From Dipteris shenzhenensis (taxonomy: Eukaryota): 64,000 bases of DNA. A program made the translations under genes and the position numbers. The notes under the pieces are model-generated. The model saw only the letters and a list, made by a program, of their open reading frames with translations, was not told where the DNA came from and searched no databases. Of the stretch, positions 1-64,000 are shown in pieces (position 1 is the stretch's first letter; every line of letters begins with the position of its first letter). Where the stretch lies: NCBI GenBank assembly GCA_047967505.1, contig CM106538.1. One strand, 5' to 3'.

Positions 1-179
1 TATGAAAATTTCTATTAACCAAGTTTTCAAAGGGTAGAAAGAATTGCCTAAATTCTTTTCATTTCATAATGCTAATCGGAGAAAAGAAAAGAAAATGCAT
101 TTCAAATGTTCGGAGAAAACGTAATGAACCTTCATTTTTCACCTCTAAAAAATATTTTAGGGGTGCATCAGGGTGAGAC

Positions 180-2560
180 TTCAGCAAGACGAAGCAGAAA
201 GCCTTTGCCTCGGTGGTGAAGAGGTGGAACGTGGAGGTCATCCTCCTACAAGAGATCAAGACAGGTTCTGATAATAATCCTTGGATGGCTCTAAATTTAC
301 TGGAATTTTCCTCCTTAATCAACTGCCTATCCAGAGGCAGGGGCGGGGTCGCCATTCTGTATCGACCCTTGGTCGCGTGTACTGAGATCGGTCGTTATGA
401 TATGGGGTCCTTGTTAGCTGTGGAAGTCTCTTACAAGGGGTTCGTCTTCAAGATAGCAAATATCTAGGCTCCGAATGTCTGCACTGAGAGGGGAGAGTTG
501 TGGAATCTGATGGGAGAAAAGCTATTAGGGGAGAGGTGGTTGTTGGGGGGGGACTGGAACATGGTGGATCGCCCAAAAGATAGATCGGTGCAGTCGAGTG
601 GGATCCTAGGAGGTGAGGCGGAAGACTGGGATTCCTTGGTGCTAAACAAAGGCCTGGTGGATTGCAGGGAGTTAGATCCGGATGCTCTCTTCGGGTTCAC
701 TTGGTATAACAAGAGGAAAGGAGAGGAGCTCTGTGCCGGTAGACTCGACAGGTTCTATGTCTCCAAGGAGACCTGCGTGCGCATGCAGGTCTTTCCGATC
801 ACATCCCTACGTGCCCTTTAAGCTGGACAAACGGCAACTGGCCTATGATCGATTCTGTGTGGAGGTGAGTAGAACCTGGAAGTCCGCCACTAAGGGGTCC
901 CAGGACCCTATGCTCAAGTGGGATATGGCCATCAAGGCTGTGATGCAGGTGGCTAAAGAGTGTGATAAGCAGAAAAGAAGGTGGGTACATACCATGTCTA
1001 GGCAGGTAAGCAGGTAAGTGCGTGTTGGGAAAGCTTGAAGAGAGCAGTTGACGAAAGCCCGACAGACTCGTACCTGGCTACATTGATGTTCGAGGCTGAA
1101 GAGGTCCTAAGAAAGGTCAAGCTGGAGAAGGCAGAAAAGGCCAGACTTCAAAGTAGGCTGACCTAGTTACAGCATTATGACTGCCCCTCCAAAGTCTTCC
1201 TCCAGGCAGTTAAGAAAAAGCAGACCAGGGAAAGCATCGACAGAGTCGTGGACAAAGAAAGCAACCTTGTCACTGAATATTGGCACATCGCTCAAGTATT
1301 CCTTCAAGAGCTGTCTAGTATAGTGGGGGAACAGGCCATCTCGGTCCAGTCCTGGCAGCATAGGTCCCAAGAGTTCCTAAGCCAAGTGAACTCTTAGCTG
1401 TCGGGGGCCGACAAGGCTAGTTTAAGCAGACCGTTCTCTGTGGAGGAGCTTAAGGAAGCTTTGGACTACCTCGAAAACGAGAAGGCACCTGGCCCAGATG
1501 GCTTGCCAACTCAATTTTTTCAGGCCTTCTGGGAAGTAATTAAATTGGATTATACAGCCATGGTTCAGCAGGCTGTTCGCTGTGGCTCCCTCTCCATTGG
1601 GCTTAGTAAAGCTCTTTCCCAAAAAGCATTCCAAGCTCCGAGCAGGTGATTGGCGCCCCATCACCCTACTGAACACGTCCTATAAGATCCTGGCTAAGGC
1701 CATCACCCTCAGAATAAGGGACTTGTGCTCAAGAGTGGTAGACAAGGAGCAGAACGGGTTCATTAAGGGGAGAGACATTTTCAAGAACATCTTGACTGTC
1801 ACCACAGCTTTAGACTGCGCACAACAGACGGGGAAGAAGACCTTGCTCCTTGGCTTCAATTTTGACAAGGCGTATAACCGTGAGAGGTGGGACTTTATGC
1901 TCTGTGTCCTGAGAAAGCTTGGGTTCGGGACAGTGTTCTGTGGTTTTGTGCAGACACTGTTTGGCAATGCATCTGCTGTGATGCGTTTGAATGGAGGAGC
2001 TGTAGGGAGTTACAACCTACACAGGTCCGTCAGGCAAGGGTGCCCGCTGGCACCTCTATTGTATGCGCTGTGTACTGTGCCTCTAATCACGGCGAGTAAG
2101 GCCAAACTGGAGTCCAACCTCATCAAAGGCCTACGCCTCCCCTCACGTGCCCAAATGTGTACCCAGTTTTTCGCTGATGACATGGATGCCCTCATCGCCT
2201 AGGAAGAATTTTCTTTGTCGAGCCTAAATGGGGTGCTTGGAGTTTTGGGCTCTCAATGCAGTTGGCCAAAAACGTGCTGAAGTCTCACCCTAATGCACCC
2301 CCTAGCTAGCTGGCTGGACGATTTTAAAGGGGAGTCTATTCCGAGGGGTGTAGTTGGGGGGGGCCTCTTGGTCTGGGTCTCACGCTCAGACAAAGATTTA
2401 TGTGGTTTCTCGATATTCATACGCTGTTGTAGGATGTAGGATGTGTTGGCTACTTGGTAGTGTAGGCCGTGAGCAGTATGCTCTGTCAGTCGGCCACCCA
2501 CTTTCGTATCCTGTTTCTTCCTTTTAATAGAAGCCGGCACTTTCCCCACACACACACACA
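180..2560 (+). mobile_element. Decayed L1-clade LINE (endonuclease and reverse transcriptase fragments), lying in an intron of the GH1 gene
   Basis: Broken frames contain APE endonuclease motifs (ILLQEIK, GGDWN, FTW, RLDRFY) and RT motifs (KAPGPDG, WRPITLLNTSYKILAK, SVRQGCPLAPLLY, FFADD), with many stops and frameshifts. Ends are approximate. Confidence 0.9.
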
Positions 2561-2801
2561 ATCTCCAAAATAATGTTAATCAATTTAGTTGTGTGTTAGC
2601 TTACAAATCTGCAAATTCTGAGAAAAAGCTTCAAATTTTTAAAATCCCAAGTTTTGAGTAGTTTGAGAAATTTTTTGAAACCCCAGGTTTTGTGATGTGC
2701 TGAGAAATCTGTTTTCTGTGAACACAAGCTAATATAAGTCTTTAGGAGTTAAATTGTTTTTTAAAAGAGAAGAACTTCTATTAATGCTTGAAAAGCTTTA
2801 C

Positions 2802-5800
2802 CAGTTAACTTTGCAGACCAGTCTTGAAAATAGCCAGTGATGTTGGTTTTGTACTCGTCGTCGTAAGTTGCGTAGATTGCAGTCACTGCATTCAATCCGA
2901 TGAAGTCTACTGATCCCCGCAGACTCACAGATTGCTCCTCCGTGAACGTTGGCAGTCGCGATCCCACCACTTCTCGCATCACGGCAGGGTAATCGCCATA
3001 CAAAACTGGATCCAAGAACCTTTAAATCCAGCCAATTTGAGCCAAATGTCTCCATTATTTCGATCGATGCCCAAACAATGCTACTCGATACTACTTCGTT
3101 CACGCGGTTCAACATAGAAATCGGGCAACAGTGCCGGAGAACCGTCTCTCGAAATCATGGAAGGCGAGCAACAATTGTGGGAGAATAGTCCGCCGGTTCG
3201 GAAAACTTCCGGCACAATGAGGGAGGCAGAACTAGAGAGGATTACTCACCATCCGACTGTGAAATCCGTTGCTCTCTGAGCAGCTTCTAGATCTGAGGTC
3301 GAATTCGAGAGCGGCTCAAACCATCTGAACCAGATCACCATCCCGATTTCGCCTTCCTGAGTGGGCTGCCGCGATGTTCTGAAATCAGCAATGCAGCGTC
3401 GAGACAGCTGAAATTGAGGTGAGAAAAAGGACGGAGGTAGTACCTGATGGTACTTTCTGTAGACATCAACAGCAGCCGCATGAGCAAGAAGCATGTTATG
3501 GCCAGCGATGTAGGGTTCGGTGGCGGAATTCCCGACGGTGCAGTTGAAGGGTCCCAAAGATGGGAGACCCATGCTGCATCTTCCGGGAGGACAAAAGGTT
3601 CCGGCGTAGGCAAACGGCAGGAAATCGTTCCCTTCTTCAAAGGTGACCCAATGCTTGACGCGATCCCCGAAAGCAGTGAAGCAAACATTGGCGAAGTGCA
3701 CAAAATCGTCTCTGTAGCGAACAAATTTGTGTCGTCAAACTTTCCGTGTTGCCTCGGAAAAGCAAGGGAAAGGAGTTGCAAGCATTAAAAAAGAAAACCT
3801 CGAAGGGCGGGTAATTAGAAATATCGATTTCTGAATTGAAATCACTGAATCAGGAGAGAGAATTTCTGTTGAGTACGCACATGAAGAGCGGATTTAACAA
3901 TCCTCCGTAAGTATCTTCGAGCACTTGCGGCATGTCCTGCTCATACAGAGCTACGTGGGGCTCGATACCTGCTTGAACGAACGTCCCACAGCTACTTAGC
4001 TTAAATCCATGAAAAGTTACTACTAAAGAGCCTGTAGGTATGACGGAAAAATTTCGGCAATGAATTAGTTCGGCGAAGCGAACGTTTCCGACAGTAACAG
4101 AGCAAATGTTTTCGCCCGAGAGGTCTGAAAAGTAATACCTGCGGCAATGAGACTATCGATGAGCTGGTTGTAGTGCGCCACGGCGAGTTCGTTCACTTCG
4201 CCAGTGCCATCTGCGGGCAGAAGGCGGGATGAGCAGATTGAATCCAAGGGAGGCGGACAAAAACTGTGGAAGAAATTTCTGAGACGTTACTTGGAAACAA
4301 TCGCGTCCAGGCAATCGACAATCTGAACGAGTCCATGCCCATATCAACAAGCAGTTGGATGTCTTCCTGCAAAAACCGTCAGGAGCTTTGCTTCCTCATC
4401 ATGAACACACTCTAATTAGTTCTCTAAATCTTTTCTCTAAACTAGTGTGGACATCGGAGCTGAAGCTTGAGAATAAGAGCTCAGGTAGGTTGTTAGTTAC
4501 AGGATAGCGATAGAACTGGTTGCTACCGTTTGCGGGAGTAGTGCCATCAAAAACAGCTCCTGCGCATCGGAAAGAGAACTGTGTGCTTAGAACGTCAATG
4601 AGTTTGGCAAACAGAAAATTCTAAAGTGCATAAACGCAAAGACGAGATCACAGTTGGTAGGCTTAATGCAACGACAAGCATGAAGGACAATGACAAGGAT
4701 GGGCAAATCGTTCACAATTCCGCAACGTAATCCAAATGGGTTGAAGGTTGAGATTACGAACCGTCCTTAAGCGAATAAGCATCCCAGAGGCTGACTCCTT
4801 TTCCGTCCACAAGAGTTGCAGCTTCGTGCTGCAAAATTCGACATTCAAGAGAAGCAAAATCGAAGTTTGAAAATCTGGGAGAGAGGAGGACGAACCATTG
4901 GAATCGAACCAGGAACGAAGCATTGATTTGGCAACGAAAGTTGTCTAAAGAAAGGGAATGAGATCAAACTGAAGCATGAATGTGAAAAGGAGGAACCGAA
5001 ACCGCATCGAAGCTAAAACGGAAACAAAGCACGAGGCTCTCAAGAGATTTAATAGGAAAGTGAAACGGAACTGCAAATGTGGGAGCCCCGGAAACACGCG
5101 AACAAAAGCTTGATGATCGAATCAAAAGCGGCACGTCGGCACCTGACGTGTGGAGGCGTTATGACTAGTCACGTGTCTTGTGAATCGTGATCTCGTCACG
5201 ACTGAACTCAGTTTAAGAGTCTCTCTGAACACAATTGCGACAACATGACATCTGCACCGACGTCCTCCAACGGGAGACACCTCCCACAATCGCTGCTTGC
5301 CTCTCCACATTCCGCCCCTTCGCCCATTTCCTACTTCGACATTTCCCGCTACTCCAACAAACGCACACTGCTCTCTCTGCACAGTGTCTGTTACTTCGTC
5401 TAGCTCCATTCATCCAGCTGAGGAGCCTTTCTCATCAATATCCCCCTTTTGAAAAATGCAACCCCCCCCCCCCCCCCCCTTTTTCTCTCACGCGCACCAT
5501 CAGACACCCTCCCTCCATCATTCACTACCATGACCGCCCTTGCACATTTTCTGCTCCCACAACTTATGCCTCACCTTCATCGCCCACGACAGTGCGCCGA
5601 ACTTGAAGCCCTCCGGAAAGGCATTGCGGTCGATCCAGGTATCATTGGGGAAGACGTCGCTGAAGCTAGCGCCAGGCCCGGAATTGCTGCTGGGAGTCTG
5701 GAGAGCAGAGCAGCTGGAAGGGGAAATTAGCAAAGCGACGAGAACAACAGAAAGAATAGGAAGGCGGCAGCAACTCGAGCACTGAGCACAGAAACCTCTG

Positions 5801-5817
5801 TGATTCCGTATCGTCAT
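2802..5817 (-). CDS. Glycoside hydrolase family 1 (beta-glucosidase-like), exons 1-9; the 3' exons presumably lie beyond the window start
   Basis: GT-AG exons at about 5575-5817, 4762-4828, 4501-4559, 4291-4366, 4139-4210, 3881-3968, 3445-3711, 3249-3356 and 2802-3019. Sizes 67/59/76/72/88/218 are typical of plant GH1 genes. Translation shows a signal-peptide-like N-terminus, [58 protein letters not shown] and DPVLYGDYP...RLPTFT. The nucleophile (ITENG) exon is not in the window. Confidence 0.9.
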
Positions 5818-7899
5818 GGCGAGGGGAGAGAAGCGGGGTATTGGATGGCTCAAAGCTGAGGAGCTGTGGGTGCAGCGAGAGGAAGAAGAATGCAAAGACC
5901 AAAAACGCAACATGCTGGATGGATTATCGATGGAACGACAGGCAATCTAGAGATCGGAGGCAAATGTGGGATGCAATAAAATCAGCACAGAATCAAATGC
6001 AAGAAGGAAAGACAAGAAGCAAATGGAAAAATGTTTGAGACGATGATACAATTTCTGAAGACTGAAAATGTTATGTAGGCAATTTTTCAAAGCCGGACAC
6101 TTTTATGAATCAATGCAATGCAAACAGGTGACGGGGCTTAGTCACTAATGTTTCCCCATTTGTGGATTTCCTTAATCTACCCAAGTTAACTTTACCTTTG
6201 CCAATAATCACCCTTTCCTTTTCTAGCCTCCCCGAGCTACCTCGTGCTTCCTTGCACGAGGTTCCCATTCTCTTCCCTTGCATTCCATGCCCCCCCCCAT
6301 AAAGTTTGCATAACATATCACACTTTCACAGGCTTTCCCATGTTTTCAACAAGGCTCTCCGTCCCTCACAACACAAGGGTCCCTCACAATACAACCTCCT
6401 CACCATTTCCTTCCACTATATCTCCCTCCCCTTTCCCTATAAATTTCATATTTTCTTCCCGTCCCATGAGCTTTTAATCACACCCACTCCCATAAGAGAG
6501 AACATGTTCACATGAAGATGCATTGGTGGTGTTTAAGTCTTCTTCGCGCTTTAATAGGTTTTACTATAACCACTAGCTGCCTTGTCTATCCTTGTTTGAC
6601 TACACTTGTTATTTAGCTAGGAAGTTGGCATGTTCTAGCCAAGAGCCAAACAAATTCACATGCAATCATGGTGCATATAGTTATAACTTATATGGGCCCT
6701 TCTTGAGTTGTTTTAACCTATAGCAACAAGGAATGCCAATTGAAGAATACACGAATGACAAAACGCAAAGGGCAGGTCATAACTTGCACTAAAAGGATGT
6801 GGTAGTCTTTGTTTAATCTTGCCCAGTAGTCCATTTTAACATGATTGGCCAACCACTTTCTGCCTCGCAACTACATAAAATACAACACATAAAAACACAC
6901 CGTTTACACTCCTTACTATAACCCGCCATTGAGGTTTAGGGCAAGTGCCATGGCCTGAACTTAGGAAGTCAAGCTTGACCAAGCAAAAACTCACCTCAAA
7001 AGCAATACCCTACATAATAGGCCTTAAAATTGGGTAAATTTCATACAAGAGAGTCTATGTACTCCACTCTTAGTGGGGATTTAGATATCCAACCCTTTCT
7101 TACAATACATACATAAAAGCTTGACAATAAACTCATTATCTAGTCACATAGAGAGAGTGGCTGTATTTGCGATCTACATCTCTAAAAGTCTAGTCATTTC
7201 TCTAAGGAATGACTTTAGCTCCCAAATGTACACACTGTTTTACATGAATCCATGTATGCCATTGCATTTAAAATATAAGCATTGTGTGCCTTTGGGGTGA
7301 TATTACATATCTAAGTGCATCATCTAGGTACCACAAGTGTGAGTGGAGCCACATGCCCCTTAGCATTTCCTCGTACACCAAACTTACAAGATGAGCCATA
7401 AGCAAGAGGCTAGAGCTATTGAATACTATAATTGTGTTCTTTAAAAATCCCTTCAATGATATTTGTGTGACATATAATACATTATTAAATAAAAGATATA
7501 GTTACTTGCATGTACCCACCTAAGGGTAAACTCCTTGAAGAGCATGTACCACCTATTACTAAAGAAACGATGTAGCTATTTGCATGTACCCACCCTAGGG
7601 GTAGCGACCTCCAAGCTCATGGCATTCCAACTATCTATCCATGTGTGTGTAGGCATTACTAATTATGCATGCATCATATCTCTTTTATATGGCCATCTAG
7701 TTTTGGTTCACTAAGTTCATATAATCTCACATTCCGAACTTTTTAATTTCACGTGCCACACATGCCCTTTTCATAAATATCACTATAAGTTCACACAATA
7801 AATACGTATAGACGTTATTAATGTGGTAGACGTCCAAGCATGAAAGTTGCAGGTCACTACTAATAAATTCTGAGAAAAGGATTAGTAAGGTGCTTTGGA

Positions 7900-8215
7900 A
7901 GTTTCCAAAACTTGTAGACATAGTCTTTTAAGAGTATGTTTATTTGAGTTGAAGGCGACTTTGAGACAAAGGTTGGTAAGGTACTTTGCAAGTTTCAAAA
8001 CTTGTAGACATAGTCTTTTAAGACTTATAAGGTAGCATAAGATGCCCACAAACATGTGAATAATTAACTTTCATATGCATACGATGTGATGGAAAAAAAT
8101 ATAAAATGGTTCATCTAATTACAAAAATTGTAAGTGTGATGCCTAAGGGAGGGACCCCCAAAACTTCAAAACTTGTAGACATAGTCTTTTAAGACTTATA
8201 AGGTAGCATAAGATG
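7900..8215. repeat. Three short direct repeats with core AAAACTTGTAGACATAGTCTTTTAAG
   Basis: Core seen at ~7907, ~7997 and ~8168, with longer shared flanks between copies 2 and 3. Confidence 0.8.
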
Positions 8216-9319
8216 GAATATTTAGAGTATGCCCAAACATGTGAATAACAAACTTTTATATTCATAAGATGTGTTAGAAAATATATAACATGGAATAATG
8301 GTTCGTGTTACTACAAAAATTATAAGTGTGATGCCTAAGGGAGGCACCTCAAAAAAAATAATTTTATTGAGAAACCCCCACTGTTGAACATGTGCTATAT
8401 TATTGAATTTAATGAACCTCAAAGGAAGTTTGCTAGCTTGACAAGTTTGGTGTCACTATACTTTAGGTGTAGTTCCTTATGGCCGAACCTATCCAAGTGA
8501 TTCTTTAAGATTTGACATGAGATCATGGAAATTATTCTAGAATTTAAGCTAGTCTACAAATTATATACTGCACAGAGATATTTTCCCAATGATTGAAAAG
8601 TCTACAAATTAAAACTACACTGACTACAGGAAACCAATTCATAGATCTTCTCATTTCTTTCCACATCTTCTTGTCTCTTTTGGTTATAAAGAAAACACTT
8701 ACACATTGCACATGAAGCGGGAGATCCATGCAAAGATCTTGCAGAATCGCCTAGTGTTGTTCCTAGCTTCCGCATTGCATTACGGACCTGCTCCTTTTGC
8801 AAGAATCTATGGAACATGTCACGGATGCATTATTATGTAATGTGCAAAGATCTTTTTCATACTTTCATATATAGAGCACACACAATAGGTAGACATAAGA
8901 AACTCTAAAAGGGATAGATATGTGTGCAAGAAAAAACCTTGGAAAGGGTACTTTTCAAAGCCCTTTTTCATCTGCACTAGCTTAGATGAAAAAGGGCATC
9001 ATGTCCAATGGTTGCACCGTACATGCAGCCCCAACATGGCATCTAAAAATCATCAAAGACGCACTTTTAAAGTTTCTTCCAGTATAATTTATTTTGTTGG
9101 TCTTCTAGTGTCTGTTGAATTGTTGCACGAGGCCAATTTAGTATGATTTTCACCAATTCTGTGTTTCCAAAGTTCATTTTTGTCAAATCTTGGAGGAATT
9201 TCCTCGTGGTGCAGAAGGCAAAAGTGTCCGAGATGTTGCAAGGAGCCCAAAATGCCCTAAACCTGCCATGATACGAATTTGGGCATTCTAGCATGTCCAG
9301 AATGCCCAAATTTATGCTG

Positions 9320-9480
9320 TGGCTCTCTCTCTCTCTCTCTCATCATTTCCCCTTCACACTCTCTCTCTTCTCTGCCTCCCCTCTCTCTATCTTCCCTCGC
9401 TCTATACCCCTTCTGCCTCGCTTATGCTTCTGCCTCCCTAATCCTTTTCTTTGTATCCCTTTTGCCTTGTTGTCCCCCCC

Positions 9481-9538
<58 letters not shown>

Positions 9539-9690
9539 TTCCCACTCTCTGTCTTCCCTCCTCTCCCTTCCTCCTCTCCCTTCCTCCTCCCCACTCTCTT
9601 CTCTCTCTATATCTTCCCTCTGTCTTCCTCTTCCCCATCTATCTCTCCCTCTCCCTCTCATTCTGCCCTCTTTCTTCCCCTCCCTATCTT
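9320..9690. repeat. CT-rich low-complexity tract with (CT)n microsatellite
   Basis: Pure (CT)n run at ~9484-9530 inside a polypyrimidine stretch. Confidence 0.95.
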
Positions 9691-10309
9691 TCCAATGTCC
9701 TCCATAATGTCTGCATTGTGGTGAATTGAGTTCTCTAATTTTTCCAATTCAATAGTGTAAACAAATTGAGTCTCATGTGCAAGCCTAGGCGTCTTATCTA
9801 TAATTCTCTAGGTCTTCCTAGAGTTGATGATGTGGGTTTGAGTTGATGCTGTGAGCAAACCATTCTATTTTCCTATCTAGATTCCCATACACTTTCACAT
9901 TTGCATTGATAGACTTTGCAAACTTTTCCCATGCCACCCTATAATTTCTTGTGTCAATAGCAATGAGGGCCATCATGCTACCCTGGTAAAGAAAACCATG
10001 AGCAAAGGAAATGGCAATAGCATGGTTGATTGCCTCTCATTGGTACACCCTATAATGTAAGGAAACCATATGTGCGGCCCTATAATGTAATCCAACCATT
10101 TGTGGATAGCAATGGAGCCTTAAGTTCTACCCTCTTCCTTATCCTCCCCCCTTCTTACTGCCCTCTTCCTTACCCTTTCCCTTCCTTAACCTTAGCCTAG
10201 CATACCCTCTTTGCCTTTCCTTAACCAACCCTCTCTACCACCCTTCCATCCTCCCTCCCTCTACTACCACCCTTACTCCTCACAACACACCCTCCCCCCC
10301 CATATTGCT

Positions 10310-10950
10310 CTGGCATAGCTCGCTAGTGAGCTATGTTAGAGGGGGACAAAAATATATATATAAAAACTTTTTCTCTCTCGCATAGCTCATCGGCAAACTA
10401 TGTTGGTGGGAGACAGAGAGAGATAGCAGACAGATAGACAAACATATATATAAAGAGAGAGAGAGAGAGAGAGATCAAGTTAGAGCAAAATATCTTACCA
10501 CCTCCGGTACAACTTTCCAACGAGCTATGTCGAAGGGGAACAAAAAAACAAAGAGGAAATGTTTTTTTAAAACCCCCATTGGCATAGCTTACCGGTGAGC
10601 TATCTTAGAGGCGGATCAAAAAGAGAGGGGCAGAGAGATAAAGAGAGGGAGAGAGAGGAGAAGAGAAAGAGATTAAAAAAGAGATAGAGAGAAGATAGAG
10701 CAAAATTTCGTACGCCCTCCAGCATGGACCAGCTATGTTGGAGGGGGACCAAAAAGGAAGAGGAATTTTTAAAAAACCCCCTTGGCATAGTTCATTGGCG
10801 AGCTATGTTGGAGGGGACCAAGAAGAGAGGGGGAGATTGAGAAAGAGAGGGAGGAGAGAGGGAAGGAAAGAGAAACATATAAATATGAAGATAGAATAAT
10901 GTTTCTTATACCTTCTAGCATAGCTTAGGTGAGTTATGTGAGAGGGGGAC
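10310..10950. repeat. Array of ~7 degenerate palindromic motifs (consensus ~GCATAGCTCGCCGGCGAGCTATG) followed by GAGGGGGAC and GA-rich spacers
   Basis: Copies near 10312, 10380, ~10510, 10581, 10721, 10784 and 10917. Confidence 0.8.
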
Positions 10951-10952
10951 CA

Positions 10953-10984
10953 CATTAGGGAAAAAGGGAACTCATTTTGGGGCC
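10953..10984 (+). repeat. Left terminal inverted repeat
   Basis: 28 of 33 aligned positions match the reverse complement of 21024-21056. Confidence 0.8.
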
Positions 10985-11700
10985 CTGTAAGAAATTCACT
11001 ATTTTTTGATTTATTTCTCTCCTAAAAGACCTCAAAAATAGTAAAATACGGAAACGTGGCTCAGAACTGTCAGTAAGGACTACAGAACTGTCAATTCAAA
11101 AAGGAATAAGATAATCTTTTGTCTGACTAACACGATTTTGCATTAAATATCCTCTTAGATTTTTTTTTGTTTACCAAAGATTCCGCATCTCTTTGGCCGA
11201 CGTGTGCAGGCCTTTCATAAAGAGTCCATCACTGAACTTGGTGATTGCAAGTTTTCAAAATATTCACATGGATACCGCCACACTTCCACGATTCATGTTA
11301 CAAAACGACTATGAGATTGAAAAACAAACTTCGCAACCTGAGAAGCACAAAAAATGGCCGATACTAGTGAGTCACTATCTCAGAAGAAGCGATTACACCA
11401 TCTTCACATCGACTTAGAAGAACAATATGCTCCAGCACAAAAAAGACGAAAGGAACGGTGCTGAATGCTCAACAGCGGGAAAATATGAGAAGAGAAGGGC
11501 TTCAACATATTGACTTATGGTGCGATGGAAGCATATATCCAAAATGTCAAGTAAAAAACTCTACACCTCCATTTGTCAATCCCACCACATTACTGAGGTT
11601 TGCCGGCGATGGACAAAATGGACTTCTTGGTTATATTTCAGCGCAGTCTGCATTTGCGAAAACGTATAAAATGATGTACCTATAAGAAAAGGGGGCCAAG

Positions 11701-14002
11701 ATGCAGGAGATAGCCATTCGTGCAAAATTGGAGCAGCAGTTGCAGAATGAAATTGAGGAGCATTCAAAGAGTAAAAAAGAGTTGACAAGAGCAAGAAAGA
11801 AGAGAACCGTGCTTGGAGACAGACTACGTAGCAGGAAGATTAAAAACATTGCAAATTTGAAGGCTGGGACTGGTGGATGCAAGCGACGAATTCAGGAAGC
11901 AAGGTTAGATTGAAATTTATCATTTTGTATACTCAAAAAGGCTCTCTTCCAGACTATATCTATTTCGTCGATTGTCGCAAAATAAGAATGGAGGTGCTGA
12001 ATGATATAGTCATATTGTGTTGTTACTACAGGAAATTATTGGAGCCTACAAAAGAAAATATGGACCCGAACCTTCTTCCTGTTAAACAAATGAAAGGATT
12101 GCTTTCTTGCGGTGTAGCAAAAGGTTTGATTGAGGAAAAAAAATACAAAACAGTCAAACGCAATGTTGTAGAGGACTTTGTATCCAATAATCAAGTTGAT
12201 GGCACTATAATCCAAGAGGCTCTTGATGTTAGTGGAGTTAGCAAGAAGGGATATAGTTTGATTTTCCATGCGATATCCTCAACTTTGAAAGATCAAAGGA
12301 TTAAACGAGTTTTATTGCCAAATCCAGCAACCGTGTGGAGGATAAGAGGTCATTTGAATGAAAGTATAGATGAATTTATTGGGCAATATATCCATATTGA
12401 AGAAATATTTCATGGTGTTAAAGGAACCACTGTGTATGATCCTTGGAACAATATATTTTTAGATCTGCAACAACTTCAAAAAAGAATGGTCGAGTTTTAT
12501 GGAATAACATTTGAGGAGTGCAAAGGCATTTTGAAATTTGTTATCAAACTGGATGAGTGTGAGGTTGTAAAGGAAAAGAAAATGGAAAGAGTTACTATTA
12601 CATTGATGAATGGAGCAATTGATACATCATTGACTGAAGCGAGTTCGAAGTATTTTAGTGTGCAGTCAGAGAAACACATATGGTGGTTAGGCTCGTTCCA
12701 GGTATGATCATTTTTTGTTTTATACTTGATTTTGGTCATTGTTTTCAAATTTGTTATAGTAATACTTTTGTTTTCTATAATCTGGCAGGTGAAGACCGAA
12801 GACCATGAAACACTAGATTGGGTGTTTCACCACACGGAAATACCAAGAATAATCAAAAGACAAGTGCAAGGCGAGAATCTCCATGTTGCAGGAAAAGGTG
12901 ATTTTCAAGTAGAGTGGCACATGGCCGGGGATCTTAAAACACTTAAGTGCATGTATAACATTAGTAAAGGAGGCAACTCAAAGTCTCCTTGTCTTTACTG
13001 CAAAGAATCAGCTCAAGTAATGGATTCAAAATGGTGGAAGAGAGCACCTAATAGAGATAAAGTTGACCCTGACTTCAAGGCCATTCTGGACATTCCACTA
13101 TGTAATGTTCACATCTGCACATTGCATGGTCTATGTCGAATTATTGAGAAATTGGTATTTTTATATATTGGATTTGCTTGGAAACTCCATCCCGAAAAAA
13201 ATAGAAAGGATGCTCTTCAAGCATTGGAAAGAGTGTTATCCGATATAGATCTGCATGGAGGAGATGTTCAAATCACAAAGGATTTTAAAAAGTCTACCAA
13301 TGGCAAGGAGGTACCAATCAAGCCCTCTATTGGTGGTGTTAAGGCAAGAAGATTCTTGTCTCAACCCAAACATAGTAAGCAAGTAAGGCAAGGTAGAACA
13401 GTTTCAAAGATTAATTATGGATTGTGGAAGCAAGTCCATAATGCTGTGAAAGATCATGAGGCAGATGGGGAAGCACGAAATAGGAAGGCAGAGGTGTGGA
13501 GGTCTCTTGATCAACTCTTCATGTTCTGTGACAAAGTAACATGGACAAAGAGTGATTACAAGAACTTTGAGGAGGCAATTAAACATTTTGGAAAGTCAAT
13601 GAAAGACGCGTGGACAGCCTGCAATATAACTCACTACATGGTAAGGTTATGTCTTTTACTTTTACTTAAGTGTGATCCTCTTTTTTTTTATTACTTACTA
13701 TGCATTCTTATGTCTTACAGCATATCATATACAACCACCTTCCCTATTTTGTCAAAAATTATGGATGCCCAGCTATTTGGTCTACCCAAGGCATGGAGAA
13801 GTCTCACTACATGGCACGTAATGCATTTTTTAGACACACACAACACTATGGAGGGAGTCAGAAGGCAAATAGTCTGAAGGAAGTCTTCCAATGGTTTTAC
13901 CGAGGCATACTACAGAGGCTGCATGCTAAAAGAAAAGTTGCTAGCTCCAAAATCAAGCTTGCTTTTCTTCTAGCCCAAAAGCAAGACGAAGACAAGCTCT
14001 AG
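11701..14002 (+). CDS. DDE transposase, RAG1-core/Transib/Chapaev-like; core frame open, termini probably damaged
   Basis: Exons 11701-11903, 12032-12701, 12789-13640 and 13721-14002 join in frame (668 aa) at GT-AG sites. Motifs: SGVSKKGYSLI...LLP, FVIKLDE (D at 12552), WHMAGDLK (D at 12930), CLYC, CTLH, THYMHIIYNHLPYFVKNYGCPAIWSTQGMEKSH (E at 13796). An in-frame TAA at 11683-11685 cuts off a probable longer N-terminus. A likely 1-bp deletion near 13980 shifts the original C-terminus (stop ~14088). Confidence 0.8.
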
Positions 14003-14412
14003 ACAATTCAATTGCAGCAGAGAGACATAGACAATGGAGGGAATCAAAGATATTTAGAAACCATAAATGGACAAGTAAACATGAATAGGACTCATTTGTA
14101 ACTTATTGGTGTTATGTCCACATGTTTTCAAACTCATTCAATAGAAATTTTTTTAGTGGAACAAGTGACTCTTGGTGTTATGCATGAAAAGTATTTCTTT
14201 TGTGAAACATATGATCTAAACTTAATATAATTTGTTTACAATTTCAATATATTGTTCATTTAATATTTAACGACACCACTCTATGTAAATGTACAAATCA
14301 TTTCATCATCAACTTATTAATCATTTATACAAGATCATACCAGATATCAAAGACTTTATACAAATCAGTTCAAATTTAATATAATGTTTGTGCTATATTC
14401 GATGACTAAATC

Positions 14413-16320
14413 CTAATTCTCCCAGGGCCTGCCGATCGGAACTCTCTTTTTGATCTTGATTGGAGTCTTTTTCTTCTTTATTGGCTTGATGTCGACTGTC
14501 TCTTTATCCTTTTCTTCAGCTCTCTCCACCTGTTCCTCTTCTTGGACTGTGTGGCCTGATGCAATCATGGGTGGCTCTCGAAACCTTACGAGCTGGTGTT
14601 TTCCATAGCCCTCCAGATATTTGGGCTCCTTAACACCACATGCTAATGCATAAGAAGTGTAAGACAAAAAGTAAGCGGCCCTAGAGGCCTGCTTATTCAC
14701 ATAATCTCCAAATATATCTATGGCAGACAACCTCTCTATCAAAATGATCTTTTCCTTTTGCCATGAAAGAACATGTCCACCTAAAGCCCTGGACAAACAT
14801 TTTAAGAAGTAAACAATGGCTTCTCCATTGTTGCTCAACTGCCTATGGTAAATCAAGATCTTGGCACTGCCTAGATCATGAATATAATAAGCTAGGCCTG
14901 ACATTTTGCGAAACCCAACCTGCCTGCTTCCACTTGATCTCTAGAGGAATGTGTCATCCTCAATTTGTAGCTGCCACATATCAAAGGATTGGAGTGAGAC
15001 AATACACAACCTACAAAAACAAAGTTAAGCAGAAGTCAAAGTATTTGATTTGAAGTACCTTCTCATTTTCATTAGCAACAAGTAGTTCATCTTTCCAAAG
15101 ATTTATCCCTCTCCCCTCTTGTCCAGCCTCTTCTTTAGGCTTTTCTGTGTATAGTGTTAAGAGATTCATAGCTTCCTGTGTGAGCTGGAAGGCAGCTTCA
15201 TCTGGCTCTTGGAACTTTTCAGCCTCTTTGAAACAAAATGAAAGGGCCTCTACAGGATCAAACATTGTTTCCAAAGCCAGTAGTGAATGGTCATCCTCTA
15301 TGCCAACCTCCTTGTCAAGCCTTGAAGCCTGGGCAATAAGGGAAATGGCATAGTCCTCCCTCAAATTGAGCATACACTCTATATCATGGAGGAAAACATA
15401 ATCCTTTCCACCAATCAACACACCTGGAAGCATGGGCACTGCATAGTTGCTGCTCTGAACATCAAAATCTTCAACTGGCTCTGCTCCCCTCAGTTTTTGT
15501 CCTCAGTTGAACAAGGTCAAGAGCAGCCACTTGCAGCCCCTCATCCTGAAGGTTGATATCTTCTTCTTGCTCTGCCATTTCTGTGACCCTTTTCCTCCTT
15601 TTCCTCTGCTTCAGATGTCCTCCTTTTCCTCTGCTTCAGATGTGTCTTCTTCTTCTATTTCCTGCCCTTGTTCATCCAAAGACTCCTGACTGAAGACAAT
15701 GTATATAAGAAATGCCATGCTCTCCTCTAGCACTCTGCACTTTCTGGTGTGCAAAGTACAGTTGAATTTATAGTGATTAGGCAGGCTGTCAAATCTTCTG
15801 TTCACATGGTACCTCAGCCTGTCATTGGAGACAATATGATTTATATGCACAAAAACCTTTTCTCCTTCCACAATTCTTCCTGCCTCTGTCAGGGTCGTGG
15901 CAGGGATGAAAGATTGGGAGACAGGGGAGGGAAAAGTGGTTGTAGTATTGATTATGAAATCATGAATGGCACAAGATCCAAGGCATAAAGTGTACTTTCA
16001 CACGTGCCAGAATTCAAACTCCAAGAGATCTGGGTCCCATCCACACGTGTGAAAAACCACTACATTCCACACGTGTGGGATTTAGAGATGCTTTATTCTA
16101 TTTGCACTTATTTGTGGTATCCTATTTTAGACCTCTTGCCCTCCAGTCTCTACTCTCTTGCCTCCCTACCTCCATACTCTGCAACATCAGCATCCTGTCC
16201 AGCAGCACAGGTTCATCCTCAGCACAGGTTACTCATCAGCAGCACAGCACATCCACAGATAGATTCCAGGTCAGTAACAATGGGTTCTCCGCTTAGTCTC
16301 TGCAATCTTCTTGCCTACAA
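14413..16320 (-). pseudogene. Unknown cargo gene convergent with the transposase; acidic middle and Lys-rich C-terminus; disrupted
   Basis: Consecutive minus-strand coding-like frames at 15611-15871, 15011-15439 and 14413-14904, separated by stops and frameshifts. Glu-rich stretch and KKKK-rich, NLS-like end. 5' boundary uncertain. Confidence 0.55.
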
Positions 16321-16534
16321 TAGAAAAAATCCATCCTGCATGGAAATGCATAGACTCAAGTCAAGACAGAGAAATCACTGTAGGAATGCAGATCTTCAAG
16401 TGTGATATTTGCATGTGAGGGTAAAACTGTACTTATGGGTTCTCCCTTCAGTCTGTGCACACTTCTTGCCTTCCATAGACTCAATCCATCCTGTATGGTT
16501 ATGCAAACACCTTCAAATGACTGAAGGCATATTC

Positions 16535-16875
16535 CAGCATGCTGCCTCATGAATTTGCAGCAAAATGCGAGGAGAAGGCCTTAGGAATTTCAAACAGCTG
16601 AAATCGCGTTTTGTTGCAAATATTGAAATATTGCTTCATCAACCCCTGTCATTCTGGTTTTGTGACTTCCATAGCTGTAATCTTCTTGCATAAACTCCAT
16701 TCATACTGTATTTAGTTGGAGAGACATAGAAATCACTGTAGGAGTGCACCAGCATGTCATTTCAAAATTTGCAGCAAAATGCGATGTGGACCTGTTTGAA
16801 ATTCCAAACTGCTCATATCGTATTTTATTGCAAATTTCTCTATATGGCTTCATCCACCCCTGTGATTGCCTTTTC
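16535..16875. promoter_or_regulatory. Putative divergent promoter region containing a ~120-bp degenerate direct repeat
   Basis: CCAGCATG...AATTTGCAGCAAAATGCGA...TTCATC(A/C)ACCCCTGT occurs at ~16535-16655 and ~16748-16870, between divergently oriented cargo genes. Confidence 0.4.
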
Positions 16876-16942
16876 TTTGTTAGAACATGTTCTCCATGTC
16901 TGTGATCTCTTTCCAATCCTTTGTATGCAGTTTTTCAGAGTG

Positions 16943-19008
16943 ATGGCAAGAACCAAGTCAACTGCAAGGAAAGTTGGCAAAGGGCCAGGGCTTGCAGCAA
17001 TAGCAGCTGGGGCAGGTACCAAGAAATTTAGTGTGCCTCCAAAGGGAAGAGTTGCACATGGCAGGAAGGGTAAGCCAATGAGCTTGCTCAAGCAAAAGGC
17101 CAAAAGATTGAATCATGGTGCAGGTGTGCTAAGGGAGATCAGGAGGCAATAGAAAGCTATAGGCTTTGCAATACCCAAAGCACCCTTTCAAAGACTGGTA
17201 AGAGAAATTTGTGGCAGTTGGAACCTTGGGTTCAGGTGGAATAGAACTGCCATTCTTTCCTTACAGGAAATGGCAGAGGATTACTTGGAGAAATATTTTG
17301 AAGATGCAATGCTTGTAGCAGCCCATGCTCACAGGGTGACTTTGATGGCCAAAGACTTCAACACTTTGTCCAGAGTGAGATGGAGGTATGACAAGCTTGT
17401 TCATCCTGTGGAATGGCAGGACATCAAAATGAGAGACATATTGCTAATTCCACCTACAAGGAAGTTAAAGGTTGATGAGGTAAAGGTTGTTGAGGTAACA
17501 CACTCAAAGAACACCAGAGGGAAGGCTGCTTATAAGGACTCATTGAAGCAGCAAATAAAAGAAACAAAATCTGTTATAGATGTGGAGACTGAAAAGAAGG
17601 AGCTACAGATACATAGAAGGTTGAAGGAGCTGGGCCCTGATGTAGTTGTTCATATTGAGGATGAAGTTTCAGTGAATGATTTTGACTTGACAAAACAATG
17701 CTTAGCAGCATTGGCTCATAAGAATGAGTATTGCTCAGATACTATCATTCTTGCAATGCTCTAGTAAGTGTCTATAAATTTTACATTTTTTGCAAATCAA
17801 TCCTCCTTGTACCTCCTTTATAACCTACCCTAATTACTTTCTGATCCTATGCAGCATGATGAGAAGCTGGCTTCACCCCTCTGTACAGCATACAGTCCAT
17901 ATTGTTGATCCAGCCATTTCTTCTAAATTAAGAGATGCAAAGGAGACTCCCATGAGTATTTCCAGCTGGTTCAAACACTACAATTTTGAAGTAATTGATG
18001 TTTTGCTACTTCCATACCATAGCAGGTATATGGGTGACTACTTCTTTTAAGATTCTTCTTTAAGATTGGGAACTCTTGTAGCCTTTGATTTTCTTATGCT
18101 TTTTTCCTTATGCAGTGACCACTGGAGTTTTGTTTCTATTGACATCCAGCAGAAGCAATGCTTTCTATTCAACTCTCTAAAAAACACACATAGAGAGCTG
18201 AAATTGTAAGTGCTGTGTGTGCTTTTTGAACTTAAAACTTCATTATTTTGATATCATACTAACTAAATTATACATATTGCAGTTGTATTTTGCAGTTGTA
18301 TTAGAAGGCTTTTAGATGCATTGGATCACTGTCCTCCAAATGTCTCTCTTTTGGATTCAATAGAGCCAATAAGTCTAGAGGTAAAAAGTCTATTAAATGC
18401 TATGTCTTTGAACTTATTGAATAATTTTATTTTGTGCTGATGCTAACAGTTTCTAACATATCTTTCTAACTGTACAGACACCACAACAAAATGATTCAAG
18501 TAGCTGTGGATGGAGAGTGCTGATCAATGCAAAATATATACTTTCAAGCTACTTTGAGAAGGAACAGCCAGACCTGGTAAGGAAAAATACTTTTCATTTA
18601 GCTTGAAGATAATTCATAATGATACAAAGTGTTCTAAATTATCCTCTGCCATTGCAGATGAAAGAGGATAGCTTCAGCTCCAACTATGTACATAATTTTA
18701 GAGCTCATACAATTTGGAGGTTTTTGAGCTATGCCTCCCCCAAACCTATTGTACCAGCTACTATGGAGCTGGGTGAAAGCTCTAAAGTACAAGAAGGTGT
18801 CATACACCTTGATCCCACAAATGAAGCACCTAATGCTGAGGACCAGAAGCCACAGGAGCAATCACATAGTGCTGAGGAGGAGCAAACACAGGAGCAAAGA
18901 CCTGCTGCTGATGTTGAGGAGAAGGTGGAGAAGCAGCAAAGAGAGGCTCCTGGGGCAGTGGAGGAGACAGGATGGAGCAGCAGAGAAAAGATCCTCCAGA
19001 AAATGTAG
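16943..19008 (+). pseudogene. Histone H3-like protein fused to a Ulp1/C48 (SUMO) peptidase domain; one premature stop
   Basis: Exons 16943-17763, 17855-18025, 18116-18205, 18296-18380, 18478-18576 and 18658-19008 join in frame (~538 aa). N-terminus MARTKSTARK; histone fold VLREIRRQ*KAIGFAIPKAPFQRLVREI...FEDAMLVAAHAHRVTLMAKD; C48 motifs LLLPYHSSDHWSFVSID...FNSL and PQQNDSSSCG. Single TAG at 17150-17152. Confidence 0.85.
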
Positions 19009-19124
19009 AGCAGCCTCTGGATCAAGCTGTACATAAATAGAAAATGGATGTCAGAAATATGTTCTACATATTTAGCTAAACAGTTCTGTACAAAATCTTA
19101 CTTGATTGAATACGAAACCTTTGT

Positions 19125-20564
19125 TTATGGAGTCTGTGTTATCTCAATTTTTAAATTTTCGATGTCTTTGCATTTTATTGAGCTCTCTCTTCTTTTGAGT
19201 AACTGCAAAAAAGCAATATGAATCAGAGTGGTAAATTAAACTAATAGCAATGCTTAATGAGACTAGGATAAATCAGATGGTGTACCTTTCTGTTGTTGTA
19301 GATAAATAAAAAGTCGTTTGAGATAGAACCTTCAGTCTCAAATAGAATGTCACTGCGCAATTGAGCTAGGGAGCAACATTCTCTAAGTGAGATATTGACT
19401 AGCACATCACCATTCTCAACAACATCAATATCAATAAGTTTATTTTCTGCACCAAAAGACTCTTCATCTTGATCCATTGGGACAAGCTTTGTGCCTAGCA
19501 TTCGACTGCGCTTGTAATAAAAAGAGAAAATAAAATTTTGTGATGCAACCATGTACTTCAGTTGCATAGAAGGTTGGACCACCTCACAAAACACTGAACT
19601 ACATGTCTTCTTATCCCAACCTTTATCCAAAAATTGTGGCATGCATGCCGAATTTGTTGCTTTAACTGTGAACATTGTTTTTGAAACCTTCACTGGAAAG
19701 GTATTAAACAAGTCCACAAAAACTGTGAGAGGCATGCACAAAGAAATTTTTACTATCCTAGTGGCAATATTGAGCCTCAGAGCTTTCTGTACTTCTGTAA
19801 AAAGCTTCGCCCTATATGCCTCTGTAACACTAGAATGTGGGTGAGGCCAATCCACTGAATTCCACGCCGGAAGGTCTTGTTTTATTAATACACCATGTGT
19901 GTTAGCTTTGTCCAGCAACTGATAAAAATGATCAATAAAAAATATACCCGATTGAGCTAGCTCTGTTGCACATCAACCTTGGTATTGTTGTTCTCCTATC
20001 GATCCATGCAGAACATCTATAAATCCCAGAATACAATCGATGTTTTGCCATGTCTCATACGATGAAGGATATAAATCTGAAATAAAACAACACAAGAATG
20101 TCAATAAGCTAAGAGAGAAAGCTTCATCTTAAAAATCCATACACCTCATGAAGAAAAAAACCACAATAGAAAAATATACAATTAGGCCTGTGTTGCGGAA
20201 GATTTTTTGGATAGTCTCGCAAGACAAGTTCTTTATGCATGTACACGTGCTGAATCAAAACTTCTTTCACGGATATCTTCCCTTTGGTGATTTTAAAATC
20301 TCGTACTCTTCCCTTCCATGACGCCAAGAAAATGTTTTTTGTCTGGGGTCTTTTTCTTTTGCTAGGTTGCATGAGCACCCATGCTCCTTTCGAAACACTA
20401 AACCTTTCCCAAGTTCCTTCCGTTTTGACTGTACTTGAATTCTCTATCGACGAAATAGAAGCAGCAGGTCGACGGGGTAAGGATGTTTGGTATAATTCTG
20501 CCTTCGTAGCATTATCATCCACAGAGCGTCTTCCACAAGAATGGCCGTGGTTTTGGTTCACCAT
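19125..20564 (-). pseudogene. BAH-domain-like protein with C-terminal ubiquitin-like region; one premature stop
   Basis: Exons 20180-20564, 19286-20076 and 19125-19202 join in frame (~417 aa), possibly with an extra upstream exon at ~20676-20860. BAH-like pattern VSKGAWVLMQPS..WKGRVRDF..VLIQHVYMHKEL..HRPNYLYPSSYETWQNIDCILGFIDV..FFIDHFY. TGA at 19973-19975. Confidence 0.65.
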
Positions 20565-21023
20565 GGAGATTTTCTGAATCTGTAACAATAGCAAAGTAAT
20601 GTAACTAAGATAACAATTTGAAGTTTCAAGAAAGAGAAAGTGGGCAGACAGACAGTTGACGAGAAACATTTTACTCTACGCCAAACAGGATCAAGGGAGC
20701 AGTTTTGGAAAAGAAAGGCTGTTGCACAATGAGGCAATGGTGTAGAATGGTAGACCTTTCGCACGAAAGGCGGCACAACATTTGAAAGTTCAAACGAAGG
20801 TGGAAGCGGGAAGGATCTTGTCAGATAAAATGTCAGTTTAGATTCTATCTTCTTGTCCAAAGATCTTCTGAGAATAAAAAACCAATCTCCACATTAATGT
20901 AGCACGCTTGTACTTACATAAAGTATTGTTTCTTTTTTCTATTTTCTCTTATTTTCGTGAATTTTCAACGTTACGTTGGCCCTCTATTGATTGGTTGAGA
21001 GCTTATTTTTCCAAACCGTAAAA

Positions 21024-21056
21024 GGCCCCAAAATAGAGCTCCATTTTCTCCTAATG
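21024..21056 (-). repeat. Right terminal inverted repeat
   Basis: GGCCCCAAAATAGAGCTCCATTTTCTCCTAATG, inverted relative to 10953-10984. Confidence 0.8.
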
Positions 21057-21059
21057 AAT

Positions 21060-21061
<2 letters not shown>

Positions 21062-21126
<65 letters not shown>
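21062..21126. repeat. (TA)n(GA)n compound microsatellite
   Basis: Read directly from the sequence. Confidence 0.95.
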
Positions 21127-21129
<3 letters not shown>

Positions 21130-21134
21130 GGGGG

Positions 21135-21632
21135 GAGGTCAAGACGACACCGAAGAAGCGACATCACAAAGACGGAGTTCAAGGCACAGGCTCAAGTTGG
21201 GCATGGGAGGAGGATTTAGAAGAGGAACATCGCAGAGAAGAGCGGTGCAAGAAGTTCAAAGTGGACAAGAGGCCATCGAGCCATGTTCGAGTGTGCCTGT
21301 ACGGCCTCCACCAAGAGTCAGGAAGCCATACAGAGTGAAACCAAGAGCAAGAGCCCTAAGAGAGATCAAACAACTATAGAAGAGCACCGAGAACCTGATC
21401 CTGCATGCTCCTTTCCAATACGTTGTACGAGAGGTAGCACAGGGGTACAAGGATGATGTGTGCTTCAGCATGAGAGATATGGGGATGCTTTGAGAGGCTA
21501 TGGAGCAAGTTACCATCACCTTCTTTGAGGACACCAACTTGTATGCCATCCACACAAAACGTGTCACCGTCATGGACAAAGATATGGCTCTGGCAGAGCA
21601 GTTAGAGATGGATCCCACTCTTAGGCCATAGA
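21135..21632 (+). pseudogene. Divergent histone H3-like pseudogene (intronless)
   Basis: RKPYRVKPRARALREIKQL*KSTENLILHAPFQYVVREVAQGYKDDVCF...ML*EAMEQ...FFEDTNLYAIHTKRVTVMDKDMALAEQL. Two stops, long divergent N-tail, no clear ATG. Confidence 0.85.
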
Positions 21633-21914
21633 ATATCATGGAGCCCACCCTTAGGACTTAACCATCCCCTTGTCCTTGAAGGCACAACGTTTTATCTAAT
21701 GCCCATAGGGCAAACACTTTTAATAAAATATATTTTGATTTTGTACATTATCATATTGTTAACTTCTCCATGTTTATGATGCATTGTGCTTTTCATTTTC
21801 AATGTTTAAAAAGTAAATAATGTATTCTGTCAAATTTAGGTGGAATATCACCGTGCCGCAAAAGACAAAAGTGTCTGGGTTGTCGCAAGGAGCCCAGACA
21901 GCCCAAAACCCACT

Positions 21915-22345
21915 GCAGTGCATGATGGAAATTTTAATCTACAAGTGTGGGTGTCAAGAGCCTCTTTTAACGTAGGATTGGGAAATAGTGGAATGTTTGA
22001 TATTATTGACGACGGACTAGTGGCCATTACTCCTTTCATAGTAAGTCCTCGGGAGATTGAGGTGCAGCCAACTACGTCAATTAAGAGGAAAAATAAGCGA
22101 CTCTCAACATCGATAGAGGTTTTGTGGAAGTGAGTAATTTCTAACCAAAGAGGAGAAGGGAGGATTTGGAATACAAGAAGGGGAGAAAAAGGAGAAATCA
22201 AAAGAGATCCATGCTATTAAAGATTTCTTGGTCTTGCATGCGGTGCATGATGGAAATTTTAATCTACAAGTGTGGGTGTCAAGAGCCTATTTTGATGTAG
22301 GACTAGGAAGTAGCGGAATGTTTGATATTACTAACGATGGACTGT
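21915..22345. repeat. ~105-bp direct duplication
   Basis: GTGCATGATGGAAATTTTAATCTACAAGTGTGGGTGTCAAGAGCCT... at ~21918 and ~22243. Confidence 0.85.
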
Positions 22346-24319
22346 CTCTAAGTTGTGTAGGAATACCTTTTGGTCATGGATAATGAAATGTACAATCCTT
22401 CAACTTTACTTGAAATGGTGAAAAGGTAGGCAAGCATCTAGAGAAATGCTTGAAAAATGTCCATTTTATCCCTCATGCAACATCAATCAATATGTTTGAC
22501 TAGTACAAGCTGTCCATAAATTGTAGGTCGAGCATTTTGGCATTTTCATAGGTTTTCTTATAAGAAATGGGGTTCACACGTTTATAGTGCGGATGTAATT
22601 CTTTTGGACATGCCCACTAGCATGGCAGTGGAGGGTTTCAATGGCTTGCATGAATGGAATAAGAGGTAATGCTTGGACTAAGTGTGGAAATGTTAAACGA
22701 TTCAAGATGGTTGCTATTGATTTTTTCTACCACGTATAGATGAGAGACAGAGTTGCAGATATGACTGCATACATCTGCGGGGCATGGATACTTTTGGAGG
22801 AGACTTACTGGAAGACATGTAAAGATTCCTTGTTTTGGACTATATTTTTTTGTTAGTTTATTTTACCAACATATACGATGTTTCTTTTGCAAGAAGTGTG
22901 TTGATTGTTTGGAGCAGTACGTACCTAGACATTGGAAAGTTTTTGGGGCTTGTTGTTATTGTTGTTTGTTGTTAACTCTTACTTTGATTTTGTCATGCTA
23001 ATCTAGGAGATGGCTTTATACAATTTCTATTGCAAGCTGAGTGCTACAAAATTGTATGAAGAAAGAGAAAGACAAGTTGAAGAAAGGTTGTTCAATTTGA
23101 AAAGTAATGGAAGGACCCACCTACTTCCACAATCTCAATGGACAATAGACAACAATGCCAACATCGCATTGAGGGAAAGTACATATTTGTTTTGGGATTA
23201 CATGTCAAACATAGCTAGCCACTAGCTATGCTCTTTACGGTTGCATTTGATTAAAAACTCGTGAAATTCACCAAAAAAAAACTCAAAAAATGTCAAAACC
23301 CCTTTCTTATACTATGATATTAAACTTCCTCAAGGAGTATTTTGTAAGTCGATCTAGTTAGATTTACCTTTATCTCGTGAATTTTATCCCCCCTTATCAC
23401 TCCTCCATTGTGTCCATATAGTTTCACATTTTTTATTTCCCATCGATGTACATATTTTGTTTGGCATCCTCTAATATGCTCATCTCATGCATCTAAGATG
23501 ATGTTAAGCAATTGCCATTCATTTTTCTCTCTTTGACGAGGACTTTCATTTTTATTTGCTAGAAGCTTTGCATGTCACTGTCATTATGACTTGTCTTAGC
23601 TAGCCCAATTCTATAGCATGGACCTATATGACTTAAAACTAGACATTTTAATATTGTGTGTTAGCTTAACAAGATTACTTCTTAGGAGAAGTAAACCTAT
23701 GATAGAATTTATTTTTTCTTGAGAATTTTGGATTTTTAATATAGGTGTAATAAACATCCTGGAAGTATAATAAAAGAATTTTGGATTTTTAATGTAAAGA
23801 ATCTGTAAATGTCAATAACAATTAATATTAAAAAATAATAGGTCAACAAAGTTTTGTTTGGTAGTCATTCTATCAGATTTTGTTTTTTGTTATGTTCTAA
23901 ATAGTAACTAGCTGATTTTGACTATTCAAATCGTCCAATCCACTAATATTAGATACACTAGCCAAGAATGGTATTAATGCCATTGGCACAAAATTGGCAA
24001 TCATGTTGTTGAAGATTCACAAGTTGCATCAAATTATGTCTCTAACATCAAATTATGACTTACAGACAGCATGACACACATAGCCCCGAAGTAAAATGTG
24101 CATTGCAAGGCTTACATGGCCTTTCCAACTAGTGTGTAAACTTGTGACTAATGTCTAGTGTTGGCATATGCTAGTATTATGGGGAACATCATCTTGTAAT
24201 CTGATTTTCCATTCAATATCATCCATTTTGTGTGGAGCATCATATGACAATGGTCTCACAAATGGAGGGTATTATTGAATGTGTGTGGACAGACGATCCT
24301 TGTGTGGATTATAATCACT

Positions 24320-25137
24320 TGTTGGATTATGAATAATATGCACACGATCTCGAGTCTCAACAATCTCACTATTGCCAAAAGCATTCAAAGCCTTTAGAAG
24401 ACTCAAATGAGAGCCTCGACTCCTATGATTGCACAAGGAACTCTGTGCTCCGACAAGACCATGACATAATAGCAACCTACCATCAATTATCCTTTCGAAC
24501 CCATGAGCTCCCACTAGACCTAATCATCCAAGGCCACACAAGCTATTCAAGGCTTTTAGCCTTTGCAAGGCCCAACACAAGGGTCCTTGAGCTTACATGT
24601 TTGTATCTCAATGCACACGACACAATCATGCAAACACAAGCAGCAACATTTTCAAACACTACCCACACACCCAAGCATAAACATACAATAGTACACATCA
24701 CAAGCAAACAGTGCAAGCAAGTAAACACAGCTTTGCAACCCCACAATGCATGTCAAGCATAGCCACATAGCTCACACGCTGAATATACTATAAGCAACGC
24801 ACAACATAACACACAACTCATGCACACACAACCACAAAAACGCATGCATAACATAAGAAAGGGCAAGAATGAAGCACAACACATCGTGCACATAGGCTAC
24901 ACACAAGCAGCCATGCAACACACAGCACAGACAAAAAAGTCCTAGAACTCGCAATGATGCAACGATAGACGCACAAAGTAGATGACAGACAACGCAATAA
25001 TGACAACAAAGAAGATGACAGGAAGAAGAAGTTGACAACATGGAAACCTCTCACACACATTATCTACGTGTGGCACATAATCAGAACTTTGGTTAACTGA
25101 ACTCTAGTAGGTTAGTTGAGCCCAACTAACCCCAACA
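24320..25137. mobile_element. Possible solo LTR with CA-rich interior
   Basis: Termini TGTTGG...CCAACA; no matching TSD seen. Confidence 0.35.
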
Positions 25138-26032
25138 ATCCAACCAATTATTGTAGCATGGATGTTGACGTTCGTGGTGGCGGATTTGCACCTTTACAAA
25201 AGACAGTACATGAAATATGCTTTTGGAGGATTATTGGATCATCTATTGAGGATTACAAATCACTGCAATCAGCCTGAGAGCTGGACCGGTTCTTTAAGGC
25301 TCTCGCAAATGCTAAAATAGAAAAATCAAAGCAAATGCAAGTTAAACCATTCTAGTATCAAGAGTTTAAAAAATTTATGTCAACAAATAAGCAATAGATT
25401 CCACTTGGAGGTCATGCATACCAGCTTTGAAGAAAATTTCAGGGGAAACACACCTTTTCATCTCCAAAATGGCCCACTGGACCTTGAATCCCCTAAAGAA
25501 ACTAACTATTGCACGAACCACCATTTTTATCGGCTCCATGTTTGAGTTTTGGGGAGGGGGGGAAAGGTCCAGAAAATGTATTCGAATGTAAACAAATCAC
25601 CAGTCATGATACTCAGAAAGCAATAAAAACTGGCTACTTGTCCTCCAACCCAAAGCCCTTAGAAAGAGGCCAGGCCAACCCTAAACACCTGCAGACCCTA
25701 AAAGGCATCATCTGAAAGGAATTCCGATATGAGGTGCAGGAGAATAATGTACAAGGCCAGACTGTTGTCAGCAGTTCACGTGGAATGCACTGCAGAGATG
25801 TAGTGAACCTGTGTTTCATCCATCTCTTTTGAACTTCAAAAAATGACTTGTTTACTCCACTAGAACCAGAAATAGCCTGGATATAATGCCCATTCCTGAA
25901 GAGAATCCCAACTCTTCTTCTCAAGCTATAGCACAAGCATTAGAGAATAATAGCAGACATTGCAATAGTGGACCGTTTTCCATTGTCAGATTCCATATAG
26001 AATATGCACATATTTAATGCCCATCAATCTAA

Positions 26033-29000
26033 TCATTGACCTAGTGCCAATCTCTGGACAATGCCCTGGGTTAATGAAGAGGGGTTTGATAACGTTGGCT
26101 GAAGTGAACTTGGATTCACATGGCTCTCACTTTTCTCCTCCTTTGGCACCAAGGCCATTTCTTGTCCAAAAGATGGAGCTCTCTGCAGCAAGTGTCCGCT
26201 GATTCCTGGATTCATCATGCTCATTGAAGTTGGGATCAAGGTCTCTGAACCTCCTCCGGAAAAGTCCAAGCTGATGGTCCTGCCATAGCCCTTAAACTTA
26301 TCCTGCAGCAACTTCCCCATCAAACATTGATCATGTAGTGAGGTAGTCCTTGTAGCTGTATTGGTACTGGAAACATTGGCGATGGTATGAGCATTGGGAA
26401 GAGGAGCCGCAGTGACAGCTGATCCAGCACTATCGTGACTGCTGTTTCTTGCAGCTGGTACATCGTGATTATGTTTTCCCTCATATGTCGTTATAACAGC
26501 TTTGGGATCTGTTGACGAACGTTCCACATGTTTTCGAACAGAGCAGCCCAGGTTTGTACATTTATAGTAGCTCCTGCATCATGCAGGCAAGGTAGGAATC
26601 AAGTTGATACCTCCAAAGCATCCATACAGGCGCATCATTCCTTCAAGCATACCTTATAGTGACATTAACACATTCAGAACCTATGTCTGGCCTCAATCCA
26701 CATTAATCTTTCTCCTTCTAGAGAGAACATCAACCCATTTACAATAAATTGTAGTCCATCAACTCTTGTGAGATCAATAAAAAATATACTCTTCACTATT
26801 ATCTCCTCCAACGTAAAGCACATACAAAAATGGGGTATGGGGAAGCACCCACCCGTGTGCCCACATGCACACCCCCCATGAAGATTAAAACAGCAACCCC
26901 ATACCAGCAAGCACACAAATTCATACATGCTCACATGCAGACATTCAAATGGACATGTGGGCATCAATTAACGTACAGATTCCTTTTAAGAAACACAAAT
27001 TTCCCATGTTTCTTTTCCCAATCTACATCCCCAGTGCAGCACTCCTAATTGCAAGATGAAAATCTGTTGAAAATACAGAATTATATGTCACTTTGCTATA
27101 GTGATGTTTGAGAATGATGCTCTAACAAGAAAGATGCACTTAAGCAAATAAAACCACGATATAAAGCAACAAGATAACCTGACATTCGTCAGTATATAAG
27201 TATTGCCCAAGCTCCATCAAACATGCGACTGGTTATCATGTTCTCCCTGGACCTTGTACTACTACCATTCTTTTCAAAATAAATTGACTTGCAATAGCTC
27301 CTTTGTAGCATATGGCCTAACTCATAAAGCTATTCTCTGCTTAGGCCTACATCCGTTGTAGCCAAATGCCTGATTTTGAAATTCAAGGCTTCACTATAAA
27401 CATTTGACCTTCTGAATCAACACTTAGAATAACCATTGTATCCCAAACTTTCCTGTTTGTGGCCTTCGCAAGTATGCGACATATGTCCACACACTCTTTG
27501 GCAAGGTTAACTTTTTAGCCCACCGTCAACTGAAGGCAAGTGCAGGCCCTTCACACGTTCCCTCTTCCCAAGGGAAGCAATCAGACAGAGGACCCTCAGG
27601 ACATCCCATAGACACCTAAGGGAAAGATCTGGCCTTGTGTAGGGACCAGTTTGGCCACCCTTTTGGGGCATATAGCCCGACCTGCAGGTTGGCTATCTAG
27701 CAGAGGTGGGCTGACCTCTTGGTCGGCCTCCTAGGCTGGAGCACAGCCCCTTTTAGGGCAGGTGGAGGCCAGCCCCTAGTGGGCCTGATATAGGGGCCAG
27801 GAGGAGCAGTCGGCCATGCAGCAGATGGGGGTTGCCCCCCCCTAGAGCTGGGTCGGCGGTTTTCTAGGGCAGGGGGTCAGCTATACGCCCCCCTGTTGGT
27901 CGGTTGGTTGAGGCTGGGGTTGACCCTATATATAGGGCCCCCTCCCCTCATTTGTTTTCATCTTCTCAGGTGGTTTTTGCCCAGTGATATAGAGGGATTT
28001 TACCAGGAGATCACATGTGCAGTCTCTCTCCCTTTCTCTCCCTCTTTCTCCCTGTGTGCATTTCTTTGTTGAGTGCTCTCTCACCCACAGTGTGTGTCCA
28101 TTCCGCTGTGCACTCACATGGTATCAGAGCACAGATTGGCTCAGGATCCTAGAGGGGTGGAGAGGTCGTAGAGCCAGCAAGCTGTGCGGAGCTATAGGCC
28201 AGGAGTATGAGGCGTTTCCAGGGCAGAACGTGCGTGGAGGATTTGAGAGGGAGACATGGGCTGTTTTAGGTTAAGAGGGGGCGTTACAGAGGCTGCTGTT
28301 TTCGTCCAGAAACCTCTTCTTTTTCCACCCTGTCTCCTCCCTCCTTGTATAGATCTATGCAGACCAGCAAAGTGTGGTGTTCAAGGCGAGATTGATTGAG
28401 CAGTGGACTGGGAGTGTCAGAGATTGAGGTGCCTAGTAATTCAGCCTGAGGAGATCTAGAGGTGGGACAAGAGGGTGGAGTTGCTGCAGATTTCCTTCTC
28501 CAACAACCTTGACAGCCCCTTCACATCTGTTCTTGCCTGTATCTCTTTCTCTTAGTATTCTTTCCAACCACTCTCCGTATTCTCTCCTGTTTTTTCCACA
28601 TGGCTGATATGGCAGAGAACAAGACGAGAATTCCAGTGTTGCCCACCTTCCCGGTAGACCGGCAGTTGGATGGGCTCAATTAAAGCATCTAGCGGGTGAT
28701 GATGGAGTCTGTGTTACAGTCATACAACCTGGTAGATTTCATCTTGATAGGTGTTGCTCGACCAGATCCCCTGGCAAAGGACCTTGGCATCTTGGAGGAG
28801 CAGGAGGCCGAGACCCTGTCTCAGCTCTGGGACCGTGTCAATGCCAGTGTAAGATCCTTTATATTTCTTAACTGTACTCCTCAGGTGATTAATCATGTGA
28901 AGCACATGACAGTGGCCAAAAGTATATGCGAGCATTTGGTGTCCACGTATACCCAAACCTCTCCCGTGAAGAGGGTTTCATTGGAGGTCCAAATGAGGTT

Positions 29001-32000
29001 GTTGGATCCTAAGAAGTCTTCATCGATGCAGGACCACATCAACAAGTTAAAGGAGCTTCAGCAGAAGATCCTCCAGGCAAGGAAGCAAATATCATCCGAG
29101 GACATGGCCATAACTCTACTATCCCAATTATCCTCTCAGTATGGGGCCTTCTATTCATCCTTGATCACCAGTGGTAGGGTGAATGAGTTGACCTGGGAGG
29201 AATTGGTCCCCATGGTGCTTGACCAGGAGGCGCGCTTCGTCGATCGTACCTATGACAGTCAGCCCAAGGCTCTGACAACTGATTAGAAAGGCAGAAAGTA
29301 GTTGACAGCTGAGGAACGAGAAGCTCTTGAGGCATCCCATATGTGTAACCGATGTGGCCAGAAAGGTCATGATTGGCGTCAGTGTCCCCCAAGGAACGTT
29401 GAGGGGGTCCAATAACCAATTGGCCAATAGTGTTGTTGCTGCGACCATGTATACTCCAGCCTTCTAGTACCACGAGGCAGGCACTACCAACAGGCTTTCC
29501 AGATCTAGATGGAGGATTGCTTGCATGTTTGTAGCAACGAGACCTGCCAATCAGGTGCACGCGGAAGGGAGTCATTGATCGAGGCAAGCTTTCACGCAGA
29601 ACCTCGAACCACAAGAAGTTGATCCCGCTGACTCGAGTGGCAGTATGTTACCAGTTTGTATTTTTGTTTAGACATTATGACCTGGCAGATCCAGAGGGGG
29701 TCTCCTAGTGCTCTGCTGCAGCTATTGTCTGATGCTGCTGAAGATCCGGATGGGTCAGTAGATTGCCAATTCGGGAACCCAGACACAGTTGATTGATCCT
29801 TGTGAGCTGTTATATGCCCGTTGCCATTGGAGCACTAAAGTTCATCGATCTGGCGACAGTGTACCAATTTGAACTTGAGATGGGGCTTCAGAGGGGGCTA
29901 TCTAGCTCTACGATACAGGTGCCCATCCAAGGAAGCAGACCTTGCACCGGAGGCAGTATCAGTTGGATTATTGTTCTAGGATCCTCTATTAGAGTCATGT
30001 ACTAGGTACAGCAGTTGGATTGTTGTACCAGATGACCCAGTGTATGAGTATCAAACCACAGGAGTATTCCTAGCACCAGTGGCCTGGGAGCAAGAGTTTC
30101 AAGTTTCCAGCAATTGTGTTGAGGCGGTTCGTGCCACAAGGGGGCTTCTTCCACACTACTTGTAGCGGTCTTCAATGGTGGAATCTGGACCATCACACAA
30201 TGGATTCCTCCAGTTGTTCCAACGACACACCCAACTCCCTTGCATCTCTGTTCCATCTAGGAGCTGAAAGGGGGTGTTAGAGGTCAACATCAATTAATGT
30301 CATCTAGAGAGAGGGCTTGCTTGTGGCTGTGCCCGCCTAGTGAGTGAGGCTAGGGTAGATGAGTGAAGGCCATGGTTGTGGGTGTGCCCGCCCCCTTGTG
30401 AGGCTTAGGTAGAGTAGGGGTTGGCACGACTCATGGCATAGGTTGGGGCCCTCTGGATCTATTGGCACGATACCCTCTGCTAGAGGGGTTGCTGCCCATG
30501 TGCGGGGCTGTTCAGGGCCTTCCTGAGGCTTGCTTTGCTACCACGAGGCAGCCCCTTCTGAGGCACCATGGTTGGGCTTTTTTAGGGGCCAATTCGGCCA
30601 CCCTCTTTAGGCAAATAGCCCGACCTGCAAGTTGGCTATCTAGGGGCCAAGAGGCAAATGGCGGTTGGCCCCCCCTAGGGCTGGGTCGGTTTTATAGGGC
30701 AAGGGGGCGGCTATATGTGAAGGTGAAGGAAAGAGGGAGAAGTACAAGAGGGAGAGGGTGAGAGAGAGGAGAGACACTCAAGATGCGGGTGTGAAGTGAT
30801 GAGCCACACCACAAACTCCTAAGTTTTATTAGGATTAGGTTTTCCCCCTATGACTGTCTTAAGACAGTCATAGGTGTCATATCTTTAATAAAGGGGTGGC
30901 AATGTGCCTTTACCCCAACAACCTCCCACCTAAAGGCCAATATGCCTAAAGGGGAGAAAAGAATAAAAATTACAGCAATATAAAGTTACTGTATACAAGA
31001 CCATAAAATAAGAGTGGTCTCATCCTAATCCCATGATGTGGCGGCAATGTGCAAACCGCTCTGTAGGCAAGCTCTTAGTGAGCAAATCTGCAGGATTATC
31101 ATCAGTATGCACTTTCACAAGCTCAAGTCGCTTGTCTTCCAGTACCTCCCTGATGAAATGATATTTCACATCTATGTGCTTGGTCTTTTGATGAAAGACC
31201 GGATTCTTTGCCAACATGATAGCACTCTGACTATCACAATGCAAAATTGGCATATCTCCTGTAATGCCCAAATCTCCCACCAGCCGAGTAAGCCATATTG
31301 CTTCCTTGCAAGCCTCAGTGGCTACAACATATTCAGCTTCAGTAGTTGACAGTGCAACGCATTTCTGCAACCGAGACACCCATGATATAGCACCTCCTAC
31401 AAATGTGAAAATACAACCGGTAGTAGATTTCCGGTTATCTGCATTCCCTGCATAGTCTGAATCTGTAAAACCATGCACCAATGCATCCTGCTTACCATAG
31501 CATATGCACAAGTCTTTGGTACCCTTGAGATACCTCAAGACACCTTTCACTGCTTCCCAGTGCCGCTTGCCTGGATTTGCCATATACATGCTGATGACTC
31601 CCACCGCAAAAGCAATATCCGGACGAGTGGCAACCATGGCATACATCAAAGAACCAACTGCAGATGCATACGGAACCTTGGCCATTTCAGCCTTATCATC
31701 ATCTGATCTGGGGCTGTCCTTACTGCTGAGTTTTAAATGTGGAGGCAACGGGGTACTAATAGACTTCCCCCCCTCCATTTTAAACCTCTGCAATACTTTG
31801 TCAATGTACTCCTTTTGTGACAGAAACAAAAGTCCCTTGGACCTGTCACGAGTAATCCGCATGCCAAGAATATGGTTTGCATCACCCAAGTCTTTCATGT
31901 CAAAAGACTTATGCAGTTGTTTCTTTAAAGCACTAATCTCATGCTGAGATTTACTAGCAATCAGCATGTCATCCACATATAGAATGAGTAGCATCAAACT

Positions 32001-35000
32001 GCCATCCTTTGCCCGTTTGGTGTACAAGCAATGATCAGTCTCACCTATGATACCCTTGAGACTGCATGAAGGCATCAAACTTCTTGTACCATTCTCTTGG
32101 TGCCTGCTTGAGTCCATACAAGCTCCTTTTGAGCTTACACACAAGCTGCTCTTTCCCTTTAACAGCATATCCCTCTAGCTGACTCATGTAGATCTCATCA
32201 TGGAGATCTCCGTGAAGAAAAGCAGTCTTCACACCCATCTGACATAAATCCATGTCCTCATGAGCAACAAGAGCTAACACTGCTCTCAAAGTAGTCATCT
32301 TGACGACAGGGGAAAAGATCTCATCAAAGTCAATGCCCTTCTCCTGCTTAAATCCCTTGGCAACCAATCTGGCCTTATACCTCGGTAAAGCATTTGAATC
32401 CACTTTGACTTTGTAAACCCACTTGCATGGCAAAACCTTTCTGCCTGCAGGTAGCTGCACCAAGTCCCATGTATCATTTTGAAGTAAGGAGTCCATTTCT
32501 GACTGCATGGCTTTCTCCCACTTCCTTTTCTCTGTTCTTCCCATAGCTTCCTTGAAGCTGGAAGGCTCACCACAATCTGTCAGCATGATAAAATCAGCCA
32601 CATTGTTGGCTCCTGGAACAAACCTGTCAGGAGGCCGTTGTACACGGGTGCTCCTTCTAACAAAATGTTCCGGATTAGGCTGCTGTCCAGCCTGTTCGTC
32701 ATGCATGACGGGTGGCTGTACCACCATATCTGGCTGTTCTACAGCCCCATCTGCTGGCATATCCAGTGGTGCATCATTGGCAAAATTATCTGGCTGATTT
32801 CCAGCCTGTATACCCTCTTGAACAGGGTTATCTGCAGCAGCCTGCTGCTGCATATAAAAGGGCATTCTTTGCTGTCCAACATCATCATAAATAACCCTCC
32901 TGTATTCCACAGGTTGCACGGGTTCCTTGTGTACACTATCCTCTTTAAAGATGACATCATTGCTGCGTATAATCTTCCGTTTAATGGGATCCCATAACCT
33001 GTACCCCATTTCACCTTCGTCACCATAACCCATGAAGATGCATCTGAGAGACTTTGGCTCCAGTTTGGTGCGCAGTTCTTTGCGTACATGAGCAAAGCAC
33101 TCGCAGCCAAACACACGTAAGTGCTTATATGAGGGTGGCTTGCCAAACCACACCTCCTCTGGCACTTTCAACTCCAAAGCCTTGTTTGGCGACCTGTTAA
33201 TAATGTGAACTGCTGTTTGCACGGCTTCTGCCCAAAAGCCATGGGGCAATGCAGCATAAGACAACATACATCGAACCTTCTCCTGAATAGTTCGATTCAT
33301 CCGCTCACTTACACCATTTTGAGATGCATTATGAGGGGCTGTGAGTTCCTGTTTGATGCCCTTAGCTTCGCAAAACTGCACAAAAGCATGTGACACATAC
33401 TCACCCCCATTATCGGATCTGAGGCATTTCAGCCTGCGACCTGTCCGATTCTCAACCTGAGCGACAAACTTCTTGAAAGCATCTAAGGCATCGCTTTTAT
33501 GCTTCAAGAAATAGACCCACACTTTACGTGTGGCGTCATCAATAAAAGTAATAAAATACTTTGCACCCCCTAGTGATAACTGTGGCATCTCACACAAATC
33601 AAAGTGCACTAGATCAAGCGGTGCTCTATTCTGGGGAGTTCTCCTCTTATGAGGAGTCACAGAATGCTTGCCAAATATGCAATGATCACAAGTAGGCAAA
33701 TCTGAAAAAGAAAGAGACGGCAGATAACCCAAACGTGATAGTTCTTGCATTCCTTTAACGGACATGTGTCCCAACCGGCTATGCCACAATGAAATCTTTG
33801 GCAGCTCGGTTATGGCAACAACATGATTACCTACACTGGAAACATAAAGAGGGTACAAGGTATCACTCTTATAACCCTCAGCCACTACAACCTGGCCATC
33901 AGTAATCACCCTGGCCATCAGTAATCACCCATTTGGAATCCCCAAATGTGGTGTGGTAACCACTGTCATCCAATAAGCCAGTGCTAATCAGATTTTTCTT
34001 GATTTGCGGCACATGGCGAACACCATCAAGCATAAATGACCGTCCATCAGGGAATACTATCTGTATACTGCCAATCCCTGCAATCTGACATGCATAGTTG
34101 TTCCCAAGGTGAACAACTCCATGAGTACCTGTGTAAGAAGTAAACCACTCCTTATGAGGAGTAACATGAAAAGAATCACCTGAATCCAAGAGCCAGGTGT
34201 GCATGTCATGGCCATCAATAACCAATGTGTGTACAATTACAGCAGAAGAACATAATACCTCATGTCTGTCACTGTCACTGTCCTCTGCTGCAACATTCAC
34301 TGCATCCAAGTCATCTACCTTGGCCTTGCCTTTGCCTTTGCTTCCACTGCTTGCATCCTTTGCTTCAGCCTTCTTGGCTTTCTGATCCCGTATAAACTTA
34401 AAGCACTTAGACTTCACATGTCCCTTCTTGCCACAATAAAAGCATTCAATATCCTTTTTACCACGGGACTGACTGCGGGATTTGGACTTACTAGCAGATC
34501 TCCCCTTCTGCTGAGTCCTGCCTCTTTCCTGTACCTGCAAAGCATTTGAAGACTTGCTGCCCGCATTATTTTTCCTGCTCATCTCCTCCATGAGGAGAGA
34601 GCTCTCCACATCAGCATACATAAGAATGACATTTGAATTTGACAGGGTGGTCTTGAAAGTGTCCCAACTCTCAGGGAGGGTACACAACAAGAAGGTAGCC
34701 TTGAACTCCTCATCAAGATTCAAACCCTGTGCAATCAGCTGTGTAAAGATGGCATTGAACTCACTCAAGTGTGAGGTCATAGTTGTACCTTCCTTCATGC
34801 GAAGATCAACCAGCTTCTTCAACCAATAAACCTTACTGGCTGAACTCTTTTGGGCATACAACTCTGCTAGCCTCTGCCATAGGCCATAAGAGGTCTTTTC
34901 AGCCTGAACATTGAACACAAGAGTATCAGAAATAGTAAGCATGATAGCTGCCCTTGCGGACAAATCAAGCTCTTCCCATTCATCATCTGCCATGTCAGAT

Positions 35001-38000
35001 GGCTTGACACCCTTCACCCTTATGGGCTTAGAAATCTTCTTTAGCAGAAGTACATTCAAACACTGTTCTGCCCATAATGCATAATTGTGTGCTCCTTCCA
35101 ATTTCTTTATGTTCAGAATTGAAGAATCACTTCCCCCTGATGCCATATCAGATAAGGGAAGTACCTGAATCCCTGTAAGTCAAAAAATGACTGAATAAAG
35201 TTCTGATTTCTCAGAAAAAACCTGCTCTATCAAGAGCCAGAAGCACTCACAATAGTGCTGTTTTTTTTTTTTTACTGTCAAAAGAATCTGCAGCAAAACA
35301 GTAAATTTCCCTCCAGTTACTGTACCTTCTGACACACTGTACCGTGCTCAAATAGGCATAAAACAGTAATTTCAGAATGCTGCAGCTGTTCCACAGGTGC
35401 TTTAACAGTGCATCATCATCTGATGAAGCATAAAGCACTGCTGTCCTGATCACTTCTCCCACCTCAGATGAGGTATTGCACTGCTTTTATATGCATAAAC
35501 CACTTGTCATACACTGTGTTGTTCACTGTAAAAGAGGCTCCAAACACTTCAGCCTGTCACAAACCTGCAACAGAAAATGGGACAAATCCCAAGCAATCAC
35601 CCTTCTGCCAAGGGGATAAAAGGCATCTGAAGGTCTCAAACGGTAACCCAAGTGCTCTCAAGCAAAATCTGGGCAAAAGCCCCTTGATTTGACACCTGTA
35701 CCAAGTGAAGAACACCTCAACACTGATATATCATACAAAATGTAGCGCTCTCCTGGCACTTTCACCTGACAATGCAATACATAAACAGCCCTGTGTACAC
35801 AATAACAACACAGATCCCAACGTACAGACACTGAAGAGAAAATCTTTTGAGCACTGTCAACGATGGACAGTTAGGGACCGAGTAAACTCGATGCGCCCTG
35901 GCCAAGCGTGGCTCAACTGAGATTTTCAAAAGGTGTCGTACACAAAATGTGACCTGCAAGAAATGTCACTGAGTACACTGCGGAAACAAGACTAATGTGG
36001 GCTCCCTGGCTCCACACTGCATAAGCTTCCAGGCAAAAGCCCTTTGAAAATGTCACCCAAAAGCTGAGATTTGCACTCAGCAAAAGCATAAAAGCCCTCT
36101 GCAAAATCAAGGCATTACCTTCACGAAACAAGATAACTGTGCAATCAACCACACACTGTGGTACTAGTCACCTCAAGCACGAGGGACACGAAGGTACTTG
36201 CTGTACTTTCAAAACACAGTTTTGAGAACTGAAAATGATCCTGAATGAAGAGCAGAGTGCTCTCTCTCCTTTCCTCTTCCCAAAAAAAAAAATGTACCTG
36301 CTGTACTTTCTGTACCTTTGTACTAGTGCAGGGTACCAAAGTACCTGCTGTACCTGTGTAGGGTACAGATCCAAGAAGAGAAAAAAAGAAATTTTCGAAA
36401 TGCAAATCTCTGATGAAGCTCCCTGACGCAGAAGTTCCTAACGCAGCCCTTGCCTCAGTACGGTCGACTGCTGTCCATACAGTTGTACGGACGACCGTAC
36501 GTCCGTACACGACTGTACGGAAATGGCGTGATCACCGGCTGCTGCCTGCAGCAGCGCCCACGCATGCGCTGCCTGTCTGCCCGCGCTGCTTGCGCGTACG
36601 TGCGCGCCGCCTTGCCCTGCTCGCAGCTGTAGCAGCTTGCAGCTGCTGTTGCTGTTCGGCGCCGCCTTGCCCTGCTCGCAGATCCGCTGCAGCCCGCGCT
36701 ATTGCCCGCGATACACCCTCGCCGCCCCGCGTTGCTGTCCCGTGCTGCAGCCCTAGCTGCTTGCGCAATGCCAAAAGGGCACAAGTCCCGAGGGGGTAGA
36801 GGGAGAGGTAGGCAGGGGTAGGGAGGAAGTGAGGCTCTGATACCAGTTGAAGGTGAAGGAAAGAGGGAGAAGTACAAGAGGGAGAGGGTGAGAGAGAGGA
36901 GAGACACTCAAGATGCGGGTGTGAAGTGATGAGCCACACCACAAACTCTTAAGTTTTATTAGGATTAGGTTTTCCCTATGACTGTCTTAAGACAGTCATA
37001 GGTGTCATATCTTTAATAAAGGGGTGGCAATGTGCCTTTACCCCAACAATATGCCCCCTTGCTCGTCAGTTGGTTGAGGCTGGGGCTGACCCTATGTATA
37101 GGGCCCCCTCCCCTTGTTTGTTTTCATCTTCTCAGGTGGTTTTTGCCTAGTGATATAGAGGGCTTTTCCCAAGAGATCACTTGAGCAGTCTCTCTCCCTT
37201 TTTATCCATGTGTGCATTTCTTTGTTGAGTGCTCTCTCTCACCCACAGTGTCCATTCTGCTACGCACTCTCACAACAGGTGGAGCTGGCCCGAATAAATC
37301 TTGAAGATGGGCGCTTCCAAACTCTGAAGAGGTTTCTCATGAAGGGGGAGTCCTTCCCAATGAGGGGAGACTCCAAGAAAATCCACTTGTGGGACTGCTA
37401 CTACTGACCACCTCTGCGGGGGAGTGTTCCTAAGAAGCCCACCCTGTAGCAAGAGGGTTCAGAGCTTAGAGCCTGGAGTGAGACCACGCACCATAGCTTG
37501 CCCCGAAGAGCTCTACTTTGCAACTCTGGGTCGATGATGCCAAAGCCCCCTTGGGCTTATGGCATAATCACAGTCTGCCACGCCACCCTGACTCGGGTGT
37601 TCCAAGTGCCATTTGATCATGCCCAAAGGAAGTTACGCACCAAGTGCCTAAGCTATCCCATTCAACCCCTCTAAAAACACCAACACGAAGCTATGTACCA
37701 AGCTGTGGCAAGGAGTACCTGGTTTGCCACCAAGGCCCTGCCTGCTGTGAGAGCTTAGCCCAGCTCCAATATAGAAGCTCGTGCCCGTACTCTCTCTAAT
37801 AGCTAGGCAATCTACTGCTCTACTATAATGTCTATGCCCACGTGGCATCCAAGGTATCTCATTGTCTGCCCTCACAAGAACCATATGAAACCCAAGGCCA
37901 CCCCCAAAACTCGGACCTCCTCAGTTGCTGTAAGAAAGCCAACTGATTTGGCCCAGTTGATCCTAGCTAGCCCAATAAAGCCGCACAATAGGTGGCTAGA

Positions 38001-41000
38001 GCCTCCCTAACCACATCAAGGCTTGCTATGAAACACTCCACATAAAGTGGAGTGTCGTCTGCAAACTCTGAGCCTAGTAGCTCCTCCTCTAGACGGATTA
38101 AGAGTCTCATTCCTATAAGGCCCCTAGCCTAAGAGCACACAAAACTAGCCCAACATTGGTCTCCGCTATGAAAAGAAAGAGGAAGGGAACAACGGGGCAG
38201 CCCTGTTGAACTGAACGATAGAGATAGAGAGAACCTTACCCGTATGGCCATGATAAGCATTTGATTGGAGCTACCTGCGTACAAGGCCGAGACCCCTCGG
38301 ATCCACCTATCTGAGAAACCTAAACAATGCATGTGCCCTCCAAGAGTGGGAGGTAGGATCACAAGGGGGAAGGGAGGCATGGACAAGACCGGCAGGGAGA
38401 TAGTGGAGGAAAGGCCATTCAGGATAAGGAACCCCCTTGATCTTGTTGTTGGGTCGGCTCTTGGTGCTCTGTCCCCCCACCGTCCGTGGATCTACTGAAC
38501 GTCGAAAAAGGTCTCATCCTCCAGGGTACGAGGGCAGTCCGCTGAGGCATCCTCCAATTGCTAGATACCTCCTGCTCTGCCATCATATGCTCTTAAAGTC
38601 TGAGTTGTCATTTGCGGTTCTTCAAAGCATTCTTGCTGGGCTTTTGCACTTCACCCTAGTCCAAGCCAATCCAAAAGGCTCTACCCAAGGTGCCTCAGAA
38701 ACCACCCGCTGTCCTGACCCGCATTGCGCTCTCTGGGCGAGCAGCCCTCTACCCTTAGCGCTGCAGTGGGGAATCCCTAGCTGAATTGTCATGAAGCTGT
38801 AAATACTCCAAAGTCATAGTTTTAGTTGACCATTTATTGATCATAATTAATGAGTTCTTCATTTATTTAATTATGTTCAAAGAGTTATATTTATTTGGTC
38901 AAAGTATTGACTTCGGTCAAAGATAATTAACCTCAGTTAAGTAAGCCTAACCTCGATTAGGAAGACTTGGCTTTGGCCAAGATGGTTAACCACAGTTAAC
39001 CAAAGAACCAAAGTGCTAACTTTGGTCAAAGAGTGTTGACTTCGGTCAACAAGACTAGGCTTACGCCAAGAGGGTTAAATTTGATTAACCAAGATGTGCC
39101 AACCTCGATTGGAGAGACTTGGCCATAATTAAGGTGCTTCTACTGATGATCAAGCCCTTAATTATGACCAAGAGGGTTCACTTTGGTCAACTAAAGAATT
39201 TGTTCTATGTTATGTGCACATGTTTGCTTTGTGGGAACGCCCACAATGACCAGGATTAGTCCATGGATTATTATTTGCATGCAAAGCGATAACCATTAAC
39301 GGGTGCCATGGTTGTGCGCTTTAGTTAAGGTACCGAGAGGGATTGAAAGCCTAAGCGATATGGAGTTTAGCAAGCGACCAGGGATGGTTCGTGTGACCTA
39401 GTGCTTCAAAGACCCCAGAAAATTGCCCTTCCAGGCATGTAATAGGAATTCATCTAGAATTTGGACACTTGGCATGTTGCCAAAAGAAATGAGCTTTGAG
39501 CTCCCTTAAATTCTTCACGTATGATTTTTCTGTAAGCAGCCCGTGAGCTGAACTCTTGTACTCAGATTTTCTAAATGAATAAAGACCTTCGGGGGGGTCC
39601 AGCCCGACATGTCTTGGGCCCTAGTGTGCGTGAGAGAGAGAGTGAGTGAGAGAAGGAGATTATGTTTTCTCAGACCAGACTGCACAACCAGCCAAAGAGA
39701 AAGAAATCGATGTTACTTTTTTTAGTTTTACATTATATCAGAGCCATGGATTCATTGCCTTCTGAGGTGGTAGCAATTCTACGCTTTGAAGCGATACATA
39801 GAAGCGCCAAACTGATTGGCCGTCGGTTCTTTACAGACGGATTTTGATGGTGCTATGTGTCGTTGCTTTGTTTGGGTGAGGCAAAGAATCAAGATTCGTT
39901 GCAGACGTCACACTAGTCAACGATACTATCTTTTTGCCTATGCAATTTAATTGAATTCGTCACAGGAGGTTATACCTGGATGAATCCAAGAACATTCCCA
40001 AACTCATCCTCTAAAAACACAACATCGTGCAGTTTCAATCTCACGATAGTCACTCGTAAGATTGAAAACCATAAACTCCATCACGCATAGTAGGGACTAG
40101 CTACTATGATATCCCCGCTGACGTCATCAGCACCCAACAGTGGGTGTAGACCATAGTATAAAAATATGCTCTCACACATACAATCCACACCCACACATAC
40201 TTGAGCATCCATTTATACGAAGTCTTTGTACTGAGTTTCTGTCGGCATTCGGGAGGTGAAGGTCAGACTTAGCCATGACGAAGACTGGCACTAAAGGAGA
40301 AGGCTAATCAAAAAGTAATCCAAAATCTCTTCGTTAAAGTTACAACTACTTGTGAAGTCTAAACGATTTCATTTTAGTCTCTCCCAAACGAGCATCTAAA
40401 TCTAGCTGATAGGGCAACGCACCATTTAAGATAGAAAGAGTTATCGCAATACCAACTGGCTGCAACTTGGACGAAAACTTCACAAGGTGAAATTTGCATG
40501 TCCGCTAATACCGCAGTAGCATATACCTAGATGAATCCAGAAACATTCCCAAACTCATCCTCTAAAAACACAACATAGTACAGTTTCAATCTCACGATAG
40601 TCACTCATAAGATTGAAAACCATAAACTCCATCACGCATAGTAGGGACTAGCTACTATGGCATCCCCACTGACATCATCAACGCCCAACAGTAGGTGTAG
40701 ACCATAGTATAAAAATATGCTCTCACACATACAAATCCACACACCCACACATACTTGAGCATCCATTTATACAAAGTCTTTGTACTCAGTTTCTGTCAGC
40801 ACTCCGGAGGTGAAGGGCAAACTCAGCCATGACGAAGGCTAGCACTAAAGGAGACGGCTAACCAAAAAGTAGTCCAAAATCTCTTCATTCAAGCTACAAC
40901 TGCTTGTGAAGTCTAAACGATTTCAGTTTAGTCTCTTCCAAATGAGCATCTAAATCTAGCTGATAGGGCAACGTCACAAGAGGTTACGCCATAGTAGTGG

Positions 41001-44000
41001 GAGATCATTGTTTCGGGTGCTTCTTGAGCATAAAGTCACGTCGGGTGGGCACCAAGAGAATCTTCAAGCGGCATATGAAATGTTCGGGGTAGTCGAGGGT
41101 GAATTCGCTCACACGAACAAGTACAAGACATAGACAAGGCCATTGTGGTGAATGATCTTCACAGAACTTGCGGCTTGAGTCGATTTCTGAGCGCAACTAT
41201 ACCATGATGCAAACCACGGGAAGAATCGACACCTCCAACCCCAACAAGCAAAGCGAACATAACCTTGCAAATTGCCTCAGTTGACGCCCGACGCCGCACG
41301 ATCGTTGCTCGATCTAACTAGCTAATTGATGACGTGAGCACCTCTGTCGTGTGGCCGGTGATATTGGTTCAAGAAATAGACAAGGCCATTGTGGTGAATG
41401 ACATAGACAAGGCCATTGTGGTGAATGATCTTCACAGAACAAGTACAAGACATAGACAAGGCCATTGTGGTGAATGATCTTCGCAGAACTTGCGGCTTGA
41501 GTCGATTTCTGAGCGCAACTATACCATGATGCAAACCACGGGAAGAATCGACACCTCCAACCCCAACAAGCAAAGCGAACATAACCTTGCAAATTGCCTC
41601 AGTTGACGCCCGACGCCGCGCGATCATTACTCGATCTGACCAACTAATTGATGATGTGAGCACCTCTGTCGTGTGGCCGATGATATTGGTTCAGTAAGGC
41701 ATCATGAAGGCACAAAGAAGCGTATACGTAGGCGTGACCCATGAGGCCTTTCGTTTTGGATTGACTAATGCCCCGGCTTCTTTCAATAGAATGATGGATC
41801 GTATCTTCCGACCGTATAGACAGTTCACAGGAACCTTCTTCGATGACATTATTGTCTTCTCTAAGTCCGAAGAAGAGCACAAGGAACATCTTGCTACAAT
41901 TTTTCAAGAGCTGCGAAATCACCAGCTCTATGCAAACAGCAAAAAGAGTGAACTCTTTTTGGAAGAGATCCATTACTAGGGGCATATAATATCCAAAGAT
42001 GGGATAGAGATGGATCCGACAAAAATCCAAGCCATTTAGGAATGGCCAAAGCTGAAGACTGTGCATGAAGTCCGTAGTTTCCTAGGCCTGTGTTCTTACT
42101 ACAGAAGATTTATCAGGCATTTCACAAACATAGCCACTCCACTTCACGACCTTACTAAGAAAAATGCAGCTTTCAAATGGGGTATTCTACAAAAGAAAGC
42201 ATTCACCACACTCAAAGAGAAGCTGACCGCATAGCCAATTTTGATTCCAGATTTGTATCAGCCATTTGATGTGGATTGTGGCCTACAGAGCAAGAGACTC
42301 GGGATGCAAATAGATATTTGGGAATCTATGAGAAAGAGTTGCTGGCTGTAATTCATGCCATCCATACATGGAAGCATTATCTTTTGGGTGCAGACAGTTA
42401 AGACAGATTACCAAAGTCTGAGATATTTCTTGACTCAGAGTAAGCTGTGCAAGAAGCATATGAAATGGGCAAACATGCTGTCAATGTATCATTTTCAGAT
42501 TGTCCATCCTCCGGGAGCTCTAAACAGAGTGGCAAATGCCTTGTCTCCAAGACCCCAATTGAACAATGTGACTATTGGTTATCATAGGGATTTGGAAGAC
42601 ATGAGGGAGCAATATGCTAATGATGCAGATTTTGGTGTGATTTTACAGCAAGTGCAGGAGGGGCAGTCCACCAGTCTCTATTCCCTGAAAGATGAGTATC
42701 TAATGAAAGATGACTGCCTATGCATCACCCAGGAGATGAGGAAAAAGATTTTGGAGGAATGCCATGCACCTCCCTATGCTGGGCATAGAGGAATTACAGC
42801 AACAACTCAAGCACTAGAGAGGTGTTTCTTTTGGCTAGCGATACACAAAGATGTACATCAGTTTGTTACATAATGCCTAACCTGTTAGAAGGTCAAATAT
42901 GACAGACGGAAGGCACCTGGCCTACTTATGCCTCTTCCCGTGCCTCAGGCACCATGGGAAAGTATCACAATGGACTTCATTTTTTATTTGCCAAGATCAA
43001 AGTCGGGGAATGATGGGATGTGGGCTATCGTTGATAGATTCAGCAAGCAGGCTCATTTCATTCCAGTACACAAAACTATAAAGGCGGATCTATGGCTAAG
43101 CTTTTCATGGCACAAATCTTTAAGCACCATGGAATGCCTAAGTCCATTGACAATGACCGAGATCCTGGTAGCAAATTCTACAGTGTTGGATTTGCTGAAA
43201 TGCTACACAGCTGACCAAAGTTCAAACTGGGAAAAGTACCTACCAATGGTGGAGTTTGCATACAATAATATCCATTTAAAAGAGGGCTCACTGTTCTGTT
43301 GCTCTCGCATCTTGGGTCACCAAACGGAGTTGTATCTCAAGTTTGTGGATCAGAATCCTGACATTTCAATTGGGCAGAGCAGCTTTGAGCATTATAAGAC
43401 CCGGTACCTCAGGAAACTCAAAGCAAGAATCTTTGTTGTTGCAAAACACACATAGACTTTGACCTAACCTGGCAAGCTATGAATGACTTGTGATTTAGTT
43501 CTATTGGAGCATCGCTCAATGAGGATTGATGCCCATGTCTCCCCGATGAATGTGCAATTTGTAGGCCACCTAGATCCTCGTCATGTGTTGCAAGGGAGTG
43601 CAAGTTTTGTAGCCTGTGGCCTTTGTGGGAGCCAGTGGTTTGTCCAAAGAGAGACCATGAGTGGCACAACTCCACAGGGAAAGCCCCATTTGAGGTCATC
43701 TATGGGAAGGTGCTTCTGCCACCTATCCTGAGGACCAAAGATGAAATATTTGCAGCTAATCGTTTGTCAGAGACCTCCAGACAGCTTTCAGCCAAGTCTG
43801 GACAGCAATTTAATGGTCTCAAGAAAAGCATAAGAGGGCTGCAGATAGGCATAGGAGATAGATAGATCTCAAGGAGGGGGATTGGGTACTTTTTAAGTTC
43901 GAGAAAGTTAGGCTCCGCAAGTTAAAGGGCAAGCAAAAGGTGTATGCAAAGTTATCTTCCAGATACTATGGCCCTTTCCGGGTTACAGAAGAGATTAATG

Positions 44001-47000
44001 AGGCTGCATACAGGTTGGCACTGCCAGAGCATTGGAGGATTCACAATGCCTTTCATGTGAGTCTTGTAGAGAAATTTCAAGGACCGGAACCTACAAAGCC
44101 AGTAACAAAGGATCCACCACAAGTGGATGAGCTGGAGGAAGTCCTTCAACCAGAACAAATTGTGTGTCATACTGTACGCAAAGGCCCCCAGGGCAAGGAA
44201 TTTTACAAGTACTTGTAAAATTCAAAAACTATTCGGCATTGGATGCCAAGTAGATGGATGAAAACATGTTGTCTGATCATCCATACCTTTTGGATATTTA
44301 CAAGGAGACTTTTCAATTAAGGTCAACTGAATAGAAGCCGAGGGGATGTCACCAAGCTTTAAATACTCCAAAGTCAAAGTTTAGATGACCATTTATTCAT
44401 CATAATTAATGAGTTCTTCATTTATTTAATTATGTTCAAAGAGTTATATCAAAGAATTGACTTCGGTCAAAGATACTTAACCTCGGTTAAGTAAGCCTAA
44501 CCCCGATTAGTAAGACTTGGCTTCGGCCGAGATGGTTAACCACGGTTAACCAAAGAAACAAAGCGCTAACTTCGGTCAGAGAGAGTTGACTTCAGTCAAC
44601 AAGACTTGGCTTATGCCAAGAGGGTTAACTTCGATTAACCAAGATGTGCCAACCTCAGTTGGAGAGACTTGGCCATATTTAAGGCACTTCGACTGATGGT
44701 CAAGCCCTTGATTACGATCAAGAGGGTTGACCCTGGTCGACTAAAGAGTTTGTGTTTGCTTGGTGGGGATGCCCACAATGACTAGGATTAGTCCACAGAT
44801 TATTATTTGCTTACAAGGCGCTAACCATTAACGTGTGCCATGGTTGTGCACTTTAGTTAATGATTGCAGGTACCGAGAGAGATTGAAAGCCTAAGCGATA
44901 TGGAGCTTAGCAAGCGACCAGGAAAGGTTCGTGTGACCTAGTGCTTCGAAGACCCCAGAAAATTGCCCTTTGAGGCATGTAATAGGAATTAATCTAGAAT
45001 TTGGATACTTGGCATGTTGCCAAAGAAATGAGCTTTGAGCTCCCTTGTAAATTCTTCACGTATGAATTTTCTGTAAGCAGCCCATGAGCTGAGCTCTTGT
45101 ACTCAGATTTTCTGAATGAATAAAGACCTTTGGGGGGGTCCAGCCCGACATGTTGTCCTAGGCCTGAGTGTGCTTGAGAGAGAGTGAGAGAAGGAGATTG
45201 TGTTTTCTCAGCATCGGACTGCACAACCAGCCAAAGAGAAAGAAATCAACGTTATTTTTCTAAGTTTTACACAGATCCCTCATGCAATCCCAAGCCAAGT
45301 GTCCTAGCAGCCCCACTGTCATCCTGAGTCGAGGGACTCCATCATCTACAGCCACTATCGCTGCCATCTGCGGTGGCAACTCCATCATTGTGCCGAAGGC
45401 TCCTCCAATGGAATGAAGGATGGGTCTATACTCCTTGGGAGCCCCGGAAGTCAAAGAGTCACCAAGAAGCGAGGCACGTCGTGAGTTGAATCCATGTCAT
45501 AAACTGTGAACCCGTGGTACCAAGGGATGAGGTAGACAAGATGCAGGCCCAATAAAAGAGGGCTCCGCTCCACAAGTGACCGGTGGCAAGTGGAGAAGAA
45601 AGCCCCCTCTCCGATAGATGGTAACGTCCTGTATATAGTCTCCATCCAATTCTAAGCTCGCCTGGATCGAATCGTGCACCTGGCTCCTTGTTGGCATTAG
45701 GCCAACTACCCTGCCCACCACTGCTCTATCCTGAAGTGATTGGATTGCTTTCTTCACCTAGTGTTTGTCTTCTGGAGAGAGAAGAACCTTAACAGCTTGA
45801 GTCGAGGGTGCTGCCATGTGAGCCCCTCTGGCCAGACCAACAGTCACCAAGATTCGTTCTTTAGAAGAATAAACACAATTCAATGCACTGCCATAAGGAA
45901 GGGCAAGGAAGAAAAAACCGAAAAGGCTGGCTGAAAGGACCAGCAAACAGGAGGCTCTTATCAAGGGTACAAAGGCACACGGCCTCTGAAAATCTGCTGC
46001 CAAAAAACTCCAAAAAAGAAACACAGCCAGCCACGAGAAGAGCTAGCTGTGGGCTGCTCCCAAAGGCTATAACGACACCAGAGAGGCAGCTCCAAAAAAA
46101 CTCCTGAAGCTCCACGAACACCGCCAACAAGCACCCAAGAGCTGAAGGAAAAGAGCCTTTTACAGCAGGCCCTCCCAATGAAGGGATGGGCAGATATGAA
46201 GCCAAGAATCTGCTCCAACAATGCGCCCAGGGGTTCAGTTTTCATTCATGCAAGTCAGAGCAGGTCTAGCTCTTCCTTGCTGGTCTGGATCCTGGATCGT
46301 GTTGCAGACACGCACCTGCTCTCTAGCGTAGCCCGGATTCCCAGCGCAGTCTTGAGGCTTTCTGGTGGTATGGGAGGCCAGGAGGTTGTGGACCGGTTGG
46401 ATGTAGATGTTCGTTCCAGCAGCCCAGCCTGTGGCTCGGGGGGATGCTCAGATTCTGCGGGTCCTAGACCTGTGAGCATCACGCTTGGGTGGTGAGCATG
46501 CTTGCACTTCTCTTTGTGGTTCTATCATCAGTTGTTTGTGCTTGTGTGCAGCTCCGGATTCCCAGGAGCGATCGTGGTTGTGTCAATATGCTTATTATCA
46601 CAAGCTTCAAAGGCAATTTAGGGGCATGTTGGGAGGATTTAGGGTTGTCCTTTCCATTATTCCATTTCCCTAAGAGGATATTTAAGGAGCATGTGATATC
46701 ATTGGATATAATGTTTAGCCTATGAATGAGTACACCTGTTTTTGACTAATATATGCCCTAAGGGGTAATAAAACCTGAGGATGCAGCACTATGCCTAATG
46801 ATTTTAGGTTAACAATGACGATTGTGAGTTGGGGCACTCCTGCAAATTAAGGATAGTAATTCTTATTCACTAACTAATGACGCCTTAGAAAAACAAACAT
46901 TGCAATTCTAACAGTTGATATTGACTCTGCGCAACAGGCAATCAAAGCCCGTCAAGGGAATATACAACACAAAATTCACCATGCCAAGGCAGCACCTCAG

Positions 47001-49554
47001 CATCTAGAGCAACAGCTAACTTTGCAGTGGCATTATGTTGCAATTCTAATGGCGCTTCTTGAGCAAAGGGGCAGCAGATGGTAAGACCCTGTCAAGGGAA
47101 ACCTAAACACAAAATTCACCATGCCCAGGCAAGTTGTACTCGGTTAGTTCCATGGTATTTCATTAAACACAGTGTTGATGCCTTGTGTCAAACTCTACTA
47201 TGTATGCATTCACGTATAAAGAATACTAGCCTAGGCTAGCAGATATTTGACCATATCACAATGTACTTTCACACGGAAAAGAACAATTCAGGGCTAATGA
47301 GAACCAGGAAAAATCAAATCAGTATTTCTTTGTAATCGTTACTATGATTGGTTGAAGAAAGAGCATGTGAAATTCAGATGGAGCTCCATACCGAGGGTGA
47401 GGATTGCATTTGACTATTTTCTGCCCATACTTGCGCCACCTGTAGCCATCATCAAGGATATCAACATCGCTTGTAGTCTGAACAACTACACGCGGTTCAC
47501 GAATAGTCCTCAGTGGGGGAATTGACGCTGGATCCCCCTCCTTTTCTTTCTTCCTGATATCGAACACAACCAGGTGAGCACCTATCAACAAATTGGACTT
47601 GAACAATACTCAAAACAACAGAATCACAAAAAAGTAATTTGATTCATGAAAGTCAAAAAACTGTCCAACACAAAGTGAGTATAGCCTGTGACACCTGCGC
47701 TTGGAATCAGTCTCATCATCATCTCCATCTTCAACTTTGGTCCCTGCACCATCACCTTCCTCATCACTGGTGGAGCCAGAGGAGGGCTCTGGAGTCTGAA
47801 TTGCTCCACCAGATGAGATCCTTGAAGTGGAAGGATCTAAAGTGACACCCTCATTTCTTGTATTAGACATATGCAGGGAAGAGCTGTCAACTTTTTCAGC
47901 TATCATTATCATATTGCCACCCCCATTTGTCATATTGTGAGCTCCCATGGACATTCTTCTCGTTACCTGCGGTTTTGCATGATTGTGCTCACCTTTGTAA
48001 ACAATTTCCGTGACTTGCCCATCATGTGATCGCTCCACCTTCTTCTTCACTGGACAATTAGCACTAGTGCATTTGTAATAGCTCCGGGGAAACTCACTAC
48101 CTTTCACCTGCTTCTGGCCATACTTTCTCCAGTTGTATCCATCCTCAGAAGGCCTATCGACCAGAGTGCTAGCAGCAGGTGGTATTGGTTGGGCCTTCTC
48201 TGAAGCATCATTTGATTGTTGCCAGAGAATTTCTGACGGCCCCCTGCTCTGTATAGGAATCACAAGTTTGGGTGCATCCACAAACAAGTCTGTTTGCATG
48301 GAGACAGCTGCAGAGCTGGGTGCTGACGATGTTTGTGACTGTGCTTGGGCGTGTACCTGTGCAAGGGCCTGCTGATGAGAGAGGCCTGACTGACCCTGTA
48401 AAACAATGAGTAAAGGAAAGTGTCTTATAAAAACACTAAATCGTGCTTGGGATCTATACTAAAAGTACTTCTGAATTCATGCAGCTTTCAATAAAGAACC
48501 TGATACTATGGAGCAAATCAACCGTCTAAGCTGGCTAAGCTAGTTCTAATTTAAAACTAGTTTAAATGATCTCAAACCGGCAGCCCAAAAACGCTCCTAC
48601 AAGTAAGATGACTAGTTCTACCAGAAATGTTATTTGCTACATTGACTCCGTCACTCATTGACACTGCACACCATTTACCAGCTTGGCAAGGGGGGAGAGC
48701 GGGTTCCTTCCAATCTTTGGCAGAGGCTTCAAAACAGACATTGAAGTGCCACTTGCATCTGAACTCTTTTCGAAGGAAAAGTCTGATGCAGGCACAGCTA
48801 GGGGTCCACTACCTTGACTGATTGGAGGCAGTGGAAAAGTTCCAGTTGTTGGAGAAGGTTCTGCCTGCACGCGTAAAGGTAAGGGCAAGGTAAGGGCATC
48901 GAGTTAAGCATTGATGATGTTCTCCCACCCCACGTTAGCAATTTCAGAAAGCATTATTTGAAAATACCAAACCAAGGCAATAAGTACAGGACCTCTAACA
49001 AAGAATAGCGCACGAAAGAGTTCGAATTTCTTACACTGAGGTCAGCCTCAATAAAGGTTAAAACTTACCTGTCCAGTCGATAGAAGGACCGGGGAGTCTA
49101 GCAACGTAGTAGGACTGAGCCCTGGTGGAATGGTTAAATAAGAAGATCTAGGAATAGGCAGCCGCGAAGGGGTCATTGATTTGAAACGCGCTGTGTTCGA
49201 TCGTCCCACACTGGGGCTTCCAGGAACTCCTGGACCCTTTTGCCCGAGTCCCCGAGCGGCTAGCCTTTCCGCAAAGCTCCCACGGGCGGAGTTAGGAACA
49301 CTGTGGACTGCCGGGGAAGATGAGTGAGCAGCGGCAGAGCCATCGACCTGTTCGGCAGTGTGAGAAGCCATGGATCCGGTTACTGTGCGGGGAGGGGATT
49401 TACAGTGGTTGTGATGCTCCTCTTCCGCAAAGAAGCTGGATACCGATGTGACAGGACCGGGTTCAGATGGGTTTTTGGAAGGGACAGTGGATGAAGTTGG
49501 CATGGCAAGCTGCACCTCCCCTTCTCTGTCCAAGCTTCTGTGTTTGGGTTCCAT
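26033..49554 (-). CDS. WRKY: Group I WRKY transcription factor (two WRKY domains), 5 exons, ~691 aa
   Basis: Exons 49069-49554, 48679-48864, 47695-48395, 47392-47553 and 26033-26573 join in frame. N-terminal [16 protein letters not shown]; domain 1 [11 protein letters not shown]...C-x4-C...HNH; domain 2 [38 protein letters not shown]...YEGKHNH, split at the canonical PR intron (26574-47391, 20.8 kb). Confidence 0.95.
30718..37048 (-). mobile_element. Young full-length Ty1/Copia LTR retrotransposon B
   Basis: LTRs 30718-30920 and 36848-37048 (TG...CA on minus; one substitution plus a 2-bp indel seen). TSD ATATG (30713-30717 / 37049-37053). tRNA-iMet PBS at 36834-36845; PPT adjacent to 30921. 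Confidence 0.97.
31020..35146 (-). pseudogene. Copia gag-pol polyprotein (gag, protease, integrase, RT, RNase H) with two frameshifts
   Basis: ORFs 33899-35146 ([20 protein letters not shown]), 32041-33918 ([24 protein letters not shown]) and 31020-32168 ([18 protein letters not shown]). Frameshifts from a 19-bp tandem duplication (33891-33928) and a small deletion near 32045. Confidence 0.93.
39972..40972. repeat. ~450-bp direct duplication inside Gypsy C
   Basis: TATACCT(G/A)GATGAATCC...GATAGGGCAACG at ~39972-40420 and ~40522-40972. Confidence 0.9.
41110..41695. repeat. ~260-bp tandem duplication inside Gypsy C
   Basis: GACATAGACAAGGCCATTGTGGTGAATGATCTT...GATATTGGTTCA repeated at ~41127-41372 and ~41449-41693. 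Confidence 0.9.
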
Positions 49555-52500
49555 GTGGGCAGGGTGGGTTTCTCGTGAATGGCTTCTGGGCGTCCCTTGC
49601 AGCTTTCTCAAAGAACATAGATGAGGGGAGAGCCTGAGGAGAGCCTGAAATGCGCTGACCCAAATCAGAGAATCGGTGGGAATTGGGCTGTGAAGCTCTG
49701 ATTGTACAGCAGGAAAGGTACGAAGAAAATAGAGGGGGATCTTGTACTGTGTAGTGTATAAAATGGGCTGAAACAGCAGAGTGATTGGCACAATCAAAAG
49801 GAAGAAGAAGAAGAAGGACAGAAAAGGGAATGTAAGCAGTGAAGGCGAAGGCAGGGAAAGGCTAAGGATTGAGGAATCTGCAAATGGGAATAAAGAGAGG
49901 AAACCGATGAGGAGAAGAATGTGGGAGGCCGGAGGGATCTAAATGAGAGAGACGCCACTACATTGTTGTTATTGGTGGTGGTGTTGTTGTAGTAGTAGTA
50001 AAAAGGCGTTATGTTTGCATATATGTTTGGAGTTTGGACATGTGTGGGATGATGGTGGTGGCGGAGAAGAATGGGCACGCACGCCCCAGCAGCAAACGAC
50101 ACGCTCCTGTTTTGTGTAATCCTCGGCTCATACGATTTCTAAGCCCCCTCAACATCGGTAAGCCCTCTCCACGAGGAACATTCGGTAGTAGTAAGCCCAT
50201 ACACAAAGGCCTCACGGAATCTTTATGGCAATCACGATGACCTGAGGCCCTACCTCATGGCCTTTCTAAAATGCTTTCCCATTGTCGAAAAGACCATAGG
50301 GAAGGGCCTTAGGGAGTCGCGATCGACGAAGGCAACCTGCGACCTAGACGACCTTCTTGGGCATCAACGATTGCTGAAAGTGATGTGCAGCAGCAAGATG
50401 GCATCACAGGTGGAGACGATGGCGGCCTCTTTCAGAATGGGAATCGAGCCATATTAAACGCCTCCCCTCTGTTTGATGCACCACCAAAATCTAGCTACAA
50501 TGAAAGCCCACCCATCATGCTACACCATGTGACGATTGCTTGTGCTATGTCATCATGAAAGTGGCTAGAATCCTAGCCTCTCAATGGATTCTAACCACTT
50601 CCCTAGCCAGAATGCCCTCCCCCAGCCCTTTCCCCATTAGATGATTCCAAGCCCTGCCTAGCCTAAGAGGGCAAGAATCGTACTCTAGAAATCTACGACT
50701 GGCAACAAGAATAGCCATAAACTACAATTCCACCTTCTTCATTAGATGTGGAGAAACTCCCATTGACATGGGGGATTTGGGCAAAGTTAAGCATGAAAAT
50801 AGGAAGGGATACATTTTTTAGGAGATTGGAGCCGTTTAACTTGTTGCATCCAACCTAACACTTAGGAAACTAAATGAACCATAGCTGCCATGCCATAGAC
50901 TCACAGACGTTCCCACGAGCAACTCATGTGTGTTTAATCTTTTTTTCATTGCATTGTGGGAATGTGCTATAAGGTCGTTTTTAAGAGCAAACAGCACCTA
51001 AAGCTGGGCGGGCTTTTCAACAAATGGGAGGTCACCAAAATCATTGTGGGAAGGCAAGGCTTGACATACCAAAATCCTTGGCCTTTCTCTCCACTCTGAC
51101 GTGGATTCCATCAATGCCCAAGGCTTGTTTTTTGTGTACATATCAATACTTAGGCTTTTTTTCGATTCATTTTCAATGGATGTATCTACATTTAGGGTTT
51201 AAAGCATAGATATATGGCTTTTAGGATGTGATGCAAGGAATAGTAAAAAAGTATAAGGGGCAAATAGGGGAACATACTCCAAGGGTGGGCTTTCAAGAGG
51301 GATGTTATGGCCCTACTTCCCCCTGGGGGCGGTCACTATGTAAAACCCACAAAACACGTGCAAGCAAGCACATATTTAAAATATCCCTATCATTAAAATT
51401 TCACATTTTTTTGTATAATTGTTTACCCCTCTTCTGTACATATACATGTTGTAATTTTGAATTTAAAGGTCCCCTCCTTACATTTACATACCATATTTAT
51501 ATCAGATAAGCATTTTTTAAATCCCCTCCTGTATGTAAATGGCCCATAAGTCCCCCAAATTTAATAATCCCCTTCTATGAATGAACCTACTATCTTACAT
51601 ATTTACAGAGTGGTTCACCCCACAAAACCTTCACCTTATAAAACTATTGTCACTCATGATGCAAATTCAGCTCAGTCTTTAGGATTTAGATTGGGCAACC
51701 GATTCCAATGAAGATGGGGCCTTATACACAACTTATTTCATCGTAGCATAAGATACTACCAAAGGATGGACTATCTAGACCTTGGCAAGCTAGTTTAAAT
51801 CATGATTGATGGGAAAATGTACCAACTTAGGGTGCAAATTCTACATGGGAAAATAGGTAATGAATCTGACCAACTAGATCTAGTGATGATGGGACCTTGC
51901 ACTTATCTTGATTCTATCATGGTAGAAGGATCTAATATGACAACCCCATCCAAACCCTACTAACTCACTCTATATGTGAATCTTATGAAAGCTTAGGGCG
52001 CATATCATACAAGTTCTATTGGTGGGGCCATGAACTACATTACATCCAACAAATCAGTATGAGCTACCATGCCCAAGCCCACTTAGATCCCATTAGCCTA
52101 CTCTAAAGACATCCCCATGAAGCCATGACCCAAGAGTACCTCATCAACCCATTTATAAGCGATGTTAGTTTTTTAGAATAGGGGTGGTTATAAGGGTCCA
52201 TGTTGCAAAGCACATGTGCATGCCATGAATTATAACCACAAAATTTGGCAGCCATTTACAACCACTTTTGAGGGTGGTCTCATGCTTTCAAGCATCAAAA
52301 TGACCATTGGTTTTCTAAAAATATATTGATGTTGTTTAAAATGTCAATCCTATATCAATGATTATTCAATGTTTAGGGTTTAAAGGAGAGTGATCATGAA
52401 TAGGATGATGCAATGCATGACATGATACATGCATAATTTAATCTAGAAAGACATGAACAAAAACCTAAATAAGAGGAGAGTGATTATGAGTAGGATGATG

Positions 52501-53101
52501 CAATGCATGACATGATACATGCATAATTTAATCTAGATTTGAGGCATGAACATGAAGAGAGCATCTTCCAAGATGGGGGGACAATTTCCCATGAGTCTCA
52601 ATGAGGCTCAATTAAGATAAAGATAAATGCAATGTTATGTACAAAGATCCAAGATATTGCATCTTGCAACAATTGAGTCTCAATGAGGCTCAATTAAGAC
52701 AAAGGTTAATGCAATGTTATGTACAAAAATCCAAGATATTTCATATGGCAACAATTCTTGTCAATTTAAATAATAAAATCAAAACAACATGTACAATAAT
52801 TTACACCCCCAGTAACATTAAAAACCATCCTATGGTCTCTAAGACTTCTACCGCTTGATCCTTCCAAAGTCATGTCACATTCAAACTAAAATGTGACATT
52901 CTTTTGCTCTTTAGGAACCAGTGTCCTTAATGATAGTGTATAGGAATGCTCTCTTATCTAGTAAATCAATTCCTTAAGTAGCTTAAATAGGGGAAGCCCA
53001 TGCCAAGCAACTCACACGATGGGTGTCTTCTAATTTTGAGCTTTCATTTCTCCTTGGTCTCCACCTACATCCCACATTATCATGTAGTTCCTACAACATA
53101 A

Positions 53102-53607
53102 CAATCCCATCACTTGGAGAAGTAGCTACCTGTAAAAATCAGTTTAACAAAGAAACATGAAATCTTGGATGCAAATTGCAACCCTATGGTAATTCTAATC
53201 TATGTCCTACCTTGCAATATCATAAGCCTCACCTATTTTTTAAGGTCACTACCTTTATACTTTTGTGGTGTTTGATGCCACTATTGCACCCAAAATTTGT
53301 GTTCTTTGTTAAATACTTCAATATGCTTCATGTGAGTTAGCTCCATTCCTTGGACAATTCCATCACTTGGAGAAGTAGCTACCTGTAAAAATCAGTTTAA
53401 CAAAGAAACATGAAATCTTGGATGCAAATTGCAACCCTATGGTAATTATAATCTATATCCTACCTTGTAATATCATAAACCTCACCTATTTTTTAAGGTC
53501 ACTACTTTTATACTTTTGTGGTGTTTGATGCCACTATTGCACCCAAAATTTGTGTTCTTTGTTAAATACTTCGAGATGCTTCATGCGAGTTAGCTCCATT
53601 CCTTGGA
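53102..53607. repeat. ~253-bp tandem duplication
   Basis: CCATCACTTGGAGAAGTAGCTACCTG...GCTCCATTCCTTGGAC occurs twice head to tail. Confidence 0.9.
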
Positions 53608-55089
53608 CTTTATAGTGTTTTTTTGCTTCATTGGAAGTAGAGTTGCAATTGGGAAAAAATATCTGACAACATCACAATGTGTTCTCTCCTTTGTTGCCTC
53701 CTTTTTATAGAATGGAGGTCTACAATCTGATTTCATTTCATTATGGGATTGAAGGTTGCACTCAATCACCATCTCAATCGTACTATTGGTGATGTGTTTT
53801 GCTTAATTGTTTTGCATAAGTTTATACATTTATATAATGAAAATAAGTACCATCAACACATAATGCTCTTTTATTGTAATAGAAAAATTCATTATAATGA
53901 AAATAAAAAAGATATATTATAAATGGATTGTCTACATTGCTTGTCTCCTAGAGATCACAATCTATTAAAATCTCATTTCTTTGTGGCTATGGGCACATTA
54001 AATCTAGATTACATTTTTATTATCCTCTAGTCATGAGGGTAACTCAATAACATATTCCCCAACATATATTTGTTCTACCTTTGCACCATTTTGAGCTATT
54101 TATGTAGCCTCTTACATTACCACTTTCCACATCACCTACAATCATTTTCTACTCTACTTGTGTTTTCACATTGGTATCCTCACATAATAATATACACCTT
54201 CATTCTCTATCCTATGCACATAGCTCTCTGTATTCATCACATATATATCTTGTACCAATTTAAATAAATAAAATTGCATCTTGTGAAATTGGGATCATGC
54301 AAACAAGTTTTGCCCTACCCTTGATGATGTCGACTCACTAAGGATGCTTGGTAATAAAGGGATTGGAATTTCCAGTTTGAAACATCATTAGATTATTTTT
54401 TCCAAACAAATTTTTTTTTTTGGGGGGCGGGGGGGGGCGAGGGGGGTTGGTTTTTTGTTTCTTGTATGTGTATATTTTTTTGTATGTGGATGTATTTTTT
54501 GTTTCTTAATCATGTGTATGTGTGTGCATTGTGCACTGTGTGTGTAAGCATGTGTGTGCACAACTACATAGTCATAACAACTCCTCCAACTCGGCTCATT
54601 ATAACCACATGGTTATTAGTAAGGATTCAAAGGAACAAGGCTATGTAGCCAATGGAGTGCTTGGAAATTGGTGGCTAAGTAAGAAAGCATTTGTGCAAGC
54701 TACATGGTATGTTTCTTCTATTCATTTTCTAATTGTAAAACATACATGTTTCTTCTAATCATTTTCTAATTGTAAAACATTTATATAATGATCATTAACC
54801 AGCTATTGTATTTACCTTATCTCATCATCTTGCTTTTTGTAGGAATTTTATGAATGAGGTTGTTGAAGAGATGCATCTTACAAACTTTATGTTGAAAAGA
54901 GTGTCACCAAGAAGAGACAATTCATTTCCATTCTTAGGGATCCCTGTTGCTGACATGCATTGTGATATTCAATATTGAAAGATGTACTTGATTTAAGAAA
55001 CATGGTAGGTCCATTTGAATTCATTCATGCATATGTGCTACTAGCATTAGTAGATAAGGATATTTGGTTGTTTATACTAATTTTCTAGA

Positions 55090-56890
55090 TGGTAGACCCA
55101 TTAGAAGTCATTCATGCATATGAGTTGTTGGCATTAGTAGAAAAGGGTACTTGGATTTTTGTCCTATTTTTTAAAACTCATTTGAGGTTAAGTTTTAAAG
55201 AAAATGTTATTTTCAAGACAATAATATGCTAGATTAGAAAGGAAAAGAAACATTTTGGCTTTCCAAGCTTCATTAGGTTGATTTTTTTGCATATCAAATA
55301 CCATGATGTTGGAAGGCACAAACAAGAGAAAAGGCTAGAAGTTGGACAAGCCACCAAGGGGACAAAGCAAAGATCAAACACCTTTGAGTACATGGAGGTT
55401 AGTAATGTTTTTTTGGATGTACGCAAGGTCCAAGCTGCAACGGTACAATTGAACAATATGAAATCATGGAGTAAGGGACATTTCTCTTATTTACTTGAGT
55501 TGCACTTTCTTAAATGTCTTTCTTAATAGTTTAAATTTTATAAAATTTTAGATTGTAGAGAAAACCTTGTGTTTGTTATAAAGTTGGATGAGCGCAAGGT
55601 TGTGAAAGGTCACAAGATGGAGAGGGTGACCATTAAAAATCCTTTGAAGATGCAAAAATATGGAAGTTTAAGAAGAATTTAGTGTTCAATTAGAAAAACA
55701 CATTTGGTGGCTTGCTACATTTCAACCCCTTAAAGAGACACACTCCTACTTGAAGCTATTGATAAATATCCAATTCCAATTGTCATAGATGGCCAAACCA
55801 ACCAAGAGTTGCTTCATTTAGAAGGATTTCTATCTTTAAACGTTGAGAGGCACATGTCAAGAGACCTAAAAACATTGAAGTGCATGCTTGGAGTGGAGAT
55901 GAGTGCAAATGCAACATATCTATCCCTTTTTTACCACTCATAGCATGTGCATCGTGCAAGTGAGCAAGGACACGAATATAAGACAATATAGATGGAATGA
56001 AGAAGGAAAGAAAACAAAAAAAAGGAGTGATGAGTTTAGTCACAAAGCTACACATAACACAGACAAAATTGATGAGAATCGGGATGCAATTGTAAACATC
56101 CCATTAGAAAGAGTGCATTTTGGTGAGTTGCATGTTAAAATGCATCTCATCGCGATAACTTAATCTATTTGTATGTGGCATAGGCATGAAGAATTAAAAC
56201 TAAAGAGAGAGATACAACAAGTATTGCAAGGGATGAAGCTCTTCTATCAAGCACGAGATACATGGAGGAAATGTGAAGCTATTTAAAGACACACAAGCTC
56301 AAGAAAGTAAAGGAAATATTCCCAGTAAAGTGTCCATGGGGGGTTGTACACGCACAAAAGTTTTTATCCAATCATGGTAAAAATCGATTAAATATGCATT
56401 GGAATTTCTAGAAAGCCTTATGTGAGTGTACCACAACTTTGGAATCTACCCTAATGTGAGACATTTGATAGCATGTGTTTGGAAAGAAATAGATAATGTA
56501 GTAAAGATCTAGAGATAGCCTTCCACAAATGATGAGGATATGCATAATGTAGATGTGAAAGAGTTTATTGAAGCCGTGATGGATGGTGGATGGATGGGGT
56601 GGATCACACATTTTTACACATTACATGGTATGGTTTTTCTACATGGCATGGAGGAAGAGTTACTCGATCTAATGCTCTTTGTGAAACAATTGAGTCGTTC
56701 TATCATGGCACAATTGGCTATTCTAATGCAAGGGATAAATCTTTGCAAATAGAGTTACCTCAAGCAATTCATCAAGTTCAAACAAGTACAAGTAGGCGTT
56801 CATAGAAATTGCCAAAAGCTACCCAAAAGCACAAAGGATGGTTAGCAAATAGAAGCCCTTTAGGAAAGTCTTGGATCCAAAAACATAATG
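55090..56890 (+). pseudogene. Second, highly decayed RAG1/Transib-like transposase homologous to 11701-14002
   Basis: Collinear motifs: VGISRKGY (~55130), NVFLDVRKVQ, FVIKLDERKVVKGHKMERVTI (~55572), EKHIWWLATFQ (~55693), DLKTLKCM (~55863), NIPLERVHFGELH (~56095) and THYM / GME (~56620-56655). Many stops and frameshifts. Confidence 0.85.
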
Positions 56891-58426
56891 TGAAATGATG
56901 TTTCTTAATGTTGGGTTCATATTTTTGGTAATTCAAAGCTCACAAGAAAATTTAATATTTTTTATCTTAGAATACCTTTAATAAGTTGACTTTGGAACAT
57001 ATATTATTTTTCACAAAAACATAGCATAGTGGTAATTAGTATACTTTACTTGTCAATCCAGCATTTCAACATCACTCTCTTTTAGAATCATGCACATTCA
57101 TAGTTGTTGTTGTACTTGTTTCATCAATAGGGTTCCTATAATCATTTAATAGTTTAACATGGCTATGATAAATATTAAAATATAAATCTCCTTTATTATC
57201 ACACCAAAGCTCCTTCATAATGATAGGACCTTCTTCTCTCATCTCTCCTTTCATGTCTTGCATGCTTGAATACGTCGCATGGTGAGAACAAAGAAATGGG
57301 AAAGTGTCTTGGGGACAATGATCTCTAGGCAATAATATGAGAGGCTCCTTAAAGAAGAATGCAAAAGGGGAGAAGAATGTACACCTTTTGAAAAAGAACA
57401 ATAAGAAAGTGAAAATGATATAAATGCCTTGAGAGAACATGGAGAGCTACTAAGACAAATGAGAACATTTCTATTGAAGACAAACAAACCTCATGCAAGA
57501 GGCCATTTTTGAAGGGAGAAACATTTATGTAAGCATGGAGGCAAGAGAAACAAAGATGACTCTAGATTCTTGCTGCTCAAGCGCAAGGCAACAAATCAAT
57601 TCATGGCAAGCCCCATGGGGTTACAGTGCATAAGAGTTCTCACAAGCAAGGAGATCATAGATTAGGTAAAAGACTTTACCAAAAAGGTGTGCAAAAGAAA
57701 TAGCTCCAAAGCACAAAAACAAAAGAACTATCAAAGGCAAGAGAGGTAAAGGTGGTGGAGCTGGCAGTGACGGATGTGCAAGTGGAGGTGGAGGTGGACA
57801 TGGTGGGGTCATGATGGATATCTTGGAAGGATATGTAGCAAGAGGTGAGGAATGAAAGTGCTATACGAGATTAAGAAGTACCAAAATAGCATGGAGCCTG
57901 TGATTGCAAGAGCTTCATTGGGGGTGAAGGAGATCATGGAAGAGTTCAAAGGTGACCTTTGGACTCAATCCAAATTTCTCTTTTTGCTTTGCAAGAGGCA
58001 TGTAAAATGGCTCTAGTCTTTCTTCTTGATGACACAATCTTGTGTGTGTTCTATGTCAAAAGGCTTACTATTTGGTCATCTCGCATTTTTAAATTTTTTG
58101 ATAATGAAATGTTTTCTTGATCAATGCTCAAAATCTTTTGTTCAAATCAATTAAATTTTTTATATAATAATGAAATTGTGAGGTTTTTGTTTAAATTTAT
58201 ATTCCTAATTGCAAATCAGTGAGCCAAATGCAACATTGTAAGCATGCTTTAAAAAATATATATTTGTAGATTCAATATAACATTATAGATATAGGTTTAA
58301 AAATATCTATGCAAATTGAAGAATAAAAAAATACAAATATATATATGTTGTATACCATAATCCCTTTAAAAAGAAAATCAAATAATGCACTTATCATTTG
58401 AAATTATATAATATTTAGTATTAGTG

Positions 58427-58429
<3 letters not shown>

Positions 58430-58462
<33 letters not shown>
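58430..58462. repeat. (TG)n microsatellite
   Basis: Read directly from the sequence. Confidence 0.95.
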
Positions 58463-58466
<4 letters not shown>

Positions 58467-58997
58467 TTAATAGTCCCATCAATAAATGAGCCATACAATT
58501 AATTCCATCATTTGGATAAAAAGTTATATTTGAGACAAGGACAAAAATATTCTAAGTTGAGAATTGCAACAAATTGAGAGCGTAAAAATTCCAACAAAAT
58601 TAAGAATTTATAATTAATATTGAGTTTGAAAAAGGAACAGAACAAGGTGTCGAATCCATAAGGTAGTCCAAGTTCTTAGTCAAGGTCCATTTACTTGCCA
58701 CCATCCAAATAAACCGTATGTTAGAACAATATAGCTTGATTTGGGTAGACAGGTAATGCCGATGCTCCTTGGCTTTTTATTGCTTTACCTAGGAACAAGC
58801 ACAACCTTCCATATTCTAGAGTATAATTTATAATAAAGTTAAACAAAGTGGGAGGTAGTCCAATAACAATAAGTGAAGATTATATGCAAAGTAATTATAT
58901 ACCAATGAGGCCCATGCTACGTGATCGATAATTTGAATTTAAGAATTCATTAATAACTAAAGGCCATATAAATAATTATGAGTTAAAGGAAGGAAAT

Positions 58998-61400
58998 TTA
59001 AAGTGAAAAAATATAGTCTCGACTTCCCCATTGGCAGTACGATGCAGCCCTTCCTGATGAAGATCCACATTCAATTTGATTAGGTAGTACAGCTCTTATG
59101 TTGTAAAAAGGTGTGATGGCAGTAGTTTTATCATTGTTAAGGTGAATAAATGAAGCTCCTTTAGTAGTAGGCAGGTCTATTGTGGCCAATGTATGGACCC
59201 AATTTGTAGACTCTTCTAAATCCGGTAAAGGAGAAAACCAAGAGTCTTCGGGACTCTTCTCATTTTTCTCTTCTTTATAAGCTTTGACTACATTTACCAA
59301 TGTCGACCTATTGGTGGTGTCAAATTCAGCAAACAAATCGATTCCTCGACATAGGGTGTGCCTTCTAAGTTTGGAGATCCGGCTTGCTCATCCTTGTGTA
59401 AATATATTCCATTTGAGCTCCAGGCATGGACCAATCCTACAGTTTGCATGAAAGGCCTTCCCAACATGATGTCATAGCCATATCCGGTAGGTTGGGGAAG
59501 TCCATTACAATGAACCACACTTGGTAGGTCAGCTCGAAGGTCTTAATCTTGATGTCTCTCTTAGAACTCCTTCTGGTTGGGCTATTGCTTCATCTTCCAA
59601 TTCGACTACAAGGTTTGTGCTATCCATTTTAGGTTGTCCCCACTTGGTCCATCACTGCTTAGTGACAATGCTTACACCTACTCCACCATCCAAAATTGCA
59701 ATCACGCTCTTACCTTGGTAGGAGATGGGAGGTATTGCATTGGTGTCATCACTTTCAAAGTACTGGCCCAATTTGTTAACAGGTACCTTGGGAAATTTTT
59801 GGGGGTCAATTGGGGGTTTGACTATCTCAAGATCAATGGGCTTAGGAGCTACTATTTTCATCCAATCTAAGAGATCTCTCCATAGAGTGGGATTACCTCG
59901 TAATAGTGTTGTGATGGGCATCTTTATCTCGGTGGACAAGAATGTAGCTAGTTCGGCTACATCTCAGGATTGTGTGATTGGTTCACTCTGCTCCCAACCA
60001 ATTGTGCCTCTTCAGAACTATAAAAAGACATATTGTCCTCTTCTCTTGCTTAGTTTCCATGCAGGATCCTCCTCAAACATCTTATGCCTTAGGAGTGGAT
60101 GTCCTGCCGATGAACCTTATGATTGTTCCTCGTCTACTCTTTCGAGTATGGGAGAGGGTTTAGGGGCTCTATTGAAGGTTTGGTAGTTAGGATGGATGGT
60201 TTCTAGCCCCTTGATGGCCTTAAGCCATTGCTTAAATTTTTATTGGTAATCACGTACCAATTGTTGTGTCTCGGTGAGGCATTGTTTCTTAATGAAAGGG
60301 TCTGGGTATTCACCCTAACCTTTGGGGGTCATAGGTTTCCTATGACTCAACACTTCCCAAGTGTCATCCCCTTCTTTTAGTCGTTGATTGAATTGCTTGT
60401 CATCAGCTGAGGGAGTATGACTAGAAGAAGATGCATGACAGGTTTACTTCTAGAAGGGTTTTGGTCTCTCCTCATAGATATTGGAGGCATGGCCCCCCTT
60501 CCTAGTGCTTCCACTAGGATTCTCATTGCCTCATCGTCGATAAGTACTGTTCGTGGAGTAGGCTCCCTCCTATATACATTTGTGGAGTAGGCAGAGCTTG
60601 AGGATATAATGTCCCTGCTATATACATTTGTGGTCTCAATGGAGGGTTCCATGTATTTGGTGGCTGTACAATTGTAGAATTTGAGGATCCTGACCCACTA
60701 CACATTTGCATGGTGACTTGGGGTTGATTGGGCCTAATGGCTTGGGTTAAAGGTCCTCTGGGGAGTTCCTACCAAGTTACTTGTGTAGCTATAGGGTTTT
60801 CGGTAAAACTTGGATTGAGACGCATGCCTTGGTGGACCCCAGTGCCACAACTTCCTCCCACAAGAAGTATGGAAGCATCTTTCACAAGTACCCCTTACAC
60901 CTACCCCTGCAACAATAAGGGCCATTAACGGCCAAACCATGCAAGTTATGGGGTATGTAACTCTTAAAATATAGGGGAATAATCATGTGGTAGATAATAA
61001 AGTATTCATCATGCCCACTGGCACAATTGAAGAACAAGTCATCTTGGGCAAAGCACGGTGTTAGAGCATCAACTGCTAGATTGACTAGCGAGAAAGGACA
61101 ACCATCTTGACAAATGGCAATCGCATGTAAGAGGTATCTCGTTGCCAAGAGGCTAAGAGCGGTAAATCAACTCTGAAGGTCGAAGTAATTTGCTCACCAT
61201 CCACCCCTTTTGTTAAAGTAAACAACTCCCTCCTCTGATCACATGCCCTGCCTCAGTAAAATCCATCACGAATGAAGCAAGAATGGATGAGGAAATTGTC
61301 CTAATCACCTAATTTGTGGGAAGGTACAATGTGACTAGGGTTCATCACTTTTTATGCCTATCTATTTGACTCACCTAGGCATAAAAAGTGATGAATGCAA
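58998..61400 (-). mobile_element. Decayed Gypsy-like gag/aspartic protease remnant
   Basis: VIAILDGGVGVSIV (protease active-site-like) at ~59660-59700 and YDIMLGRPFM at ~59450-59480; stops and frameshifts; extent uncertain. Confidence 0.6.
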
Positions 61401-64000
61401 GTGAGTGTCTATGAATTTATTTTATCAAAATACAACAAAAGTTCAAGATTGTTGTAATGCTGCATACCTTCTTGACAGCCATGAAGAATATGAAGTGAAT
61501 GTGTTGGTTAGGCGTGCTTTTAAAAATGGTCTTGCATTGGTGGAAAGAGATGCCATTGAATCATCGATGATGATGACCCTTGTTGGTGTAGCTTCCGCTC
61601 CAATGGTAGTAGTATTGCCTCATGCATATTGATTTGTCCAACTCAATAGGTTCTTGTGACACTTCTCCATTTTTAGGAGCAGGTTCTTGTGTTACTACTA
61701 TTGTGGATGTGGATGGAATGTCACTTTGGAACTCTATCTCTGAGATTTGTAGTGGTGTGGTACTCTGCTCCAAGTTTGAGTGAGTGGAAACTAGTAGGGT
61801 AGACGTTGCGGCAAGTTCTTGTGGTTTGGTTTCGTGTTTAGGAGCAGATTCTCGTGATACTATTGTCAGTGCCTTTGGCATGGGGTTCATTATAGCCCTT
61901 TGCACTCTTGGGCCTCCATTCTTGCCATTGTTGTCGAAGAGATACATGAACAATCTTGGGCAAGTGGGGTTCGCGTGCATTGCATGGGTGCAGCTTGGGT
62001 AGCCAGAGTTGTGGGTTGCCCTTGTTATTGTAGTAAGGCTTTTAGCACCTAGAGATGCTACTGGCTTCATCTGGTTCTCACTTGTCTTGAAAAATGGGCA
62101 AAGATCCATAAAATTAGGTCATTCAGGGAACTCTCATGCTTCAAGGGGTCCAAAACATCTTTATAAGAGGCCCAAAACATCCACACAGGCAAATGGAAAT
62201 CACCAACACACAATCCCAAAGATTAAGCTGAATTAAGGCCTATAGCAGCACAGATTGAGTTAGGGCCTAATTCAACACCATCGAGTTGTAGGTTAAGTCA
62301 GCACCCATAGGTTTAATGAGATTTTAGCATATGTCAATTTATGATTATTTTAGCGATGCCACGTTGTGGTTTCAGTGCGTGGGATTGTCAACTAACTCAG
62401 CTCGCTAAATTAGCTGATTTTTATGAAAATAAGGCCGTGGGACCCCCACGGTGAATTAAAAATTTCAACAGAACTTTGCCAAATTGTCTTCTTCTAGTTT
62501 GTTTCCATGGTGTAAACCTAAATTTGTTTTTACTATATCCTCATAGGCTTTGTTTTTTCACAAATGATAAATCATCTTGCTATCATTGGCCTTGTAATCA
62601 AGAATTCCCAAGGTTAACAACTCTATGGTATGGCGACTACTTTGAATGCTTGTCTACTGTGAACTTATGACTGTGTAGTCATGTGCACATACATAATCTG
62701 TGGGCTTTGTGTGGGTCTACAACTATTGTGTATGACTACTATAGTCTACCATAATTAAAAGAAAAAAACTATTTTTAATATATGCACCACATCAAAGTTC
62801 TTTATTGGTCCTTATATATGTGCTTATATCATTGGTCCTTCCTCTATTGTCATCCACCACATCAAAGTTCTTTGATCTTTCTTTATACGCTACGAGCTAC
62901 TGGTCCCACCTTTCCTCTTGGCCACTGAATAGGAAAAAATAATGCGTGTTAGGGTTGAAAATAACTCATCAAAATAAAATTCCGTCACGTCAATGGGCCT
63001 CATGCTTCTCATATCTAGCCTTGGAGTTTTGGGCTTCAAATGTGTCTGAGAGTTTCACTTACTTACCCATTGAAACCTTGAAATATGAGTTTATCTTTGC
63101 TTAGCCCATGGAGTTAGCATTCTTTAGGTAGGAGTAATTTTGCATAATAGATTTCCATTATTTATAGGACCATTAACCTTGCACCAATAAATGAGGTCTT
63201 CGTCTAATGTGAAGCTCATCTAAACTACTTTAAACATGCCTTCTTACATTGAATTCTTATTTCTCTAAAATTCATATTTTGTCCAATTTGCAATTTTTGC
63301 ACTTAAGAGAATTTCTTTAGGCTTTTAATCTTAGATGTGGAAAAAGGACACTAACAACCTATGATTTTATTAATGGTCCAAAGCTAGCTTACAAGAAAGA
63401 ATATGCAACCCAACCCAAAGTCATTCTCACATGTTTCAAATCAACTCAAGGCCATAAAAGCTATTGCTCATTAGAGTTAATATTTGAACTACTTATGAAC
63501 CTCTCAACACTTTGTCAAAAATGACTTTATGTTGTATAACTTAAGGTACACGTTTTGTAATCACGATATCAAACCACCCACTTACCCCTATGTAATGACG
63601 AGTTGTAAAAACTAAACATTACTATTCAAGAGGCCACTTGAAGCACATGCCATATAAGTAGCAGAGTGAGTAGGAACCTTTTGCTTGTGCCCACCAAAAC
63701 TTGTCTCGTTATTAACACGACACTTCATAATTGTTTACCACCCAAAGGACACCACAAATCTATTGGTTTTTAACAACACATTTTACTTTTGAGTAAAAAG
63801 ACACAAAGATGTTGGAGAGTTGTGCAACTAGAGGTATGCAAAAGCAAAGATCTAGCTAGATCTATTAGAAAACTATGTGAGACTACTTATACTAGCAAGC
63901 ATATGAGATGGATTGATTGATTTGTGAGGGGACACATTTTTTCAAGAAATGATCCTTGCTATTTCAACTTGATATTATTATCTATTTGCGCTATTGAGTA

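Follow-up and report, generated by a model that had tools for sequence, protein, structure and literature searches.

The locus described here lies in the window, a stretch of 64,000 nucleotides of contig CM106538.1 from Dipteris shenzhenensis (assembly GCA_047967505.1). On its plus strand, positions 16943-19008 hold six exons with a joined length of 1617 nt, equal to 538 codons and a stop codon. The five introns are all of the GT..AG type and fit the splice-site consensus well, with the donors GTAAGT, GTATAT, GTAAGT, GTAAAA and GTAAGG and with acceptors ending in CAG. The first-pass annotation had proposed that the six exons join in frame, and this was confirmed together with the coordinates of the catalytic His (18120-18122) and Cys (18505-18507) codons. 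The gene is made up of the following features.

16943..17763, plus strand: exon 1, with an H3-like tail and histone fold (amino acids 1-146), an extension, a linker and the start of a C48-like domain
17150..17152, plus strand: TAG in frame as codon 70, where H3 has Gln55; the sole internal stop of the joined model
17764..17854, plus strand: intron 1, whose GTAAGT donor overlaps the TAG at 17762-17764
17855..18025, plus strand: exon 2, N-terminal lobe of the C48-like domain, matched by tblastx to positions 1277-1453 of the related contig L001
18116..18205, plus strand: exon 3, with the catalytic His and an Asn at the catalytic-Asp position; alone it scores 19.3 bits against Peptidase_C48
18277..18302, plus strand: tandem duplication of 13 nt (TTGCAGTTGTATT, twice) that spans the exon-4 acceptor
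18296..18380, plus strand: exon 4, helical part of the C48-like domain, aligning with the relatives P0010 and P0021
18478..18576, plus strand: exon 5, with the oxyanion Gln and the catalytic Cys (PQQNDSSSCGW; Cys codon 18505-18507)
18658..19008, plus strand: exon 6, end of the domain and an acidic, Gln-rich low-complexity tail; stop codon at 19006-19008

In exon 1, the histone fold is followed by an extension that is conserved in the family (RWRYDKL..KMRDILLIPPTRK) and then by a charged linker, and the exon ends within the C48-like domain, of which it encodes the initial ~35-40 residues (..FDLTKQCLAALAHKNEYCSDTIILAML). The His codon of exon 3 is CAC at 18120-18122 (DHW), and the Asn codon is AAC at 18171-18173 (FNSL). 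The low-complexity tail in exon 6 contains a 36-nt tandem repeat.

The N-terminal module is a histone H3. Residues 45-141 of the window product match the Pfam Histone family (PF00125) with 92.6 bits against a cut-off of 26.4 (E 2.8e-26), and a PDB search with the H3 part covered H3 residues 25-132 (E 1e-21), returning 176 sequences at E<=1e-3, of which the 60 listed were all H3 or H3/CENP-A chimeras. Within the fold, 35-43 of 95 positions (37-45%) are identical to canonical H3; this divergence and a Trp in loop 1 are reminiscent of CENH3/CENP-A, and the top PDB scores belonged to H3.1/CENP-A targeting-domain chimeras (80.8 versus about 76 bits). The family differs from CENH3/CENP-A, however, in its canonical ARTK.TAR start and its C-terminal extension of ~390 residues. 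Residues R40, R69, R72, H113, T118, D123 and R131 are retained in all eight members compared and R116 in seven of them. Since R63 is replaced by Pro or Leu in all eight, and R42, R49, R128 and R129 are variable, part of the canonical H3 DNA contacts is missing. AF2 modelled the H3 part of P0021 with low confidence (pLDDT 30-60).

The window protein begins with ARTKSTARKV, so that K4 and K9 are present and S10 is replaced by V, and GRKG aligns at the place of the missing ARKS motif. The retained K4 and K9 and the loss of S10 and of the K27 context had been noted in the first-pass annotation. Among the nine known family N-termini, R2, T3, K4, T6 and A7 are conserved throughout, K9 is conserved in only four, and the remaining tail diverges.

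The C-terminal half is a very divergent Ulp1/C48-like family, an assignment based on Pfam scans of relatives, a profile search of the PDB and a Foldseek search. The window itself was scanned by Pfam exon by exon, the joined six-exon model being aligned by script only: the exon 3 piece reached 19.3 bits with Peptidase_C48 (PF02902), below the cut-off of 20.7, and exons 2, 4, 5 and 6, scanned singly, gave no C48 match. Eight relatives were scanned as well. Three of them passed the Peptidase_C48 cut-off (P0022 with 34.4, P0021 with 25.6 and P0015 with 22.8 bits), two stayed below it (P0014 with 17.0 and P0003 with 15.8 bits), and P0010, P0019 and P0023 had no listed C48 match. P0021 is a single protein that carries this Peptidase_C48 match together with a Histone match (E 2.6e-23). 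Searching the PDB with the family profile gave 22 sequences at E<=1, 19 of them named as SENP, Ulp, Dub or XopD and three with generic names.

The structural comparison agrees with this picture. The C48-like domain of the P0021 model has pLDDT values of 75-93, and Foldseek found 61 matches at E<=1e-3, the best being Ulp2, SENP2 and Ulp1 (E 5e-9 to 5e-8, TM about 0.6); SENP1, SENP5 and NEDP1 also belong to the top set, which ranges in E from 5e-9 to 2e-7. The likeness to the Ulp1/SENP group (yeast Ulp1/Ulp2 and human SENP2; MEROPS C48, clan CE) lies in the fold of the model and in the family His, oxyanion Gln and Cys, which align in register. In the profile alignment, the family HWS..N..Q..CGW falls on HWS..D..Q..CGM of SENP2, with the family Asn in the column of the SENP2 Asp. 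This Asn in place of Asp, the strong divergence of the domain and its placement behind a histone H3 set the family apart from the Ulp1/SENP proteins. A self-processing polyprotein protease was also considered and dropped, because the linker showed no conserved Gly-Gly site.

The His-Asp-Cys triad of Peptidase C48 is thus altered in the window and in the family alike. His is conserved in 12 of 12 members, the Asp position is occupied by Asn in 11 of the 12 and by Ser in the twelfth, and the oxyanion Gln and catalytic Cys are found in all seven members that hold those exons. The replacement of Asp in FNSL had been noticed in the first-pass annotation; as 11 of 12 members share it, we read it as a trait of the family and not as decay of the window copy.

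The TAG at 17150-17152 falls in an alignment column with Q in all eight other sequences, canonical H3 included; P0013, which is 81% identical to the window copy, is among those with Q. Since the relatives carry Gln where the window carries TAG, the window H3-C48 copy is, judged from its reading frame, a pseudogene disabled by this stop, and the CAG>TAG-type change proposed earlier stands. The 13-nt duplication is possibly a further lesion: it places another AG 13 nt ahead of the exon-4 acceptor, only the downstream AG is in frame, and use of the upstream one would shift the frame. Rescue of the TAG by organellar U-to-C RNA editing was considered and dropped in view of the spliceosomal introns and the retrotransposon/WRKY surroundings.

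Comparison with relatives makes it very probable that a real H3-C48 fusion family exists, with the window copy as a pseudogene. In script alignments, the joined window model matched L001 over residues 1-448 (E 8e-81), P0021 over 1-411 (E 1.7e-63), P0003 over 1-422 (E 1.9e-61) and P0022 with E 1.7e-11, and tblastx of L001 against the window was collinear across exons 1, 2, 3 and 5. The annotated Adiantum proteins P0003 and P0021 have the same collinear H3-C48 architecture, which, shared with L001, upholds the earlier claim of an H3 fold and a C48/Ulp1-like domain in one gene. Contig L001 was found by a metagenome scan with a five-sequence family alignment; a scan with a single family protein gave no match. 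It supplies the stop-free relative that was sought, an intact gene with five GT..AG exons, 678 codons and no internal stop.

The junction of exons 1 and 2 is decisive for the unity of the gene. If intron 1 were retained, the H3-like ORF would terminate at the TAG at 17762-17764. The confident fold of the P0021 model begins ~40 residues before the equivalent of this junction, the Pfam C48 match begins about 13 residues before it, and the protease-only models P0022, P0019 and P0015 begin inside the exon-1 equivalent. As the protease fold begins within exon 1, the H3 and protease halves are not separate genes. The window, L001, P0003 and P0021, at 30-35% identity, moreover agree in the position and frame of the junction, and P0003 and P0021 join the H3 and protease exons at the homologous position, which speaks against the separate protease gene that the first-pass annotation had named as its own counter-case.

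About 20 family members were found in all, and the named relatives come from Pteridaceae ferns only. A phmmer search with P0010 against 1.84 billion representatives returned 10 proteins, which we read as family members (nine are listed besides the query), and none of these 10 matches is a canonical ULP. The fusion is present in several deeply diverged subfamilies. Database entries for these proteins say no more than 'hypothetical protein' or 'histone domain-containing protein', and the literature searched describes neither an H3-Ulp1 fusion nor an H3 with a folded C-terminal enzyme domain; in this literature, the H3-C48 fern gene family is previously undescribed.

Four features of the surrounding ~10 kb bear on the origin of the gene.

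19244..20092, minus strand: ORF-X, tail-to-tail neighbour of the H3-C48 gene, of no known family
11844..13999, plus strand: multi-exon ORF set upstream of the gene, without a known family and resembling RAG1/Transib solely in its language-model features
10953..10984, strand not assigned: left arm of a weak, imperfect inverted repeat of 33 bp, with its partner at 21024-21056
21024..21056, strand not assigned: right arm, partner of 10953-10984

ORF-X has a counterpart on the minus strand of L001 (3658-4533; 43% identity over 230 aa, E 1e-62). It lies tail-to-tail with the H3-C48 gene in both loci, in a setting where nucleotide similarity between the window and L001 is gone. In the window its frame is broken by a TGA at 19973-19975, at the place of an Arg codon in L001, and the NIF-phosphatase ORF that separates the H3-C48 gene from ORF-X in L001 is absent from the window. 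ORF-X gave no Pfam match and no usable Atlas match, and a two-sequence profile search gave no match; the best PDB match of its C-terminus is the UHRF2 ubiquitin-like domain, in sensible register, with E 0.68.

The ORF set at 11844-13999 had no Pfam match at E<=10 (three exon pieces and the read-through were used) and no relevant PDB match by phmmer, and it was not recognized as a transposase of a known superfamily. Its language-model features resemble RAG1 clusters with a recognition score under the tool's mark, and its single-sequence AF2 model was unusable (pLDDT 36.9). It is a possible transposase, the RAG1 idea leaning partly on a motif spacing that we take to be characteristic. The inverted repeat, found by sensitive blastn with 85% identity over 33 bp, is marginal (E 0.06); it may mark the ends of a ~10.1-kb unit, and no target-site duplication was seen flanking it. 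An exact-seed script found no terminal inverted repeat longer than 14 bp in the window, a scan of plausible unit ends found no Transib-type heptamer on the left side, and neither a MULE nor a Ginger transposase was found in the window. The general terminal-repeat search was dominated by CT/AG microsatellites. The gene lies among retrotransposons and WRKY genes.

We consider the following explanation the best overall, with a probability of roughly 0.55. The window locus is a family copy that was disabled recently, and the fern family to which it belongs would encode a chromatin isopeptidase and may be transposon cargo. The intact product is predicted to be one polypeptide made up of the H3-like module, the extension and charged linker, the C48-like domain and the low-complexity tail. 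Its C48-like domain would be a cysteine isopeptidase of the Ulp1/SENP type (clan CE) with a His-Asn-Cys triad, and the H3 module would place the protein on chromatin by forming a pair with H4 within a nucleosome or a chaperone complex; alternatively, tethering could come about by offering the H3 N-terminus to tail-binding proteins. Such tethering would bring an isopeptidase for SUMO or another ubiquitin-like protein beside chromatin substrates. An active enzyme tethered in this way is a tentative proposal, which we hold to be quite possible though short of probable. The loading into nucleosomes, binding of H4 or chaperones, deSUMOylation and K4/K9 decoy role suggested in the first-pass annotation are likewise hypothetical.

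The H3-C48 gene and ORF-X may together be a unit that is copied around fern genomes, and the pair seems likelier to be cargo of a DNA transposon than a plain host locus; overall, the chances of transposon cargo are about even. As cargo, it could serve to weaken SUMO-dependent silencing, in parallel to the Ulp1-bearing accessory genes of plant MULEs. The label 'TE-borne' in the first-pass annotation fits the context of the window gene, for which it is a tentative label. Passages of PMC2836005 and PMC13317346 place Ulp1 domains on Mutator and Ginger1 transposons and in VANC-type anti-silencing genes of VANDAL MULEs, and link the Ulp1-bearing VANDAL genes to escape from silencing. As far as these passages go, Kaonashi/KIU (VANC-Ulp1), Mutator Ulp1 and Ginger1 transposase-Ulp1(-PHD) resemble the fern family in combining an Ulp1-type domain with a chromatin- or DNA-directed module, and in having repeated, often decayed copies. 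In contrast to them, the family has histone H3 as the partner and not VANC or a transposase, and the window is without a MULE or Ginger transposase, a convincing terminal repeat or a target-site duplication. A more specific version, in which a fern RAG1/Transib-like DNA transposon carries H3-Ulp1 as cargo together with ORF-X, perhaps with a ubiquitin-like C-terminus, and uses the H3 look-alike with its protease, set into or beside the element's own chromatin, to strip SUMO-type silencing marks, would be a long shot.

A plain host gene family is the strongest competitor and a real, if less probable, possibility. The H3-C48 genes would then encode a lineage-specific H3 variant with an enzymatic C-terminal domain, following a macroH2A-like logic, and would have spread by the whole-genome and segmental duplications that are common in ferns, the window containing a duplicate of a two-gene block (H3-C48 and ORF-X) under loss. 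Architecture, intron positions and catalytic residues are conserved across subfamilies that are 30-35% identical, which argues for long purifying selection, and the ORF-X microsynteny is as expected for orthologous or ohnologous blocks. The small number of members found and the lack, in the window, of the transposon hallmarks just listed also suit a host locus. However, both linked genes are broken in the window, and in one Adiantum copy a retroelement ORF either breaks into the gene or has fused with it (P0023 continues into a gag-aspartyl-protease ORF). Copies are, moreover, dispersed over several chromosome-scale contigs, those of A. capillus-veneris lying on contigs of 158, 143 and 159 Mb and on a 57-kb scaffold. 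The ORFs in the ~10 kb around the window gene all lack a known family, one of them being RAG1-like to the language model, and, in the papers cited above, Ulp1 domains recur as transposon cargo.

It is unlikely that the protein is a pseudo-enzyme or decoy, a reading that concerns activity only and fits the transposon and the host origin alike. In such a protein, the Asn would abolish cleavage, the C48-like domain would bind SUMO or another ubiquitin-like protein, and the ARTK.TAR start would imitate the H3 tail, either titrating or recruiting its readers and writers. The near-uniform Asn, with Ser in the twelfth member, would fit this, as would the N-terminal eight residues, which are far better conserved than the remaining tail, and the loss of several DNA-contact arginines of H3. 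Retention of His, Gln and Cys in every member that could be scored is, on the other hand, unexpected in a dead enzyme, and the Asn need not abolish catalysis: papain-type triads contain Asn, and a His-Asn-Cys triad has been described for at least one viral protease of clan CE. Finally, a pair of separate genes, with the H3-like ORF stopping at the TAG at 17762-17764 and the join being a coincidence or annotation artefact, is highly improbable: the unspliced gene calls P0011 and P0012 do end at the position homologous to the intron-1 donor and several Adiantum models are visibly imperfect, but the upstream start of the protease fold and of the protease-only models, and the shared junction, oppose it, and the TAG is itself a product of the donor consensus (TA|GTAAGT in the window, AG|GTAACT in L001).

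The best known parallel is macroH2A, in which a linker joins a core histone to a globular, enzyme-like (macro) domain at the C-terminus. The H3-C48 family likewise has a full histone fold, a basic/charged linker and a folded C-terminal non-histone domain. It differs in its histone (H3 versus H2A) and in its fold (cysteine isopeptidase versus macro domain), and among named records it occurs in ferns only and is known here from sequence. Should nucleosomes or H3-H4 chaperone complexes take up the intact protein, a SUMO/Ubl isopeptidase would be delivered as part of chromatin, and such a chromatin-integral enzyme would be a new design principle alongside macroH2A. As transposon cargo, the fusion would represent a new kind of anti-silencing device and would extend the recurrent, unexplained link between Ulp1 and DNA transposons; were the RAG1-like version true, no earlier case of a histone-enzyme fusion carried by a transposon would be known, and an H3 tail would be tied to a RAG1-like element. 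The conserved His-Asn-Cys triad offers a natural test of the role of the third triad residue in clan-CE enzymes, and a small family, fern-restricted in named records, with an intact gene makes these questions directly testable.

The Adiantum gene models call for some care. P0003 and P0010 each omit one protease exon, and P0001 and P0002 omit all of them; these exon-skipping models make the Adiantum annotation unreliable, and H3-only isoforms may exist in this genus. In A. nelumboides, three members of one 90%-identity cluster lie on three contigs, and near-identical copies of this kind could be haplotigs or homeologs.

In the window, the gene fusing a histone H3-like module to a Ulp1/C48-like domain (H3-C48) is assembled from ORF pieces joined in frame, as follows.

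16943-17763, + strand, exon 1
17855-18025, + strand, exon 2
18116-18205, + strand, exon 3
18296-18380, + strand, exon 4
18478-18576, + strand, exon 5
18658-19008, + strand, exon 6

Each of the five introns is of GT..AG type and has splice sites of good consensus, and the 538-codon product is interrupted by a single internal stop, the TAG at 17150-17152. On re-reading the sequence, the coordinates of the His, Asn and Cys codons and the 17763/17855 junction in the first-pass annotation were all correct, and the CAG>TAG-type stop that it had reported is located at this TAG, which resembles a change from CAG. A 13-nt tandem duplication (18277-18302) places an extra AG 13 nt 5′ of the frame-keeping exon-4 acceptor and is possibly a further defect. 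The copy is dead, and no full-length protein comes from it.

By sequence, the encoded protein is an H3. Exon 1 matches Pfam Histone with 92.6 bits (E 2.8e-26) and, in solved H3 structures, aligns with residues 25-132 (E 1e-21); there are 176 PDB matches at E<=1e-3, and all of the 60 listed are H3 or H3/CENP-A chimeras. Compared with canonical H3 (reference sequence taken from P0005), 43 of 95 fold positions are identical, with R40, R69, R72, H113, R116, T118, D123 and R131 kept, R63 changed to Pro, and R42 and R128 lost. Among nine family N-termini, R2, T3, K4, T6 and A7 are kept in all, position 9 is K in four, R in three, Q in one and D in one, and residues 10-37 vary freely. Directly after the histone fold comes a family-specific conserved segment, R-W/H/F-R-Y-D/E-K .. 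K-M-+-D/E-L/I-L-x-I/V-P. Loop 1 of the fold (window 17230-17330, H3 loop 1 / helix 2) carries a Trp, and H3.1/CENP-A targeting-domain chimeras score slightly above plain H3 against it (80.8 versus about 76 bits); these are hints that the module's donor could be a centromeric H3.

The case for the C48 domain rests on the relatives, because the window exons, scanned singly, stay under the Pfam cut-off: Peptidase_C48 reaches 19.3 bits on exon 3 against a cut-off of 20.7, and the other protease exons gave no Pfam C48 match. In Adiantum nelumboides, the annotated 403-residue protein P0021 carries both domains, with E 2.6e-23 for Histone and, over the cut-off, 25.6 bits for Peptidase_C48. The cut-off is also exceeded by the related proteins P0022 (34.4) and P0015 (22.8), whereas P0014 (17.0) and P0003 (15.8) fall under it, and C48 is absent among the Pfam matches listed for P0010, P0019 and P0023. 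When a profile of eight protease-containing members was compared with the PDB, 22 sequences matched at E<=1, of which 19 bear the names SENP1, SENP2, SENP8, Ulp1, Ulp2, Dub1, Dub2 or XopD and the other three generic ones; 6gzu (2.5e-6) and SENP2 (1.3e-5) scored best. Against SENP2, the family HWS..yLNSl aligns on HWS..YLDSM, and Q..sCGW on Q..dCGM. When P0021 was modelled by AlphaFold2 on the family alignment, confidence was high through the protease domain, from about residue 231 on (pLDDT 75-93), whereas the histone module was modelled poorly. Searched against the PDB with Foldseek, this model gave 61 matches at E<=1e-3, headed by Ulp2, SENP2, Ulp1, SENP1, SENP5 and NEDP1 (target TM about 0.6, E 5e-9 to 2e-7).

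The catalytic His is kept in all 12 members holding its exon, and the oxyanion Gln and Cys in 7/7. Since Asn occupies the catalytic-Asp position in 11 of 12 members (Ser in P0014), it is a family trait and not damage. The third triad residue of papain-type enzymes is Asn, and a clan-CE viral protease with a His-Asn-Cys triad has been described; by analogy, protease activity with such a triad is plausible for H3-C48.

Both the sequences and the P0021 model point to a single gene for the H3 and protease halves. In P0021 the confident fold (from about 231) and the Pfam C48 match (from residue 256) begin before the equivalent of the window exon-1 end (about 269), and therefore exon 1 encodes about 40 protease-domain residues. 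The protease-only models P0022, P0019 and P0015 start within the exon-1 equivalent, and the annotated Adiantum fusions P0003 and P0021 have their exons joined at the point homologous to the window junction. The stop at 17762-17764 is formed by the intron donor consensus itself, which accounts for the end of P0011 and P0012, both unspliced gene calls, at the junction; in L001, a contig bearing an intact related gene, the donor reads AG|GTAACT and its TAA falls one codon further on. The alternative envisaged in the first-pass annotation, an H3-like ORF ending at 17762-17764 beside a separate protease gene, is thus very unlikely, since the C48 domain begins in exon 1. The Adiantum models are imperfect (P0003 is without the His exon, P0010 without the Cys exon). 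Two from A. nelumboides, P0001 and P0002, join H3 and linker straight to the last exon, skipping all protease exons, and are either mis-annotations or H3-only splice isoforms.

About twenty related proteins were found by word-based searches and exhaustive phmmer. With exon 1 as query against long proteins only, the word-based search returned nine proteins at E<=1e-3, headed by three from Adiantum; the P0003 linker plus protease returned three, and the window linker two (78% and 89% identical), which by blastp are 79% and 81% identical to the joined window model. Searching 1.84 billion representatives with P0010 by phmmer gave ten proteins at E<=1e-3, all read as H3-C48 family, with no canonical ULP among them. 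The named members all belong to Pteridaceae ferns (Adiantum capillus-veneris, A. nelumboides and Ceratopteris richardii), the remainder lying on ENA contigs.

A single locus, L001 (JAEIGA010095204.1, 4553 bp), turned up when metagenome contigs were scanned with an alignment of five sequences. The protein encoded by its five-exon gene (GT..AG, 678 codons, no internal stop) consists of an H3-like module joined by a linker to a protease domain (GHW, LMNS, QSDSTSCGW), and ends in a Pro-rich tail. Introns 1-3 share their positions with those of the window, window intron 4 is missing, and window residues 1-448 align with 35% identity (E 8e-81). Tail-to-tail with H3-C48, on its 3′ side, lies a second gene, ORF-X, in both loci: window 19244-19972 (-) and L001 3658-4533 (-) are 43% identical over 230 residues (E 1e-62), with similarity extending to window 20092. 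As blastn found no nucleotide similarity between the two loci, the linkage is old. Window ORF-X is interrupted in frame by a TGA (19973-19975) at a position that is Arg in L001, and thus both genes of the window pair are broken. Each lesion is C-to-T-like (CAG to TAG; CGA to TGA, the CGA being inferred), as would fit deamination of methylated cytosines in silenced DNA. ORF-X belongs to no known family. Its last ~75 residues look ubiquitin-like, the best PDB match being the UHRF2 ubiquitin-like domain (sensible register, E 0.68); a Ubl-like protein beside a Ubl-protease gene would be suggestive. Between the two L001 genes, on the H3-C48 strand, is a NIF/FCP1-like phosphatase ORF (2808-3371, +; Pfam NIF E 1.6e-17), which might be an additional H3-C48 exon and has no counterpart in the window.

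The odds that H3-C48 is transposon cargo and not a host gene are about even. In favour of cargo, copies in A. capillus-veneris are spread over several chromosome-scale contigs, and a 90%-identity cluster in A. nelumboides has three members on three contigs, although near-identical copies might be haplotigs or homeologs. The P0023 copy runs into a gag-aspartyl-protease ORF, and the joint decay of H3-C48 and ORF-X in the window would also suit cargo, whereas the phosphatase ORF, splitting this pair in L001 only, speaks against it. Also on the cargo side, about 10 kb around the window gene holds only ORFs without known family, and a protein language model puts the middle exon of an upstream multi-exon ORF (11844-13999, +) near RAG1/Transib-like clusters (0.95-0.96), with a recognition score that stays under the tool's mark. 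The acidic residue, CxxC pair, H-x4-H pair and later W..E of this ORF show an order and spacing reminiscent of the catalytic core of RAG1; should this hold, a fern would have a Transib-like transposase. Against cargo, the upstream ORF has no match in Pfam or PDB, and the sole inverted repeat found, 33 bp long and 85% identical, is of marginal significance (E 0.06) and has no flanking target-site duplication. A further point for cargo is that Ulp1 domains are well known, and recurrent, as passengers on Mutator and Ginger1 transposons and on the anti-silencing genes of VANC type in VANDAL MULEs (PMC2836005, PMC13317346).

In the likely mechanism, the H3 module would bring the protein to chromatin. 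It could pair with H4, in a nucleosome or in a complex with a chaperone, which is conceivable because the bundle and several residues that contact DNA are retained, or it could offer tail-binding factors an authentic H3 N-terminus. The Ulp1-type domain would then strip SUMO, or some other ubiquitin-like modifier, from proteins close by. Within a transposon such an isopeptidase would oppose SUMO-dependent silencing; as a host gene it would be a chromatin regulator borne on a histone variant. A decoy or pseudo-enzyme is also possible. H3-C48 resembles the Ulp1/SENP enzymes in modelled fold and presumably in mode of action, but falls outside the strict definition of their triad. Its context is like that of transposon-borne ULP-like genes, and its design like that of macroH2A. 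No description of this architecture was found in the papers searched. The predicted fusion protein should clearly interest those who work on chromatin and on transposons, although the copy here is dead.

The window is plant nuclear DNA; besides a LINE reverse transcriptase, it contains the following, all of it ordinary plant content.

26033-26578, - strand, WRKY-domain ORF, ordinary plant content
47610-48458, - strand, WRKY-domain ORF, ordinary plant content
31020-35179, - strand, copia-type polyprotein, with direct repeats 30718-30931 / 36848-37059 on either side
42352-43455, + strand, gypsy-type integrase ORFs, gypsy-type polyprotein content

Two long ORFs without known family (14413-15502, -) lie between the upstream ORF and H3-C48, head-to-head with the latter, and just 5′ of its start codon are two 102-nt direct repeats (16552-16653 and 16766-16867), 76% identical and 214 nt apart.
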